From Lachnospiraceae bacterium (GTDB taxonomy: Bacteria; Bacillota; Clostridia; Lachnospirales; Lachnospiraceae): a DNA stretch of 64,000 nt. A program made the translations under genes and the position numbers. Under the pieces are notes generated by a model. The model was given only the letters and a program-made list of their open reading frames with translations, was not told the origin of the DNA and did not search any database. The DNA lies in NCBI GenBank assembly GCA_016282915.1, contig JAEELW010000148.1, positions 61 to 64,060 of the forward strand. Reading direction: 5' to 3'. Position 1 is the first letter of the stretch. Every line of letters starts with the position of its first letter. Below are positions 1-64,000 of the stretch, in pieces.

Positions 1-56
1 TTAAAGCCGTTTATCCCGAATCTTACGAACCTGATATATTTGGTGGATCATCAGGA

Positions 57-587
57 TTGACAGGCCGTGAGAGTCAATTTCAGTTTTATACGAAAAATAA
101 TCTTAATGATGAAGTCTGTCACATTATAGTAATGTGGAAACGCGAAAAAAGACCTGAAGTTTCATACGGAACAAATGATCCATATCAGTATTGCCCGCCG
201 TTTGTGTCAGAGCAGAGCATCCGTGACGATATGAATGCTCTTCCGCCAGGCAAGACTATGACCGATAAGTATTATGTTGGGTATTATGATGAGGATCGAC
301 TTATAGCTGTTATGGATCTGATCATAGGATTTCCGGACAAAACCACAGCATTTATTGGCTTTTTTATGACAGAAGTGGATGCGCAGGGGAAAGGGTTAGG
401 AAGTGCTCTTATTACAGAACTGAGCAATGCTATGTCCGGTATTGGTATAAAAGAAGTTCGACTTGGTTGGGTTAAGGGTAATCCTCAAGCGGAGCATTTC
501 TGGAAAAAGAATGGCTTTGCTGAAACAGGGGCAACCAATGAGACAGATAAATATACAGTTATAGTAGCTCGAAGGGGATTGCTGTAA
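57..587 (+). CDS. GNAT family N-acetyltransferase (start uncertain, possibly 5'-partial)
   Basis: ORF track. Acetyl-CoA motif VDAQGKGLGSALI (Q/RxxGxG/A) followed by WKKNGF. The frame stays open to the window edge. Confidence 0.8.
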   Translation: MTGRESQFQFYTKNNLNDEVCHIIVMWKREKRPEVSYGTNDPYQYCPPFVSEQSIRDDMNALPPGKTMTDKYYVGYYDEDRLIAVMDLIIGFPDKTTAFIGFFMTEVDAQGKGLGSALITELSNAMSGIGIKEVRLGWVKGNPQAEHFWKKNGFAETGATNETDKYTVIVARRGLL

Positions 588-657
588 TGAGCAATCATAC
601 AATGAATTTAACACCTTCTACATTCAAAATGATTCGAGAAGGAAAGGAGAAATACTT

Positions 658-1149
658 ATGGCGAAGATAATAGCGATCTGTGGGAAAATATGTTGTGGAA
701 AAACCTATTACGCCAATCAAATAAAAGAAAAAGAGAAAGCGGTTGTTTTATCATGTGATGAATTGACAAAAGATTTGTTTGATAATGATTTGGGTGAGAA
801 ACATGACGAAATGGCGTTAAGAATTTGGAGTTATTTTAAGAAAAAATCGGTGGAATTAGTGAACGTAGGTTGTACTGTTATCTTAGATTGGGGATTTTGG
901 AGATTAGAAAACAGAAGAAGCTTGACCGATTTTTGCCACTCTCAGAATGTTCATTGTGAATGGCATTACATTGAGGTTGATGACCAAACATGGAATAAAA
1001 ACATTGAAGAACGAAACTGCAGGGTATTAAACGGTGAAGGTGGTTCAGATTATTATCTGGATGAAGGGCTTATGGGAAAATTATTGTCTATGTGGGAAGA
1101 ACCCACTAAAGATGAAATAGATGTTTGGTATACATTAAAAAGAAAATAG
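658..1149 (+). CDS. P-loop NTPase / small-molecule kinase-like ATP-binding protein
   Basis: N-terminal Walker A CGKICCGKT, GGAGA RBS upstream, 163 aa. Confidence 0.7.
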   Translation: MAKIIAICGKICCGKTYYANQIKEKEKAVVLSCDELTKDLFDNDLGEKHDEMALRIWSYFKKKSVELVNVGCTVILDWGFWRLENRRSLTDFCHSQNVHCEWHYIEVDDQTWNKNIEERNCRVLNGEGGSDYYLDEGLMGKLLSMWEEPTKDEIDVWYTLKRK

Positions 1150-1360
1150 AATTGCTATTAGGCGGCTTGATAACACTTCCGTGATAACAATTTGATAACA
1201 TTAGCTGATACAGTCCGTGTGATATGGACAGCTGAAACCAAATGGAATCAAATCGTAACAGAAAACCCTAACAAAAATGTTTAAGACACAGGTTAAGTTA
1301 GGGAGCTGGAATAATACATTTGTGTTATCTTGTTCATTTGGTACAGATAATGATAATAGG

Positions 1361-1396
1361 TTGCAGGTAATCCTTGTGGTTGCCTGCAGTTTTTTA
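1361..1396 (+). terminator. Rho-independent terminator
   Basis: 9-bp stem 1362-1370/1380-1388 (tgcaggtaa / ttgcctgca, one G-U), 9-nt loop, then a T6 tract. Confidence 0.6.
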
Positions 1397-1908
1397 TATT
1401 CAGAAAAAAATGTACACAGATAGTTTATGTAGATTTAATTGCATCACCGAGGAACCAATTGCATCATTTTCAGACGAATGATGCAATTTTGGCAAAGGCA
1501 TGGAATAAATCATTTTCAGACTTATCAGATATGTTTAAGAACATTTGAATCATTTAGGAAAAGATATTTGAAAGCAACACATCTCCTGTTGAGATGGGGC
1601 ACCGCTTTCCGAGCTGTTGAGGGAATGAAACTGATCAAAGCACCGGTTGCATTGGTAGTGTTGGCTCGTGCAGCAGAGATAGCTTATACTACCGTCCGCC
1701 GACTGTAAGGAGGGGACTAACCTCTTGTTGTTAAGGGCAGTAAGGAAGTGGCGCCGGCAAAGCCTCGTGAGGATAGTAAGGAAAGATCATGTCAGAAATG
1801 ATATTCAACCATCAGTTTACCTGACCGTAAAACTGCGTTATTGAAATCCGTACAGATCATTGGTAACCTTATCACTGTAAGGCGCCTACGGAATAGGAGA
1901 TTGATAAA

Positions 1909-2961
1909 ATGAATATTGGACAAAAAATCAAACAGCTGCGTTTTCAGCGTTCTTTAACCCAGGATCAGCTTGCGGAGAGACTTGGAATCAGTGCCCAGGC
2001 TGTATCCAAATGGGAAAATGCCGTATCCATGCCGGACATAAGCATATTGCCGACATTATCCGAAGTTTTCGGCGTATCGATCGACGATCTGTTTGATCTG
2101 GCGGATGATCAGAAAATGCGGCGTATAGAGAACCGTATGCAAACCGATGATGATATCGCACCCGAATTGTTTCAGGAGTATGAGACTTTTCTGAAGGAAC
2201 AGATGGATAAAGATAACAGTGAACCAAACGCAATAAACCTTCTGGCACGCTTATATCATCACAAAATGGAGACATACGGCAGGAAGGCCGGACTTTACGC
2301 AAGAAAGGCTATAAGCCGTTCCCCGGGGGAAAAGGATTGTCAGTGGATACTCCAGAAAGCAGAAGGCAGTGCCATATGGGATTGGAACATAGCAAATCAC
2401 AGTAAGACAATAGATTTTTATAAAGCTGTGATCAACAGCATCACAGAATCGCCCCATCCTGCATTACCATACCATTATCTGATAGAGGAGCTTATTGCTG
2501 ATCATCGTACTCAGGAAGCAAAGGAATATCTTGAATGTCTCAAAAAACTGCCGGTCAGCAAGCCTGTTCTGATTCCGGTCTATGAAGCAATGATAGCTTT
2601 GGCAGAATTTGATGAGCCTGCAGCTGACGCTATTATAGAGAAAGCATTGACAGATTTTGATGGAAATGCGGATATGTATTATCAGGCGGCTCAGTACTAT
2701 GCACGCAAATGTGATTATGATAAAGCTATAAAACTGTATGATGCTTCATACACAGCAGGGGAAGATAAAAAGCCACGGTTTACAGATGCTCTGGAAGGGA
2801 TCGCTATGATATATGAGATACTTAAGGATTATAATAATGCTTATGTGACCAGAAAGCGTATTCTTGAAGCATTAAAGAATGAATGGGGTTATTCTGATGA
2901 AGAAGTATACTATCGTAATACTCTTCATGAGATCGAACGGTTGAATCAGATGATAGTATGA
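1909..2961 (+). CDS. XRE-family HTH transcriptional regulator with C-terminal TPR-like domain
   Basis: N-terminal IKQLRFQRSLTQDQLAERLGISAQAVSKWENAVSMPD (Cro/C1 HTH). The C-terminal ~270 aa are helical with TPR-like YYQAAQYYARKCDYDKAIKLY. Confidence 0.85.
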   Translation: MNIGQKIKQLRFQRSLTQDQLAERLGISAQAVSKWENAVSMPDISILPTLSEVFGVSIDDLFDLADDQKMRRIENRMQTDDDIAPELFQEYETFLKEQMDKDNSEPNAINLLARLYHHKMETYGRKAGLYARKAISRSPGEKDCQWILQKAEGSAIWDWNIANHSKTIDFYKAVINSITESPHPALPYHYLIEELIADHRTQEAKEYLECLKKLPVSKPVLIPVYEAMIALAEFDEPAADAIIEKALTDFDGNADMYYQAAQYYARKCDYDKAIKLYDASYTAGEDKKPRFTDALEGIAMIYEILKDYNNAYVTRKRILEALKNEWGYSDEEVYYRNTLHEIERLNQMIV

Positions 2962-2992
2962 TCTGTCGGAATGACTCAATGAATTTGTCAAG

Positions 2993-3027
2993 AAGGCTCC
3001 TGAAATTCTTCAGGAGCTTCTTTTTTG
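2993..3027 (+). terminator. Rho-independent terminator
   Basis: Stem 2994-3004/3009-3019 (aaggctcctgaa/ttcaggagcttc), 4-nt loop, T-tract to 3026. Confidence 0.75.
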
Positions 3028-3180
3028 TTTCAAGGGCCGTTTGTTTTATGGTTGACGGTGTACCACAAAAGTGGTACAATTATGGCACTTTTCTTTCCGT
3101 GATCAGTTCGCTTGGATATGGGATAAAACTGGAACGAATCTGATTAATCAATGAGTGACAAAGACAAACTTATATAGTTA

Positions 3181-3714
3181 ATGATTGAGATCACATACTT
3201 TCAACTTATTTTGTTTATAACGGTATTATGGATAATAATCCGTTTTGCTGTAGCGATAAAAAAGAGAGCATTTTCGGTAAAGCGGGAATTGAAACTGCTT
3301 TTGGTTTATGTGTGTATCGTTGTTATTTGCAGATTTGTATATTTCGGATTCCATCTTGAGGATGGAAAGATTCCAACATTAAAAGTAGGCTTTGATGATG
3401 ATATCCATGATATGATCAGTATCATACCATTTTACTTTCTGGTAGACAGGTATGATGGTTGGAAGATGAACATTATTGGGAATATCGCAATGTTCATACC
3501 TGTGGGGATTGTGTGGCCGATCTGTTTCAGCAAACTTGATACGATAAGAAAAAACATATTAGCCGGTGCAGGATTTACCTTGTTTATAGAAGTGACTCAA
3601 CTCTTTTGCATTGGAAGACACACAGATGTTGACGACCTGATATTAAACACGAGTGGTGTAGCGATTGGTGTGTGTATTGTGTTCTTGATTCGGAGAATGC
3701 AGAAGAAAGAATAG
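3181..3714 (+). CDS. VanZ-like family membrane protein
   Basis: About 4 TM helices. GNIAMFIPVG and FIEVTQLF...GRHTDVDDLILNTSG are typical VanZ signatures. Confidence 0.7.
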   Translation: MIEITYFQLILFITVLWIIIRFAVAIKKRAFSVKRELKLLLVYVCIVVICRFVYFGFHLEDGKIPTLKVGFDDDIHDMISIIPFYFLVDRYDGWKMNIIGNIAMFIPVGIVWPICFSKLDTIRKNILAGAGFTLFIEVTQLFCIGRHTDVDDLILNTSGVAIGVCIVFLIRRMQKKE

Positions 3715-3789
3715 TTCTTTATAGAGGAGATGCATAATATTATTTATTGATATATACAAATCAGAATACTTGTGGAGGAAGCATCATAA

Positions 3790-4155
3790 ATGGAATTGAA
3801 GAGAATCGATCATAAACTTACTGTCTGTAAAGTGACGGAGGTATCAAACATCAACATGAACACTGATTTTTACTTTATTGGGAAGACCGATGAGGAATTA
3901 TCGTTGGTGTGTAAAACGGAGGATACCCCTCAGAACACGGTAGAGCGTGATGATGGATGGAGAGGATTCTGCATACAAGGAGTGCTCGACTTTTCATTGA
4001 TTGGTATTTTGTCGAAATTGTCCGGAATCCTTGCAGAACATAAAATTGGTATATTCGCTGTATCGACATACAATACCGATTATATTCTTGTAAAAGAAGA
4101 AAACTATGAGCGAGCGTTGAATGTTCTGGCTTCTGAAGGATATACGATAGTATAA
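3790..4155 (+). CDS. ACT domain-containing protein
   Basis: 121 aa. WRGFCIQGVLDFSLIGILSKLSGILAEHKIGIFAVSTYNTDYILVK matches the small stand-alone ACT (ACT_7-like) pattern. Confidence 0.7.
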   Translation: MELKRIDHKLTVCKVTEVSNINMNTDFYFIGKTDEELSLVCKTEDTPQNTVERDDGWRGFCIQGVLDFSLIGILSKLSGILAEHKIGIFAVSTYNTDYILVKEENYERALNVLASEGYTIV

Positions 4156-4359
4156 ATACGGGTTTCAATGAAGCGTATTATAGAATCTAAGTAGATTAGT
4201 CCCAAAATCTATAGAAAAGAAGTTTTGATTCGTGTATCGGTGTGAACGAAGATGATGCACGCCGGAAAGCGTCTGAGATCATAAAAAAGTACAGCAAGAC
4301 AAGGATTTAGTTATAAATCTGTTGAAAGATAAGGGCCCTCTGTTTTTTGAAAACAATAG

Positions 4360-4388
4360 TTGACAAACGCAACAAATGAGAATATCAT
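4360..4388 (+). promoter_or_regulatory. Sigma-A-type promoter upstream of the MarR gene
   Basis: TTGACA (4360-4365), 17-nt spacer, TATCAT (4383-4388), 22 nt before the 4411 start. Confidence 0.5.
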
Positions 4389-4410
4389 CTAACATAAGGA
4401 GAAAGAGTCA

Positions 4411-4860
4411 ATGGACAGAATACAACAGTTTCGTGAATATACAAGAGAATTGGAATGTCATCTGGACAATATAAATAAAACTGACTGCTGTCAATGCAGC
4501 GTCAGTAAGACCGAGTGCTTTTTGATCGTAGAGATCGGGCGCAAACCGGGGATCAGCATTAAAGAACTGGCCGGGATACTAAAGGTAGACAAGAGCGGAG
4601 TGAGCCGAAATGTTGAAGAACTTGTAAAAAAAGGCTTTGTTACAAGGGAACCATCGAAGACAGATCGGCGATGCGTTGTTCTTAAACTCAGCGAGAGCGG
4701 AAACGCCAGATTCGAAAAAATCGAGAAGGACATGCATACAGAGTTTAAAAAAGTTTTTTCAATGATCGATAAGAGTGATCAGGAAAAGGTCCTGGATGCA
4801 TTGCGGATATATAATGAAGCATGCAGAAAAGCGGAAGACAGGGCAAATGAGGATGATTGA
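4411..4860 (+). CDS. MarR family transcriptional regulator
   Basis: Winged-helix pattern ISIKELAGILKVDKSGVSRNVEELVKKGFVTREPSKTDRRCVVLKLSESG. Confidence 0.85.
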   Translation: MDRIQQFREYTRELECHLDNINKTDCCQCSVSKTECFLIVEIGRKPGISIKELAGILKVDKSGVSRNVEELVKKGFVTREPSKTDRRCVVLKLSESGNARFEKIEKDMHTEFKKVFSMIDKSDQEKVLDALRIYNEACRKAEDRANEDD

Positions 4861-4972
4861 GAATAATCAGTGAGATATACTGAGGTTGCACATATGAAAT
4901 CTGTCGGCAGGAAATTTGACAGATGGTACGATCTGCTGTGGTTCCAGAAAAAGATCTGAATGGGTGGTGTAT

Positions 4973-5413
4973 ATGATTGAGATAAGAGAATGTGATGACT
5001 ACGAAGCGGCAAAGACGCTTATTTTGGAGTATTCCAAAATTAAAGGTGCGGAAGCCTGTTTCGTATCACTTGACAGGGAATTATCGGATCTGAAAGAGTT
5101 TTATAAGGGCGGAGCGTTGCTCCTTGCTTATGAAGATGGCAGACCTGTAGCAACGATAGCCATCAAAAAGACGAATGACGAGCAGGCGGAGGCAAAGAGA
5201 TTATATATAAAGCCGGAATGCAGAGGGAAAGGTTACGCAAGGCCTATGCTTAATGCAATGCTTGAAAAATGCAGGGAGCTACAGTTTAAAGAGGTCAGAT
5301 TTACCACGAAACCCGAAGTAATGAGCATAGGCTACGCGCTATATCGGAAAATGGGATTTGAGGAACTTGAGAATGATGGCGGAACTGTGTTGATGCGTAT
5401 GATGTTTGATTGA
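4973..5413 (+). CDS. GNAT family N-acetyltransferase
   Basis: RGKGYARPMLNAM (RxxGxG/A) and YRKMGF. I prefer the internal ATG at 4973 (MIEIRE..., RBS-like GGGTGGTG) over the track start at 4916. Confidence 0.85.
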   Translation: MIEIRECDDYEAAKTLILEYSKIKGAEACFVSLDRELSDLKEFYKGGALLLAYEDGRPVATIAIKKTNDEQAEAKRLYIKPECRGKGYARPMLNAMLEKCRELQFKEVRFTTKPEVMSIGYALYRKMGFEELENDGGTVLMRMMFD

Positions 5414-5486
5414 TATCCCCATGGATAATTGGGAAGTGCGATCGGAATCCGGCGCGGTGTGACATTCGGATTTGATAGGGTAAAAT

Positions 5487-6182
5487 ATGAATTATTACGG
5501 AACAGAGGAATATCATGAAAGAATGAAAGAGCTGGATAAACGGATCTTTTCAAAGATACGTTATGATGAGCCGGACAGGATCAGGGAATTAGCTCATGGA
5601 TACTGCATAAAATACTACTACTATGCAGATGAGGAAAACCGTATTCCCGGACATGCGCCTGTCGACGGAGAGGTCTGCAGATTATTCAGGAATGATGAAA
5701 TGATATTCGAATGGAAGAATACGGATGGCCATTCGCGAATGGCGGTGATCATTGATCACTCTGACGGAAAGCAATACCTCATATTTGATGAAGATCTTTA
5801 TGGGTACAGCGTTTTAAGACTGTCAGATCTGACATGCGTACATTATATTCCGGCAGAATCCTATGGCAGCTATCCCGAAGAATTTGAAGAAACATTCCTT
5901 TGGTGCGACTGCTTTTATAACCCGGAAAACAATATGCTGGCAGTCGACGGTTGTTATTGGGCGTGTCCATATAGTATTATAGTTCTGGATTTTACCGATC
6001 CGATGCATATAGTAGAATCGAAAGAATGGATGGATCTGTATACGATATGCAGTGAAGTATTTCCGGATCTGGATGATATCGAATTTGTGAGATGGAACAG
6101 ATCCGAACTGATCTGCAAAGGCGATGGAGCCGGGCAGGCAGGATTCGTTCTTAATGATAAGCTAAAAGTACGGTTTGAGTAG
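5487..6182 (+). CDS. Hypothetical protein
   Basis: 231-aa ORF with normal composition. I recognise no motif. Confidence 0.55.
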   Translation: MNYYGTEEYHERMKELDKRIFSKIRYDEPDRIRELAHGYCIKYYYYADEENRIPGHAPVDGEVCRLFRNDEMIFEWKNTDGHSRMAVIIDHSDGKQYLIFDEDLYGYSVLRLSDLTCVHYIPAESYGSYPEEFEETFLWCDCFYNPENNMLAVDGCYWACPYSIIVLDFTDPMHIVESKEWMDLYTICSEVFPDLDDIEFVRWNRSELICKGDGAGQAGFVLNDKLKVRFE

Positions 6183-6226
6183 CTTTTGGTTGATGGCAGA
6201 TATATGTAAGAATACAAGGGGGATAT

Positions 6227-6577
6227 ATGGACGCTTATGAATTGTATGGACTGGGAAGAGAAGAGTATGATAAGGGAAACTACTCTGCGGCGATCGGATA
6301 TTTTGAACGATCAAACCTGGTCGATGAGCATTATAAGACATACGAAATGCTTTTCAGGTGCTGGAAGATTCTGGGAGAAAGAGAAAAGGCGAAGGCTTGT
6401 ATAGAGAGAGCATACGAGCTGAATCCATATAATGATAAGACTGCGTTTGAATATGCGGAATTCCATGCGGAAGCAGGTGATAAGGAAACAGCAAGGGCTG
6501 TTCTGAAAAAACTGATCGAGAGAAATCCGACATATAAAAAAGCAGCGCAGTATCTGACGGGATCAGAGCTGCAATGA
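6227..6577 (+). CDS. TPR repeat protein
   Basis: YDKGNYSAAIGYFERS and KAKACIERAYELNPYN are TPR-like repeats. GGGGGA RBS upstream. Confidence 0.7.
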   Translation: MDAYELYGLGREEYDKGNYSAAIGYFERSNLVDEHYKTYEMLFRCWKILGEREKAKACIERAYELNPYNDKTAFEYAEFHAEAGDKETARAVLKKLIERNPTYKKAAQYLTGSELQ

Positions 6578-6592
6578 AGGAGGAGCCCGGCA

Positions 6593-7330
6593 ATGGATCA
6601 GTGGAACTTTAAGGATAAAATCTATTTTGTGACCGGCACTTCATCTGGAATAGGACAAAGCTGTGCGCAGTCTCTTTTGCAGGAGGGGGCGATAGTTGCG
6701 GGTATAGATGTTCAGGCGGCTTCTATACAGGATCCCGGCTATACTCATTATACAGCCGGTATAACGGACGAAGAGAGGATCGTGAGCATTGTTGAGGATA
6801 TAAAGAACAGCTTCGGAAGGATTGACGGACTTGTCAATGCTGCCGGAAGATGGGGGAACAGTAAGCCCTTCTATGAGGTTGATACATCAGATTGGGAGAG
6901 GATCATCTCGGTGAATCTTACGGGGATGTACATTGTGTCAAAGTATGTATCCCGCGTTATGATCCCGCAAAAAAGCGGGAAAATAGTGAATATCAGCTGT
7001 ATACGCTCTTCGATCTTCAGAAATAATATGGCGGATTATGCAGCATCCAAGGGTGGTGTAGTTTCTTTGACAGCGGCTATGGCATTGGATCTGGCGCCCC
7101 ACAATATCAATGTAAATTCTGTTGCGCCCGGCTTCACCTATACCGGTATGACGAAGGGATCCTTTGATAATGAAGAGATCAGAGAACAGTCGGAAAAGCT
7201 GATACCTGAAGGGAGGATCGGACAGGCGGAAGATATATCCAAAGTAGTATTGTTTCTTCTTTCAGACCTTTCCGCATATATGACGGGAACAAATATATAT
7301 GCGGATGGCGGATATCATATACAAAAATAG
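6593..7330 (+). CDS. SDR family oxidoreductase
   Basis: TGTSSGIGQS (TGxxxGxG), NAAG, catalytic YAASKGG (YxxxK), and a good GGAGGAG RBS. Confidence 0.9.
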   Translation: MDQWNFKDKIYFVTGTSSGIGQSCAQSLLQEGAIVAGIDVQAASIQDPGYTHYTAGITDEERIVSIVEDIKNSFGRIDGLVNAAGRWGNSKPFYEVDTSDWERIISVNLTGMYIVSKYVSRVMIPQKSGKIVNISCIRSSIFRNNMADYAASKGGVVSLTAAMALDLAPHNINVNSVAPGFTYTGMTKGSFDNEEIREQSEKLIPEGRIGQAEDISKVVLFLLSDLSAYMTGTNIYADGGYHIQK

Positions 7331-7410
7331 CCGGAACATATTTCAGAACGGACGGTAAGAAATGATCATGGATATTTTTCGCATGACAGGGATAAGCAAG
7401 GAGAGAACGC

Positions 7411-7962
7411 TTGAAAATAGCTATCATAAGACATGCGGAGGTGGATTTTATCTGGGGCAGGCGATGTTCTTCAAAAGAGTTTGATCTGGAATGCGGATTA
7501 TATGACAGTTCTCCGATAAAAGAAACCGTATACAGACAATCTTTCCGGGAGTTTAAAAAAATATACATAAGCGAATTATCCAGAAGCAGGGATACCGCAG
7601 AAAGACTATTCCCGGATGAAGAATATATAAGATCTGGCCTGATAAATGAAGTTCCGCTCAGATCGAGTTTTGATACAAAAGGGAAAATGCCCGTATGGTT
7701 TTGGAATATATCCGGGCGCTTGCAGTGGTTTGTTAATAGTAAAAGACAGCCGGAGGGGCGAAAACAAACAATAAAACGTGCAAGACGGTATGTAGAGATG
7801 ATATGTAAGGATAATGCGGACTGTGCGCTTGTTACACACGGCTTCTTCATGCATACTCTGATAAAAGAGATTAAAAAAACGGGGTTCAAAACGAACAATC
7901 GCTCTGTTAAGTATAAGAACGGAGAATGTGTAATAGCAGAGAAGGGCTATGAGACGATATAA
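7411..7962 (+). CDS. Histidine phosphatase family protein
   Basis: N-terminal IAIIRHAEV (RHG-type motif) and a later THGFFM His. TTG start with AAGGAGAG RBS. Confidence 0.75.
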   Translation: MKIAIIRHAEVDFIWGRRCSSKEFDLECGLYDSSPIKETVYRQSFREFKKIYISELSRSRDTAERLFPDEEYIRSGLINEVPLRSSFDTKGKMPVWFWNISGRLQWFVNSKRQPEGRKQTIKRARRYVEMICKDNADCALVTHGFFMHTLIKEIKKTGFKTNNRSVKYKNGECVIAEKGYETI

Positions 7963-7979
7963 CACAAGGGAAATCATAA

Positions 7980-8318
7980 GGGTTTCTTTATGACAGCGGT
8001 GAAGGCCGATGGATACGGTATCAGGAAAGCTTATTCGCTGATATGAATTGGGATTCCTGCAAAAAGAGAGCGGACTGCATGAAAAAGGTCGAGACGGATC
8101 CGTCCGTGTCCTCGATCGAAGCTGAAGAGCCGACAGAAGAACCGCCGAGGATACCGGAAGGTTTTTCGGAAAAGCGGATCCGCGTTGGTGAGCGTGAATG
8201 TAAAGCATGGACGGATGATATCTATTATCTGCTGTATGCAAAAACGCCGTCTGGATATATCGGCTGGTTTCTTTATGACAGCGGTGAAGGCCGCTGGGTT
8301 AGATACCTGTTTTACTGA
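7980..8318 (+). pseudogene. Gene remnant carrying a duplicated FLYDSGEGRW(I/V)RY motif
   Basis: The frame is open from just after the TAA at 7977-7979. The first motif copy lies upstream of the only ATG (8043). A 28-nt exact direct repeat occurs at 7981-8008 and 8267-8294. Confidence 0.35.
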
Positions 8319-8501
8319 GAAGGAAAGACGCTCCTGCCGGATTGTTCGTATTACAGTTTGTATAAGATGCCCGGAAGGCTCATGGCGGCTCTGGAATATC
8401 TGATGGGTAAATTCTACCATTAAGACATTTCAGAGCCGCTACGGGGCTGTAAACGTATAAATAGTTAAGGTGATATTCGATGTACCTGGATCATAGATAC
8501 G

Positions 8502-9515
8502 TCACTGCTTTATATATAAAGCGGGACGCACGCCTCCACTATCGACATTCAGTCCATAGCTACAGTACCATCCCACGTTGCCAAAGTAATTGACACCGCG
8601 TGCACCTATAGTCTTTCCACCGGATGAGCGTAGCCACCACGACACTCCCTCTCGCCCGATACAATCCGGACTGTAGTTTTCCAAAACAAGATTCTCCCCA
8701 TAATCATCAGAATAATCGTAGTCCATTATTACATAACAGTACGTTCCCTGCTGTTTAGCATACTCCGTAGCTGTTATTATCTGATCCATGCTGTAGCCGT
8801 ATTGTAATTCTTCATGCCAGCTGTTAAATTCGGTATATGAGATGATCTCATCTACGCTGAGCAGAAAGATCTTATCCTTAGTATCGTTTCCCCCAAGAAT
8901 TCCATTGATTGGATTATCTGGATTAGCTATATTCGTGTTTTGGATCAATACCTGTTCAAGCGGGGTGAATGCTTTGTTCATAAACTTCCCGTTCAGCCAG
9001 CTTCTTAGCGTGCAGCTCTCCCAGGTCACGTCCGTCTGTTTTGTGTTATATGGCTGCGCATCCAACACGTAACGGCTCACAAGGAAGATCCCGTTCCCGT
9101 TCTCCTCCAGTACTTCCCACTCGATGGGCTCCGGGCCGTTGCTCTCATCTCCGTCCTGCTCATAAGCTCCGAAGACGATGTAGCCCTCTTCATTCTTATA
9201 TGGCAGGATGTCATCGCGGTTTGTCCAGTCCCCACCGCGCCAGTTTGCCGCTCCGATCCCCGCCGGTGTTGGTGTCGGTGTCGGTGTTGCGAGTTTGGAC
9301 TGCTCCGGTGACTTCTGCTCCGTTTCAGACCACGACACTTTATCATCGTTTCCCGGATCGGTTCTGCTCTCTGTCTGTGAAGAGGGATTCTCCCGGTTCG
9401 CTTTTACTGGCTCAGACTGACTCGGATTAACCGGAGAAGCGCTATCGCAAGCGGTAAGAACAGTTGGAATAGTTAGAATAGTTGCGAGCGTAATACAGGA
9501 TAATTTCTTTCTCAT
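8502..9515 (-). CDS. Lipoprotein with DUF6273-like C-terminal domain
   Basis: Signal peptide plus lipobox LTAC, TPTPTPTP linker, then IEWEVL...TWESCTLRSWLNGKF...KIFLLSVDEI...WWLRSSG. From memory this matches the DUF6273 pattern. Confidence 0.75.
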   Translation of the reverse strand: MRKKLSCITLATILTIPTVLTACDSASPVNPSQSEPVKANRENPSSQTESRTDPGNDDKVSWSETEQKSPEQSKLATPTPTPTPAGIGAANWRGGDWTNRDDILPYKNEEGYIVFGAYEQDGDESNGPEPIEWEVLEENGNGIFLVSRYVLDAQPYNTKQTDVTWESCTLRSWLNGKFMNKAFTPLEQVLIQNTNIANPDNPINGILGGNDTKDKIFLLSVDEIISYTEFNSWHEELQYGYSMDQIITATEYAKQQGTYCYVIMDYDYSDDYGENLVLENYSPDCIGREGVSWWLRSSGGKTIGARGVNYFGNVGWYCSYGLNVDSGGVRPALYIKQ

Positions 9516-9612
9516 TTTAGCCTCCCATGTAATAAAAATATATATGTAATTTATTCCAGTAAGGTGTTCAAAACTACTACGGAGCTGAATATCGGGATAT
9601 GGACAGGTATTG

Positions 9613-10092
9613 CTACATAAGCAATATTATGATAACCAATGCTATGACACACAATCCAAGAACACCAATCAAGAGGATAGATAGAAGCGCTGTGTTTTTT
9701 TCTTCAACTATTTCTTTTTGAAATTTCAACTCTTCCTTTCCTAGGAATCGTCTTGTCTTTTCCTTCTCAAGTAGGACGTCTTTAACGACAGATAGGTCTA
9801 TCGTTAACGGAGAAGCACAATAAGGACAGTAACTAGCAAGGTTGTCGAAGTCGAGTTTTATGTTTCCGTTGCAGTTTGGACATTTGATTTGTTGAATAAT
9901 AGGTGTAGAACTAATACCTTGGGGCTTATTGTGGTTCTTTTCGTCTACTAAAATGTTGATTGCTCTATTTCCTTTTTGAAAATATCCCAAATCATATTTA
10001 ACGGTCATTCCTACGTAGGGGATAACATTTTTTTGCAAAAAAGAGTCGGTATAGAAATAAAATTCCCCCACCCTTTCCTGTAATAAAGCCAC
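9613..10092 (-). CDS. Zinc-ribbon protein with C-terminal TM anchor
   Basis: CPNC...CPYC (CxxC-x16-CxxC) and the terminal hydrophobic helix LLSILLIGVLGLCVIALVIIILL. Confidence 0.6.
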   Translation of the reverse strand: MALLQERVGEFYFYTDSFLQKNVIPYVGMTVKYDLGYFQKGNRAINILVDEKNHNKPQGISSTPIIQQIKCPNCNGNIKLDFDNLASYCPYCASPLTIDLSVVKDVLLEKEKTRRFLGKEELKFQKEIVEEKNTALLSILLIGVLGLCVIALVIIILLM

Positions 10093-10820
10093 TTCTTTTT
10101 TCTGGATTATATTTTGTAATGATTCCTGTCATAATATCATCGTTTGACGTTAATCATTTTTATCAGTTCGTTCTTTTTTCTTTCTTTTTCTTACTGATTT
10201 AAGAAGTGAAACGCAATCTTCTAATTCCATTCCCGCATCTAATGATTTGGCAATGGCAAAAAGAAGTTTTTTAACATTCGGGTCTCTACATGATGCCGCA
10301 TCTCTTTTGATGATCTCTGCGGTATTAATGTCATCATTATATGTATGTAAAACGGATTTGTCAATTTGCCCGAGAATGAAAGAAATTGAAAGAATTTGAT
10401 TGAATTTGATAGCCAGGAGGGGGGAATATGGCTGTAAAAAAAGACAACGCAAGTCGATGGAAAAACGATACCAAAGCAGTATCCGTAGAACAAAGGTCAC
10501 AGAACTATGCCCGTTTTGACTTGAAATCTGAAAAGGCAGGAAGCAGCATCAGTGCATACGCAAATACTGCTTAATCTATTTTGACCGTAGCGGTTATAGC
10601 AGCTTCTAGCTGTGCATCGCTCCTGCGGATGTATCTCCGTGTCGTATTGATTTGCAAGAGGTTTGTGAAGCATGCCCTTCTGCCGGGAATCCTGCACCGA
10701 TTTTGCTTTTTCCGTTTGGACAAAGTGCGTCCGGACAGCCGGTATATATGGGACTTCAATACCTTTGCACCTTGACGATCTGTATCATGATAATTCCTTG
10801 TATATCTGAATGCCTTATCG

Positions 10821-11008
10821 TATAATTGAAGCGGATTACAAAGCGCTGATACTTATACTATAGATGGAGACCGGTCATGAAAGCAGACCGGATTGAGAAC
10901 ATTCCTGATATCAGAGTTCCTGAGAAATGGCGGGATATTCATTCTGCGGGAGTGATGGAATGGATGGGACAGAGTATTCAGCAGTTTGGTAGAAAGTGCT
11001 TCGTAGAG
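10821..11008 (+). repeat. Copy A of a duplicated ~190-200 bp element (TATAAT + conserved leader + small ORF)
   Basis: Aligns with 14724-14929. The near-identical blocks are aagcggatYacaaagcgctgatacttatactRtagatgg, cattctgcgggagtgatgga and gaaagtgcttcgt. Confidence 0.8.
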
Positions 11009-11032
11009 CACGTTTGGATTGCATTGGTGTAA
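10877..11032 (+). CDS. Small ORF (51 aa) inside repeat copy A
   Basis: ATG preceded by GGAGA at 7-nt spacing. It encodes MKADRIENIPDIRVPEKWRDIHSAGVMEWMGQSIQQFGRKCFVEHVWIALV. It is below the ORF-track cutoff, and the second copy is disrupted. Confidence 0.35.
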   Translation: MKADRIENIPDIRVPEKWRDIHSAGVMEWMGQSIQQFGRKCFVEHVWIALV

Positions 11033-11073
11033 GATATTGGAATAGGCACGATCGGAAAGTATAAGCGGGAAAG

Positions 11074-11370
11074 ATGAAAGAGTATCCGCAGGCATTACCG
11101 GCAGGAAGTGTATTAGCAGGACAATATGTGATCGAAGCGGTGCTGGGGCAGGGCGGCTTCGGCATTACTTATGTTGTACACGATCATAAGAGCGGGCAGA
11201 AGCTTGCGATCAAGGAGTATTTTCCGGATGGTGTTGTTTTCCGTGAGAATTCCATCCATGTCACGGTTTTGGCAGGCGGGGGCCGTCAGGAAAGCTTTGA
11301 GTGGGGGAAGGAGTGTTTTCTTCGTGAAGCATGCGGAATGAAGCTACAGGGACAACGGTCTTTGCGTTAG
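11074..11370 (+). pseudogene. Truncated Ser/Thr protein kinase (N-lobe only)
   Basis: Gly-rich loop LGQGGFGITY and the VAIK-type Lys in LAIKEY. The ORF stops after 98 aa with no catalytic or activation loop in any frame downstream. Confidence 0.7.
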
Positions 11371-11458
11371 ATTCAATACCGGAGTATAATGAGCGTATGC
11401 ATATTTATGCTTCATAATATCGCAGCGAAAGTCAGTTAAGGGAAAAAGGAGGATTCAG

Positions 11459-12670
11459 ATGTTCTGTCCGAAATGTGGGGAACAGATCGATGAGGGAGCT
11501 GGACTCTGCGGGAAATGCGGAAATCCGGTTCGGGAAGCTGTAGCAGTAAAGAAGTCCGGACTGTCAAAAAAGATCCTGGTATTTTCTTTTTTGGCGTTAA
11601 TGCTGGTTCTGGCCGGCGTTGTGCTTATGGTATTTCTTTTCGGAGATAATAAAGAGCGGGAATATAATAAGCAGATGGAGCTCGCAGAAAGATATCTTGA
11701 TGAGCTGGATTATGATAAAGCAATCGAAGCGTTCTATGCGGCGATCGATATCGATCCGAGCAATTCCGAGGCTTATATAGAGCTTTCAACACTGTACGAG
11801 AAGAACGAAGATTATGACAGCGCTCTCAGGATTCTGAAGGAAGCAAAGCGGAAAACAGATGGAGAGGGTATCAGAAAGCGGATAAAGCGGGTGGAGGAAA
11901 AGCTGGAACTGCTGAACGCAGAAACGGAGGAGATAGCAGAGGTCGACGAGATGCCGATTGTTGAAGAATCAGAACCGGTGGAAGCAGAAGAAGAATCGGA
12001 AGATCAGGCGGAGCCTGAAGCACAGGAACCGGCACCCGCAGGTGGGCATGAATGGAAAGCTGCATACCGGGAACTCATCATCGAAAACTATGATGAGTGG
12101 GAGCGGTCTTTTAATGAGAACGGGGCCAGCTGGGATGATTTCAGAGGAGTGGCATTTATCTATCTGGATGATGATGATATACCGGAACTGTTAACACAAT
12201 ATGGAATAACAACGGAAACGGCATATGCAACCAGAATCTACACCTATAAGCAGGGCGGACTTTCGAAATTGACGGCAGATACCTTTGAAGTGGATAATGG
12301 TCAGATACCGAATGACTGTCTTCCGATTGAGGGTTACATGGAAAAGAGCGGTATGCTGGTAACGCATTTTATTGCCGATTTTCATTTGGAGGAGATGCTG
12401 TTTCAGCTGAATGGGGATAAGCTGGAAAAACTGGCTTATTACAAAGGTGATCCCCAATATGGAAGTGAAATTGAGACGATCGACCTTACGTATCTGATAG
12501 GGGATGGCGGTATTCAGACAGAGAATGTCCTCTATGACGAATACTATACATTTGTAAAGGATTTTTGGAAGAAAGCAGACAGTTTATATGGATACGATAA
12601 TTCAAAGCAGAATTATGTGGAAGATGCAGGCTTTATGTTTAAGGAAGATGCGCTGGAATGGCTGAGATAG
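11459..12670 (+). CDS. Zinc-ribbon / single-TM / TPR protein
   Basis: MFCPKCGEQIDEGAGLCGKCG zinc ribbon, TM helix, TPR (LDYDKAIEAFYAAIDIDPSNSEAY), acidic linker, and a ~200-aa C-terminal domain. AAAGGAGG RBS. Confidence 0.8.
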   Translation: MFCPKCGEQIDEGAGLCGKCGNPVREAVAVKKSGLSKKILVFSFLALMLVLAGVVLMVFLFGDNKEREYNKQMELAERYLDELDYDKAIEAFYAAIDIDPSNSEAYIELSTLYEKNEDYDSALRILKEAKRKTDGEGIRKRIKRVEEKLELLNAETEEIAEVDEMPIVEESEPVEAEEESEDQAEPEAQEPAPAGGHEWKAAYRELIIENYDEWERSFNENGASWDDFRGVAFIYLDDDDIPELLTQYGITTETAYATRIYTYKQGGLSKLTADTFEVDNGQIPNDCLPIEGYMEKSGMLVTHFIADFHLEEMLFQLNGDKLEKLAYYKGDPQYGSEIETIDLTYLIGDGGIQTENVLYDEYYTFVKDFWKKADSLYGYDNSKQNYVEDAGFMFKEDALEWLR

Positions 12671-12955
12671 CTTTTGAACAGAAGTATTATTGGTATGAAG
12701 CGCGGAATACAGAAACGGTGATTGAGTGTGCCTTATTACAGAGACTTATGGGAATGGGCTGACGAAAAGTGTTTTTTAGGGATAAATGTCTGAGGTGCCG
12801 GGACAGAATATAAAGAGTACAGTGAAAAAATGTGTTCATGCCATGATCGCTACGCTGCCAGCAGGATAGATAAAGGGTTTTCTCGCATCAATAATATTTC
12901 TATTAGAGTCTGAAATGCCACTAAATACGAATATGGCCAGAGCTGGAGTAAAAAA

Positions 12956-14242
12956 ATGTCTGAAGAAGAAATCACGAATATAAAAAAGAGAAACAGCTTA
13001 TTGATACCAATTGTTGTAGCAGTGATTCTCTTGACTGCTGTTATAGTGATAGTCATTGTCGTTGTCAGTTCTCCGTCAAAGGGTATTGATGACAAGCTTG
13101 CGCTGGGTGATCGCTACTTGTCAGAGATGGATTACGATAAAGCGATTGCTGCTTACAGGGAAGTATTGGATATCGATACTGAGAATGTAAATGCCTATAT
13201 TGGAATAGCAAAGGCATATGATGGTCAGGGAAAAACCGAGGATGCCCTCACTATCCTGGAGGAAGGATACACGATTGTACGGGACGAAAGACTGATATCG
13301 ATGACCGAGGAATTAAGAACTAAACTTGCTAAATCAGAGGACGTAAAAGAGGACGATAATATACCGGTAAAGAAGGAGGAATCCTCTCCGACGCCACGAC
13401 AGAAGACAGAAGCAGAAATCGAAAATGAATATGAAGATTTATTTGATTTTGCAAAAGATTTTTTATATACACAGGTATCTGGGGGACCTTTATATATCAC
13501 ATTGTCAGAACGCCAAGCATTATTCTGTCCAATGATAGAGCGCATGAAACAGTTAATATCGGATCCTGAAGTGTTTTATGAGGGTTGCAGCTGGTATCAT
13601 TATGATTCTTTTATTCCGGAAAAAGCAGTCATTGGTATCAGCCGCCAAGCCTCTCTTTTATCGGATGGAATCGGCTTATATATAAGTTTTGGAAGTGTAA
13701 GTAACATACCAACCATAGATGAATGTTATGCTCTTCTGTACTATTGGCAGATGATCGTTCATTTGGAGGATGATGCATTAAAGACAAGAGAAGAATATGC
13801 GGAATTGATTCATAAACCGGAAATGTGTGAGGAAGGGTATACTTATGATGACTTTTCAGGACATACATATGTGCTGGATAAGTATGGAAGAGAGCTGTCA
13901 TGGGATAATCATGTTGGGCTAAAATCTGAAACCTTGTGGGGGGAGGGTATTTGTTTCACTTCAAAGGTTTCTTATCAGACAGGATATGTTCCAAATGTTA
14001 ACTCTGTTGATAGTTATAATTATACATACGATGCTGAGGGGCGGATTGTAAACATGGTAGTTAAAGGAAGCGCAGACCTCATAGATTCGAATATGCATTA
14101 TGAAGACAGGGAGGAAAAGAATTATCAATACGGAACCTCGGGTATAGTAATTGTACAAGAGAAAAGCACGAACTATACGAGCACAGGAACGATATCGTTA
14201 AAACTGGATCGTTTTGGCAGGGAATTGATTGACCAGAACTAA
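12956..14242 (+). CDS. Single-TM / TPR protein (partial paralogue of 11459-12670)
   Basis: N-terminal TM helix, then MDYDKAIAAYREVLDIDTENVNAYIGIAKAY TPR similar to the neighbouring gene, followed by a distinct C-terminal domain. Confidence 0.8.
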   Translation: MSEEEITNIKKRNSLLIPIVVAVILLTAVIVIVIVVVSSPSKGIDDKLALGDRYLSEMDYDKAIAAYREVLDIDTENVNAYIGIAKAYDGQGKTEDALTILEEGYTIVRDERLISMTEELRTKLAKSEDVKEDDNIPVKKEESSPTPRQKTEAEIENEYEDLFDFAKDFLYTQVSGGPLYITLSERQALFCPMIERMKQLISDPEVFYEGCSWYHYDSFIPEKAVIGISRQASLLSDGIGLYISFGSVSNIPTIDECYALLYYWQMIVHLEDDALKTREEYAELIHKPEMCEEGYTYDDFSGHTYVLDKYGRELSWDNHVGLKSETLWGEGICFTSKVSYQTGYVPNVNSVDSYNYTYDAEGRIVNMVVKGSADLIDSNMHYEDREEKNYQYGTSGIVIVQEKSTNYTSTGTISLKLDRFGRELIDQN

Positions 14243-14279
14243 AGAGTTTTTGTATTAGCAGCAACAGGAGAAGTGTAAA

Positions 14280-14546
14280 ATGCAGGAAGAGAAAGAAGAG
14301 TATGTAGATATTCAGGAAAATGTGAAGGAGAAAACGGAAGCGCACAAAACGAGTAGTTCTGGTCCGGAACAGCCGGATGCAGATAAAAAGAGCACAGAGA
14401 GCATGGAAACCGTCGTAAGTGTTGCAAAAAAGAAGAGCCCAAATAAACGGTTTCTGATGATCATCCCGGCAATACTACTCATTATTGTCGGGGGATTTCT
14501 ACTTTATTATAATTCTCCAGAACAGAAGATAAAAATATTACGATAG
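14280..14546 (+). CDS. Small single-TM protein
   Basis: 88 aa with an acidic/Lys-rich N-terminus and one TM helix (FLMIIPAILLIIVGGFLLYY). Confidence 0.5.
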   Translation: MQEEKEEYVDIQENVKEKTEAHKTSSSGPEQPDADKKSTESMETVVSVAKKKSPNKRFLMIIPAILLIIVGGFLLYYNSPEQKIKILR

Positions 14547-14723
14547 ATCCAGGGAAGTATTCATTAATGACTCTATGAGCTATGATGAGATCATGGCTTA
14601 CCTTGAATGATTGTTGATATCCTCAATGATAGTAACGATAATGCAGAGATATTGATGGCATAATCCGAAGCGCATTACATAAAGAAATGAGGAACTTACA
14701 AATCGTTGTGTGATTTGATCTGG

Positions 14724-14929
14724 TATAATTAAAGCGGATCACAAAGCGCTGATACTTATACTGTAGATGGGCGCCGGCCCTGAAAGCGGAAGAGAAAGAA
14801 AGCATTCTTGAGTTCAGATTTCCTGAAAAATGAAAGGAGATCCATTCTGCGGGAGTGATGGATTGGATCGGAAGCAGATACTTTTGACGAGTTTCTATAA
14901 GTGATCCTGCCGGAAAGTGCTTCGTGGAG
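14724..14929 (+). repeat. Copy B of the duplicated element (decayed)
   Basis: Same TATAAT and leader as copy A. The ORF start is CTG rather than ATG, and TGA replaces TGG within the aligned frame. Confidence 0.8.
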
Positions 14930-15080
14930 TGAGATATAGATAATGATCCCTGGAAAACCCATTATCAGCTTTTAAATAGTGAATATAAAGAAAAAAAGAT
15001 GGCAGAATCGCAGAAGAACTGGCGGAAGAATACGAAAACAGGATTCTGTGGAATGCAGATATCCGGAAGGATAAATAGCA

Positions 15081-15401
15081 ATGACAGATGATCAAAGAGA
15101 ATGGATCCGAGCGCGGGATGAGCTTGTCAAGGAGATACAAGGTTTGGGATTTCCGTAGGAACTGGGAATGCAGATCGCAAAGCAGCCTGGCAGTCCGAAG
15201 GCCATGAGCAGGATGATGGGATATCTTGTAAATGTAAGACCGCGGAGCGCCGAGCTGATCGTAGATGAGATGCTTGCCATCTGCAGTGATATAGACCGGT
15301 GGAGAGAAAAGAAAGCTGTCGGGTAGGCGAATGCAAAATACAACGAACTGCTGTACTACGGGCTGCCCCCCGATGAAGAAACAGACTCCGGTCAGGGTTG
15401 A
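15081..15401 (+). pseudogene. Small ORF interrupted by two in-frame TAG codons
   Basis: MTDDQREWIRARDELVKEIQGLGFP*ELGMQIAKQPGSPKAMSRMMGYLVNVRPRSAELIVDEMLAICSDIDRWREKKAVG*ANAKYNELLYYGLPPDEETDSGQG. The TAGs are at 15156-15158 and 15324-15326, and there is no frameshift. Confidence 0.55.
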
Positions 15402-15414
15402 GGATCGGATATGC

Positions 15415-15443
15415 TTTGCAATATACGCGGTGCTGGGTTATAA
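15415..15443 (+). promoter_or_regulatory. Sigma-A-type promoter
   Basis: TTGCAA (15415-15420), 17-nt spacer, TATAAT (15438-15443), followed by a GC-rich hairpin in the 5' leader. Confidence 0.5.
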
Positions 15444-15542
15444 TGTGTGGGGCAGATCCCGCAGCCCGGCACCTTTTGTATGCGGGGCTGCTCCTGACAG
15501 GCAGTTTGCGGTATCACAGAGGATTTGGAGAAAATATCCGCT

Positions 15543-16364
15543 ATGCAGGCAGAGATCCCCGCGATAAATTGCATTACGGACAAACGGCTTGATATGGTGT
15601 CCAAGTACCTGTATCTGAAGGAATACAGCGAAAAGGGCAGCCTGAAAGCGTCTTCTTTCATCTATAAGGTATATAAAAGCCAGATCGATGCACTCACCAA
15701 CGGGACCTATACCGAGCCGAATACGCCGTCAAAGAACAGCATCGCCAGATTTACCGGCGCTTTCGAGAAGCTGTTTGACAGCATAAGGGAAAACGGTTTT
15801 CAATGCGACGGGGAGCTGCTTACCTTTGGGAAGGATCATGTCCCGGGGGACGGTGCGCACAGACTGTCGGCGGCGGCCTTTCTGGGCCTGAAGGTATCGG
15901 TCGATGAGCGGGAGGGAAACGGCGTACTCTGTGATATCCCCCTGCTGGAGAGGCAGTATATACGGCGGCAGTATATCAATTTCCTGATCGCGAATCTTTT
16001 GCGGCTCCGGGACAGCTACCGGCTGCTGCGATACGACGCCGGCGGCGGGAAAGCGGTATGCAAAAGGCTCCGCAAAGGCCCGGTGAAGAAGGATCTTGTA
16101 TATCTGACCGCACTGGGGAAGGAAGTCATCGGCGTGATCCGTGCGGAGCGGGAGATCCCGCAGGGTTTTACGGAGATCAAAGCCGGAACGGAAGAGTATG
16201 CGGAGATCCTTTCAAGACTGGAATATGCGAAAGATGGTCCGCTGACCGCCTTTCTTCGTGAATTTATGAGGGCAACGGACCGGAAGCTGTTTCGCATCAA
16301 ACCCTTTTTCAGGAAACATTTTCCGGGGATATACGGATTTTTACGGAAGAAAAAAAGAGGATAG
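15543..16364 (+). CDS. ParB/sulfiredoxin-fold (ParB-like nuclease domain) protein
   Basis: HVPGDGAHRLSAAAFLG resembles the ParB/Srx DGxHR-type motif. The start is uncertain (TTG 15525, ATG 15543 or ATG 15594). Confidence 0.6.
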   Translation: MQAEIPAINCITDKRLDMVSKYLYLKEYSEKGSLKASSFIYKVYKSQIDALTNGTYTEPNTPSKNSIARFTGAFEKLFDSIRENGFQCDGELLTFGKDHVPGDGAHRLSAAAFLGLKVSVDEREGNGVLCDIPLLERQYIRRQYINFLIANLLRLRDSYRLLRYDAGGGKAVCKRLRKGPVKKDLVYLTALGKEVIGVIRAEREIPQGFTEIKAGTEEYAEILSRLEYAKDGPLTAFLREFMRATDRKLFRIKPFFRKHFPGIYGFLRKKKRG

Positions 16365-16368
16365 AGCA

Positions 16369-17304
16369 TTGAGCAGTACGGATTTAGCCTGGATCGACTG
16401 GATCAAAAAAGAAGAAAAGGCGAGGCTTGCGATCATCTGGCCGAAGGGCTGGCCTTTTTTGCAGAACGAAGATATCTTTTCGGGCCACAGCGGCATCGTT
16501 GTGAAATACCATAAAACCATCCACATCACTTACAAAGGCCTGATCGCCCTGATGACGCAGGTGTACGAGGGCAGTCCCTGGCTGGGGACGACGGAAAACG
16601 GTTTTGCCGGTGCGAAGGCCAAGGCGACCGAATGCTGGGATAAAAACGGGACGATCGACCTCTGGCTGGTGGAAGAGAACACTCCGAAGGAACTGACCGG
16701 GTGCAAGAATGAGCTCCGCGAAAAACTGCATACGGAGAAATCGGCGCTGCATTCAACGGACAGCAGGGAGGAAACCCTGCATATGGCTCGTCTTCTCTTT
16801 AATGAAAATACCGTTCATATGCTGGTCAACGGTAATCCGCTGAAGAGCAGTTCGCTTTTCCATAAAATACAGAGCTTCCGCTCGTTACTGAAGGAGGGTG
16901 ACGAGGAACACTATGTTCTGGCGTCCAGCACAGTCATGGGTTTATACGGACTGCGGGAGATCGGGGATACCGACTATCTGAGCGATGCCGAAGAACGGGT
17001 AAAGGGTAAGGATATCGACGATAATGAAAAATATCTGAAGCTGTATCCGGCGGATAAGGAAAGCTTATTATATGATGACAGTAACTATCTCTGGTTCTGG
17101 GGGATCAAGTTCATTACTTTGGAGGTGCTTAAGGGCTTTAAGGAGAAACGGGCAAACAACCCCAAGGATAAAAAGGATATCAGGCTGATCGAAACGGTTT
17201 ATCATCCGGGACTTTCGGCCGCTCTTTTCCGCGCGGGAGAGCATCTGTACTACCTGTACCGTACCTTCCGGCACAAAGTGAAGGTACTGCTTTTGGGTAA
17301 ATAA
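16369..17304 (+). CDS. Hypothetical protein, NDK-like N-terminal region plus nucleotidyltransferase-like C-terminal region
   Basis: ARLAIIWPKG and ALHSTDSREETLHMARLLF resemble the NDK motifs (AIIKPD, HGSDS.E.A.rE). The C-terminal part has VMGLYGLREIGDTDYL. TTG start with AGAGGA RBS, 4 nt after the upstream stop. Confidence 0.55.
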   Translation: MSSTDLAWIDWIKKEEKARLAIIWPKGWPFLQNEDIFSGHSGIVVKYHKTIHITYKGLIALMTQVYEGSPWLGTTENGFAGAKAKATECWDKNGTIDLWLVEENTPKELTGCKNELREKLHTEKSALHSTDSREETLHMARLLFNENTVHMLVNGNPLKSSSLFHKIQSFRSLLKEGDEEHYVLASSTVMGLYGLREIGDTDYLSDAEERVKGKDIDDNEKYLKLYPADKESLLYDDSNYLWFWGIKFITLEVLKGFKEKRANNPKDKKDIRLIETVYHPGLSAALFRAGEHLYYLYRTFRHKVKVLLLGK

Positions 17305-17477
17305 AGACAGATTTGCAATTTAGTGTCCGCTTTGGTAAACTGGACTGGTATATCATGTGTGGCATGCCGTGGCAGGGTACAAGCTGTAGTATATCCGAGG
17401 GTCATCTGCATGGAAGATACGGCTTTCCCCGGATGAGCGGGACCGGTCATAATGGCGGGAATTTATAAGCAAAACGT

Positions 17478-18437
17478 ATGCGTAACGAAGATATAAAATA
17501 TGACGTGATCATACCGGTGTATAAGCCGGATGAGCGGCTGAAACACATCGTAAAACGGCTGTTGCGGCAGACGCTGCCGCCGCAGCGGATCGTGCTGATC
17601 AATACCGGCAGGGAATATTTCGAAAAGACTTTCGCAGGGGATGATTTCTTTGAAAGCTGTGAGAAGGTCCTGCTCCGGCATATTTCGGAAGAGCAGTTCG
17701 ATCACGGCGGGACACGGTGCCTGGGAGTTTCGTATTCGAAGGCGGACTATTTCCTGTGCATGACGGATGACGCCCTGCCGCTGGATCCTTATGTGTGCGA
17801 GCGCCTTCTGGCTCCACTGGCGGAAGGGAAGGCTCAGGTTTCCTATGCCAGGCAGCTGGCGGGACCGGAGAGCGATATTTCGGAGCGTTTTTCCAGGCGC
17901 TTCAATTATCCGGCGCAGTCCCGGATCAAGACTGCCGCCGATCTGTCCGAAATGGGGATCAAGGCTTTCTTCTGTTCTAATGTATGTGCGGCCTATCAGC
18001 GCAGTACCTATGAGGCGCTGGGCGGTTTTGAGAAGCATATGATCTTTAACGAAGACATGGTATATGCGGGGAGATTATTGGACAGTGGCGGAGCGATCGC
18101 TTATGTGGCGGAAGCGCGCGTGCTGCACAGCCATCATTACAGTGCGATGCAGCAGCTGAGGCGGAATTTCGACCTTGGTGTGAGCCAGGCACAGTTTCCC
18201 GAACTGTTTGAACGAGTATCGTCGGCCTCGGAGGGCGTGCGCCTGATCCGGGGGATGTCCGGAAAGCTGCTGCGCAGCGGACAGGCAGCAAAGATCCCCG
18301 GGATCTTTGTATATAACGGCTGTAAATTCCTTGGCTATCAGCTTGGGAAGCATTATAAGAAGATCCCGGAGAAGTGGATCATGAAACTGACAATGAACGG
18401 AAAGTATTGGAGGAAAAGACCATGTGTGGAATCGTAG
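17478..18437 (+). CDS. Glycosyltransferase family 2
   Basis: YDVIIPVYKPDERL at the N-terminus and a DxD-like MTDDALP motif. 319 aa. Confidence 0.85.
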   Translation: MRNEDIKYDVIIPVYKPDERLKHIVKRLLRQTLPPQRIVLINTGREYFEKTFAGDDFFESCEKVLLRHISEEQFDHGGTRCLGVSYSKADYFLCMTDDALPLDPYVCERLLAPLAEGKAQVSYARQLAGPESDISERFSRRFNYPAQSRIKTAADLSEMGIKAFFCSNVCAAYQRSTYEALGGFEKHMIFNEDMVYAGRLLDSGGAIAYVAEARVLHSHHYSAMQQLRRNFDLGVSQAQFPELFERVSSASEGVRLIRGMSGKLLRSGQAAKIPGIFVYNGCKFLGYQLGKHYKKIPEKWIMKLTMNGKYWRKRPCVES

Positions 18438-20248
18438 GCTATATCGGAGAAAAACCTGCCGCCCCCATTGTACTGGAAGGACTGGCGAAACTGGAATATC
18501 GCGGTTATGACTCCGCCGGTATCGCGGTCTATGACGGGAAAGAGATCATCACGAAAAAGGCGGCGGGACGTCTGGCCGTACTGGAAAACCTGACGCACAG
18601 CGGGGAGAACATGCCCGGCTTTTCGGCGATCGGCCATACGCGCTGGGCTACCCACGGCGTTCCGAGCGACCTCAACGCCCATCCGCATACCAACGGTGAC
18701 GGGACCATCGTTGTGGTGCATAACGGCATCATCGAAAACTATATGGCGTTGAAGAACAAGCTTCTTGGGAAGGGTTACAGCTTTGCGTCCGAAACGGATA
18801 CGGAGGTGCTGGCTCATCTGCTGGATTACTATTATAAAGGCAATCCGCTGCAGGCCATCACCAAGGTGCTGCACCGCGTGGAGGGCTCCTATGCCCTGGG
18901 CATCATGTTTGCGGATCATCCGGAGGAGCTTTATGCGGCGAGAAAGGAAAGTCCGCTGATCGTGGGTCACGGAGAGGACGGCTGCTTCATCGCTTCGGAT
19001 GTGCCGGCGATCCTCAAATATACGAGAAAAGTGTATTATCTTGAAAACCAGGAGATCGCGATGCTGAAGAAGGATGAGGTTTCCTTCTTTACCGTGGATG
19101 AGGAACCCACGGAAAAGCAGGCCGTGACCATCGACTGGGACGCCAATGCTGCGGAAAAGGCGGGCTATGAGTTCTTCATGCTCAAGGAAATCTATGAGGA
19201 GCCGAAGACCGTGACCGATACCATATCGCCGAGGATCAAGAACGGCGAAGTGGTGATCGAAGAGCTGAACATGACGGATGATGAGCTTAAGGCGATCAGC
19301 CGTATCCATATCGTGGCCTGCGGCTCGGCCTATCATACCGGCGTTACGGCAAAATATATCATCGAAGGGATGCTCCGCATCCCTGTGGAAGTGGATGTGG
19401 CGAGTGAATTCCGTTACCGCGATCCCATCCTTTCCCCCAGCGATCTGGTGATCGTTGTGAGCCAGTCGGGTGAGACGGCGGATACCCTGGAGGCCGTACG
19501 CGAGTCCAAGGCGAAAGGACTGAAAGTGCTGGCAATCGTAAATGTGGTGGGCAGCTCCATTGCACGGGAATCCGATTCCGTATTCTATACCTGGGCGGGA
19601 CCGGAGATCTCGGTCGCTACGACCAAGGCCTACAGCGCGCAGCTTGCTGCCTTTTATCTGCTGGCGATACGTTTCGGCCGGGCACGCGGAGTGATCGACG
19701 ATGCGCGCATGAAGTCATTGCTGGAGGATCTGCAGGCCTTGCCGGATCAGATCGAACTGCTCCTGGGGCAGAAGGAGAAGATACAGCATTTTGCAAACCG
19801 CTATATCGCGGCCAAGGACGTCTTCTTTATCGGAAGAGGTATCGACTATGCGATCGGACTGGAGGGCTCCCTGAAGCTGAAGGAGATCTCCTATATCCAT
19901 TCCGAAGCTTATGCGGCCGGCGAACTGAAGCACGGGACCATTTCTCTGATCGAGCCGGGAACGCTGGTGGTGGCAGTGGCCACGCAGCCGGATCTGTTTG
20001 CAAAGACCGTCAGCAATATCGAAGAAGTGAAATCCCGCGGCGCCTTTGTCATGGCGGTCGCGGAGCGCGGACGCAAGGAGATCGAGAAAGCGGCGGATTA
20101 TGTGCTCTATATCCCCCATACCAACCCTTATTTTGCCAATTCTCTGGCGATCATCCCGCTGCAGCTCTTTGCCTATTACGTTTCCGTAGGTAAGGGCTAC
20201 GATGTGGATCACCCCAGGAATCTGGCAAAGTCGGTGACGGTGGAATAA
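18422..20248 (+). CDS. glmS: Glutamine--fructose-6-phosphate aminotransferase
   Basis: MCGIVGY Ntn-Cys start, RWATHG, two SIS domains, and C-terminal LAKSVTVE. I prefer the ATG at 18422 over the track start at 18374. Confidence 0.97.
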   Translation: MCGIVGYIGEKPAAPIVLEGLAKLEYRGYDSAGIAVYDGKEIITKKAAGRLAVLENLTHSGENMPGFSAIGHTRWATHGVPSDLNAHPHTNGDGTIVVVHNGIIENYMALKNKLLGKGYSFASETDTEVLAHLLDYYYKGNPLQAITKVLHRVEGSYALGIMFADHPEELYAARKESPLIVGHGEDGCFIASDVPAILKYTRKVYYLENQEIAMLKKDEVSFFTVDEEPTEKQAVTIDWDANAAEKAGYEFFMLKEIYEEPKTVTDTISPRIKNGEVVIEELNMTDDELKAISRIHIVACGSAYHTGVTAKYIIEGMLRIPVEVDVASEFRYRDPILSPSDLVIVVSQSGETADTLEAVRESKAKGLKVLAIVNVVGSSIARESDSVFYTWAGPEISVATTKAYSAQLAAFYLLAIRFGRARGVIDDARMKSLLEDLQALPDQIELLLGQKEKIQHFANRYIAAKDVFFIGRGIDYAIGLEGSLKLKEISYIHSEAYAAGELKHGTISLIEPGTLVVAVATQPDLFAKTVSNIEEVKSRGAFVMAVAERGRKEIEKAADYVLYIPHTNPYFANSLAIIPLQLFAYYVSVGKGYDVDHPRNLAKSVTVE

Positions 20249-20387
20249 AACACATAATCTGCATATTAAGGACATAATTTCTTCACAAAGGCGGACTAGA
20301 ATCAGAAACATCATCAGGGAAGTTAGATGTGAAGATCATAAAGATCCGTAAGGATCGGGGTTCGCAGGAAGAAAGGAAGTGTTTGCT

Positions 20388-22280
20388 ATGTATGACGATG
20401 AAAGGATCCGGCTCAGAACAACGGAAGTATTGAAAGGTGATGAATACCCGGGACTGGAGGAAGACGATTCTCCGTCTGCCGGCAGCAATTGTGATAATGT
20501 GCCGAGGACAGAGAATCCGTTAAGTCAGACATCGGCAGACTATGGGAGTATGCAGCAGGAAGCGTCAGCAGCGCAGGCAGGCGTGAACGCCGGATATGAG
20601 AGCGGACAGCCGGAAACTGTGCAGGCCGTTCGGGAAGCTGTGAATACGGTTTATGAGAGTGCACCGCAGGCAGTAGCTGCCGGTCAGGCGGTTGCAGATA
20701 TTGATCATGACAGTGTGCAGCCGGGAGCGGTGCAAGCCGTGAAAGAAGCTGTGAATGAAGGATATGAGAACGCGCAGTCGGGAGCGGCTGTTGCCGGTCA
20801 GGCAGTTATGGCTGCAGGATACGGAAATGAAGTAAACAGCGCATCTTCCGTGAACAGTGCGGTATGGCAGAATACATATTACAGAAATGATACATACGGA
20901 AACGCCGGCAGTCAGGGAGAGCAGTACCAGGGGACATATTGGCAGATGAATCCCGATTACCGTGCAAATCCCTATCCGGCAGGGAACGCGAAGCAGGAGC
21001 CTGCAGAAAAGAAACAAAAGAAAGAAAAGAAGCAGCGCGGCTTTTTCGGCAGTGTATGCAGGGTGGCAGCGATCGGTCTGGTCTTCGGGTTTTTCGCCGG
21101 AGCCGGATTTCTGGCCGTGCGGTATGGCGGAGGACTGCTGGGCGTCGGAAAGGATGCGGACGGTTCGAAGCCTGTGACCGTGAGCTATACGGACAGCGCA
21201 TCTGTGGAGAAGGATGGGGAGCAGAAGATCAGTACGCCCACGGAACCTGCCGCAGTGGCGATACCTGCGACGGAATCGGTCACGACCATTGTGACGGATG
21301 TTTCAACGGTCGCAGAAGAAGTGATGCCTTCGATCGTTTCGATCGTTAACAGCAGCACGGTGAAATATTACTATTATAACATTCCGAGCGATTCCAGCGG
21401 TTCAGGGATCATCATCGGATCCAATACCGATGAACTGCTGCTTGTGACGAATTACCATGTGGTGGAAGAAAACAACAAACTGACGGTAACTTTCTGCGAT
21501 GGCAGCGAGGCGGAAGCCCTGGTAAAGGGCAGCGATGCATCCATGGATCTGGCAGTGATCGCTGTGCAGCTGAGCGATATCAGTGATTCGACCATGAATG
21601 CCATCCGCATCGCCCGTATGGGTGATTCCGATGCATTGAAGGTCGGCGAGCCTGCGATCGCCATCGGAAACGCGCTCGGTTACGGACAGTCGGTCACCAC
21701 AGGCGTGATCAGCGCCCTGAACCGTGAGATGGATATGGATAATATCAAGGGTACCTTTATCCAGACGGATGCAGCGATCAACCCCGGTAATTCCGGCGGC
21801 GCATTACTGAATATCAACGGAGAGGTGATCGGCATCAATTCCAGCAAGATCGGCGGCACCAAGGTGGAAGGTATGGGATATGCGATCCCGATCTCGGCCG
21901 CACGTCCGATCATCGAGGAGCTGATGCAGAAGACGACCAGAACACTGGTACCGGAAGAAGAGCGAGGCTACCTTGGGATCACGGGAGCGACCGTGACACA
22001 GCAGGAGATCTATCTTTACGGCTATCCGGAAGGCGCCTATGTGGTAAATGTAAATGACGGTTCTGCGGCAGACCGGGCAGGAATGCAGCGTGGCGACTAT
22101 ATCACCGGCTTTGACGGAGAGCGGATCACAAGCATGGAAGGCCTGCAGCGTATACTGATGTATTACCGCGAGGGCGATACGGTAAATGTACAGGTTCTCA
22201 GGCCGAACGGAGATGATTACGATGAGCTGACCTTACAGCTTACCTTGGGAGATAAGAGTGATCTGGGAAGAAGTAATTAA
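20388..22280 (+). CDS. htrA: HtrA/DegP-family serine protease with PDZ domain and a long low-complexity N-terminus
   Basis: Catalytic triad context TNYHVV, DLAVI, GNSGGAL. C-terminal PDZ (GAYVVNVNDGSAADRAGMQRGDYI) and a TM helix near aa 220. ATG at 20388 follows GGAAGAAAGGAAG. Confidence 0.9.
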   Translation: MYDDERIRLRTTEVLKGDEYPGLEEDDSPSAGSNCDNVPRTENPLSQTSADYGSMQQEASAAQAGVNAGYESGQPETVQAVREAVNTVYESAPQAVAAGQAVADIDHDSVQPGAVQAVKEAVNEGYENAQSGAAVAGQAVMAAGYGNEVNSASSVNSAVWQNTYYRNDTYGNAGSQGEQYQGTYWQMNPDYRANPYPAGNAKQEPAEKKQKKEKKQRGFFGSVCRVAAIGLVFGFFAGAGFLAVRYGGGLLGVGKDADGSKPVTVSYTDSASVEKDGEQKISTPTEPAAVAIPATESVTTIVTDVSTVAEEVMPSIVSIVNSSTVKYYYYNIPSDSSGSGIIIGSNTDELLLVTNYHVVEENNKLTVTFCDGSEAEALVKGSDASMDLAVIAVQLSDISDSTMNAIRIARMGDSDALKVGEPAIAIGNALGYGQSVTTGVISALNREMDMDNIKGTFIQTDAAINPGNSGGALLNINGEVIGINSSKIGGTKVEGMGYAIPISAARPIIEELMQKTTRTLVPEEERGYLGITGATVTQQEIYLYGYPEGAYVVNVNDGSAADRAGMQRGDYITGFDGERITSMEGLQRILMYYREGDTVNVQVLRPNGDDYDELTLQLTLGDKSDLGRSN

Positions 22281-22308
22281 GAGAGAAACCATGATATGAT
22301 CTCGGATC

Positions 22309-22341
22309 GATCCGCGGGGGGCTTCCCCGGCGGATCTTTTC
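22309..22341 (+). terminator. Rho-independent terminator after htrA
   Basis: 12-nt arms gatccgcggggg / ccccggcggatc (imperfectly paired), loop gctt, then TTTT. A TATAAT at 22345-22350 follows. Confidence 0.7.
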
Positions 22342-22387
22342 GATTATAATACATCTTATGGGAAAGACGGAGGAGGAGTAAAGCAGG

Positions 22388-23887
22388 ATGGAAGACAATC
22401 AGAACACGGAAAACAGGGACAAAGCATATTGCAGCATGTGCGGAAGGTCGGAGGAGACGGCAGGAAAGCTGATCCATCTCCCCATGAATATGTTCCTGTG
22501 CCCGGAATGCATGGACAAGACTTCGAACATGATCGAATCCCAGATGGGAAACATGAACGGAGCCGGTGCCATCGACTGGGGCCGGGTGATGGGGATGTAC
22601 GGAAGCGGGAAAACGGACGAAATGCCGAAGAGCGATGCCGCTACGGCGCTGAAGGAAAACGAAGGCGACGGAAAAAACAAAGAGACCGCAGGTGAAGGAG
22701 AGAAACAGGAGGAGAAACCCAAGCCGAAGGTCAGTTTCCTCAATCTTGCGGATCTGCCTTTTGATTTCGGTTTCGGAGGCCGGCAGCGTGTCAAAAAACG
22801 GGACAAAAAAGACTACAAGCCTCTGCTGGAGCTGAAGGATATCCCCGCACCGCACAAGATCAAGGAAAAGCTGGATGAGTATGTGGTAGGGCAGGAGCAG
22901 GCCAAGAAAGTCATGAGCGTGGCGGTTTATAACCACTACAAGCGTGTGGCTACCCATACCATGGACGAGATCGAGATCGAGAAGTCCAATATGCTGATGC
23001 TGGGACCTACCGGCTGCGGTAAGACCTATCTGGTTCAGACCCTGGCACGTATCCTGCATGTGCCGCTGGCCATCACCGATGCGACCACGCTGACGGAAGC
23101 GGGCTATATCGGCGACGATATCGAGAGCGTGCTGAGTAAGCTTCTTTCAGCAGCGGATAATGATGTGGATAAGGCCGAACAGGGGATCGTTTATATCGAT
23201 GAGATCGACAAGATCGCAAAGAAACAGAACACGAATTCCAGGGATGTGAGCGGCGAATCGGTCCAGCAGGGATTACTGAAGCTGCTGGAAGGTTCGGATA
23301 TCGAGGTGCCGGTAGGCGCCTCCTCCAAGAACGCCATGGTGCCGACCACGACGATCAATACCAGAAATATCCTCTTTATCTGCGGGGGAGCATTCCCGGG
23401 GATCGAGGAGATCATAAAGCGGCGTCTCAACAAGACTTCCGGGATCGGCTTCCATGCGGAGGTAAAGAACCCGGAGGAGAAGGATCTGACGATCCTGCAG
23501 GAAGTGGAGACCGAGGATATACGGAAGTTCGGTATGATCCCGGAATTTGTCGGCCGACTGCCGATGGTATTTGCCCTGGAAGGGCTGGATAAGGATATGA
23601 TGGTGCGTATCCTGAAGGAGCCCCGGAATGCCATCCTGAAACAGTATCAGAAGCTTCTGGAGCTGGATGAGGTACGTCTGAATTTTACCGACGATGCCCT
23701 GGAGCTGATCGCCGAGAAGGCGCTGAAGAAAGAAACCGGTGCCAGAGCGCTGCGTTCGATCCTGGATGAGCACATGATCGACATCATGTACGAGATCCCG
23801 AAGGATCAGAATATCGGTACCGTGACCATAACGAAGGAGTATCTGGAAGGTACCGGAGGACCCCAGATCGAGCTGAGACAGGGATAA
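22388..23887 (+). CDS. clpX: ATP-dependent Clp protease ATP-binding subunit ClpX (extended ZBD-AAA+ linker)
   Basis: C4 zinc finger CSMC-x21-CPEC, GPTGCGKT, pore-1 GYIG, IVYIDEIDK, IGF loop (GIGFHA), EFVGRLP, GARALRSI. Confidence 0.9.
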   Translation: MEDNQNTENRDKAYCSMCGRSEETAGKLIHLPMNMFLCPECMDKTSNMIESQMGNMNGAGAIDWGRVMGMYGSGKTDEMPKSDAATALKENEGDGKNKETAGEGEKQEEKPKPKVSFLNLADLPFDFGFGGRQRVKKRDKKDYKPLLELKDIPAPHKIKEKLDEYVVGQEQAKKVMSVAVYNHYKRVATHTMDEIEIEKSNMLMLGPTGCGKTYLVQTLARILHVPLAITDATTLTEAGYIGDDIESVLSKLLSAADNDVDKAEQGIVYIDEIDKIAKKQNTNSRDVSGESVQQGLLKLLEGSDIEVPVGASSKNAMVPTTTINTRNILFICGGAFPGIEEIIKRRLNKTSGIGFHAEVKNPEEKDLTILQEVETEDIRKFGMIPEFVGRLPMVFALEGLDKDMMVRILKEPRNAILKQYQKLLELDEVRLNFTDDALELIAEKALKKETGARALRSILDEHMIDIMYEIPKDQNIGTVTITKEYLEGTGGPQIELRQG

Positions 23888-23945
23888 AATCATGATTTGT
23901 CCGGCGCGAGCCGGGACAGAGGGAAACAAAAAAGCATAGGCGGAA

Positions 23946-23980
23946 GAAAAAAGACTGTCGGTTTCGGCAGTCTTTTTTGT
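23946..23980. terminator. Bidirectional-looking intrinsic terminator after clpX
   Basis: aaaaaagactgtcggtttcggcagtctttttt is an 8-bp stem flanked by an A-tract and a T-tract. Confidence 0.75.
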
Positions 23981-24236
23981 GTGAAATGACGTCAGGGCGG
24001 CAGGGGTTATTTCGTCATCCGGCCGATCGGGGGTGATCCATGAGAAGGTCGTCAGAGAGATTTCGTAACGCAGAGACAATGGCTAAAACGTGATTTAGCT
24101 GCATGCCTGCGCTTTTTTCTGTACCGGATATCTGCCGGCTCCGGGTGTATCAAAGACCGGAATCGGGACCGGAGGACGGCGAAATTGCGGTCCGGATCAG
24201 GGGCTTCCGAAGGATTATTCTGCCCCCGGAGTGCCA

Positions 24237-24269
24237 GGATCCGGAGAGAGGGTTCCGGGATTTTTTTTC
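24237..24269 (+). terminator. Terminator-like hairpin plus T8 tract in the intergenic region
   Basis: ggatccggagagagggttccggga followed by tttttttt. It lies within a block of nested inverted repeats. Confidence 0.4.
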
Positions 24270-24447
24270 ATCAGAGACTCCTGATGGAGTCTTTCTCTCT
24301 CCGGGATCGATTCTTCCGGGATCCGCTTTTTTGGTGTGAGGCATAGCTGCCCGGTCTTGTTTTGTCTTCTTCCCTTCCTGTTTTTTCAGAGAGATTTTCA
24401 GCCGGAGCTGAAGTAAAATGCAAAAAAAGAAAGATCGGGAAATTGAG

Positions 24448-24837
24448 TTATGTAAATAATTAAAACCAAATGGCATTATGTAAACAAATGCTGATTGGCT
24501 CCCGGAATACAAGAGAAATGGGAGCATCCTTATGTTGGAGGAATTATAAACAAAAAGGCGACTTTGGAAATATAATCTAAAATATATAAAAATAAAAACT
24601 ATTGTAATTTTGCGCCGGGTCAATCTCGAAAAGAGCACTGTTTACATAAGTGCAGCAAAAACAGTTTATAAATTATGTTAAGGAAAAAGAAGCTCCGAAA
24701 ATTATGTAAACAAGAGAAAATATGGTGTGAATCAGATTATGTCAACATAGAAAAAACAATCATCAGTGTACATAAATTATTATTATCGGATCTTATGTAG
24801 ATCAAGCGGGGAAAGTTGTGGAGGATTGGTTTACGTA
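24448..24837. repeat. Array of ~10 TTATGTAAAC-like motifs in both orientations
   Basis: Forward copies start at 24448, 24476, 24530 (partial), 24673, 24702, 24737 and 24793. Reverse copies (GTTTACATAA-like) start at 24640, 24766 and 24829. Spacing is mostly ~27-36 bp. Confidence 0.65.
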
Positions 24838-25702
24838 GTATTTGCCGGGAAGGAGTGTTTCGCACGGCTTTTCTGATCAAAGCAGAAGGGGAAAAGGGCG
24901 CAGATACATTTAAAAATACAGCCTGTGATACTAAAAGATAAAACAATTATAAAGAGGAGATAAAGCCTTTAGTCAATTGCTGTCCTATCCGGTCAGATGC
25001 AGAAAAGCGATATGACGGAGTCTCGGATCGACAGGGAAAAGACGAAATGTTAAATCATATATTAGCAAGGGGTGATCTGGAAAAATCGGGCTACATAAAC
25101 TTCTTTTGTTAAGAGGTTTACCATAAGAAATCAATGATCATTTCGGATGCCGATCGGGGCAGATCTGGATCTGTCGCAGCGACCGGGATGCGGCCGGAGG
25201 AGTGACAGAAAAGCATAGATGTGATCTATGAAATACAGCACAAAAATCTGCGCAGGATCCTTATGAAAATACGATGTATGCGTTCTATATTGAAAGACAC
25301 AAAAAGGGCGGGAGTAAAATGTCCAAACGGCCACGTGATCTGATACTGGAGTGATATAATTAATAGAACAGGAAAAGCGAGCCGGCAGATGCCGGTATAT
25401 GATATAGTGATGATAAGATATATATCACAGACTGTCAGAAGGAGTACAACAAGTACTGTATATATCACATATGGATAATAAGTGCGAAACGATGTATATC
25501 AGATATGATAAAAATGCGCCGCCGGAGGAGAGCGCGTAAAGCCGGTGATATATTCTACTGTATATAGAATGAAGAGCGCAGGAACGTTGACGTCTGCATT
25601 TGGTTATATCATGATTTGATGATGCTGGCGCAGGAAAAAATCTGTCCGGCAGTACGGTGACATATGTAAGCAATAAAGCATAACAAATATAACAAAAAAC
25701 AC

Positions 25703-25731
25703 TGGACAAAAAATGGCTGATAAGATATAAT
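25703..25731 (+). promoter_or_regulatory. Sigma-A-type promoter for the surface-protein gene
   Basis: TGGACA (25703-25708), 17-nt spacer, TATAAT (25726-25731), ~80 nt upstream of the GTG at 25813. Confidence 0.55.
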
Positions 25732-25812
25732 GCATATAACACAAATATTGCAGATACAACGAGTGATAAATGCTTTCGGCTGTCCTCCGGTCTTCAACAG
25801 GAGGGAGAAGAA

Positions 25813-28800
25813 GTGAGCAGAAAGAAAACAGTCAAAAAATGTATGTGGTGGCTTTTGATCTTTGTTTTGATCGCGGAAGCCATACCGATCCCCGCTGATG
25901 CGGGACTACTGGTGCAGTCGGATGAAAAACTAACGCAGGATCTGTATCATGAACATGGCGGCAGCGATTCAGCCTGCTATGGAAGGGTTTTTAAGGAATG
26001 CGGCGGTTTTTTCTTCCAGATCGCGGAAGGCTCGGAGTTTTACTGCTGCAGTAAATGCCGGCTTTACATGCGTGGTAAACCGGAGAACATGATCCATAGC
26101 GGAGAGTATACGGAAGGGTTGGTCTGTGATGAGGATCTGATCGGCAGTTTCTATATCGAGAGGAGCGAAAGAGCGGATGGCGTCTTTCTGATGGCCGGGA
26201 TCGAAGGCGGCTCCGGGCTGATCAGTGAATATGAGATCAGCTGGAACGAGGAAGGAGCTTATACCGATGGTCTGACAAGCGTGATGCCGGTTACTGTACC
26301 GGGGACTTATCATGCACATCTGCGTTATCATGACGGGAAGGCCGGTGCGTGGAGAGAGGCCTCCCTGGACTATACGGATCTGAGTGTTCCCTGCAAGGTC
26401 AGTTTTTACAGTGAAGGGAATCTGCTGGGTGAAGTGGAGATGCCGTACGGAAGCAGTTTCGCCGCAATAGAGCTGCCTGAGAGATATGGCTATGATTTCG
26501 GAGGCTTTTATGCCGGTGCAGGACGTTATTATGATGAAGCAGGGCAGCCGGCAGAGCTGGGTGTGCAGCCGTTGGAGACCGCGTTTCTGGAACTGACGGC
26601 GGACTGGTCCGCGAAAAGATTTCCTTTCCGCTACGGGCCCGATGCGGACGGCGACGGTCTGGGTGACGGGGAAGCGGTACTGATCTATGACCAGGCGCCG
26701 CCCGCGATCGCCCTTCCCGAAGCGGAAGAACGCCCGGGTTTTGAACTGGACGGCTATTATATCGGGGAGAAAAAGCTCTATGACGCGCAGGGAGCAGCGC
26801 TCGGTGTGTGGACAGAGGTTCCGGCAGAACTTCCGCTTCGCCTGGAAGAGCGCTGGAAAGAACGCTTTTATACCCTGCATTATGACCTGGATCATGACGG
26901 GGTAAAAGAGGCATCGGCGATCCTCCGGTACGGAGAAAGCCTGCCGCAGCTGCAGAGACCCGGAGATATCCCGGGCATGGTCTTTGACGGATATTTTTAT
27001 GATGAGCGGAAGATCTTTGATGCCGATGGCAGGCCTGCGGCGGCACTGCCGGAACTGTTTGAGCTGGGCAGTATCTCACTGAAGGATGAGTGGCATATCA
27101 AGCATTTTGTGATCTCTTACGGCCCGGATGAGGACGGTGACGGAGAGCCCGACTTCAGTATAGAGCTTGATTACGGGGAGACTCCGCCCGCAGTTGAAAT
27201 GCCGGTCCCGGCACCGCGGAAAGGCTATGAATTTGACGGCTATGCGGTAGACGGGGAAAAGATCTATGACCGTGACGGCAGGCCTGCCGGAGCCTGGAGA
27301 CCGGATATGGAAGAGGGGAGTTATGAGCTCGAACCCTTGTGGAAAGCGAAAGAATACAGGCTGTATTACGGACCGGACAGTGACGGAGACGGCATACCGG
27401 ATCTGATACTGATCCTGCGTTATGACAGCGTTCCGCCTGCGATATCCCTTCCGGAGCCGCAGGCACGTCCGGGCTATGTTTTTGACGGTTATTATGTAGG
27501 CGACCGGCAGCTGTTCGGTCCCGACGGACAGCCGACCGGGCCATGGAATGCGGATCCTGAAGGAGATGGGAAGCTGATCCTGAAGGAACGTTTCAGGCAG
27601 GTAAGCATCACGATCTTTTTCGGACCGGACCTGAACGGAGACGGAAGACCGGATCAGTATCGCACGATACGTTACGGAGATCCGATGCCGCTGCTGGATC
27701 TGGGAGAGGTGAAGGAGAGGAAGGGTTATCGCTTCCTTGGGTATTATGTCGGTGAGACGATGCTTTATGATGCCATGGGTGTGCCTGCAACGGAAAACTG
27801 TACTTTCACGACACAGGCCGGAAGCTATATCCTGAGTGCAAAATGGGAAGCAAAGAGCTATGCCCTTCGTTACGGGACGGATGAGGACGGAGACGGAGTG
27901 CCGGATCGGGAATTGCAGGTGACATACGGACAGCCGTATCAGGCCGTCGAAGTTCCAAAGCTGGAAGAAGGGCACATCTTTGACGGGTACTATCTTGACG
28001 GAGAGATGGTCTATGACCCCGAGGGAAAACCGAAGGAGCTTTGGATCTGGGACAGCGAAACGGACGTTCTGGAACTGAAGAGCCATATGCTGCCGCCGAA
28101 CAAGCCTGAAGACGATAAAGAAAAAGGGAAGGGTGATAACGGCGGCCGGGGCGCGAACAACGGCAGCGACAGCGGAAGCGATGATCAGGACGGAGCCGGT
28201 GAAGCTCAGGGTGATGAAGGAGAAGCCGGGACAGAAAACGGAGACGGAGCCGACGACGGCAGCGATCCGGGCAGCAGCGTGAGCGGCAATAGCGTCAGTG
28301 AAAACACTCCGGAAGATCGGCGGAAGAAAGGAAACGGTGGTGGAAAAAAAGTGCTCGATACGGCAGGGACAGAAGAAGGCGGACTGACAGAGGAAGCGGA
28401 TCCGGGGAATGATGAGCTCACCGACCGGCCTGTGATCGGAGAAGAGGATATTCAGGAGGAAGAAGAGCAGAGTGAAGCACCGTCTGCAGAAGCCGGGGAG
28501 AAAAAAGAAGAGCCGGAGTCCGGGGACGAAGATCTCCTTCCGGCCCTGTCGGAAGCAGAAGAAAAGCCCAATGAGAAAAGGGATTCCGGGGCGATGCCGA
28601 TCATCAAAAAGGCAGCAGCGGTAGGTGCGGTAACGGTAGGCAGTCTGGGAGGGATCCTCGGGATCTATGCGGGACTGGTCTATCTGCTGGCCATGGCGGA
28701 AGTGGAGACCATATGCCCGGACGGAAGAAAGAAACGTCTCGGCAGACTGGCGATCCATTCCGAAAAGGGAAAAGCCTTTCTGATCCGGCTGCCCAGAGAA

Positions 28801-28947
28801 ATGCTGGAGCAGTGTGAGACAGACCGGATCTGTCTGCGTATCCCGGCATTGTTTGCCATACGATACCGCAAGCGCAGTATTGTGATACAGACAAGGATCA
28901 GGATACAGGAGAAACAGATCGCCCGGGAGATCCACGTGGAGATCTGA
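25813..28947 (+). CDS. Large type-I membrane-anchored surface protein with Listeria/Bacteroides-type (Flg_new-like) repeats
   Basis: GGAGGGAG RBS and GTG start. Signal peptide, Cys-rich N-terminal region, 7 repeats with G(Y/F)xFxGYY..YDxxGxP plus DxDGDGxPD, an acidic Gly/Asp/Glu linker, one TM helix, and an 82-aa basic C-terminal tail. Confidence 0.85.
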   Translation: MSRKKTVKKCMWWLLIFVLIAEAIPIPADAGLLVQSDEKLTQDLYHEHGGSDSACYGRVFKECGGFFFQIAEGSEFYCCSKCRLYMRGKPENMIHSGEYTEGLVCDEDLIGSFYIERSERADGVFLMAGIEGGSGLISEYEISWNEEGAYTDGLTSVMPVTVPGTYHAHLRYHDGKAGAWREASLDYTDLSVPCKVSFYSEGNLLGEVEMPYGSSFAAIELPERYGYDFGGFYAGAGRYYDEAGQPAELGVQPLETAFLELTADWSAKRFPFRYGPDADGDGLGDGEAVLIYDQAPPAIALPEAEERPGFELDGYYIGEKKLYDAQGAALGVWTEVPAELPLRLEERWKERFYTLHYDLDHDGVKEASAILRYGESLPQLQRPGDIPGMVFDGYFYDERKIFDADGRPAAALPELFELGSISLKDEWHIKHFVISYGPDEDGDGEPDFSIELDYGETPPAVEMPVPAPRKGYEFDGYAVDGEKIYDRDGRPAGAWRPDMEEGSYELEPLWKAKEYRLYYGPDSDGDGIPDLILILRYDSVPPAISLPEPQARPGYVFDGYYVGDRQLFGPDGQPTGPWNADPEGDGKLILKERFRQVSITIFFGPDLNGDGRPDQYRTIRYGDPMPLLDLGEVKERKGYRFLGYYVGETMLYDAMGVPATENCTFTTQAGSYILSAKWEAKSYALRYGTDEDGDGVPDRELQVTYGQPYQAVEVPKLEEGHIFDGYYLDGEMVYDPEGKPKELWIWDSETDVLELKSHMLPPNKPEDDKEKGKGDNGGRGANNGSDSGSDDQDGAGEAQGDEGEAGTENGDGADDGSDPGSSVSGNSVSENTPEDRRKKGNGGGKKVLDTAGTEEGGLTEEADPGNDELTDRPVIGEEDIQEEEEQSEAPSAEAGEKKEEPESGDEDLLPALSEAEEKPNEKRDSGAMPIIKKAAAVGAVTVGSLGGILGIYAGLVYLLAMAEVETICPDGRKKRLGRLAIHSEKGKAFLIRLPREMLEQCETDRICLRIPALFAIRYRKRSIVIQTRIRIQEKQIAREIHVEI
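26476..28080 (+). repeat. Seven divergent tandem coding repeats (~83 aa, ~250 bp)
   Basis: Anchors are GYDFGGFY, GFELDGYY, GMVFDGYF, GYEFDGYA, GYVFDGYY, GYRFLGYY and GHIFDGYY. Each is followed by YD/FGxDGxP, and most are preceded by YGPDxDGDGxPD. Confidence 0.75.
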
Positions 28948-29108
28948 AAGGAAAGCAGAACACAGTACAGGAGCACGGCCGGCCTGTGAAGCCGGACGGC
29001 TCCCGGAAAAAGGGGCTGTCGCAGCGGCCGATCGGATCAGATCGGTCATTGCGGCAGTCCTTTCCTTATAACTTGCAAGAAGCGGGAAAAAAGGGTATTA
29101 TAAAGCTT

Positions 29109-30662
29109 ATGATCAATATATTTGAAGAGATGGAAAAAAGGCAGATCCGGATAAGGACCAATGTCTGGCATACTGCGTCGCGGGACACCACGGCAGTGTC
29201 GGAGTATATCCTTGCGCGCCTGATGCTTGTCTGCGATGAAGTGAAGAGCGCGGACGTGGAGGCTCTGGGATATCTGGAGATGCTTTATTTCCGTGTCATG
29301 GATGATAAGCATATCCTTCCGGAGCTGCGTTCGCTGCTTTCGATCCTGGAAAAGCTGGAAGAGGATCTGGATTATTCCACCGAGATCTTTGGGGAAAGGG
29401 CTGCCTATATCCTGGATTTCCTGGAGGCGGATACCCTGCGTCATGCGACCGATAAGAGCAGCAACGATAAAGAACGGCGCGTTCTGGGCAGGATCCTCCG
29501 CATGCGCCTGAAGTATCTCCAGGAGAATGGGCGGGAGGAACGGAGGGAACTGTTCCGTCCGATGGATATCAAGGCCTATCTGGACCAGTTCATCATCGGG
29601 CAGGAGGATGCCAAGCTTGCGGTGAGCACCGCCGTCTACGGCCACGGGAAACGCGTCCGGCATCCGGATCTGCGTTTTGCACCGGACGTGGTACTTCTGA
29701 TCGGGCCTTCCGGCTGCGGCAAGACCGAGATCATGCGCCGCATCCGGGAGATCACGGACTATCCCATGGTCTTTACCGACGTGTCTTCCTTGGGGGCGAG
29801 CCAGTATAGGGGGCGTCATAAGGAAGATATCCTGATCGAGCTGTATGAGGCTGCCGGCAGGAAAAAGAACCTTGCGGAGAAAGGCATCGTTTTCATGGAC
29901 GAGTTTGATAAACTCCTTCTGCCTGCGATCTCGGAACGCGGGGTCAATATCCATGACGATGTGCAGTCGCAGCTGCTCACGATGCTGGAAGGCAGCGAGG
30001 TAGAACTCAAGACCGACGGACAGACGCTGCTTCTGGATACCTCCCATATCCTCTTTGTACTGGCGGGGGCGTTCCAGGGGATCGATGAGTGCATACGCAG
30101 TGATAAAAAGGAAAAGAGTACCCTGCCGGCAGGTATGGGTTTTCAGTCGGTGCTGGATAAGGAGATGAACCTGGAGTATATCCGGGACAACATCAACCAT
30201 GAAGTTCTGATGAAATACGGGATGAAACGGGAGCTGGCGGGGCGCATCAGCAGCATCGCCGTGCTGGAGAAACTGGACCGGGAAGCGATGCTCCGTATCC
30301 TTACGGAGCCGAAGGACAGCCTGATCCGCCGTTATGAGAACGAACTGAAGCTTTCCGGAAGTGCGGAACTGATCTTTACCGATGGGGCACTCCGGGCGAT
30401 CGCGGATGAGGCGTTAAAGACGCCTGTAGGTGCAAGAGCGCTCCAGACGATCCTGGGGCGGGTACTGCGGGGCGTTCTTTTCCGGGCGCCGGAGGAAAAA
30501 GGGCTGCGGCGCGTTGTAATCAACGAAGATGTGGTGAAGGAAGGAGCCGAGCCGCTTTATGAGACGGATGAGCTGACGCGCTCACTGGGCGAGCTGACAC
30601 GCCTGCCCGAGAGCGGAGCGGGCAGCGATACGGGAAAACAGGCAGATGCGGGACATTTTTAA
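29109..30662 (+). CDS. ClpX-like AAA+ ATPase lacking the zinc-binding domain (paralogue A)
   Basis: GPSGCGKT, IVFMDEFDK, ELAGRIS, GARALQTI, and GMGF at the IGF-loop position. The pore-1 position reads SQYRG. The ~190-aa N-domain is helical and Cys-poor. Start is uncertain (GTG 28986 or ATG 29109). Confidence 0.8.
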   Translation: MINIFEEMEKRQIRIRTNVWHTASRDTTAVSEYILARLMLVCDEVKSADVEALGYLEMLYFRVMDDKHILPELRSLLSILEKLEEDLDYSTEIFGERAAYILDFLEADTLRHATDKSSNDKERRVLGRILRMRLKYLQENGREERRELFRPMDIKAYLDQFIIGQEDAKLAVSTAVYGHGKRVRHPDLRFAPDVVLLIGPSGCGKTEIMRRIREITDYPMVFTDVSSLGASQYRGRHKEDILIELYEAAGRKKNLAEKGIVFMDEFDKLLLPAISERGVNIHDDVQSQLLTMLEGSEVELKTDGQTLLLDTSHILFVLAGAFQGIDECIRSDKKEKSTLPAGMGFQSVLDKEMNLEYIRDNINHEVLMKYGMKRELAGRISSIAVLEKLDREAMLRILTEPKDSLIRRYENELKLSGSAELIFTDGALRAIADEALKTPVGARALQTILGRVLRGVLFRAPEEKGLRRVVINEDVVKEGAEPLYETDELTRSLGELTRLPESGAGSDTGKQADAGHF

Positions 30663-32199
30663 CTGTAAAAACGATGCGGAGTTTTCGATCCGTATCGAAG
30701 AGAGGATGGGAGCCTATCTGGCCGGGGACGGATATTTTTCCGCTCCGGACCGGGTTTATGATTATCTGCGCATTCTGCTTCATTATATCTTTCTGGTGCG
30801 TCCGAAGAGCGAGCATACGATCGACAGTGTGCTAAAACTCCTTGGAGCCAGTTATAAGGAAAAAGGCTACCGGACGCCGTTCTGGGCCATTATCCGGGAG
30901 GCTTCCCTGCAATATCCGACGGATGAGCTCTTTTACCGGGCGCGCAGTGTCGAACAGGAGATCACGAACGAGGATATCGACGAGATCTTCGACTTTCTGG
31001 AGTCGGAACTGCTGCTGGAAGGCGGTACGGAGCAGACGGAAGAGGAACTGGGGCTGCTGGCGGTGTGCCGCGTACGTTACCAGCAGAGCCGTGTGCGGGA
31101 TATACGCATGAGGGGCGGCGGAAAGAAAAGAGATGAGGAAAGAGAGCCGGCCTTTTTCCCGGCCTGCCGCAGTTTTGTTGAGCAGTATACGCCGCGGCGC
31201 ATCCGCGAATACCTGGACCGTTTCGTGCTGGGCCAGGACGAGAGTAAGGATGTGCTGAGTGCTGCGGTGTATAATCATTTCCTGCGCATCCTGCATCCGG
31301 AGGAGAAGCTGATCAAGACCAATGTGCTGATGGTCGGACCGACGGGCTGCGGGAAAACGGAGCTGATCCGCCGCATCGCCGATCTGGTGCCGGTGCCAGT
31401 GGTGATCAGTGATTTTTCCGGGATCGTAGCCACGCCCTGGAAGGGGAGAAATAAGGAAGAATCCCTTCTGAACCTTTATCTGAAGGCCGGGAAGGATGTG
31501 GAGCTGACCGAGTGCGGGATCGTATTCTGTGATGAATTTGACAAGATCATCCCGTCCAAAGCCTATTCGCGCGGAGGAGACATCAATCAGGAACTGCAGG
31601 GGCAGCTGCTGGGAATGTTTGAGGGGACCGATATCGATGTGCCTATGCCGGATAAGAGCGGCGGGCATGAGAGCATACTCATGAACACCTCCAATATCCT
31701 TTTCATCTGTGCGGGTGCCTTTGAGGGGCTGGAACGTATCGTGAAAAAAGACTATGTCCGCGGAGGTATCGGCTTCAGCAGCCAGACGGCCGAAGGAAAG
31801 GATTTTGAGCTCACCGGTGATAAACTGAAGACCGAGCATCTCATGGAATACGGGATGAAACCGGAACTGGCGGGGAGGCTTTCGGCTGTGACGGTGCTGA
31901 AGAAGCTGGACCGCGATATGCTGAAGCGTGTGCTCACCGAACCGGAGGAATCGATACTATCGCGCTATGAGCTGGAGCTGCGTGTGGATGAGGGCGCGCG
32001 GCTGAATGTGACGGATGAGGCACTGGATGTGATCATCGACCGTGTGATGGAGATGAGCATCGGTGCAAGAGGGCTGAATGCCATTGTGCATGAGATCCTG
32101 GCGCAGACGCTTTATGAACTGCCGTCCATGAACGGCGTTCAGGAAGTGATGATCACCGGAGCAGCCGCGAGGATGGAAGAAAAACCGGTATACATATAG
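30646..32199 (+). CDS. ClpX-like AAA+ ATPase lacking the zinc-binding domain (paralogue B)
   Basis: GPTGCGKT, IVFCDEFDK, ELAGRLS, GARGLNAI, GIGF loop. The pore-1 position reads TPWKG. The N-domain is different again. It overlaps paralogue A by 17 nt. Confidence 0.85.
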   Translation: MRDIFNCKNDAEFSIRIEERMGAYLAGDGYFSAPDRVYDYLRILLHYIFLVRPKSEHTIDSVLKLLGASYKEKGYRTPFWAIIREASLQYPTDELFYRARSVEQEITNEDIDEIFDFLESELLLEGGTEQTEEELGLLAVCRVRYQQSRVRDIRMRGGGKKRDEEREPAFFPACRSFVEQYTPRRIREYLDRFVLGQDESKDVLSAAVYNHFLRILHPEEKLIKTNVLMVGPTGCGKTELIRRIADLVPVPVVISDFSGIVATPWKGRNKEESLLNLYLKAGKDVELTECGIVFCDEFDKIIPSKAYSRGGDINQELQGQLLGMFEGTDIDVPMPDKSGGHESILMNTSNILFICAGAFEGLERIVKKDYVRGGIGFSSQTAEGKDFELTGDKLKTEHLMEYGMKPELAGRLSAVTVLKKLDRDMLKRVLTEPEESILSRYELELRVDEGARLNVTDEALDVIIDRVMEMSIGARGLNAIVHEILAQTLYELPSMNGVQEVMITGAAARMEEKPVYI

Positions 32200-32215
32200 G
32201 CGGGATGCGGATACT

Positions 32216-33727
32216 ATGGCTACGAAGAATAAGAAGAAAAAAAAGAAGAAGAATAAACAGAAGTTTTCGAAGCTTCAGTTTGCGGTGCTGATACGTACCG
32301 TCCTGCCGATGCTCGTGATGGGCGTGGCGATCATCGTGGCCGGTACGATGAGTGCGGCCGCTTCGCTGCAGCAGGAAGTGTACCGTTCCCTCGGAGCCGC
32401 AGGCAGTGCCGTGGCTTCCTCGCTTGATGAGATGTATCCGGGGGATTATCAGCTGATCAAGGGAGACGGCATTGCCTACCTTATCAAAGGCAGGAAAGAA
32501 CTGACCGGTGATTTTTCATTTATTGACAGGATCGCAAAGGACAGCGGGATGGAGGTTTCGCTGATCTACGGGGACGGCCGTTTTGTGACGACGCTGAAGG
32601 ATGAAAACGGGGATCGTTATATCGGGAGCGGCGTGCATCCCAATATCGTGCGGGAGATGTCGGAAAAACAGAAGACTCTGAACTATCGCAGCGAGATCGG
32701 CCGGGGGCAGATCTTTTATGTGGCCTATGTTCCGCTTTATAATTCCGACGGAAGTCAGGTGGGAATGATCGGAACGGCCGTCAGTGAGGCAATGGTGAGG
32801 TCGGAAGTGACGGCAGCAGCCCGCCCGATCTGGATCATCACGATACTCGGTATGCTGGTGGCAAGCTTTATCAGTATACGTTATACCAACAGGATCATAT
32901 CCGCGATCCGGAGCATGCATAAATTTCTTTCCCGTATGGTCATGGGCCGGCTCAATAATGAGATGGATGAAAGTGTGCTGAAACGCCGCGATGAGATCGG
33001 AGCGACCGGCGAAAGCATCGTGCGCATGCAGAATGCGGTGCGCGTGCTGGTGGAATGCGATCCGCTGACCACGCTTTATAACCGCCGCAGCGGCGATGCC
33101 AAACTGAAAGCCCTTCTGCGCAAGGCGGCGCAGACCGGAGCGCCTTTCTGCGTGGCACTCGGAGATATCGATTTCTTTAAAAAAGTCAACGATACCTATG
33201 GACATGATGCCGGCGATGCGGTGCTGAAATTTGTTTCCGCAGCAATGAAGGATCTGGTGAACGGACGCGGCTTTGCCGTGCGCTGGGGCGGTGAGGAATT
33301 CTTCCTTGTGTTTGAAGAGATGGGACTGATCGAGGTGGCTGCGGCGATCGAGAATTTCCTGGAAGCCATACGCGCTTCTGTCGTGCATCATGGAGGGCAG
33401 TCGATACGCTTTACCATGTCGGTCGGTCTGGTGGAAGGTGACCCGACCCGGGATGCGCAGGAGATGACAAAGGAAGCGGATGAAAAGCTTTATTATGCGA
33501 AGGAACATGGCCGTGACCAGCTGGTGGTAACGCCGGGTGAGGAACAGCCTTCCTATCGTGACCTTTTGAAACAGGAGCAGGAAAGCGACAGAAATGAGAC
33601 GCTGATCACGTTCTCGGATGAATTCCTGGATTCGGAAAATCTGATGCAGCTCCTGTCTGAAAATGCATTGAAAGAGATGGAAGAACAGGATGGGAAAGAC
33701 AGAAAAGACGGAGACGAAAACGGCTGA
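32216..33727 (+). CDS. Diguanylate cyclase with extracytoplasmic Cache-like sensor domain
   Basis: Poly-Lys N-terminus, two TM helices flanking a ~150-aa domain, then GGDEF with an intact RWGGEEF motif. Confidence 0.9.
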   Translation: MATKNKKKKKKKNKQKFSKLQFAVLIRTVLPMLVMGVAIIVAGTMSAAASLQQEVYRSLGAAGSAVASSLDEMYPGDYQLIKGDGIAYLIKGRKELTGDFSFIDRIAKDSGMEVSLIYGDGRFVTTLKDENGDRYIGSGVHPNIVREMSEKQKTLNYRSEIGRGQIFYVAYVPLYNSDGSQVGMIGTAVSEAMVRSEVTAAARPIWIITILGMLVASFISIRYTNRIISAIRSMHKFLSRMVMGRLNNEMDESVLKRRDEIGATGESIVRMQNAVRVLVECDPLTTLYNRRSGDAKLKALLRKAAQTGAPFCVALGDIDFFKKVNDTYGHDAGDAVLKFVSAAMKDLVNGRGFAVRWGGEEFFLVFEEMGLIEVAAAIENFLEAIRASVVHHGGQSIRFTMSVGLVEGDPTRDAQEMTKEADEKLYYAKEHGRDQLVVTPGEEQPSYRDLLKQEQESDRNETLITFSDEFLDSENLMQLLSENALKEMEEQDGKDRKDGDENG

Positions 33728-33764
33728 GACGGAGACTGCAGCCGGAGAGAAGAAAGAGAACAAA

Positions 33765-35123
33765 ATGGGCGTGATGCCCATGAACCGCCTGCTGGTGAGC
33801 ATGTCGCTGCCGATGATGATCAGTATGCTGGTCCAGGCGTTCTATAATATCGTAGACAGCATTTTTGTGGCAAGGATCAAGGACGGAGCCGGCGAGGCGG
33901 GGACCTCCGCACTTTCCGCGCTCGGTATGGCCTTTCCTTTTCAGATGCTGATGATCGCTTTTGCATCCGGACTGTGTGTTGGTGTGAATGCGATGCTTTC
34001 CAAGGCACTGGGAGAGAAGGATCATGAAACGGTACAGAAAGCGGCTAATCACGGCGTCTTCCTGACGATCTGCAATTATCTGATCTTTCTGCTGGTGGGG
34101 ATCTTTCTTTCGGGGACGCTCATTGCATCGCAGAAAGGCGAAGGGCTTACGCTGGAATACGGGACGCAGTATCTGACCATCGTATGCTGCGGTTCTTTGG
34201 GAATATACTGCCAGTTTATTTTTGAACGGCTTCTCCAGTCTACGGGAAGAACGATCTATACGATGTTCACCCAGATCACCGGCGCCATCATCAATATCAT
34301 CCTGGATCCGATCCTGATCTTTGGGCTTTTCGGTTTCCCGGAGCTGAAGGTGGCCGGGGCTGCCATTGCGACCATCACCGGCCAGTTCTGTGCGGGGGCA
34401 TTGGCGATCTTCTTTAATCTGAAGCGGAATGAAGATGTACAGATCAATATGAAAGGTTTCCGGCCGGAGCTGCACGTGATAAAGCGTATCTACGCCGTCG
34501 GTTTTCCCTCGGTGATCATGCAGGCCATCGGTTCGGTCATGACTTTCTCGATGAACCGCATCCTCACCGGGCTGAACGAAGCTTCCGTCGCGGTATTTAC
34601 CGTATATTTCAAGCTGCAGAGCATTTTCTTTATGCCGGTATTCGGTCTGAACAACGGGATGATCCCAATCCTGGCTTTCAATTTCGGAGCACGCAAACGG
34701 AAGCGTATGATGAAGGTGATACGGCTCAGCATGGTCTATGCTTTCTTCCTGCTCCTGGTCGGATTTATCCTGTTTGAGACAATACCGGAGCTGCTGCTGA
34801 GGATCTTTGATACGGGCGACGCGAGCCTGATCACCCTCGGGGTGCCGGCGCTGCGGATCATCGCCTTCCATTATCTGCTGGCCTGGTTCTGCATCATCGG
34901 CGGAACGGTGTTCCAGGCGCTGGGCAACGGCCTGTACAGCCTGATCGTATCCGTGGCGCGGCAGCTGGTGGTGCTGATCCCTGTGGCCTATATACTCTCC
35001 GTGATCGGCGGGCTGGATCTGATCTGGTGGTGTTTCCCGATCGCCGAGCTGATGTCGCTTGCGGTTACTTCCTTCTTCCTCATCCGGATCTATCGGAAGG
35101 TGATCGCACCGATCCCGGAATGA
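33765..35123 (+). CDS. MATE family efflux transporter
   Basis: MNRLLVSMSLPMMISMLVQAFYNIVDSIFV start and a 12-TM pattern. I prefer the ATG at 33765 over the track start at 33690. Confidence 0.9.
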   Translation: MGVMPMNRLLVSMSLPMMISMLVQAFYNIVDSIFVARIKDGAGEAGTSALSALGMAFPFQMLMIAFASGLCVGVNAMLSKALGEKDHETVQKAANHGVFLTICNYLIFLLVGIFLSGTLIASQKGEGLTLEYGTQYLTIVCCGSLGIYCQFIFERLLQSTGRTIYTMFTQITGAIINIILDPILIFGLFGFPELKVAGAAIATITGQFCAGALAIFFNLKRNEDVQINMKGFRPELHVIKRIYAVGFPSVIMQAIGSVMTFSMNRILTGLNEASVAVFTVYFKLQSIFFMPVFGLNNGMIPILAFNFGARKRKRMMKVIRLSMVYAFFLLLVGFILFETIPELLLRIFDTGDASLITLGVPALRIIAFHYLLAWFCIIGGTVFQALGNGLYSLIVSVARQLVVLIPVAYILSVIGGLDLIWWCFPIAELMSLAVTSFFLIRIYRKVIAPIPE

Positions 35124-35134
35124 GGCCGGCTCCT

Positions 35135-35161
35135 GCTTCGCGGCCGTAAAAGCCGCGAAGC
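35135..35161 (+). terminator. Perfect 10-bp hairpin after the MATE gene (no U-tract)
   Basis: gcttcgcggc cgtaaaa gccgcgaagc. It could be a terminator or an RNA stability/processing element upstream of the tRNA. Confidence 0.35.
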
Positions 35162-35174
35162 GAAAAATAAATAT

Positions 35175-35253
35175 GCGGTCGTGGCGGAATGGCAGACGCG
35201 CCGGATTTAGGTTCCGGTCCGAAAGGGTGAGGGTTCAAGTCCCTTCGGCCGCA
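35175..35253 (+). tRNA. tRNA-Leu (anticodon UAG)
   Basis: Folded by hand. Acceptor stem GCGGUCG/CGGCCGC, D-arm GCGGAAUGGCAGACGC, anticodon loop UUUAGGU, long variable arm, T-loop UUCAAGU, discriminator A. CCA is not encoded. Confidence 0.9.
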
Positions 35254-35338
35254 GTTTCACATTAACCGGGCTGTAAAGATGCGCAGACAGTTTTTCCGGC
35301 GGTGGTTCTGTATTATATTGATCGTGGGGGAGTAATAA

Positions 35339-37252
35339 ATGAAGAGCAGACCGGCGGGCGTGAAAGGCAGCCCGGAACAGCGGAGCACTTTTTTTATACC
35401 GGAGAGTGATCCGAAGACCTCCGTATCTTTTCGGAAACTTGTTTATGAGGCGTTTCCGGAGATGTGGACATTTCAGATCCTGACCGCCCTGCTCCTGGGG
35501 ACCGTATCATTTATACTGACAGGAGTGATCAACGGAGTGGCGGGAAGCGGAAGCGCGACCCTCACTTCCGCGAACTGGCGTAACTATCTGATCAACTGGC
35601 GGTCTCCCGTACTGCTGCTGCTCGGGATCATACTGATGCTGTGTTATCTTATCATTGAAGTGTTTGCGCAGATCCACCTGACCGGGGACATTCTCTCGGG
35701 CAAACGGGTAAGTACGCTGGAAGAGCTCAGAAAAGGGATCCGTTCCCTGCGGCTCTTCTGGAATCCTGCCGGAATACTCGTTCTGCTTTTTATTTTTTTT
35801 GCTGTTCCGCTGTGCGGGATCGGTTATTCCGTCAGTCTGACGGAATCGTTTTATGTTCCGAATTTCATCATGGATGTGATCCTGCAGAAGATCCTTTTCA
35901 CGGTGCTTTATTATGCGGCGGTGCTCATACTTGCATGGGTCGCTTATCGTTCCGCATTTACCCTGCATGGTGTGCTGCTTGACGGAAAAACGCCGATGGA
36001 GGCACAAAGGGAGTCTTCGAGGATCGTTAAGCAGAACAGGAAGAGTTTTATCCGGGCTATGCTCAAAACCGGGCTGTTCCTGGTCCTGCTTATGATCATA
36101 GTCCAGGTCTTTGTTAACTTTATCCCGGGTGTGTGTCTGGAACTGTGGGGAGAGGAGCTCCCGAAGGGATACCGGATCGATCTTGAAAGGATCGCTGAAG
36201 AACAGCTCACGCAGACAGATATCTCCGTGATCGGCTACCGCATATTCAGCGCAATAACAGTATTGCTTGGCGGATATATCTATTATGTCGCGGTTCTTCT
36301 GGGCGGCTCTTATCTGATGCTGAAGCTGACCCGCTGTTATCTGGAGTATACGGGAAGGGATACGGAGCTGTGGCCGGAACGTCCGAAGAGATCGCTTTAC
36401 CGCTGGAAGGTAATACTCATGAGCGTCGTGAGCATTATCGTCCTGTTCATCGCACTGATCGTAGGTGTTGTTTATGATCAGGTTTTTGACCGGACGGAGC
36501 CGGTACGCGTGATCGCGCACAGAGCGGGAGGAACGCTCGCACCGGAGAATTCGCTGGAAGGACTGGAGGCAGCCATCGACCATGCCTGCTACGGGAGCGA
36601 GATCGATGTACAGCGCACAAAGGACGGCTATTATATCATCAACCACGACAATACGTTCAAACGTGTGGCCGGTGTAAACAAAACACCGGGCGAGATGACC
36701 CTGGCGGAGATCCGGGAATTGAAGATACAGGGAGAAGACGGTACGGTCTCTTCCGTTGTAACCCTGGAAGAAATGCTGGATGTGATCCATGGTAAGGAAA
36801 AACTGTTCGTCGAGCTGAAGGGAGCGGGAGCGGACAGACAGATGGTGGATGACCTGGTCCGGATCATCCGGGAAAAGGACTGCGGGGACGACTGTGTTCT
36901 CATTTCCCTGAACTATGAGCTGATCGATTATGCGGAAACAAACTATCCGGAATTCGAGACCGGAACACTGTTCTTTTTCGGGCTGGGGGATGTTTCAAAA
37001 CTGAACTGTGATATCCTGATCATGGAGGAGGAAGCTGCCTCGGAAAACCGTATCAACGGGATCCATGAGGCGGGCAAAAAGGCGGTTGTCTGGACCGTGA
37101 ATAAGGAAGAGGGGATGCTGCATTTCCTCGACAGCGAGGCGGATGCTGTCATAACGGATGAAGTGATACTTGCAGAGGAAGTTCAGAAGCAGCTGGATGA
37201 GCGGACGGATTACCGGGTTCTCGGGGACCGGCTGGGGGATTTCTGGGATTAG
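35339..37252 (+). CDS. Membrane-bound glycerophosphodiester phosphodiesterase family protein
   Basis: N-terminal ~370-aa multi-TM region. The C-terminal GDPD domain has IAHRAGG..APENS and EIDVQRTKDG. Confidence 0.85.
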   Translation: MKSRPAGVKGSPEQRSTFFIPESDPKTSVSFRKLVYEAFPEMWTFQILTALLLGTVSFILTGVINGVAGSGSATLTSANWRNYLINWRSPVLLLLGIILMLCYLIIEVFAQIHLTGDILSGKRVSTLEELRKGIRSLRLFWNPAGILVLLFIFFAVPLCGIGYSVSLTESFYVPNFIMDVILQKILFTVLYYAAVLILAWVAYRSAFTLHGVLLDGKTPMEAQRESSRIVKQNRKSFIRAMLKTGLFLVLLMIIVQVFVNFIPGVCLELWGEELPKGYRIDLERIAEEQLTQTDISVIGYRIFSAITVLLGGYIYYVAVLLGGSYLMLKLTRCYLEYTGRDTELWPERPKRSLYRWKVILMSVVSIIVLFIALIVGVVYDQVFDRTEPVRVIAHRAGGTLAPENSLEGLEAAIDHACYGSEIDVQRTKDGYYIINHDNTFKRVAGVNKTPGEMTLAEIRELKIQGEDGTVSSVVTLEEMLDVIHGKEKLFVELKGAGADRQMVDDLVRIIREKDCGDDCVLISLNYELIDYAETNYPEFETGTLFFFGLGDVSKLNCDILIMEEEAASENRINGIHEAGKKAVVWTVNKEEGMLHFLDSEADAVITDEVILAEEVQKQLDERTDYRVLGDRLGDFWD

Positions 37253-37381
37253 ATAAAGACATACGACGGAAAACGTGTTATAATACAGATGTATTTTTGT
37301 TTTTCACTGCATTCCGGGGGAATTGCAAGACAGGCTGATCAGTATTCGCGCAGTGAAAAGGCACGAAAAAAGGAGGTCAAC

Positions 37382-38287
37382 ATGCAAAATAACAACAGTT
37401 CCACGATGCTGAAAAACATCATGCGTATCATTTCTCTGGCGCTCATAGCCCTGTTTTTCATTCCGTCCTGCGTTGTATCCTGCGCTACGGTTGAGATCCC
37501 GGTCAGTGGTCTGGATGCCGTGATAGGCGTCAGTTATGAGGGTGAGAAGGTTACGGAACCGAATTTCTTAATGCTGCTTGCGGTCGTGATCCCGATCGTT
37601 ATGATCATCGTTCTGTTTTCCGTGAAAGGACCGTCGATCCCTTTTATCATCCTCAATGCAGTGGATATCGTCGTATGGATTCTTTTCATCATAAAAGCCA
37701 AAGATCTTGCGGAGCAGAGCTATTGCCAGTTCAGGGTCACCCCATGGTATATCATAATGATGCTGTTGATCGTGGCCAATATCGTACTGGCCGTACTTCT
37801 GTTGCGGATAGACAGCCGGCCGGATTACGGAATGGGAAGTATGCCGCCTCCCTATATGAACAATGCGGCACCCCCGATGGGAGGAATGGGAATGGCATCC
37901 CCTATGGGCGGAATGGCACAGCCGGTGATGCCGAAGCAGGAAGAAGCGGAAAGCTGGGTAAAAAAGATGCCCGTGGTATGTCCTCTTTCCCCGGAACATA
38001 ACGGAATGAAGATCCCTCTGGGAAATACGGTATTCCTGATCGGACGGGATGCGCAGGAATGTGCGCTTGTATATGGGGATAACACTCCCGGGGTCAGCAA
38101 CAGGCACTGTCAGGTTGCTTTTGACAAGCTCAACCTTCAGTTTGTGATCACCGATCTGGGTTCTACATACGGAACCTTCCTGATGAACGGACAGAAACTT
38201 AACGCAAATGTGCCTTATCGCCTGTCCAGCGGTGAAAGCTTTTATGTCGGGGATCCGGCCAACGCGATCCGTGTGGAGTACGGCTGA
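37382..38287 (+). CDS. FHA domain-containing membrane protein
   Basis: 4 TM helices, a Pro/Met/Gly-rich linker, and a C-terminal FHA (FLIGRD...VSNRHCQV...ITDLGSTYGTFLNG). The ATG at 37382 follows AAGGAGG. Confidence 0.8.
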   Translation: MQNNNSSTMLKNIMRIISLALIALFFIPSCVVSCATVEIPVSGLDAVIGVSYEGEKVTEPNFLMLLAVVIPIVMIIVLFSVKGPSIPFIILNAVDIVVWILFIIKAKDLAEQSYCQFRVTPWYIIMMLLIVANIVLAVLLLRIDSRPDYGMGSMPPPYMNNAAPPMGGMGMASPMGGMAQPVMPKQEEAESWVKKMPVVCPLSPEHNGMKIPLGNTVFLIGRDAQECALVYGDNTPGVSNRHCQVAFDKLNLQFVITDLGSTYGTFLMNGQKLNANVPYRLSSGESFYVGDPANAIRVEYG

Positions 38288-38432
38288 TCGTTCCGGCAGC
38301 CGGATGGACGAAGCTGTCATACGGGAGGCATAAATATTTAAACTTGTGGAGGAATCCGTATAGACATGATATAGTGAGCAAATACTTTGGCAGATCTGAA
38401 CGATCGTGCACAGAACTTATGGGAGCCGGCTT

Positions 38433-40337
38433 ATGAAGAAAAAGATCGCAGTCTTTACAACCGGGTGGTGCAGTGAGATCCTGTCCCAGTTCCTTACCGG
38501 TATGCAGAACGCTTTGGAGGGGGAGAAGGCGGATATCTTCCTTTTTCTCTGTTATCCGACGCATGTCGATACCCTGGCCATGAAGAAGGGGGAGATGAAT
38601 ATCTATACTCTCCCGGATCTGCACGATTTCGACGGGGTGTTCATTTTCGGAAGCGGCCTGGATTATCATGACAGGGTCGATGATATCGTTGCGCGCAGCA
38701 GGGAAGCCGGCGTTCCCGTTATCATGCAGGGGGCAAAGCGTGACGGGATCAGCTATGTGGGCTCGGACAATTATCTGGCGACCAAGGCCATGTGCAGGCA
38801 TCTCTTCGAAGAGCACGGAGTGCGTAATATCACTTTTTTTGCGGGCACGACCGATTCCGCGGATTCGGAACTGCGCCTGAAAGCCGTGCGTGATTATCTT
38901 GAGGAAAACGGCCGTTCGGAAGATCTGAAAGAAGTTTTCTATACCAAATGGGAAAATGTGGCGGTTACAAGGCATCTGAACGAGCTTTGCGCGGAAGGGC
39001 GCGAGCTTCCGGATGCCTTTATCTGTGCGAACGACGGTCTGGCCATGGAGACCTGCATCACGCTGAGCCGGAACGGCTATGAGGTCCCGCGGGATGTGCT
39101 GGTATGCGGCTACGATCACATCGATGACAGTCAGGTGTTCGATCCTTCCATCGCTTCGGTTGACCAGTGTTTGACCGAGATGGGCAGCGCTGCCGCAAAA
39201 CTCTGGCTGGATATCCTGGGCGGTGCGGAGCAGGGCGTTTCGCAGGTCATTCCCTGTAAGTTCATCCCCGGCGACAGCTGCGGCTGCTATGAACTGCGCA
39301 ACAGCGACCGGATGCGCAGGCGTAAGGGGCGCGAGGCTTTTTCCGTACGAGCCATGACGACCTATTTCAACCGGAAGCTTAACCTGATCGATTCGACGAT
39401 CCTTTCCTGCCTGACGTATGAGGATTTCAAAAGGAATCTTCACCGTCTCCTTGCGGAGAATCATGATTATGAGGGTGATTCCTTCCATATCCTGCTGGAG
39501 CCCAATTTCGGTCTTTCCATATATGATCCGAACATCCGGCTGAAGACAAAGGGCTACAGCCGGCAGCTGGAGGTGATCTATTCCACGGAAGACGGAGTAC
39601 GATACCGGGAGGATCGTTTTCCCACATCGGAGCTGATCCCGAACTATGACAGCGAAGGACCGAATCATCTCTATGTCTTCCTTCCGCTGCATGAAGCGGA
39701 TGAGGCCTACGGATATATCATTTTCAGGGATTGTATGGAAAAGGTGGAGAACCATTTCCTTCATACCTATCAGAGCCGGATGGGGCTTGTGTTTGACAAG
39801 TTCCGTCACGCCTTAAGCCTTGATCTGATCAATAAAAGGCTTTTAGACCTGATGCGGCGCGACCCGCTTACGAACGTGAGCAACCGTATGGCGTATGAGG
39901 ATAAGGAGAAGTATATCCAGTCCAAGATCAATTCCGAGACGGCGATGCCTTTTGCGATCGCCATGTTTGATGTCAACAATCTGAAGCTCATCAACGATTC
40001 CATGGGTCATGACGCCGGAGACGAATATCTGATCCGGGCCTGCCATCTGATCTGCAATATCTTCAAGCACAGTCCGGTATTTCGTATCGGAGGCGATGAG
40101 TTTGTTGCGGTGCTTTCCGGGGATGATTTTGAAGACCGGGAGGAGCTTAAGGAGGATCTGAAGCGGCACATGAGTCCCTATTCCGCGAAAATGCCGCTGC
40201 CTTCCGATTATGTTTCCATCGCCTGCGGGATCTCCGTCTACCGGCCGGGGGCGGATATGTCCGTACAGGACGTGGTCAAACGCGCCGACGAAGAGATGTA
40301 CCGTGTCAAAGCGGAAATGAAGAAAGTGATGCAGTGA
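38433..40337 (+). CDS. Diguanylate cyclase with N-terminal periplasmic-binding-protein (LacI-type sugar-binding) fold
   Basis: KKIAVFTTGW...FIFGSG...ICANDGLAME is the PBP type-1 pattern. The C-terminal GGDEF has RIGGDEF. It is a paralogue of 58495-60378. Confidence 0.85.
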   Translation: MKKKIAVFTTGWCSEILSQFLTGMQNALEGEKADIFLFLCYPTHVDTLAMKKGEMNIYTLPDLHDFDGVFIFGSGLDYHDRVDDIVARSREAGVPVIMQGAKRDGISYVGSDNYLATKAMCRHLFEEHGVRNITFFAGTTDSADSELRLKAVRDYLEENGRSEDLKEVFYTKWENVAVTRHLNELCAEGRELPDAFICANDGLAMETCITLSRNGYEVPRDVLVCGYDHIDDSQVFDPSIASVDQCLTEMGSAAAKLWLDILGGAEQGVSQVIPCKFIPGDSCGCYELRNSDRMRRRKGREAFSVRAMTTYFNRKLNLIDSTILSCLTYEDFKRNLHRLLAENHDYEGDSFHILLEPNFGLSIYDPNIRLKTKGYSRQLEVIYSTEDGVRYREDRFPTSELIPNYDSEGPNHLYVFLPLHEADEAYGYIIFRDCMEKVENHFLHTYQSRMGLVFDKFRHALSLDLINKRLLDLMRRDPLTNVSNRMAYEDKEKYIQSKINSETAMPFAIAMFDVNNLKLINDSMGHDAGDEYLIRACHLICNIFKHSPVFRIGGDEFVAVLSGDDFEDREELKEDLKRHMSPYSAKMPLPSDYVSIACGISVYRPGADMSVQDVVKRADEEMYRVKAEMKKVMQ

Positions 40338-40339
40338 GC

Positions 40340-41035
40340 ATGAAGATTTCGATACTCGGAGATTCTGTCAGCACCTATACGGGGTATAACCCCGAGGATT
40401 ATGCGGTGTATTATCAGGAACCGATGCTCTGGAAAAACGGGATGGAAAGCGTAAATGATACCTGGTGGATGCAGGTGATCACGGCTTTGGGAGGGGAACT
40501 CTGCATGAATGATTCCTATTCCGGGAGCCGTGTGGCAGGGAAACGCTTTCCGGCAGCCTGCTCGGATGAAAGGATCCGTATGCTGAGGAATGAAAACGCT
40601 TCTCCGGATCTGATACTGGTCTATATCGGATATAATGACTGGGGATATGGCGTGATTCCGCAGAGGACCGGACTTCCGTTCTTGTTCCGGCATGATCCGG
40701 AGGTTTTTGATGATGCTTATGAACTGATGCTCACAAAGCTGAAGGCTTCCTATCCCGGAGCGGATATCGTATGCGGAACCCTGATAAAGACCTGTCTGGA
40801 AGGTGATGAGGAATGGAAGTTTCCGTCGCGCTTCGGCGGATTTGAATTTGACGAATATAACCGGCTGATCAGAGCCTGTTGCAGGAAAAAAGGCTGCAGA
40901 CTGGCCGAGCTGCGCGAACAGGATATAAGGTATGAAACCCATGATGGTTCACATCCCACAAAAAAGGGCCACAGGCAGATCGCAGAGCTGTGGCTGAATG
41001 TGCTCTCTGACGGAAGATCTGTCCGTACTTTTTAA
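40340..41035 (+). CDS. SGNH/GDSL hydrolase family protein
   Basis: Block I ISILGDSVS and block V DGSHPTKKGH. The start is 3 nt after the upstream stop. Confidence 0.8.
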   Translation: MKISILGDSVSTYTGYNPEDYAVYYQEPMLWKNGMESVNDTWWMQVITALGGELCMNDSYSGSRVAGKRFPAACSDERIRMLRNENASPDLILVYIGYNDWGYGVIPQRTGLPFLFRHDPEVFDDAYELMLTKLKASYPGADIVCGTLIKTCLEGDEEWKFPSRFGGFEFDEYNRLIRACCRKKGCRLAELREQDIRYETHDGSHPTKKGHRQIAELWLNVLSDGRSVRTF

Positions 41036-41718
41036 ACCAGCTCGATCCGTTTCAGCTCCGGGTTCTGCTCAAAAGCATACAGGCAGATCACGCCGGCGAA
41101 GGCGCCGGTGGCCCGGCTGTCGTAGCCAAGCATGCCGAAACGGTACTTATAGCTTTTATTCATACTGACGGAAGGGGAATCCAGCGAAGAATCCAGGCTG
41201 AGTGATTCCACTTCCTTATGCGGGAGCGAATAGACGTTTTTCTTGTCAAAAGTGATCGTTCTTTTGTCGGTGATCACGCAGCCTTCCTTGCCTTTGGAGA
41301 ACACTCCGGAATTTTTATACAGGAATACGGTCTCGCCGGGTTCGAGAACGGAGCTTACCCTGTCTTTTGCAGACTGAAACAGATCACGGTTTTTGTTTTC
41401 CGTAGCCACTTCGTTGAAAGTTTCCTTATCAATAATGGAGAACGCATACTCAAGGGCTTTCTGAGGGGAGCAGAGATCGTTGACACAGTGCAGGAAGCCT
41501 TTGAGGAAATCCTTTCCGTTCTTTTTTTCGCGGAGTTTGTCCAGATTCCATCCGCATTTATAGAATGCCGGATCGACCTCGTTTTCCGTATCAAAAGCAG
41601 GCTTTTCCGTTTCCATGGGAACGAATTCCGACATACAGAACGGGCAGATCAGTTTTCTGCGATCCTTTGACAGTTCCAGTTTCCCACCGCAGTTGCTGCA
41701 CTCATTACTCTGGATCAT
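41032..41718 (-). CDS. Zinc-ribbon plus PH/GRAM-like domain protein
   Basis: CSNCGG-x13-CPFC at the N-terminus. The C-terminal part has EPGETVFLYKNSGVFSKGKEGCVITDKRTITF. I chose the internal ATG at 41718 because of its strong GGGGAGGGAAG RBS. Confidence 0.65.
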   Translation of the reverse strand: MIQSNECSNCGGKLELSKDRRKLICPFCMSEFVPMETEKPAFDTENEVDPAFYKCGWNLDKLREKKNGKDFLKGFLHCVNDLCSPQKALEYAFSIIDKETFNEVATENKNRDLFQSAKDRVSSVLEPGETVFLYKNSGVFSKGKEGCVITDKRTITFDKKNVYSLPHKEVESLSLDSSLDSPSVSMNKSYKYRFGMLGYDSRATGAFAGVICLYAFEQNPELKRIELV

Positions 41719-41936
41719 AAAGCTTCCCTCCCCGGCTTTTATATATAGCCTCGCATCTCTAAGCTGATACACCGCTATTATAACAGAAAAAAGACGATAA
41801 CGACAGTATTTTTTTCAAAAAATACGAACGATCCGTGCCGCCGGCGCTGTCTGGGGAGATGCTTGCGGGGCGGCTGTTTTTGTTATATAATGAAGCTTTG
41901 TAGGATAATGATCGAAAATGAGGTGGGACTGAAAAA

Positions 41937-43106
41937 ATGATCTATGTGGTTTATCCGCTTCTGCTGCTTCTGTTCTTCTGGGGCTGTTCTCCGAAGGGCA
42001 GGGGGAACTGGAACGAGGAAGCCTTTTCGCTGCGGCAGATGAAGGCGCTTCAGGGCTTTGCGGCGCTCTGCATCATGCTTCATCATATCGGGCAGAAGAC
42101 CTGCGCATCCTGGCTCCCGCCAAATACCATCATTCCCGGACTCGAGTTTTTTGTACCTATCGGCTACATCCTGGTATCTTTATTCATCTTCTGTTCCGGT
42201 TATGGCCTGCATCACAGTTTTAAGTATAAAAAGGATTATCTGAAGAAGAACTTCATCGTGCGGCGTATCCTGCCGGTGGTCTTTTCCGGTTATGTCGTCA
42301 CGCTGATCTTTTTCGGCGTGCGTCTTCTGCTGGGGGAGAAGATGAAAGGGGCGCAGATCGCCCGCTACCTTCTCGGCGTGGATCTCTGCAATCCGAACGG
42401 CTGGTTCGTGCTCATCATCCCGATCTTTTATCTGATCTTTTACCTGGCATACCGTTTCATCCGCATCGAGTGGCTCGCCTTCCTGGCGGTGGTGCTGTGT
42501 ACGCTTGCCTACCAGCTGCTGGGAAGCATACCGGATCAGAACACGAGCTGGATCCGGGGAGAGTGGTGGTACAATTCGATCCATATGTTTGCGGTGGGGA
42601 TCTTCTTTTCAAAGCATGAGGAAAAGATCGTAAATCATATAAAAAAGTATTATATCGTGTACCTGATCCTGGCGGTGATCGGCCTGTTCGGCTTTTTCAT
42701 GCTGAGTGAATTTACAAAGGCAACGGTATCCTATTACTGGTGGGGACCGGGGAAGGTATGGCACCGCAGGATCTGCCTGCTTTCCGAGATGGCGGCGTCC
42801 TTTGCCGTGGTCTTCTTCCTTTTCGTGATCGGCATGAAGATAAGGATCGGCAACCGTTTTCTGGATCTGATGGGAAAGATCACGCTGGAGTTTTATCTGA
42901 TCCACGGTCTGTTCGTGGAACTGTTTGCGAGAAAGTTTGCGGATAAACTTAAGAGCGTTCATTTCTTCGAAAACAATCTGCTTTATGTTGCTCTTGTGTT
43001 CGTACTGGCGCTGCCGTCGGCACTTATACTGAAAAAACTGCGGGATCTGGTTTTCGGAGCGTATAAGCGCGAAAAGAAGGAAGCAAAGGGGATGGAAAAA
43101 GCGTGA
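41937..43106 (+). CDS. Acyltransferase family 3 (O-acyltransferase) membrane protein
   Basis: LQGFAALCIMLHHIG motif and ~10 TM helices. Confidence 0.8.
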   Translation: MIYVVYPLLLLLFFWGCSPKGRGNWNEEAFSLRQMKALQGFAALCIMLHHIGQKTCASWLPPNTIIPGLEFFVPIGYILVSLFIFCSGYGLHHSFKYKKDYLKKNFIVRRILPVVFSGYVVTLIFFGVRLLLGEKMKGAQIARYLLGVDLCNPNGWFVLIIPIFYLIFYLAYRFIRIEWLAFLAVVLCTLAYQLLGSIPDQNTSWIRGEWWYNSIHMFAVGIFFSKHEEKIVNHIKKYYIVYLILAVIGLFGFFMLSEFTKATVSYYWWGPGKVWHRRICLLSEMAASFAVVFFLFVIGMKIRIGNRFLDLMGKITLEFYLIHGLFVELFARKFADKLKSVHFFENNLLYVALVFVLALPSALILKKLRDLVFGAYKREKKEAKGMEKA

Positions 43107-45025
43107 TAACGAAGGAAAAGCTCAACAGATACCTGCCGTGGCTGTTTTTCATTGTCGTGGCCGCCGGATGGATATTGTTTTATCTGCTTCGGGTGGAGCG
43201 GCTCCTGGATGCGGATATGTCCAGCGAGATGGTGCTTTCCCGTATCCTTGCGGACGAGCACGGTGTGATCACGCGTTCCTGGAAGTATTCGACCGAGATC
43301 CGCGTGCTGAATAACCAGCTTATCTTCAGCCTGTTCCTCGGGATCACGAACAGCTTCCGCATTTCCCGGCTCTGTTCCGGCGTGGTGCTGCTTCTGCTCT
43401 ACGGTGCGTCCTATTATTATCTCTGTGTGCAGGCCGGCCTGAAAAAGTATTTTCCACAAACGGCGGCGCTGCTCTTTCTGCCCTTTTCCGCGGATTATGC
43501 ATACATCATCCTCTACGGACTGTATTATATCCCCCATATCGCGATCTCGTTTACGACGGCGGCGCTCACGCTGCATATCAGTAAAACTTCGGATAAGAAA
43601 AAACACTATATCCTGCTCGGACTGCTCGGGCTGCTTTCATTTGCGGCCGGACTGGGAGGAGCCAGACAGCTGGTGATCTGCTATCTGCCGCTGCTGGCGG
43701 TGGCACTGATCTGGAGCGTGCGGCAGCAGCGCCTTGCTTTCACCGGGGCCTTTGCGGCGATCCTCGGAGGGGGGGCGGGCTATCTCGTCAACAGCCTCGT
43801 GCTGGCCAAAAGTTACCAGTTCAACGGCTGGACCAACTTAAGCTTTACCGATTTTTCCTTTGCCCGTGCGGAAGAACTCATCATGGGGATATTGCACGAA
43901 TACGGTTATACCGAGGAAGGCGTATTTTCCATGGCGCTGATCAAGAATGCGGCCTGTTTTGTGATCGTGGCCGGCATCCTGATCTATTTCGGGCGTTATT
44001 TTAAAAAGAGCCGGGAGAGGGCCACGGGAGAAAGCTTCCTCGCAGAGCTGATCCTGTCCATGAGTGCCGTGTATTTCCTGCTCTATCTGTTTACGGATAT
44101 GTATTATGAAGACCGTTATGCGCTGCCCTATATCGTTTTTGCCGCACCCATGGCGGGGTTCGGCCTCATGCGGGCAGAGCAGTTCCCGAAACTGGAGCGG
44201 AAGAAGAAAGGTGCTGCGCTGGTGTTGCAGCTTTTCTGTGACCGGCTGCTCCCGCTGGCAGTGATGGGAGCCGTGGTGGTGGCGGGCCTCGGAAGGCTGC
44301 CGGGCCTGTGGCGCACGGATCTGACGGCAGGGCTGAAAGAGCTTTCGGACGCCCTGGCGGAGCAGGGTTATCAGAGCGGCTACGCCTCCTACTGGAACGG
44401 GAATATTATGACGGAGCTGTCCGAGGGCCGCTTCGAGATGTATAACTGGGATGATTATGTGGACGGCAAGGTGGATGTGGAGGAGCTCTATATCTGGCTG
44501 CAGCCGGTCTCCCATGCGGAGAAAAAGCCGGAAGGCAAGGTCTTTATCCTGCTGAGCGCGGAGGAGGAGACCCTCTGTCCGCTGGTACGTTATCTGTCGG
44601 AAGATGAGGTGGCTTTCCGCAATGCGGGCTATGTGGCCTACGGTTTTGCATCCTACGAGGATATGCTGGCCGGGCTTACGGATTATGATTATGATCTTTC
44701 CGATACCGAGGGGCTGGAGGACGGCGTGCCCCTGGACAACGCATGGGAACTGTACGAGGACGGCTGGACCAGCGGACCCAATATGACATTATATAAGGGA
44801 AACTATGAATTCCGGGTGAAGGGGAAAGGGCTGAGAGATCTCGAGATCGTGGCAACGAAGGATTTCGGGGAGGAAGAGCTTGACGCAGCCGTTGAAAAGC
44901 AGACGGATCACGAGCTGCTCCTTACGCTTTCGGTCCCGGAAACTGTTTATCATGCGGAATTCTATATGTATAATACGGACGAAGACGAGATCCGTATCGA
45001 GAGCGCTCAGGTAAGGCGGAAATAA
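43103..45025 (+). CDS. Polytopic membrane protein with C-terminal soluble domain (possible GT-C-type glycosyltransferase)
   Basis: About 10 TM helices in the first 400 aa, then a ~230-aa hydrophilic domain. 4-nt overlap with the upstream gene. The function is inferred from context only. Confidence 0.6.
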   Translation: MITKEKLNRYLPWLFFIVVAAGWILFYLLRVERLLDADMSSEMVLSRILADEHGVITRSWKYSTEIRVLNNQLIFSLFLGITNSFRISRLCSGVVLLLLYGASYYYLCVQAGLKKYFPQTAALLFLPFSADYAYIILYGLYYIPHIAISFTTAALTLHISKTSDKKKHYILLGLLGLLSFAAGLGGARQLVICYLPLLAVALIWSVRQQRLAFTGAFAAILGGGAGYLVNSLVLAKSYQFNGWTNLSFTDFSFARAEELIMGILHEYGYTEEGVFSMALIKNAACFVIVAGILIYFGRYFKKSRERATGESFLAELILSMSAVYFLLYLFTDMYYEDRYALPYIVFAAPMAGFGLMRAEQFPKLERKKKGAALVLQLFCDRLLPLAVMGAVVVAGLGRLPGLWRTDLTAGLKELSDALAEQGYQSGYASYWNGNIMTELSEGRFEMYNWDDYVDGKVDVEELYIWLQPVSHAEKKPEGKVFILLSAEEETLCPLVRYLSEDEVAFRNAGYVAYGFASYEDMLAGLTDYDYDLSDTEGLEDGVPLDNAWELYEDGWTSGPNMTLYKGNYEFRVKGKGLRDLEIVATKDFGEEELDAAVEKQTDHELLLTLSVPETVYHAEFYMYNTDEDEIRIESAQVRRK

Positions 45026-45031
45026 AGGAAG

Positions 45032-47950
45032 ATGAAAGAAGCAAAACAGAACAATAAAAGGACGGCGGTAAGCGGCAGGGATCTGCAGCCTCTGTTTCTC
45101 ATACTTCTTTTCGCCGCCGGCGGACTTTTTGTTTATCTATGGCTTGCGCATTACGGCAACACGCCGCAGCTCTTTACGGATGTGGTGCATGAGCTGACCT
45201 CCATGGAAGGGAGCAACAAGTCGGCGGAGCGGACGCTGATCTATCTGCTTGCCGGAGGCGGCGCCCTTGCGGTGATACTGTTTTACCTGTTTCATAACGG
45301 AAAACACACGATGAAGCAGGAAAACTCCGGCAGCCTGCTGCGCTCCGCGCGCCTGCCCGGCCTGCTCCTTCTGGTGGCTGTTGGAAGCTCCTTTGCGGTA
45401 TACGGGGAATGCGACCCCGTGCTCTTTGCGCTCGCGGCGCTGTGGATGCTTTTACAGATCTGCAGTGCGGCCTATGCGCTTTCCGCGATGCTCTCGTTTG
45501 TCGTCACGCTCTATGCGTTCTGCGGCCTCTACCGTGCGGCGGTCTTTCTGGGATACCGCGGGGATCTGAGCCTGGAGAGCGTCACACAGGCGGCGTTTCT
45601 GTTAACGGGGCTGGTGCTCGCACTGTCGCACGGCAAAAAGAAAGATCTTTTTACGGCGCTGATCCCCATCCTGCAGCCGGCGGTTCCGCTGACACTGCTG
45701 ATCTTTCTTTCCTCCGCCTACCGTATGAACGGAGAGGAATTAAGTATCGGAGTGTCCCGCAGGATACAGCTTCCGGTGTTTGCATTGATCCTCGGGTTCC
45801 TGATCCTTGCAGTATGGAAGCTGGTCAAAAGCCGCCGCGGATCGTACAGAGCCGAGGAACTCATCTCTTTCGGGACCCTGCTCTGCATCCTGAACCTGAA
45901 CTGCTATTCGGGCCTCGGACGCATCGTATCCGCGGACCTGCATCATCCTTTTGAAAATATCATCGGCTTCTCACAGATCTTTGAACTGGGGCAGACGCCT
46001 TTTTCGGAGTACATCCCGGTCTCGGGTCTGTATTCCGTTCTTCAGGGAGCGTTCCTGTTTTTCTTCGGAAACGGGGAATATGCGGCTTATAACGTGACGG
46101 AGAATCTCTTCTATCTGGCGGTGGCCGCCCTGATCCTCTGGCTTGCGTCAAAACACACGGACAGCGGGAACCTGCTTTTTATCACCCTGCTGTTTCCCAT
46201 CCTGCGCTACAACCGTGTGGCGCTCATCCTTCCCGTTTTCCTTCTGCTGGCCTGGCCGAAGCTGATTGAACGGAAGAATCTCTGGATCAAGTGCTGGCTC
46301 CTTTCGAGCCTGGTCCACGGGCTGTATTATCCGCTTTACGGCGCCGCGGTCTGCATCGGCTTTTTTCCGCTGCTCTTCTGGCAGATCGTAACTTACGCCA
46401 GGGGCGGGCTGAAGAAGGACCTGAAGAAGCCGGGCTTCTGGCTGGCCTGGGCGGCCTGCCTCCTGCCGGTCGTGCTTTCGATCCCGCTGCTTCTGGGAAC
46501 CTTAAAACATATGCTGGCCATGAGCGCACAGACGGTATACGCGGATGGGCTTTCCCGTTTCGGCCAGAGCCCGCCGGAGAACTTTTTCGCCTTTCTGTCT
46601 TCGCAGGGGCTGCGCGTGCTCCTTTATGACCTGTACAGTTTCCTGCTGCCTGCGGCGGTGGTATGGGTGTCGCTGATCCTCGCGATGAAGAGCGGAAGGA
46701 TAAAACTGGAAAAGAAACGCATACGCATCGGGGATCCGCAGGCGGCGGCACTTTGCGCATCTTTTGGGATCGCTATGTTCGTGGCCTTCAGCTACACCCT
46801 GGTACGCATGGATATCTACAGCATATACGCCCGCAGCGCGGGGCTGATCTTTGCGGCGGCGGTGCTGCTCCTGCTTCTGGCGGAGCGCTATTTCGGAAGC
46901 GGCGTATCGCGTTATGTGATCTCGGCCTTTGCGGTCTTTCTGCTGTCGGCCGTGCTCGGAGAGGGCATACGGAGCCTGGACAGCGACGGAAAGCTTTCGG
47001 GCAGCTATGAGGTGCCGCAGGGATACCTCCTGGCTGCAGATGAGAGCATCCCGCGTCTCGGCAGCGCGTTCATCGAGGAAGAGACATATGGAAAGCTGCG
47101 GCAGCGCTATGACGGCGGCCGCGGTCTGGAAGCGGACAAAAGCTATCTGGGTCTCGGTTATTTCGGTAATTTCTATCTCTTCAATATCCGCGGCGGCTCG
47201 GTCATGGAAGCGGTAACGATCCGCGGATACGGGGCGGCGGAAGAGACGGTGGAGAATCTGAGAACGGAGGGGACCGTGGCGGCGCGGGTGGATTCGCTTG
47301 CCTATTATTATCTCCATCACTGGCTGCTCTGTTCCGGCGAATACGCCTGGTCGGAAGAAAAAGGAAAGTTCTGCCCGAAAGCGGAGGGGATGACGGAGGA
47401 AGAAGTGCTTAGGGAAAACAGGAAAGCGGCGCTGACCGAGGAGGAGCGTGAACTCTGGCTCACGCCCTCATCCTGGGGGCTTTCGATGGAAAGCCTGGAA
47501 GGGATCTTTACGGAGCTGCCGGCCACTCTGAATGCCTCCGGAGGAGACGGGGAGACAGAGCTTCGTTTTGACCGGGAGCTTAAGGGAGAGGATGCGGATT
47601 TTCTCTATCTTGCGCTTGACGACAGCGGCGATTCATACCATTATATTCTTGTTGACCAGATCTTCAATGCGGTACAGCCCGATCCTTCCAAAGCGGCGGC
47701 GGCATTGATGAAGAGGGTAAACAATCCGGACGTGAAGCTCCGGCTGTCCTGGACGGATGATGAGGGAACGGAACACAGCATGAAATGCGATCTCGGACGC
47801 GGAAAGCTGCTGCTGCCGCTGGGGAGCGGTTCGGGCTGGCTCCTGAACAGTCATGACGGGCTGAAGCTCACGCTGGAAAAGGACGGCGAACAGATACCGC
47901 TGCCTGCGATCCGGGAAATGCGTCTTTTGAAGCTTCGGGAGGTGGAATGA
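45032..47950 (+). CDS. Very large polytopic membrane protein (possible glycopolymer polymerase/GT-C-like)
   Basis: 972 aa with more than 15 hydrophobic helices and a ~330-aa C-terminal soluble part. The function is inferred from context only. Confidence 0.6.
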   Translation: MKEAKQNNKRTAVSGRDLQPLFLILLFAAGGLFVYLWLAHYGNTPQLFTDVVHELTSMEGSNKSAERTLIYLLAGGGALAVILFYLFHNGKHTMKQENSGSLLRSARLPGLLLLVAVGSSFAVYGECDPVLFALAALWMLLQICSAAYALSAMLSFVVTLYAFCGLYRAAVFLGYRGDLSLESVTQAAFLLTGLVLALSHGKKKDLFTALIPILQPAVPLTLLIFLSSAYRMNGEELSIGVSRRIQLPVFALILGFLILAVWKLVKSRRGSYRAEELISFGTLLCILNLNCYSGLGRIVSADLHHPFENIIGFSQIFELGQTPFSEYIPVSGLYSVLQGAFLFFFGNGEYAAYNVTENLFYLAVAALILWLASKHTDSGNLLFITLLFPILRYNRVALILPVFLLLAWPKLIERKNLWIKCWLLSSLVHGLYYPLYGAAVCIGFFPLLFWQIVTYARGGLKKDLKKPGFWLAWAACLLPVVLSIPLLLGTLKHMLAMSAQTVYADGLSRFGQSPPENFFAFLSSQGLRVLLYDLYSFLLPAAVVWVSLILAMKSGRIKLEKKRIRIGDPQAAALCASFGIAMFVAFSYTLVRMDIYSIYARSAGLIFAAAVLLLLLAERYFGSGVSRYVISAFAVFLLSAVLGEGIRSLDSDGKLSGSYEVPQGYLLAADESIPRLGSAFIEEETYGKLRQRYDGGRGLEADKSYLGLGYFGNFYLFNIRGGSVMEAVTIRGYGAAEETVENLRTEGTVAARVDSLAYYYLHHWLLCSGEYAWSEEKGKFCPKAEGMTEEEVLRENRKAALTEEERELWLTPSSWGLSMESLEGIFTELPATLNASGGDGETELRFDRELKGEDADFLYLALDDSGDSYHYILVDQIFNAVQPDPSKAAAALMKRVNNPDVKLRLSWTDDEGTEHSMKCDLGRGKLLLPLGSGSGWLLNSHDGLKLTLEKDGEQIPLPAIREMRLLKLREVE

Positions 47951-47951
47951 G

Positions 47952-48749
47952 ATGAAGGACAGGATACTGCTTTTTATCCCCATGTACAATTGTGAAAAAC
48001 AGATCACGCGCGTGCTCGCGCAGCTGACGGAGGAGGTGTGCGCTTATCTCGATGAAGTGATCATCCTGAATAACCGCAGCACCGACGAAGGCGAGCGCAT
48101 CGTGACGGAATATCTTGAGGAACACAGCTTTGCAACGAAGGTGAAGCTGCTGCGGAATAAGGAGAATTACGGCCTGGGCGGCTCGCAGAAGCTGGCTTTT
48201 GACTATGCGGTAAAGAACGCTTTTGATTATGTGGTAATGCTGCACGGGGACGACCAGGGGTCGGTCACCGACCTGCTGCCCTGGCTGAAAAAGAAGACTT
48301 ACCGGAAATACGACTGCTTTCTCGGGGCACGTTTCATGAACGGCTCCCGCCTGGAAGGCTATTCCCTGTTCCGTACCTTCGGAAACGTGGTCTACAATAT
48401 CCTCTTTTCCCTTGGCTGCGGAAAGCGCGTGCTGGATCTGGGTTCGGGCCTTAATATGTACCGGGTGGAGATCCTGAAGGACCGTTTTTACGCGAAGTAT
48501 AAAGATAATCTGATGTTTAACTACTGCATGATCCTGGGCTCGGCCTATCACGGGCATAAGATCCGCTTTTTCCCGATCTGCTGGAGGGAGGACGATCAGG
48601 TTTCCAATGTAAAGATGATGAACCAGGCTGTTACAGTCCTGAAGATGCTGGGTTCCTATATCGTAAACAAAAAGAAATTCATCGAAGACGAGCACAGGGA
48701 TGAGCCGCGTGAGGAATATGATGCGGATGTGATCGCGGAGAGCCGCTGA
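47952..48749 (+). CDS. Glycosyltransferase family 2
   Basis: LLFIPMYNCEKQI, NNRSTDEG and a DxD-type HGDDQG motif. The start is 1 nt after the upstream stop. Confidence 0.85.
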   Translation: MKDRILLFIPMYNCEKQITRVLAQLTEEVCAYLDEVIILNNRSTDEGERIVTEYLEEHSFATKVKLLRNKENYGLGGSQKLAFDYAVKNAFDYVVMLHGDDQGSVTDLLPWLKKKTYRKYDCFLGARFMNGSRLEGYSLFRTFGNVVYNILFSLGCGKRVLDLGSGLNMYRVEILKDRFYAKYKDNLMFNYCMILGSAYHGHKIRFFPICWREDDQVSNVKMMNQAVTVLKMLGSYIVNKKKFIEDEHRDEPREEYDADVIAESR

Positions 48750-48754
48750 TACGG

Positions 48755-49633
48755 ATGAAAGCCGGACGCAAAGGGATCTACAACCTGATCAATATCCTGG
48801 TACTGGGCATTTCGGCCGGATGGTTTATCGCCGCTTATGTACTGCCGGTGGATCCGGCTGTCCCGGCAGACCCGGTCCGCATCCCGGTGGTAGTGCTGAC
48901 GGTGGTACTGGTACATATGGTCAAGGCCGGAAGGCTTTATCTTGCGCTTTACGGACTGGATATGAAGCACGGCGCCTGCATGAAGCTTTACTGCAAGGTG
49001 ACGCCGGTCAGCGTGGTACTGCCCTGGAAGCTGGGGGAGTTTTTCCGTATCTACTGCTGCGGGGCCGAGCTTGGAAGCTTTCTCAAGGGCGGCGTGATCA
49101 TCCTGCTGGACCGTTTCTTTGATACCATGGCGCTGGTCACGATGATCGTACTGCTCTGGCTGTTTTCCGGCGGTATGATCCCGCCGCTGGCCTATGTGCT
49201 GCTGGCGTTTCTGGGTCTGGTCTTTTTCCTGTATCTGGCTTATCCGGGCATGCAGGAGGTGTGGAAGAAAAATCTGCTTTCGGCAAAAGCAACGCCGCAC
49301 CGGCTCTCGATGCTGAAGCTCCTGGATACCCTGGGCCGTGTGCACGGGGAGATCCGGGCCGTGCTGGGAGGAAGAGGGATACTTCTGTATCTGCTGTCCA
49401 TGGCCGCATGGGGCGTGGAGATCGGAAGTCTTGCATTTTTGCAGGGGACGGAAGAAAGCATCGGAGAACGGGTTGCCCGTTATCTCTACGCGGCCGTCGG
49501 GATAGAGGATTCCGTTGAACTGAAGCGTTTTGTTGTCTTTACGATCGTTTTGCTGATCTTTGCCTATGGCATCATCAAGCTGGCGGAGCTGATCGCGGCG
49601 TCCCGCCGGGAAGCAAAGAAGGGAAAAGCTTAG
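48755..49633 (+). CDS. Flippase-like / UPF0104-type integral membrane protein
   Basis: About 8 TM helices, directly after a GT2 gene as is commonly seen for this family. The assignment is tentative. Confidence 0.5.
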   Translation: MKAGRKGIYNLINILVLGISAGWFIAAYVLPVDPAVPADPVRIPVVVLTVVLVHMVKAGRLYLALYGLDMKHGACMKLYCKVTPVSVVLPWKLGEFFRIYCCGAELGSFLKGGVIILLDRFFDTMALVTMIVLLWLFSGGMIPPLAYVLLAFLGLVFFLYLAYPGMQEVWKKNLLSAKATPHRLSMLKLLDTLGRVHGEIRAVLGGRGILLYLLSMAAWGVEIGSLAFLQGTEESIGERVARYLYAAVGIEDSVELKRFVVFTIVLLIFAYGIIKLAELIAASRREAKKGKA

Positions 49634-49693
49634 CACGCTGCATGGAATAAGGCGGAAGATTCGCAGCAGGAAGAAAGAACAGAGGAAAGCGTT

Positions 49694-51148
49694 ATGAGAT
49701 ATATCGTGATCTTTGACGATACGGGAAAAAAGAGCGAGGTGATCTCGGACATCATCGGGGATAAGGGCTTTGCCGACGTTGTGGTCAAAAAACGCCGTCT
49801 GGAGGAGTATTACCGGGATGAACTCTTAAAGGAGTTTCCCGATATGCTATGGAAAAAGCTCCATTCCAGCTTTGAATTCGGCGATCTGTGCGAGGACCCG
49901 GCATACCGCGCTTCCGCTGAGACGAGGGTGCTGCACTGCTTTTCGGATTTCCTGATCACGGACGGGGAGAAGGCGCGGCTTTCTTTCCGCAAGCTTGCCT
50001 ATATCGACGCCCCCTATGCGGTGTTCTCGGGAAAGAAGGCACTGGCGGCGATGTTTCCTTCCGTCGAGAGTTATCTGGAATTCTGCAGGGCGGTAACGGC
50101 CGGGAAAAAGCCGCGGGAGCTGATCCTTGATCTTAAGGATTCCTTTGAAGCCGAAGGCCTGGTGGATATCGGCAATATCGGGAATTTCATCCAGTGCGTC
50201 ACGGGCAATTTCGATTCCCGCTATTTCAACTCGCTGAAGGGGAATGAGTATACCCTGGTCAAGAGTTCCTCCGATAAGGAAAAGCTGCGTGCGGAATACA
50301 ATTTCTATCACCTGCTGCCGGAGGATATGCGCTTCTGGTTCGTCCTTCCTTTTGATTTTAAGGAGACAGCGGAAGGGGCCAGCTATACGATGGAGCGCCT
50401 TCATATGACCGACCTCGCGATCAAGTGGGTGCACGGTTCCATGGACGAAGCGGAATTTGAAGAGCTGATGGACCGTTATTTTTATTTCTTCAGCTGCCGC
50501 CATGAAAAGGCGTGCAGCGCGGAAGAGTATAAAGCTGCGGCGGATGCCCTGTATATCACGAAGGTGAAGGACAGGATCGCAAAGCTGAAGGAACTCGCGG
50601 CATACGGAAAGATCGAAAAGCTCTTAAAGGCGACAGGCAGTGAAAGCGTGGATGAACTGGCGGAGAAGTATTTTTCGCTGAAGGAAAAGATCGAGAAAAA
50701 GAAGCGCTACCCGCAGCGCCTGGTCATCGGTCACGGGGATCCCTGCTTTGCGAATGCGTTATACAACAAGTCCACCAGAACGCTGAAGTTCATCGATCCG
50801 AGGGGAGCGCTGACGGAGGAGGATCTGTGGACCAATCCCTATTATGATGTGGCAAAGCTTTCCCATTCGGTCTGCGGGAGCTATGACTTTTTCAATAACG
50901 CGCTGTTTGACGTGCGGATCGGAGAGGATTTTTCGGCGGAACTGGAGCTGCCTTTTGAGAACGCGCGTTATAAGGCGGTCTTTAGGCGGAAGCTTGAGGA
51001 GAGCGGTTTTGATTACCTGAGCGTGCGGATCTACGAAGTGTCGCTCTTCCTTTCCATGCTGCCGCTCCATATCGACAATCCGCAGAAGGTGCTGGCCTTT
51101 ATCCTTAATGCGGGAAAAATATTGAAGGAGATCGAAAAGGATGTTTGA
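49694..51148 (+). CDS. Protein with C-terminal APH/choline-kinase-like phosphotransferase domain
   Basis: Brenner motif HGDPCFAN (HxDxxxxN), followed by FIDPRG. I do not recognise the N-terminal ~230 aa. Confidence 0.6.
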   Translation: MRYIVIFDDTGKKSEVISDIIGDKGFADVVVKKRRLEEYYRDELLKEFPDMLWKKLHSSFEFGDLCEDPAYRASAETRVLHCFSDFLITDGEKARLSFRKLAYIDAPYAVFSGKKALAAMFPSVESYLEFCRAVTAGKKPRELILDLKDSFEAEGLVDIGNIGNFIQCVTGNFDSRYFNSLKGNEYTLVKSSSDKEKLRAEYNFYHLLPEDMRFWFVLPFDFKETAEGASYTMERLHMTDLAIKWVHGSMDEAEFEELMDRYFYFFSCRHEKACSAEEYKAAADALYITKVKDRIAKLKELAAYGKIEKLLKATGSESVDELAEKYFSLKEKIEKKKRYPQRLVIGHGDPCFANALYNKSTRTLKFIDPRGALTEEDLWTNPYYDVAKLSHSVCGSYDFFNNALFDVRIGEDFSAELELPFENARYKAVFRRKLEESGFDYLSVRIYEVSLFLSMLPLHIDNPQKVLAFILNAGKILKEIEKDV

Positions 51149-51557
51149 GGATTATTCGTTTGTCTTTGATATCGACGGAACGCTCTGCCCGATCAAGAGC
51201 AAAGAGGAGCGCTACGAGGACCTGGTCCCCTATCCGGAGATGGTGGAGAAACTGCGTTATTATAAGGAGAACGGGGCAAAGATCATCCTCTTTACCTCAC
51301 GGAACATGAACAGCTATAAGGGGAATATCGGTCTGATCAACAAGCATACGGCGGCGATCCTTTCCGCCTGGCTGGAAAAATGGGATATCCCCTACGACGA
51401 GATCATTTACGGAAAGGTCTGGCCCGGAAAGAAGGGCTTTTACGTGGATGACCGCACGGTACGCCCGGATGAATTCCTGAAATACACGCCGGACGAGCTG
51501 GATGCGATCTGCGCCGCTTCCCGCTGTGATGAAAAGGAGCAGAAAAATGAGCAGTAA
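51141..51557 (+). CDS. HAD-superfamily phosphatase
   Basis: Motif I FVFDIDGTLC, motif II FTSRN, motif IV YVDD. 8-nt overlap with the upstream gene. Confidence 0.7.
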   Translation: MFEDYSFVFDIDGTLCPIKSKEERYEDLVPYPEMVEKLRYYKENGAKIILFTSRNMNSYKGNIGLINKHTAAILSAWLEKWDIPYDEIIYGKVWPGKKGFYVDDRTVRPDEFLKYTPDELDAICAASRCDEKEQKNEQ

Positions 51558-52293
51558 ACTTGAGATCGTGATCACCATGGGCGGCCTGGGTTCCCGTTTC
51601 CGGAAAGCCGGTTATACCCTGCCCAAATATATGCTGGAAGCACACGGAAAGACGCTCTTTGAATGGTCCATGATCAGTCTGGAAGGCTACCGGGATGCGG
51701 CGGCGCAGTATATCTTCATTGCCCTGCGGGACGGCGCGGCGGATACGGAAGCTTTTATCCGTGAGAAATGCGCCCTCCTCGGGATCGCGGAACCGAAGGT
51801 GATCCTGCTGGATGAGCTGACAGACGGGCAGGCGACGACGGCCACGCTGGCCGGGAAATACTGGAATGAGGAGAACGGCCTGCTGATCTATAATATCGAC
51901 ACCTATGTGGAAGCCGGCGAGATGAACAGTAAAGAACTGAAAGGCGACGGATTCATCCCCTGTTTTACGGCGGAAGGGGATCACTGGAGCTTTGTGCGTC
52001 TGGATGAAGAAGGCAGGGTGGCCGAGATCAAGGAGAAAGTACGCATCTCGGACCACTGCACGCTGGGAGCCTATTACTTTAAGAGCTGCCGCCTGTATAA
52101 AGAACTTTATGACAGCTATTACGGCAGCGGAGAGGGTGCCGGTAAGGAAAAATATGTCGCCCCGCTTTACGACTGGCTGCTTTCCCGGGGAGGGGAGATC
52201 TATATCTCGGATGTGCCCGCCGGCCGGGTGCATGTCCTGGGTACGCCCGAGGAGCTGGAAGCGTTCATACGTGAGGACTATGAAAGCTCATGA
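51547..52293 (+). CDS. Nucleotidyltransferase (sugar/alcohol-phosphate NTP-transferase-like)
   Basis: N-terminal VITMGGLGSRFRKAGYTLPKYML (GxGxR NTP loop). I prefer the ATG at 51547 over the track start at 51502. Confidence 0.7.
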   Translation: MSSKLEIVITMGGLGSRFRKAGYTLPKYMLEAHGKTLFEWSMISLEGYRDAAAQYIFIALRDGAADTEAFIREKCALLGIAEPKVILLDELTDGQATTATLAGKYWNEENGLLIYNIDTYVEAGEMNSKELKGDGFIPCFTAEGDHWSFVRLDEEGRVAEIKEKVRISDHCTLGAYYFKSCRLYKELYDSYYGSGEGAGKEKYVAPLYDWLLSRGGEIYISDVPAGRVHVLGTPEELEAFIREDYESS

Positions 52294-52352
52294 GAGGATC
52301 CCGGAGACCGGAGAGCCTGACGATCAGAATGGTATAAAGGGAGGATTTGTTC

Positions 52353-53261
52353 ATGCCGCGTAAGATCGAGATCACGACGAGGATGGGATGCAGGATCAAC
52401 TGCCGTTTCTGCCCGCAGAAACGCGCGCTGGAAAGGTATTACGCCGACGATAAAAAACGGCAGACCGTACTCTCGCTGGAGAAGTATAAGGAGTATATGG
52501 GAAAGATCCCGAAGGATGTGCAGATCATCTTTTCCGGGATGTGCGAGCCCTGGCTGAATGAGGAATGTACGGAAATGGTGGAATTTGCGGCACAGGGCGG
52601 CTGGGTCGTGGATATCTATACGACGCTCGTCGGCATGAAGGAGGAGGATTACCGGCGGATCCAAAAGCTTAAGCTTCACTATTTTGTGCTGCATGTGGCG
52701 GATAAGGACGGAAATGCCACGATCCCGGTGACGGAGGAATATCTTGCGCTCCTTAAGGAAGTGGTGGAAGGGCATAAAGCCGGAACGCTTCCCATCACCT
52801 CGATCTCCGTACACGGCGATTTTCATCCGCAGATCAGGGAGATCATGGCGCTGATCCCGGACGTGCCGGTGCTTCGGGAGATCTATGACCGTGCGGGAAA
52901 TCTGGAACCCGGCGAGGGCGTGACCATCACGGTACCGGAGGAAAAGAAGGGCTGTCTCTGCTGTACGAAATGTAACGGTTACAGTCTGGACGATAATTAT
53001 CTGCTGCCGGACGGCTCGCTGACGATCTGCCCAATGGACTGGGGCCTGGAATGCATACTGGGCAGCCTGGAAAACGAAAGCTATGAGGAGCTGTCGGAAG
53101 GAAAGGCAAAGCAGGAGTTCCGGAAAAAGATGAAGTCGGCAAAATACGGGCCCGTGCTGTGCAGGCACTGTCATGTCTCGCAGAGAAGGGGCGCCTACCG
53201 CGTTTCCTGTTTTTTCCGGGGAATGAAAAGGGTGGCCCGCAGGATCATCAAAGGGAAGTAA
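52353..53261 (+). CDS. Radical SAM protein with C-terminal Cys-rich (SPASM/twitch-like) extension
   Basis: CRINCRFC (Cx3Cx2C), and a C-terminal cluster CLCCTKC...CPMDWGLEC...CRHC. The ATG at 52353 lies 7 nt after AAGGGAGGA. Confidence 0.8.
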   Translation: MPRKIEITTRMGCRINCRFCPQKRALERYYADDKKRQTVLSLEKYKEYMGKIPKDVQIIFSGMCEPWLNEECTEMVEFAAQGGWVVDIYTTLVGMKEEDYRRIQKLKLHYFVLHVADKDGNATIPVTEEYLALLKEVVEGHKAGTLPITSISVHGDFHPQIREIMALIPDVPVLREIYDRAGNLEPGEGVTITVPEEKKGCLCCTKCNGYSLDDNYLLPDGSLTICPMDWGLECILGSLENESYEELSEGKAKQEFRKKMKSAKYGPVLCRHCHVSQRRGAYRVSCFFRGMKRVARRIIKGK

Positions 53262-53330
53262 AAAGATGCACAGGATTGCGGGAGTGCGGAGCACGAAGCG
53301 ATCCGTAAGTATCATGAGAACGGATACAGC

Positions 53331-53365
53331 GAAAAAACCGGCAGCCGCGAGGCTGCCGGTTTTTA
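53331..53365. terminator. Bidirectional intrinsic terminator between convergent genes
   Basis: aaaaaaccggcagcc gcga ggctgccggttttta is a perfect 9-bp stem with an A-tract and a T-tract. Confidence 0.8.
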
Positions 53366-53396
53366 TAGAGGGGAGCAATGATAAGATAATATCGTT

Positions 53397-55190
53397 TTAC
53401 TTGTTTTCCATGTTTTCCTCGACCATGTCCAGCATGTAGAGGAACTCGGCACGGAAGTCGTCGCTCATGATCCGGGGATCCTTCTTCAGACGGTCGCGGA
53501 TCGATCCCAGATCGCTGGTCCCTGCGAAGGAGGAGTCTCTCATCAGCATGCCGAACTGTGCGATGCCGGCTGCCCAGGAAGTATCGTCGTCCATTTCCGC
53601 GGAGATCTGATCCCTGCCGATGGGGTAGGTGAGGAGCCTGCTCACGTCTTCATCCGGCTCTTTGTAGCGGATGGATACGGTCAGAAGCTCGTCGCTGCCG
53701 TTACCGGAGGCGTCTTCGGTATTGTAGCGGGATTCCACTTCGGGGATCTCGTAGGCGGAATCCGTGGTCACCACTTCGTAGAGTACGGTCACGCACTGGC
53801 CGGAACCGACCTCGCCGCCGTCCTTGCTGTCGTCCGCAAAGTCTTCCGCTGCCATCTTGCGGTTTTCATAACCGATCAGGCGGTAGCCTTTTACCTGGGA
53901 AGGATTGAATTCTACCTGGAACTTTACGTCCTTCGCTACGGTGAAGAGGGTGGAGAAGAACTCGTCACGGAGCACGCGTTCTGCTTCCCGGCTGCAGTCG
54001 ATGTAGGAATAGTTCCCGTTTCCGTGATCCGCAAGGGCTTCCATCTTGTCGTCCTGGTAATTGCCGGAACCGAAGCCGAGGCAGGAGAGGAAGACGCCGC
54101 TTTCTTTCTTTTCTTCCACCAGACTGATCAGGCCTGCTTCCGAGGATACGCCTACGTTCAGGTCGCCGTCGGTAGCCAGAAGGATACGGTTGTTCCCGCC
54201 CTTGATAAAGTATTTTTCCGCGATCTCATATGCCTTCAGGATGCCGCCTTCGCCATTGGTGGAGCCCCAGGCTTCCAGACCGTCGATGGCTTCGCGGATC
54301 TTATCGTGCTCGCTGCCCTTTGCGCCTTCCAGAGCCACTTCCGAGGTGCCTGCGTAGGTCACGATGGATACGGTATCCTTATCCGTGAGCTCTTCCTGCA
54401 GCAGATTGAAGGCTTTCTGCGCCAGGGGCAGTTTGTTGTTGTCAAACATGGAACCGGAGGTATCGATGAGGAAGACGATATTGCTGCCCTTTTCCGCAGA
54501 AACCTCTTCCGCTTTGATGCCTACGCGGAGCAGCAGGGTATCCTTGTTCCAGGGGCAGGGAGCCAGGTCCATCACGGTCCCGAACTTTTCGCCGTCCTTT
54601 GCATCCGGATAGTCATAAGAGAAATAGTTGATCATCTCTTCGATGCGGATCGCATCTTTGCTGATGCCGAAACCGTCATTTTCATATACTTTACGGCGGA
54701 AGTTGGAATAGGTGGCGGTGTCCACGTCGGCGCCGAAGGTGGAGAAGGGCTGGGTGGCTGTCGATACAAAACCGGATTCCTTCACTGCGTTGTAGTTCTC
54801 GGTATTCCAGTCCACATCCTCGTAAGGCATGACATCATCAGCGGGAGGGACAGTGCCGGAATTGCCGTTCGGGACTGCGGCATTATCCGCTGACCCTGCG
54901 GCATAATCCACAGCCTCTTCGCATTCCACATTACATGCGGCTTCGTACACCACCATACCTTTGCCACGGTAATCATAATCGTCATCGTAGCTGTAGAGTC
55001 CGTCGTAGGCTTTGCCGACCCTGCGGATCCTGGCCTCGATCTCTTTGTCGCTGGCCGGGGCGCTTACCGTGGGTTTTCCGCTGTACGGATTGTTTCCGCC
55101 GCCGGGGGTCTCCGGATCGTTCCCGCAGCCGCTCAGTGCGGAGATCATCATACATAAGCTCATTGCAAGTGCGATCATCCTTTTCTTCAT
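53397..55190 (-). CDS. von Willebrand factor type A (vWA) domain lipoprotein
   Basis: Lipobox LSGC, MIDAS motif FLIDTSGSM (DxSxS), and ~600 aa YfbK-like overall organisation. Confidence 0.85.
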   Translation of the reverse strand: MKKRMIALAMSLCMMISALSGCGNDPETPGGGNNPYSGKPTVSAPASDKEIEARIRRVGKAYDGLYSYDDDYDYRGKGMVVYEAACNVECEEAVDYAAGSADNAAVPNGNSGTVPPADDVMPYEDVDWNTENYNAVKESGFVSTATQPFSTFGADVDTATYSNFRRKVYENDGFGISKDAIRIEEMINYFSYDYPDAKDGEKFGTVMDLAPCPWNKDTLLLRVGIKAEEVSAEKGSNIVFLIDTSGSMFDNNKLPLAQKAFNLLQEELTDKDTVSIVTYAGTSEVALEGAKGSEHDKIREAIDGLEAWGSTNGEGGILKAYEIAEKYFIKGGNNRILLATDGDLNVGVSSEAGLISLVEEKKESGVFLSCLGFGSGNYQDDKMEALADHGNGNYSYIDCSREAERVLRDEFFSTLFTVAKDVKFQVEFNPSQVKGYRLIGYENRKMAAEDFADDSKDGGEVGSGQCVTVLYEVVTTDSAYEIPEVESRYNTEDASGNGSDELLTVSIRYKEPDEDVSRLLTYPIGRDQISAEMDDDTSWAAGIAQFGMLMRDSSFAGTSDLGSIRDRLKKDPRIMSDDFRAEFLYMLDMVEENMENK

Positions 55191-55325
55191 AATATCTTCC
55201 TCCCTGTATCTGCCGCCTGTCCGCGGCCCGTGATATCGTTTTCTTTTTTCCTTGTGTTTCAGACGTCTTGATCTATATACGGAACGGCGCAGTCTTTTTT
55301 GTGGAAAAAAATTTTAACAAGGAGA

Positions 55326-55358
55326 TTGACAACTGTTTCATACTGTTATACACTGTTT
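55326..55358 (+). promoter_or_regulatory. Promoter overlapped by three phased ACTGTT(T/A) direct repeats (candidate GntR operator)
   Basis: TTGACA at 55326-55331. The repeats start at 55332, 55342 and 55352 with exact 10-bp phasing. The -10 candidate is TATACA or TACACT. Confidence 0.45.
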
Positions 55359-55381
55359 ATTGTCCAGGGAGGGATATTTAC

Positions 55382-55756
55382 ATGCATGTGATCATTAACA
55401 ACAGTTCCATGATCCCGGTTTACGAACAGGTAGTGGAACAGATACGGCAGCAGATCATGCTGGGGACACTGAAGGAGGGCGAAGGCCTGCCATCCGTCCG
55501 AAGCTTTGCGAACGAGCTGAAGATCAGTGCCCTGACCGTCAAGAAAGCCTATGACAAGCTGGAGGAAGACGGACTGGTGGTGACCGTTCACGGAAAAGGC
55601 AGCTATGTCGCCGCCACCGACAGCGGCCTGGCTGCCGAAGCCAGGAGGAAAGCGGCCGAGGAGGAGCTTTCGCTGGCAGTATCCAAAGCAAAGCTCGCGG
55701 GGCTGGATAACGACGACATTCGCGAGATTCTGGAGATGATCCTGGAGGAAGGATAA
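55382..55756 (+). CDS. GntR (YtrA-subfamily-like) transcriptional regulator
   Basis: IPVYEQVVEQIRQQIMLGTLKEGEGLPSVRSFANELKISALTVKKAYDKLEEDGLV. It is short (124 aa), as in the YtrA type. Confidence 0.85.
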   Translation: MHVIINNSSMIPVYEQVVEQIRQQIMLGTLKEGEGLPSVRSFANELKISALTVKKAYDKLEEDGLVVTVHGKGSYVAATDSGLAAEARRKAAEEELSLAVSKAKLAGLDNDDIREILEMILEEG

Positions 55757-56632
55757 ATGATCAGATTAAAAGAACTTACCAAAGTATACAAAGATTTCGA
55801 CCTGAACATATCGATGGAGATCCGGCCCGGCAGCGTCTGCGGGCTCATCGGAAAGAACGGCGCCGGGAAGAGCACGACCATAAAAGCGATCCTGGGACTG
55901 ATCCGTCCCACTTCGGGCAGCATCGAGGTGCTGGGCAAGGATCCGAAAGACTTTACGGCAAAAGACAGGGAAGCCATCGGGGCGTGCCTTGCGGATTCCG
56001 GTTTCAGCAGGCTGCTGCGCCTTGAAGATGTGGTCTGCATCTTAAAGAAGCTCTATAAGGATTTTGATGAAGCGCAGTTCCGTAAGCTCTGTAAGGAACA
56101 GGGACTGCCGGCGGATAAGAAGCTGGGGGACTATTCCACCGGTATGAAGGCAAAGCTCAGGGTACTGACGGCCATCTGTCACAAAGCAAAGCTGCTGATC
56201 CTGGACGAGCCTACGGCCGGCCTGGACGTGATGGCCAGAACGGATATCCTGGACATGCTCCGCGCCTACATGGCGGAAGACGAAGAACGTTCCATGCTGA
56301 TCAGTTCCCATATCTCATCGGACCTGGAAGGCCTGTGTGACGAGATCTATATGATCGGTGACGGACGCCTCCTGCTCCATGAGGATACCGATGTGCTGCT
56401 GGGAAGCTACGGGATCATCAAGCTCAGCAGGGAAGATTACGAAAAGGTAGATAAGAGCTATCTCGTGAGCGCGAAGAAACAGCCTTACGGTTATGACTGC
56501 CTTACGAACGAAAAGCAGTTCTATATGGAAAATTATCCGTCGGCAGCCATTGAGAACAGTGATATCGACAGTATCATCCTTTTGATGCTGGGCGGTGAAA
56601 AAGTGGCTGCAGGAGAGGAGGTAAAGAGATGA
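55757..56632 (+). CDS. ABC transporter ATP-binding protein
   Basis: Walker A GKNGAGKST, signature-like YSTGMKAKL, Walker B LLILDEPTAGLD. The start abuts the GntR stop. Confidence 0.9.
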   Translation: MIRLKELTKVYKDFDLNISMEIRPGSVCGLIGKNGAGKSTTIKAILGLIRPTSGSIEVLGKDPKDFTAKDREAIGACLADSGFSRLLRLEDVVCILKKLYKDFDEAQFRKLCKEQGLPADKKLGDYSTGMKAKLRVLTAICHKAKLLILDEPTAGLDVMARTDILDMLRAYMAEDEERSMLISSHISSDLEGLCDEIYMIGDGRLLLHEDTDVLLGSYGIIKLSREDYEKVDKSYLVSAKKQPYGYDCLTNEKQFYMENYPSAAIENSDIDSIILLMLGGEKVAAGEEVKR

Positions 56633-57282
56633 GAGGATTATTCGAAAAAGATATCAGGCTTGTACTTCAGAAAAAAGCCTTTCTGTTCCTGATCATGATC
56701 ATCGCGGTGGCGCTGTCCTTCAGCATGGATGATTCCTTCGCGGTCTCTTATGTGACGATGATCGGTATGGTACTTGCCATTACCACACTGTCCTATGACG
56801 AATATGACAACGGCATGCCTTTTCTGATGACTCTGCCTGTCAGCCGTAAAGGCTATGCGGCGGAAAAACAGATCTTCAGTTATCTGATCCTGACCGGCTG
56901 CTGGATCCTTGGAATGCTTTTGCAGCTGGGCTGCTTTGCGATACAGGATAAAATGCCGGAACCGCTGGCGTTCATCGAAAGCTCGCTTTTGTATCTCGGC
57001 ATATTTGTGATCCTGCTGGCGATACTGATCCCCCTGGAGCTTCATTTCGGGATGGAAAAGTCCAGGATCGCGATGTTTGTCCTCTTCGGGGCCTGCTTTG
57101 CCATCGGCATGCTGGGCACAAAGATCGGGGAATTCCTTCATATCGATCTTACGCCGCTCATTCAGACCGTGCAGTCGACCCCGGCAGCGGTACTGGCGGC
57201 TATCGGTGCGGGGATCGTGCTCTTCTTTGTAGTGATATCCTCGCTGATCACAGGGGCGGTCATGAAGAAGAAGGAGTTTTAA
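56629..57282 (+). CDS. ABC-2 type transporter permease
   Basis: 6 predicted TM helices and a 4-nt overlap with the ATPase gene. Confidence 0.7.
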   Translation: MRGLFEKDIRLVLQKKAFLFLIMIIAVALSFSMDDSFAVSYVTMIGMVLAITTLSYDEYDNGMPFLMTLPVSRKGYAAEKQIFSYLILTGCWILGMLLQLGCFAIQDKMPEPLAFIESSLLYLGIFVILLAILIPLELHFGMEKSRIAMFVLFGACFAIGMLGTKIGEFLHIDLTPLIQTVQSTPAAVLAAIGAGIVLFFVVISSLITGAVMKKKEF

Positions 57283-57523
57283 GGGAGGATGGGATTGTCG
57301 TGACCGGATCCCTCCGTTTGCTGGAAAGCGGAGTTGTATAAATAGTAAGGGAAAACAAGCACAGTTTTGTAAAATATAATGGTTTTTTCTCCTGTTTTCT
57401 GATAAAATATTTGTGTTATTATGTGTTTTTTCAGATGCCGGGAGATGAGCCGAAATGAGCTATGTGAGCTTGGGCCTGTTATACATCGTGAACCATATGA
57501 TCTGCAGGCTTCAGGCAGCGAAG

Positions 57524-57594
57524 AAAACCCGGGATGGAGGACCGGTCCGGAGACAGGACCGGCATGGAGTGCTCCTTTTCGGGTTTTTGTTTTA
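57524..57594 (+). terminator. Compound terminator-like structure
   Basis: The outer stem is aaaacccg / cgggtttt. The inner stem is a perfect 7-bp hairpin ccggtcc ggagaca ggaccgg. It is followed by tttttgtttt. Confidence 0.5.
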
Positions 57595-57644
57595 TCCCTT
57601 CCCGGAGGGGGAGCTTTCCGTATATGGGAAGACCGGGGTGACGT

Positions 57645-58481
57645 ATGGCTGAACGAAGGATGCGGATAGCGGCGGAGGATCTGAAAAGGCCGGAGCTCGC
57701 GCCGTTTTCGGAGAGTTCCGAGGTGCAGCTGAGGCGCTGCAATGAGCCTGCGCCGGGCTGTTTTATCGCCGAGAGCCTCAGGGTCATCGGCCGGGCACTG
57801 GATGCGGGTTATGAAGCGCTCTCGCTGCTGATCGAGGAGCGGCATCTGGGCGAAGAAACAGTGAAACGCTGCGGGGATATCCCGGTCTATGTGGGCGAAG
57901 CGGAAGTGCTCAGCACGCTGGCCGGTTATAAACTCACCGGAGGCGCCCTGTGCCTGATGCGGAGAAAGGCGCTGCCGGAGCTTTCCGGCGTTTTGGAACA
58001 TGCAGGCCGTGTCGTCGTGCTGGAGGGTATCAGCAATCCGACGAATGTGGGTGCGATCTTCCGTTCGGCAGCGGCTCTCGGGGCGGATGCGCTGCTGCTC
58101 ACCCCGGACTGCAGCGATCCCCTGTACCGCAGGGCGGCGAGGGTGTCCATGGGAACGGTCATGTCCCTGCCCTGGTGCTATTTCGGAAAGAACCGTTTAA
58201 GTGATGTGGCAGTGCTGCATAAGGCCGGTTTTACCGTACTCGCCATGGCGCTTCAGGAGGATGCCGTACGGCTCGGGGAAAGCGCTCCGTGGAAGGGGCG
58301 CAGGCTTGCGGTCATATTGGGAAATGAAAACGACGGTCTGTCGCCGGAGACCGTCAGAGAGTGCGATGCAAGCGTACTCATCCCGATGATGAACGGCGTG
58401 GATTCGCTGAATGTCGCAGCAGCTTCGGCCGTGGCTTTCTGGGAGCTTTTTAAGGGAGTTCCCGGCGGAAGCAGAGGATAA
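57645..58481 (+). CDS. TrmH/SpoU-family RNA 2'-O-methyltransferase
   Basis: SpoU motifs LEGISNPTNVGAIFRSAAALG, VILGNENDGLS and IPMMNGVDSLNVAAASAVAFWE. Confidence 0.85.
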   Translation: MAERRMRIAAEDLKRPELAPFSESSEVQLRRCNEPAPGCFIAESLRVIGRALDAGYEALSLLIEERHLGEETVKRCGDIPVYVGEAEVLSTLAGYKLTGGALCLMRRKALPELSGVLEHAGRVVVLEGISNPTNVGAIFRSAAALGADALLLTPDCSDPLYRRAARVSMGTVMSLPWCYFGKNRLSDVAVLHKAGFTVLAMALQEDAVRLGESAPWKGRRLAVILGNENDGLSPETVRECDASVLIPMMNGVDSLNVAAASAVAFWELFKGVPGGSRG

Positions 58482-58494
58482 TGAGGATCTCTTT

Positions 58495-60378
58495 ATGAAA
58501 AGAAAGCTTGCGGTATGCGCAAACGGATGGAGTATGGATGCCCTGACCAGAGCTCTGGAGGGTTTCAGGAAGTATGCCGAAAAAGAAGATTTCGACATCT
58601 TTGTGTTCATCAGTTTTGCGTCCTACAGCGTGCATAAAACCCTGATGCAGGGAGAACTGAACATATACCGTTCCTGCAGGCCGGAGGAATATGACGGGAT
58701 CGTCATTTTTTCCAGCATGATGAATTCCGATGATACGGTACGGGAGATCTGTGACAGGGCAAAGGAAAAGAATGTTCCCGTGGTGAGCATCGGCATGGAG
58801 CTGGAGGGCGTTTCCTCCATCCATATCGGGAATGAGATGGGAATGCGCGGGATCGTGACCCATCTGATCGAAGCCCATGGAGTGAAAGATATCTTTTTCA
58901 TGGGAGGCACGGAGGACCATGTCGACAGCCGGGAGCGGCTGGAGGTCACCAGGAAGGTGATGGAGGAGCACGGCCTGTGCCTTAAGGATGAGGATGTGGG
59001 CTACGGGAAATGGTCCAACAAGCGTACGGTGGACGCTCTGGAAGAGATGTTTGAAAAGAGAAAGAAACTTCCGGAAGCCATCGTCTGTGCCAATGATATC
59101 ATGGCGCTTGCAGTGTGCACCGAGCTGGAACGCAGAGGGATACGGGTCCCGCAGGATGTGGCCGTGACCGGCTTTGACGATACGGACAACGGCAGGATCT
59201 TTTATCCGGCGCTTACAACGGTATTGCAGGATTATTCGCTGGTGGCCAAAAGGGCCTGTGAGCTGATCTTTAAGAAGAGAAAAAACAGAGAGCCGCAGAA
59301 GCTGGTCGTGCCGGCGGTGCCGGTGATCGCGGAAAGCTGCGGCTGCGGGAAGAAGGCGGCATATACAAAACTGCGTCAGCGGTATTGCAGCCATTCCTTC
59401 CAGCGGAATACGGAAGCCAATCTGCTTGAACAGAACGAAAGAGTCATGCGGGAAAGGATCTCGGATGTGACGGATTATGAAGACATGATCCAAAAGCTCC
59501 GCGGGCATTATCTCGAAAATCATCAGTTTGAAGGCTCGGCTTTTTATCTCGTGCTGAGCCGGGAATACTTCAAGGATATCACGGCTACGGACCGGGAGCT
59601 GTGTGAAAACGGCCTGCAGGGCACGCTGGATGTGGCGGTTGCCATAAAAAACGATGAGCAGCAGGAAGTTTATGAGGTTCCGGCCGATATGCTGATCCCC
59701 GCATATGAGAAAAAGGCAAACATACAGCATATATTCTACCTCTGTCCCCTGCATTATTTCGAAAACAATTACGGTTATGTGGTGTTCCGGGACCGGCCCA
59801 TGATGCTGAACGAGTCCATGATGTACCCCTATCTGGAGAAAATGATGCAGTCGCTGCGTCTGCTGCGCGTCAACCTGCGCCTGAAGTATCTTTATGACAA
59901 GGATCCGCTGACCGGTCTTTATAACCGCCTCGGATATGAGAATAAAGCACTTCCGCTGTATGAGAAGAGCCTGGAGACGCGCTCGGAGCTGACAGTCCTC
60001 TTCGTGGATATCAATTCCATGAAGGGTATCAACGATCATTACGGGCACGAACAGGGCGATAACGCGATCCGTACCGTGGCGGAGGCCATCAACGATACCC
60101 TGCAGAAGGACTGGGTGGCGGTGCGTTTCGGCGGAGACGAATTCCTGGTGATCGTGCCGGACTGTGACCGCTTGCGTGCCGCGCAGGTGAGGCAGAAGAT
60201 CCGCGAACGTCTGCAGTTCCGGAGAAGGGAGAGCGGGCTTCCTTACCAGCTGACGGTGAGCATCGGTTATGTGACGACGGATCCGAAGAGGCGCCGGGAT
60301 GCCAGCCTGAAGGATTATGTCAGCGAGGCGGATTCGCTGATGTATCAGATCAAAAAAGAGATGCACGACGGCGAATAG
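58495..60378 (+). CDS. Diguanylate cyclase with N-terminal periplasmic-binding-protein (LacI-type) fold
   Basis: KLAVCANGWS...VIFSSM...VCANDIMALAV is the PBP fold. The GGDEF domain has RFGGDEF. Same architecture as 38433-40337. Confidence 0.85.
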   Translation: MKRKLAVCANGWSMDALTRALEGFRKYAEKEDFDIFVFISFASYSVHKTLMQGELNIYRSCRPEEYDGIVIFSSMMNSDDTVREICDRAKEKNVPVVSIGMELEGVSSIHIGNEMGMRGIVTHLIEAHGVKDIFFMGGTEDHVDSRERLEVTRKVMEEHGLCLKDEDVGYGKWSNKRTVDALEEMFEKRKKLPEAIVCANDIMALAVCTELERRGIRVPQDVAVTGFDDTDNGRIFYPALTTVLQDYSLVAKRACELIFKKRKNREPQKLVVPAVPVIAESCGCGKKAAYTKLRQRYCSHSFQRNTEANLLEQNERVMRERISDVTDYEDMIQKLRGHYLENHQFEGSAFYLVLSREYFKDITATDRELCENGLQGTLDVAVAIKNDEQQEVYEVPADMLIPAYEKKANIQHIFYLCPLHYFENNYGYVVFRDRPMMLNESMMYPYLEKMMQSLRLLRVNLRLKYLYDKDPLTGLYNRLGYENKALPLYEKSLETRSELTVLFVDINSMKGINDHYGHEQGDNAIRTVAEAINDTLQKDWVAVRFGGDEFLVIVPDCDRLRAAQVRQKIRERLQFRRRESGLPYQLTVSIGYVTTDPKRRRDASLKDYVSEADSLMYQIKKEMHDGE

Positions 60379-60451
60379 CTGTATTTAAGGGTCGGAGCAG
60401 ACGGAAGTCTGAACGGTGCGGATCCGGGGACGGATCCTGACGGAGGAAGCG

Positions 60452-62584
60452 ATGGATAAAGGCGGACGGACGGAACAGTTCCGCTATAAGCAGAATATCT
60501 GGACCCTGCTCTTCTGTTTTGGGGCGATCATGCTGAACCTGCTGCTGGGATATCTGGTATCCCTGTCGGGACTGCCACTCTATCTGGATACGGTGGGGAC
60601 GGTTACGGTCGCTGCCCTTGGCGGGTATCTTCCCGGGGTGGCCGTTGGCTTTGTCACGAACATCGTCAAAAGCATAAGCGACCCTGCCTCTCTCTATTAC
60701 GGCGTACTCAACGTGCTGATCGCCGTTGCAGCTGCTTTTCTGGCCGAGCGCGGCTGTTTCAGGAAGATACGCGGCATTATCGTATGCATCCTTGTCTTTA
60801 CGCTGATCGGCGGAGGGATCGGCGCCCTGATCCCCTGGTTTATGAACGAACTGTCTTTCGACAGCGAATCCTTAAGCGGCCTGTTGTATGGAACAGGATA
60901 TTTTAATCTGTTTATATCCCACCTTCTTTCCAGTCTGATCATGGATCTTCCGGACAAAGCCTTGACGGTCTTCCTCGCGCTTTTCCTGATGCGCATCATC
61001 CCGAAGCGCGCATACTCCTTCTTCCGTTTCCAGATCTGGATGCAGGAAGCGCCGGAAGATGCGGGAAAAGGGATGCGGGGACGTTTTCGCGTACGCGTAC
61101 TTTCCCTGCGGGTAAAGACTCTTCTGGTGCTCATCTTTTCGCTGTTTACCGTGGCGATGGTAGGAACGGTGGTCAGCGTACGGGTTTATCACAAGACCAT
61201 ACTGAACGAGCATACGATCCTGGCGAAAGGAACGGCGAGCCTGGCCGCGGAGGTGCTGGACGGTGACCGTATCGACGGCTGGCTGGAAAACGGCGGGGGG
61301 GAAGCTTATGTGGAAACGGAAAAGCTTCTGGAGAAGATCCTTGCCAGTTCGCCGGAGATCTCTTATATCTACGTGTACAGGATGGAGAAGGAAGGCTTTC
61401 TCGTGGTCTTTGATATCGATACGGAAGATCTTCCGGGAGCAAAGATCGGCTCGCTCCTTCCCTATGACGAGGGTTTTACGCCGTATATCCCGAGGCTTCG
61501 TTCCGGCCTGGAGGTGGAGCCTTTCATTACCGATGATGAATACGGCCATCTGCTGACGGCGGCGGAGCCGGTATTTGATTCGAAGGGAGAATGTGTATGC
61601 TACGCCATCGCGGATGTGGATATGGAGAGGCTGCTCGGCAACGAGCGCAGCTTTCTTATGGAGCTGATCTCGGTCTTTCTGGGCTTTTTCATCCTGCTCT
61701 GTGCCTTCGTGATCTGGCTGATCGATTATCACGTCATTTATCCGGTCCGCTCCATCACGACGCAGATCGACAGCATTTCCGCCAATGCGGATACGCAGAA
61801 AGAGCTGGACGATCATGTGAAAAAGCTGCGGAAGCTCAATGTTCACACCGGCGACGAGATCGAGAAGCTCTACCAGTCCCTCTGCCGCATGACCTTAAGT
61901 CAGGCCGAACAGACCAGGAGCATACGGCAGCTGTCGGAGACTACGGCGAAGATGCAGGAAGGCCTGATCGTTACCATGGCGGACATGGTGGAAAACCGGG
62001 ATTCGGATACCGGTGCGCATATCCAGAAGACGGCCGCCTACGTGATGATCATTGCGGAAGGCCTGAAAAATAAGGCTTACTATCTGGAAAAACTCACACC
62101 GCAGTTCCTTTCGGATGTGGTGCGTTCCGCGCCTCTTCATGACGTGGGCAAGATCAATATCCCGGACAATGTGCTCAACAAGCCCGGGAAACTGACGCCG
62201 GAGGAATTCGAGATCATGAAGACCCATACCACGGCGGGGAAAAAGATCATGGAACACGCCATCAGTACGGTCCGGGGTGAAAACTATCTGAAAGAGGCCA
62301 GGAACATGGCGGCGTACCATCATGAGCGCTGGGACGGGAAGGGCTATCCGGAAGGTCTGCACGGGGAAGTGATACCGCTTTCGGCACGGATCATGGCGGT
62401 GGCGGATGTTTTCGACGCGCTCACTTCGCCCAGGGTATATAAACCCGCATTTCCGCTGGAAAAGGCTCTTTCAATCCTGCAGGAGGGCAGCGGTACGCAG
62501 TTTGATCCGAAATGCGTGGAAGTCTTTATGGAATCGCTGACCGAGGTCAAGATCGTGTTGAAGAAGTATAATCAGGATGTGTAA
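60452..62584 (+). CDS. Membrane-bound HD-GYP domain c-di-GMP phosphodiesterase-like protein
   Basis: About 6 N-terminal TM helices, a sensor-like region, another TM helix, then HDVGK and HHERWDGKGYPEGL (HD-GYP). The ATG at 60452 follows GGAGGAAG. Confidence 0.9.
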   Translation: MDKGGRTEQFRYKQNIWTLLFCFGAIMLNLLLGYLVSLSGLPLYLDTVGTVTVAALGGYLPGVAVGFVTNIVKSISDPASLYYGVLNVLIAVAAAFLAERGCFRKIRGIIVCILVFTLIGGGIGALIPWFMNELSFDSESLSGLLYGTGYFNLFISHLLSSLIMDLPDKALTVFLALFLMRIIPKRAYSFFRFQIWMQEAPEDAGKGMRGRFRVRVLSLRVKTLLVLIFSLFTVAMVGTVVSVRVYHKTILNEHTILAKGTASLAAEVLDGDRIDGWLENGGGEAYVETEKLLEKILASSPEISYIYVYRMEKEGFLVVFDIDTEDLPGAKIGSLLPYDEGFTPYIPRLRSGLEVEPFITDDEYGHLLTAAEPVFDSKGECVCYAIADVDMERLLGNERSFLMELISVFLGFFILLCAFVIWLIDYHVIYPVRSITTQIDSISANADTQKELDDHVKKLRKLNVHTGDEIEKLYQSLCRMTLSQAEQTRSIRQLSETTAKMQEGLIVTMADMVENRDSDTGAHIQKTAAYVMIIAEGLKNKAYYLEKLTPQFLSDVVRSAPLHDVGKINIPDNVLNKPGKLTPEEFEIMKTHTTAGKKIMEHAISTVRGENYLKEARNMAAYHHERWDGKGYPEGLHGEVIPLSARIMAVADVFDALTSPRVYKPAFPLEKALSILQEGSGTQFDPKCVEVFMESLTEVKIVLKKYNQDV

Positions 62585-62599
62585 AGGAAGATCCGAAGC

Positions 62600-63937
62600 A
62601 TGAGATATTTTGTGATCGCATTTCTTCTGCTCTTTGCCGCAGCCCTTGTGTTCTGGCTGGTGAGGCGCGGGATGATCATAAGGAGACAGTACCGGGAACT
62701 GGCAAGGGCCAGGGATGAGGCGGAACAGGCAGGCGGTGCAAAGAACCGTTTTCTGGCCAATATCTCCCAGGACATCCTTACGCCCATCAATACCATCATG
62801 GGACTGGACCAGATGATCCTGAGGGAGGACGCAAAGGACGTACCGAAAGAGTATCTGGCGTCCGTGACCGCTTATGCGGCGGAAGTAAAAAAGGCGTCGG
62901 AAGCCCTTATGGTGCTGGTGGGGGATCTGCTGGAGCTTTCGAGGCTCGAATCGGAGGGGCTTTCCCTTTCGGAAAGAGAATACGACGTGCGTGAAATGCT
63001 CCTTCCGCTGCTCTCGGCGGTAAAGGGAAGATGCGCGGCCAAGGGCCTGGAATTTAAAGCTGAAGTGGATGAGATGCTCCCGGGGAGAATGTACGGTGAT
63101 GTGTCAAAGATACGGCAGATCCTTCTGAGCCTCCTCATCAATGCCGTGAAATATACCGATGTGGGCAGGGTCATGATGGAAGTGTCCATGGAGGAAAGAA
63201 CGGATATGCAGTGCGTGCTGCGCTTCCGGATCACGGATACCGGTATGGGCATGAAAAAGGAGGAGCTGGAGCAGATCCGCAGGCTTCTTGAGGAAACGGA
63301 GGATCATAACGGACCGGTTTTCGGCAGCATTTCGGGACTCGGGATCTCGGCAAGATACGCTTCGATCCTGGGAGGAAAGCTTGCCTGCGAGAGCACCTAT
63401 GGCGAGGGTACGGAGTTTTCCTTCCGCCTTCCGCAGAAGATCGAAGACGCGTCGCCCATAGGCAGCGTCAGCGAAGCGGAAGAGAGCCTGGACCGTGCGT
63501 CCTATGTCCCGCAGTTTATTGCTCCGGACTGTGACGTGCTGATCGCGGATGATGACCCCGTGAATCTGGAGGTGATCCGTGGCCTGCTTCAGGCAACGAA
63601 GGTATTTGTCACCACGGCGCTTACCGGAGAGGAATGTCTCCAGAAGGTACGGAATGCGAGATATCATGTCGTTATCCTTGGGCATCTTTCTTCCGGCTAC
63701 GACGGCTGGGAGACGCTTAGGAGGATACGCGCCGTTGATGAGAAGCTTCCGGTCTATGCCCTGACGGCAAAGGGAAGGGAAGCGGAGGAAGAATACCTGG
63801 CCGGGGGCTTCAGCGGGCAGCTGGCCAAACCGGTGGACGTGAGGGAACTGGAGCGGATCATCATGCGTCATATCCCGGAGAGCATGATGGAAAGGCGCGG
63901 GGATAAGGTTTCGGCCGGAACCGGAAAGGAAGCATAA
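62600..63937 (+). CDS. Hybrid histidine-kinase-like protein with degenerate phospho-acceptor sites
   Basis: TM helix. The H-box reads FLANISQDILTPIN, with Gln where His is expected. HATPase_c N-box LINAVKYT, G1 DTGMGM and G2 GLGIS are intact. The receiver has ADDD and KP, but the phospho-Asp position reads ILGHL. Confidence 0.85.
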   Translation: MRYFVIAFLLLFAAALVFWLVRRGMIIRRQYRELARARDEAEQAGGAKNRFLANISQDILTPINTIMGLDQMILREDAKDVPKEYLASVTAYAAEVKKASEALMVLVGDLLELSRLESEGLSLSEREYDVREMLLPLLSAVKGRCAAKGLEFKAEVDEMLPGRMYGDVSKIRQILLSLLINAVKYTDVGRVMMEVSMEERTDMQCVLRFRITDTGMGMKKEELEQIRRLLEETEDHNGPVFGSISGLGISARYASILGGKLACESTYGEGTEFSFRLPQKIEDASPIGSVSEAEESLDRASYVPQFIAPDCDVLIADDDPVNLEVIRGLLQATKVFVTTALTGEECLQKVRNARYHVVILGHLSSGYDGWETLRRIRAVDEKLPVYALTAKGREAEEEYLAGGFSGQLAKPVDVRELERIIMRHIPESMMERRGDKVSAGTGKEA

Positions 63938-63942
63938 CGCGG

Positions 63943-64000
63943 ATGTTCGAACTGATCAGGACACATCAACTGAACGTGATGCTCGTACTCAGCGGAGTGG
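63943..64000 (+). CDS. 5' end of an ORF running off the window (hydrophobic N-terminus)
   Basis: ATG at 63943 encodes MFELIRTHQLNVMLVLSGV... Only 19 codons are visible. Confidence 0.3.
   Translation, partial: MFELIRTHQLNVMLVLSGV

Follow-up and report, generated by a model that had tools for sequence, protein, structure and literature searches.

Our analysis points to what looks like an undescribed, specialized protein-turnover module, predicted from sequence, in which two tandem ClpX-like ATPases (A and B) are encoded together with a membrane-bound diguanylate cyclase and, usually, a surface protein (Surf). The module lies in a stretch of 64,000 nucleotides from a Lachnospiraceae bacterium (the window); coordinates are those of the window, and the four genes with their subfeatures and promoters are on the forward strand. 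We propose that A and B represent a tandem duplication, specific to their clade, of a ClpX-like AAA+ unfoldase. In the reading that we tentatively favor, they would form a ClpP-docking mixed unfoldase, produced from a promoter unit of its own, whose targets would be cytoplasmic portions of the cyclase, of Surf, or of both. An earlier note on this DNA, made from the sequence alone, knew of no described system with this architecture, and our literature search found none either.

Gene arrangement and promoter

Three forward-strand open reading frames make up the first part of the region: 25813-28947 (Surf, 1044 aa), one ending at 30662, and 30646-32199 (gene B, 517 aa). The ClpX-like pair indeed follows the surface-protein gene on the same strand; its two genes are intact and overlap each other by 17 nt (30646-30662). 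The start of gene A, formerly placed at 28986, was corrected to 29109. Because in all orthologues the alignment begins at residue 42 of the 558-aa open reading frame, and because the corresponding ATG comes 7 nt after a predicted, conserved promoter, gene A spans 29109-30662 (517 aa); the spacing from Surf to A is then 161 nt.

The predicted promoter of the unit of A, B, and the cyclase gene (TTGCAA-17-TATTAT, 29073-29101) falls between the Surf gene and A. A sigma-70-type TTG(A/C)AA-17-TAAAAT element directly precedes A in 30/30 loci, compared to 4.7% of random windows. Since only 7 nt separate the -10 element from the start codon of A, a leaderless mRNA is predicted; the distance from promoter to ATG is 6 to 9 nt in ~15 loci (about half), the window included.

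A and B as ClpX-family ATPases

A and B share with ClpX the HCLR-clade AAA+ module, made up of AAA_2 and ClpB_D2-small domains. Their best sequence matches in the PDB are ClpX (E values of 1e-57 to 1e-61), with ~35 to 40% identity to solved ClpX structures across the whole core. Against the NCBIfam ClpX model NF003745, A and B reach 251 and 280 bits (equivalog cut-off, 359), and against TIGR00382, they reach 227 and 251 bits (cut-off, 371). Both therefore stay below the cut-offs, whereas the ClpX encoded at 22388 is a ClpX equivalog with ~555 and 501 bits, respectively. HslU was discarded as an assignment; its matches were fragmented, scored 138 and 120 bits where the cut-off is 362, and did not amount to an I-domain or equivalog match.

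The catalytic motifs listed in the earlier note were all recovered and are conserved in ~100 family members: Walker A (29703-29726 in A and 31336-31359 in B), Walker B (29889-29912 and 31522-31545), the arginine finger of the ELAGR box (30228-30251 and 31861-31884), sensor-2 (30426-30449 and 32059-32082), and an IGF-like tripeptide (MGF inside 30129-30149 in A and IGF inside 31762-31782 in B). In an alignment of ~77 A-type and 24 B-type sequences, both types keep GP[ST]GCGKT, DEFD, ELAGR (equivalent to R307), and the GAR of sensor-2 (equivalent to R370). By motif, this supports A and B as catalytically intact ClpX-like paralogues. The same elements, together with an aromatic pore-1 residue, are what they share with canonical ClpX of ClpXP, from which they differ in being two divergent tandem paralogues that are not next to clpP.

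A second difference lies in the pore. The pore-1 loop is ASQ[YF]RGRHK in A (ASQYRGRHK, 29796-29822) and ATPW[KR]GRNK in B (ATPWKGRNK, 31429-31455), invariant within each paralogue and different between the two. Compared to the canonical GYVG, the resulting QYRG and PWKG keep the aromatic residue and the glycine, replace the first glycine, and carry R or K at the hydrophobic position; the flanks are basic, with 3 to 4 basic residues per loop versus 0 in canonical ClpX. GYVG had been described as replaced by SQYRG and TPWKG in "rewired" loops. The change itself stands, but not a loss of the motif, and "rewired" is too strong a word since the aromatic residue and glycine remain. The RKH loop, which recognizes the ssrA tag in canonical ClpX, is deleted in A; in B, it is shorter and lacks RKH.

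A and B also differ from canonical ClpX at the N terminus. A Pfam scan found no zf-C4_ClpX domain (PF06689) in either protein, whereas the ClpX at 22388 has one (36 bits), in agreement with what had been noted before. In its place are helical domains without a cysteine cluster, of ~147 aa in A (29109-29549) and ~179 aa in B (30646-31182) instead of the ~190 aa first given for each. They had also been taken for two different domains; profile-profile comparison (hhalign) shows that they are homologous (85 to 93% probability, E value of 4e-7). The N-domain of A is predicted as a confident helical bundle (pLDDT 91). Profile and fold searches with it, a step that the earlier note had suggested, found no relative in the PDB and, among 1.84 billion proteins, matches to only 14 cluster representatives; this helical N-domain, which takes the place of the zinc-binding domain, had not been seen before.

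Another reading of A and B is a mobile, phage-derived, or antiphage defense ATPase pair. Weak generic AAA matches to DolB and IetA of PADLOC (at most 35 bits), a match of the phage ClpX-like family phrog_4339 to the AAA+ core, and one distant singleton near an IS605 OrfB gene and nuclease or SMC-like genes are in its favor. However, the N-domain has no relative in 2.9 million viral contigs, the unit has no partner nuclease or effector, and its chromosomal position between housekeeping genes is stable in 34 of 34 loci. Furthermore, no PADLOC system gave a significant full-length match, the best one (DolB, 35 bits) spanning the P-loop region only. We therefore disfavor a mobile or defense origin as very improbable.

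Linkage to a diguanylate cyclase

Gene B is followed by the gene of a 503-aa membrane-bound sCache_3_3-GGDEF diguanylate cyclase (32216-33727; sCache_3_3, 7e-19; GGDEF PF00990, 2e-36, profile positions 3 to 161 of 161). Its GGEEF motif (33287-33301) is intact in 23 of 23 cyclases, that is, in the window and 22 orthologues; judged by its sequence, the enzyme has the motif of an active GGDEF protein in a full-length domain. Past the GGDEF domain follows an acidic C-terminal extension (33518-33724; net charge of −13 in the window) with a helix-like motif, TLITFSDEFLDSENLMQLLSENALKEME (33599-33682). The extension is 63 to 186 aa long and net acidic in all 23 sequences, loci without Surf included, and is a candidate recognition or engagement site. 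The cyclase, the invariant third member of the unit, was absent from the description in the earlier note.

Our survey covered 26 species of rumen Lachnospiraceae from one family-level group, with 34 loci that carry the N-domain of A. A and B are adjacent in all 34 and never separated within the clade; in most loci, the two genes share 4, 17, or 23 nt or follow each other without a gap. The set that never varies consists of A, B, and the Cache-GGDEF cyclase (34/34 loci and 26/26 species), with a gap from B to the cyclase gene of usually 1 to 62 nt. Distant family members occur single or paired and lack both the cyclase and Surf, and therefore, the tie to these partners is confined to one clade.

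The narrow clade raises the question of whether the linkage has any functional meaning. A and B might be general-purpose or stress-related ClpX paralogues, and their neighbors may be no more than an inherited gene order. The distant relatives without these neighbors would fit, and the GlmS-HtrA-ClpX-...-MatE neighborhood around the module is conserved as a whole, so that inherited synteny could inflate the apparent linkage to the cyclase and Surf. There is also a precedent: ClpX3 of Myxococcus xanthus is an extra paralogue with a role in stress that has neither the N-terminal zinc-binding domain nor the RKH motif and is encoded away from clpP (PMC11423568). ClpX3 differs from A and B in being a single isolated gene without a replacement N-domain, and a linked cyclase or surface protein is not reported for it. 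Against this reading, gene order near the module has been disrupted more than once, with a variable upstream gene, the insertion of a 12.7-kb island, and the loss of MatE. The gap from B to the cyclase gene nevertheless remains only a few tens of nucleotides long, downstream of one conserved promoter, even at identities of A down to ~55%. The conserved cyclase extension, which is specific to the clade, and the tail domain of Surf, which was found nowhere else in what was searched, argue in the same direction, and we consider synteny without function rather improbable.

The surface protein and its tail

Surf (25813-28947) is a type I membrane-anchored surface protein with a signal peptide, a Cys/His-rich N-module (25942-26007), a weak Flg_new match (Flg_new-like repeats), an acidic stalk with a net charge of −34 (28084-28593), one C-terminal transmembrane helix (28612-28698), and a basic cytoplasmic tail of 82 aa (28699-28944; net charge of +8), much as it had been described. 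In an alignment of 22 orthologues, the tail shows the conserved motifs DGxKKRLG, EKG, and CETD. Its AlphaFold2 model is β-rich and of moderate confidence (pLDDT 69); 20 tails had no Pfam match at an E value of ≤1, and no fold match was found in the PDB. A role of the tail as a PilZ c-di-GMP receptor was rejected, as there was no Pfam or fold match and as RxxxR and [DN]xSxxG are absent from the alignment.

The earlier note had raised the possibility that the pair acts on the tail of Surf. In the full form of this reading, the pair would be dedicated to Surf, would be cotranscribed with it, and would extract or degrade it via the tail; the cyclase would then be incidental. A link between Surf and the pair is supported. 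In 20 of 26 species, the gene directly before A encodes a Surf homologue with the same transmembrane helix and the conserved tail, and in a metagenome search anchored on the tail, A was directly downstream in 9 of the 9 contigs long enough to tell. In the data searched, the tail domain occurs only beside A and B or, once, 12.7 kb off. A basic tail facing acidic N-domains would fit as well. However, Surf is not beside the pair in 6 of 26 species: it is missing from the neighborhood of A, B, and the cyclase gene in 5 and displaced by the 12.7-kb insertion in 1. In contrast, all 26 species have the cyclase, which carries its own conserved extension.

Cotranscription fared less well. The gap between Surf and A in the window (28948-29108) indeed has no visible terminator, but a terminator-like hairpin with a T-run follows the Surf gene in several orthologues, and A has its own conserved and often leaderless promoter; as far as the sequences tell, A and B are probably transcribed separately from Surf, which the earlier note had listed among the results that would refute its reading. 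Surf, for its part, has as its best promoter-like site TGGACA-17-TATAAT (25703-25731; a match to the consensus only, at 11 of 12 positions) and a long regulatory region of its own, 1.85 kb of AT-rich noncoding DNA. Within it is a cluster of TTATGTAAACA boxes (24449-24837, no strand assigned), a candidate regulator-binding array. Three boxes are exact and three have one mismatch; five of the six are within the cluster, and the sixth is at 25663. The rest of the 64 kb contains no exact copy, and 3 to 7 boxes with ≤1 mismatch are present in the equivalent region of at least 7 orthologous loci. No Rfam family, c-di-GMP riboswitches included, was found in the upstream region of Surf. The box array is a candidate for a peripheral part of the module. 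Taken together, a pair that serves Surf exclusively seems unlikely to us.

Proposed mechanism

In the model of a mixed unfoldase that we favor, A and B would be made together with the membrane-bound cyclase from their own promoter, often on a leaderless mRNA, and would assemble into a mixed hexamer, a reasonable inference from the coupling of their genes (strictly adjacent, with overlapping or abutting reading frames) and, indirectly, from the invariant pore loops specific to each paralogue. The hexamer may then use its conserved [ILMV]-G-[FY] loops to dock onto a ClpP from another locus and would unfold and degrade the exposed cytoplasmic part of one or both neighboring membrane proteins. Candidate substrates are the acidic C-terminal extension of the cyclase, which would fit the basic pore, and the basic 82-aa tail of Surf, which would fit the acidic N-domains (net charges of −6 and −8). 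This charge complementarity among N-domains, tail, extension, and pore loops is only suggestive as support. The outcome would be a posttranslational coupling of c-di-GMP synthesis to the display or turnover of Surf.

Docking to ClpP is the step for which an alternative has to be weighed. The window contains no clpP, as had been noted and as tblastn agrees, and neither here nor at any of 38 loci does one lie within ~10 kb. Members of the ClpX family can work without ClpP, as in the disassembly of MuA or the activation of ALA synthase by mitochondrial ClpX. Hence, the ring might be a ClpP-independent remodeler or a c-di-GMP effector that senses c-di-GMP or regulates the cyclase without degradation, by partial unfolding or disassembly; the strict linkage to a cyclase with an intact active site and an N-domain without known function are consistent with this. 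On the other hand, nearly all copies of A and B in the module-bearing loci retain [ILMV]G[FY]. Because this tripeptide stays while the flanking residues drift, the putative ClpP-docking element appears to be under constraint in both paralogues; in more distant family members and B-like relatives, the IGF-like loops degenerate. Moreover, A, B, and the tail of Surf have no recognizable c-di-GMP-binding motif or domain, neither PilZ nor an I-site-like RxxD. A ring that works without ClpP is therefore, in our estimation, quite unlikely.

Comparison with known systems

Obligate heterohexameric AAA+ unfoldases include the proteasomal Rpt1-6, the mitochondrial m-AAA protease Yta10/Yta12, and the cyanobacterial FtsH2/FtsH3; we know of no bacterial example from the ClpX family. 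They resemble A and B in that coencoded or coexpressed paralogues with distinct pore loops or N-domains are combined, or in our case proposed to be combined, in one ring, whereas a hetero-oligomer of A and B is deduced solely from gene coupling.

The LapA/LapG/LapD/GcbC system of Pseudomonas is an example of a cyclase-coupled protease that controls a repeat-rich surface adhesin. c-di-GMP-linked proteolysis is also described for the PopA/CpdR/RcdA-ClpXP hierarchy of Caulobacter (e.g., PMC8020655). As proposed for the module, a diguanylate cyclase is functionally coupled to a client-specific protease in both systems. However, Caulobacter employs the housekeeping ClpX with adaptors and the Lap system a periplasmic cysteine protease with a GGDEF-EAL receptor, whereas here the unfoldase itself would be specialized. 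In Pfam scans of the four module proteins, no PopA-, LapD-, or LapG-like domain and no EAL or HAMP domain was found.

Finally, the module as proposed would resemble proteolysis of the RseA/RsgI type, in which the cytoplasmic part of a single-pass membrane sensor is degraded last by a ClpX-type machine; for RsgI of Clostridium thermocellum, regulated intramembrane proteolysis finished by ClpXP is described (PMC12203970). RseA and RsgI are both anti-sigma factors whose cytoplasmic domains are N-terminal, whereas Surf has its N terminus outside and its C terminus inside, and the module unit includes neither a sigma factor nor a site-2 protease. An HtrA-family protease and ClpX are encoded a few kilobases upstream of the module.

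Conservation and distribution of the A-B-cyclase unit

In all 34 loci compared, the two ClpX-like genes, here called A and B, are followed in this order by a diguanylate cyclase with sCache_3_3 and GGDEF domains (32216-33727 in the window). The set comprised the loci of 26 species and 8 further loci, whose ORFs were classified against the window proteins. The module described in the earlier note, a surface protein plus the pair, did not include the cyclase. In most loci, the reading frames of A and B either overlap (by 4, 17 or 23 nt) or abut, and the distance from B to the cyclase is mostly 1 to 62 nt. The A-B module is a real, non-random feature, and, judged from sequence, the cyclase is obligatorily linked to A-B, predicted to be active and equipped with a special C-terminal extension. 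Its GGEEF motif is kept in each of the 23 cyclases examined (the window and 22 orthologues), and all 23, including those of species without the surface protein, have a net-acidic extension of 63 to 186 aa past the GGDEF domain, in which a helix-like motif recurs (TLITFSDEFLDSENLMQLLSENALKEME in the window copy). The window cyclase begins with a poly-lysine run (MATKNKKKKKKKNKQK; 32216-32275), which was rejected as a conserved tag because it is absent from the orthologues, which begin directly at a conserved GKLQxAVL segment.

A word-indexed homology search found the A/B family only in Lachnospiraceae assemblies, where the proteins are annotated as "AAA family ATPase." When one genome per GTDB species (~185,000 representatives) was scanned with the N-terminal domain (N-domain) of A, 26 species were found, all represented by rumen or gut Lachnospiraceae MAGs with the sole exception of the cultured Lachnospiraceae bacterium XPB1003 (locus L032). 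Such a narrow clade limits the direct biological reach of the module; since XPB1003 carries A-B-cyclase, genetics and biochemistry are feasible. Distant relatives (~40 to 45% identity) are found in unrelated contexts, either paired or single, with neither cyclase nor surface protein, and therefore, the module is restricted to one clade. Inherited synteny only, that is, neighbors kept together by descent, is a rival explanation for the constant gene order; in most loci, HtrA and a zinc-finger ClpX lie 2 to 6 kb upstream and MatE lies downstream, and the gene directly upstream of A differs among species. A mobile or defense origin of A/B is disfavored, as PADLOC gave matches only to the generic P-loop and no viral contig encodes the N-domain.

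One distant pair (positions 4352-8203 of locus L035) has members of 701 and 573 aa, the A-like one with a much longer N-terminal region. Several proteins without a Pfam match, a Sel1-repeat protein and a double-AAA protein with AAA_lid_6 are encoded 3′ of it, and this locus may represent another module that uses the same unfoldase pair.

A and B in the ClpX lineage

The three ORFs named in the earlier note are present on the + strand: Surf, encoding a type I membrane-anchored surface protein (25813-28947; 1,044 aa), A (29109-30662; 517 aa) and B (30646-32199; 517 aa), the latter two with the 17-nt overlap reported. A GTG at 28986 was ruled out as the start of A by orthologue alignment and promoter position. 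The 80-odd A orthologues are all alignable from residue 42 of the 558-aa ORF, and a promoter-like TTGCAA-17-TATTAT upstream of A ends at 29101; therefore, A starts with the ATG at 29109, and the corrected distance from Surf to A is 161 nt.

Both proteins were rightly assigned to the ClpX family of AAA+ proteins. They contain the AAA_2, AAA and ClpB_D2-small domains (Pfam), and their top PDB sequence matches are solved ClpX structures (E values of 8e-57 for A and 2e-61 for B) aligned over the whole core. With the NCBIfam ClpX equivalog model, A and B scored 251 and 280 bits at a cut-off of 359 bits; the ClpX encoded at 22388-23887 scored 556 bits. The C4 zinc finger of the latter is absent from A and B. 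Alignment of ~77 A-type and 24 B-type proteins to E. coli ClpX revealed that Walker A, Walker B (DEFD), the arginine finger (ELAGR) and sensor-2 (GAR) are kept in both types, and no inactivating change in the ATPase core was seen among them. The GYVG pore-1 loop, described earlier as replaced, is indeed altered, to SQ[YF]RG in A and TPW[KR]G in B, but it is not lost, as the aromatic residue and the glycine are retained. Its hydrophobic position is R/K in both, the flanks have turned from acidic to basic, and the loop contains three to four basic residues compared to none in canonical ClpX; within either paralogue, the pore loops do not vary over the 34 loci. A has lost the RKH loop altogether, and B has a shortened one that lacks RKH. 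Since A and B fall below the score cut-off and lack the zinc finger, GYVG and RKH, four defining features of the ClpX equivalog, we file them as a new subfamily in the ClpX lineage and not as ClpX.

As its IGF-type tripeptide, A has MGF and B has IGF, and over the 34 loci a ClpP-docking tripeptide ([ILMV]G[FY]) is kept in nearly all copies of A and B, while adjacent residues drift. No clpP was detectable by tblastn within the window, in line with the earlier note, and an A/B ring would use a ClpP encoded elsewhere. A rival view, favored by the lack of a neighboring clpP but disfavored by the kept tripeptides, is that A and B form a ClpP-independent remodeler or a c-di-GMP effector.

The ClpX at 22388-23887 is itself atypical. 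It has 499 aa with a ~90-aa Glu/Lys-rich insert that separates the zinc finger from the AAA+ core, has SSKNAMVP in place of the RKH motif, and its gene does not adjoin clpP; the neighboring HtrA-type protease is kept in most related loci. Furthermore, a group of 430- to 436-aa proteins (P0100-P0114; named ClpX in Selenomonas) is also without a zinc-finger Pfam match, and zinc-finger-less ClpX relatives are therefore not limited to the A/B family. In this group, unlike in A and B, the RKH motif is retained, as is a pore loop of the sequence GFVG.

The N-terminal domain

In the earlier note, A and B were given two different N-domains of ~190 aa each. Instead, the domains comprise ~147 aa in A and ~179 aa in B, and they are homologous, with profile-profile probabilities of 85% (E = 7e-6) and 93% (E = 4e-7) over ~115 columns. 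AlphaFold2 modeled the domain as a seven-helix bundle (pLDDT of 91, pTM of 0.85; 33-sequence alignment). Foldseek found no PDB match (best E of 1.2, TM of ~0.3), profile searches of PDB sequences gave none, and there was no Pfam or NCBIfam match, on which grounds a known adaptor or substrate-binding domain was rejected. The N-domain is new. When 1.84 billion cluster representatives were scanned exhaustively with HMMER, only 14 proteins matched at E < 0.001, and the full-length matches are all ClpX-like proteins of 490 to 560 aa.

The extreme N termini are conserved as well, with M-I-N-I-F in A orthologues (29109-29123 in the window) and M-x-x-[IV]-F in B orthologues (30646-30660), a pattern common to both N-domains. 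Such N-terminal conservation is unusual and suggests that the first five residues may be functional.

Transcription signals

A single transcription unit with Surf had been implied, but a separate promoter directly upstream of A had been missed. The pattern TTG(A/C)AA-17-TAAAAT was found there in 28 of 30 loci by regular expression, with TTGCAA-17-TAGAAT in the remaining two, compared to a background of 4.7% of random 170-nt windows. In ~15 loci, including the window (29096-29111), the −10 element ends 6 to 9 nt before the ATG of A and a Shine-Dalgarno sequence is absent, and therefore, a leaderless A mRNA is predicted; the other loci have a leader of 29 to 85 nt with a Shine-Dalgarno-like sequence. 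Given the conserved promoter directly 5′ of A, A-B-cyclase most likely forms a transcription unit of its own, to which read-through from Surf may add. As stated earlier, the Surf-A gap of the window contains no terminator-like site, whereas several orthologues have a GC hairpin and T-run right after the stop codon of Surf.

A separate promoter-like site, at 25703, belongs to Surf. Upstream of the gene, between the terminator hairpin of clpX (23947-23978) and Surf, lies a noncoding, AT-rich region of 1.85 kb (23950-25800) with a GC content of 0.42 versus ~0.55. Boxes of the type TTATGTAAACA are found upstream of Surf at 24449, 24477, 24639, 24703, 24738 and 25663 and, with zero to one mismatch, nowhere else in the window. 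At least seven orthologous loci (L009, L015, L016, L018, L019, L022 and L033) have three to seven of the same boxes (TATGTAAAC) in the corresponding region, and this cluster is probably a binding-site array for a Surf regulator. A c-di-GMP or other riboswitch in the 1.85-kb leader was rejected, as nothing there matched an Rfam family, whether at the gathering threshold or at E ≤ 1.

The surface protein as a probable accessory

A link of Surf to the pair, as suggested in the earlier note, is supported: in 20 of the 26 species the gene directly preceding A encodes a Surf homologue, and in six it is an unrelated gene. These genes encode a carbamate kinase (on the other strand), a sugar-binding lipoprotein or a YqeY-like protein; two extra metagenome loci (L003 and L004) have an ion-channel protein at this position. 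In one of the six (JAFZOW010000129.1; L013/L038), Surf still follows GlmS-HtrA-ClpX, and a 12.7-kb sugar-utilization island lies between it and A. The island encodes an FGGY kinase, GH43, fucose isomerase, GH3, a two-component system and a sugar-binding lipoprotein, and both Surf and the A promoter are intact despite the insertion.

In the reverse test, JGI metagenome contigs were anchored on the Surf tail, the 82-aa cytoplasmic C terminus. Of 10 loci, nine had enough downstream sequence, and in all nine the tail is immediately followed by A, with B and the cyclase next wherever the contig extends. Homologue searches with a 109-aa tail query and with full-length Surf gave only three and six proteins; candidates were few or swamped by low complexity, and these searches say little about distribution. 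Surf is a frequent associate, and its tail domain has so far been seen only alongside A-B. Since A-B-cyclase is found without Surf and the Surf tail never without A-B, our data suggest a core that includes the cyclase, with Surf as a dependent accessory. The occurrence of A-B-cyclase without Surf also speaks against a device for Surf only, as envisaged in the earlier note.

The Surf homologues are built alike: a signal peptide and a Cys/His-rich N-module are followed by Flg_new-like repeats, an acidic stalk and one TM helix, and the protein ends in a conserved tail of ~82 aa that carries the motifs DGxKKRLG, EKG and CETD. The tail is basic, with a net charge of +8 in the window copy and of 0 to +11 among orthologues, and was modeled with moderate confidence as a small beta-rich domain (pLDDT of 69; seven-sequence alignment). 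PilZ or another known domain was rejected, as the tail had no Pfam match and a fold search found no PDB relative. At the start of the ectodomain (residues 44-65; 25942-26007), a His/Cys-rich module, HEH...C[YW]...CGG...C..C, is conserved in orthologues and has no Pfam match; it may be metal binding or disulfide bonded.

Proposed function and comparison with known systems

On sequence grounds, A and B are part of a conserved, clade-restricted unit of two ClpX-like paralogues with intact motifs, a novel common N-domain, an altered basic pore, ClpP-docking tripeptides and a dedicated promoter. Overall, the observation of the earlier note largely stands after five corrections, and its interpretation stands in part, the cyclase and the separate promoter having been missed. 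In our model, the paralogues would assemble into a mixed ring, whose clients would be the cytoplasmic parts of the cyclase and/or Surf. The charges fit the model but prove nothing, the pore and the Surf tail being basic and the N-domains and the cyclase extension acidic. The most specific version is that A and B are an obligate hetero-hexamer with a basic pore and a new recognition domain, which acts at the membrane under control of the coexpressed Cache-sensor cyclase and extracts and destroys Surf via its tail, or destroys the cyclase; taken as a whole, we consider this version improbable.

ClpX, one of the protein machines that are understood best, is known to form a homohexamer and owes its specificity to the zinc-binding domain, the RKH loops and separate adaptors. 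In A/B, these specificity elements are exchanged for a new N-domain, the absence of the RKH loop and a basic pore, and the motor is duplicated into two subunits, predicted to be cotranslated, that are linked to a c-di-GMP cyclase and a surface protein. Our literature searches revealed no description of a tandem ClpX-like pair, the A/B N-domain or a ClpX-cyclase operon. Among described cases, the closest is ClpX3 of Myxococcus xanthus, which, like A/B, has no zinc-binding domain and no RKH motif; in contrast to A/B, it is encoded by a single isolated gene and has no replacement N-terminal domain; the same study notes the rarity of multiple ClpXs (PMC11423568). Caulobacter c-di-GMP-dependent delivery to ClpXP, Lap-type adhesin control and the completion of regulated intramembrane proteolysis by ClpXP are functional analogies, none of which is known to share the components of the A/B module.

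If the model is true, the module would be a natural experiment in the retargeting of an AAA+ unfoldase and possibly a new route from second-messenger signaling to surface-protein turnover in Gram-positive gut bacteria. A hetero-hexamer would be the first natural heteromeric ClpX and, with extraction of Surf, a cytoplasmic-side Gram-positive counterpart of Lap-type c-di-GMP adhesin control. What would surprise specialists is a natural two-subunit ClpX-like motor, as predicted here, with a new recognition domain.

Two features of the surrounding DNA may be added. The GC content of positions 1-16000 is 0.39 to 0.45 versus 0.50 to 0.57 in the remainder of the window, which suggests a compositionally distinct region or island. 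A tRNA gene (35175-35253) directly follows the MatE gene; nothing else in the window reaches the Rfam gathering threshold.
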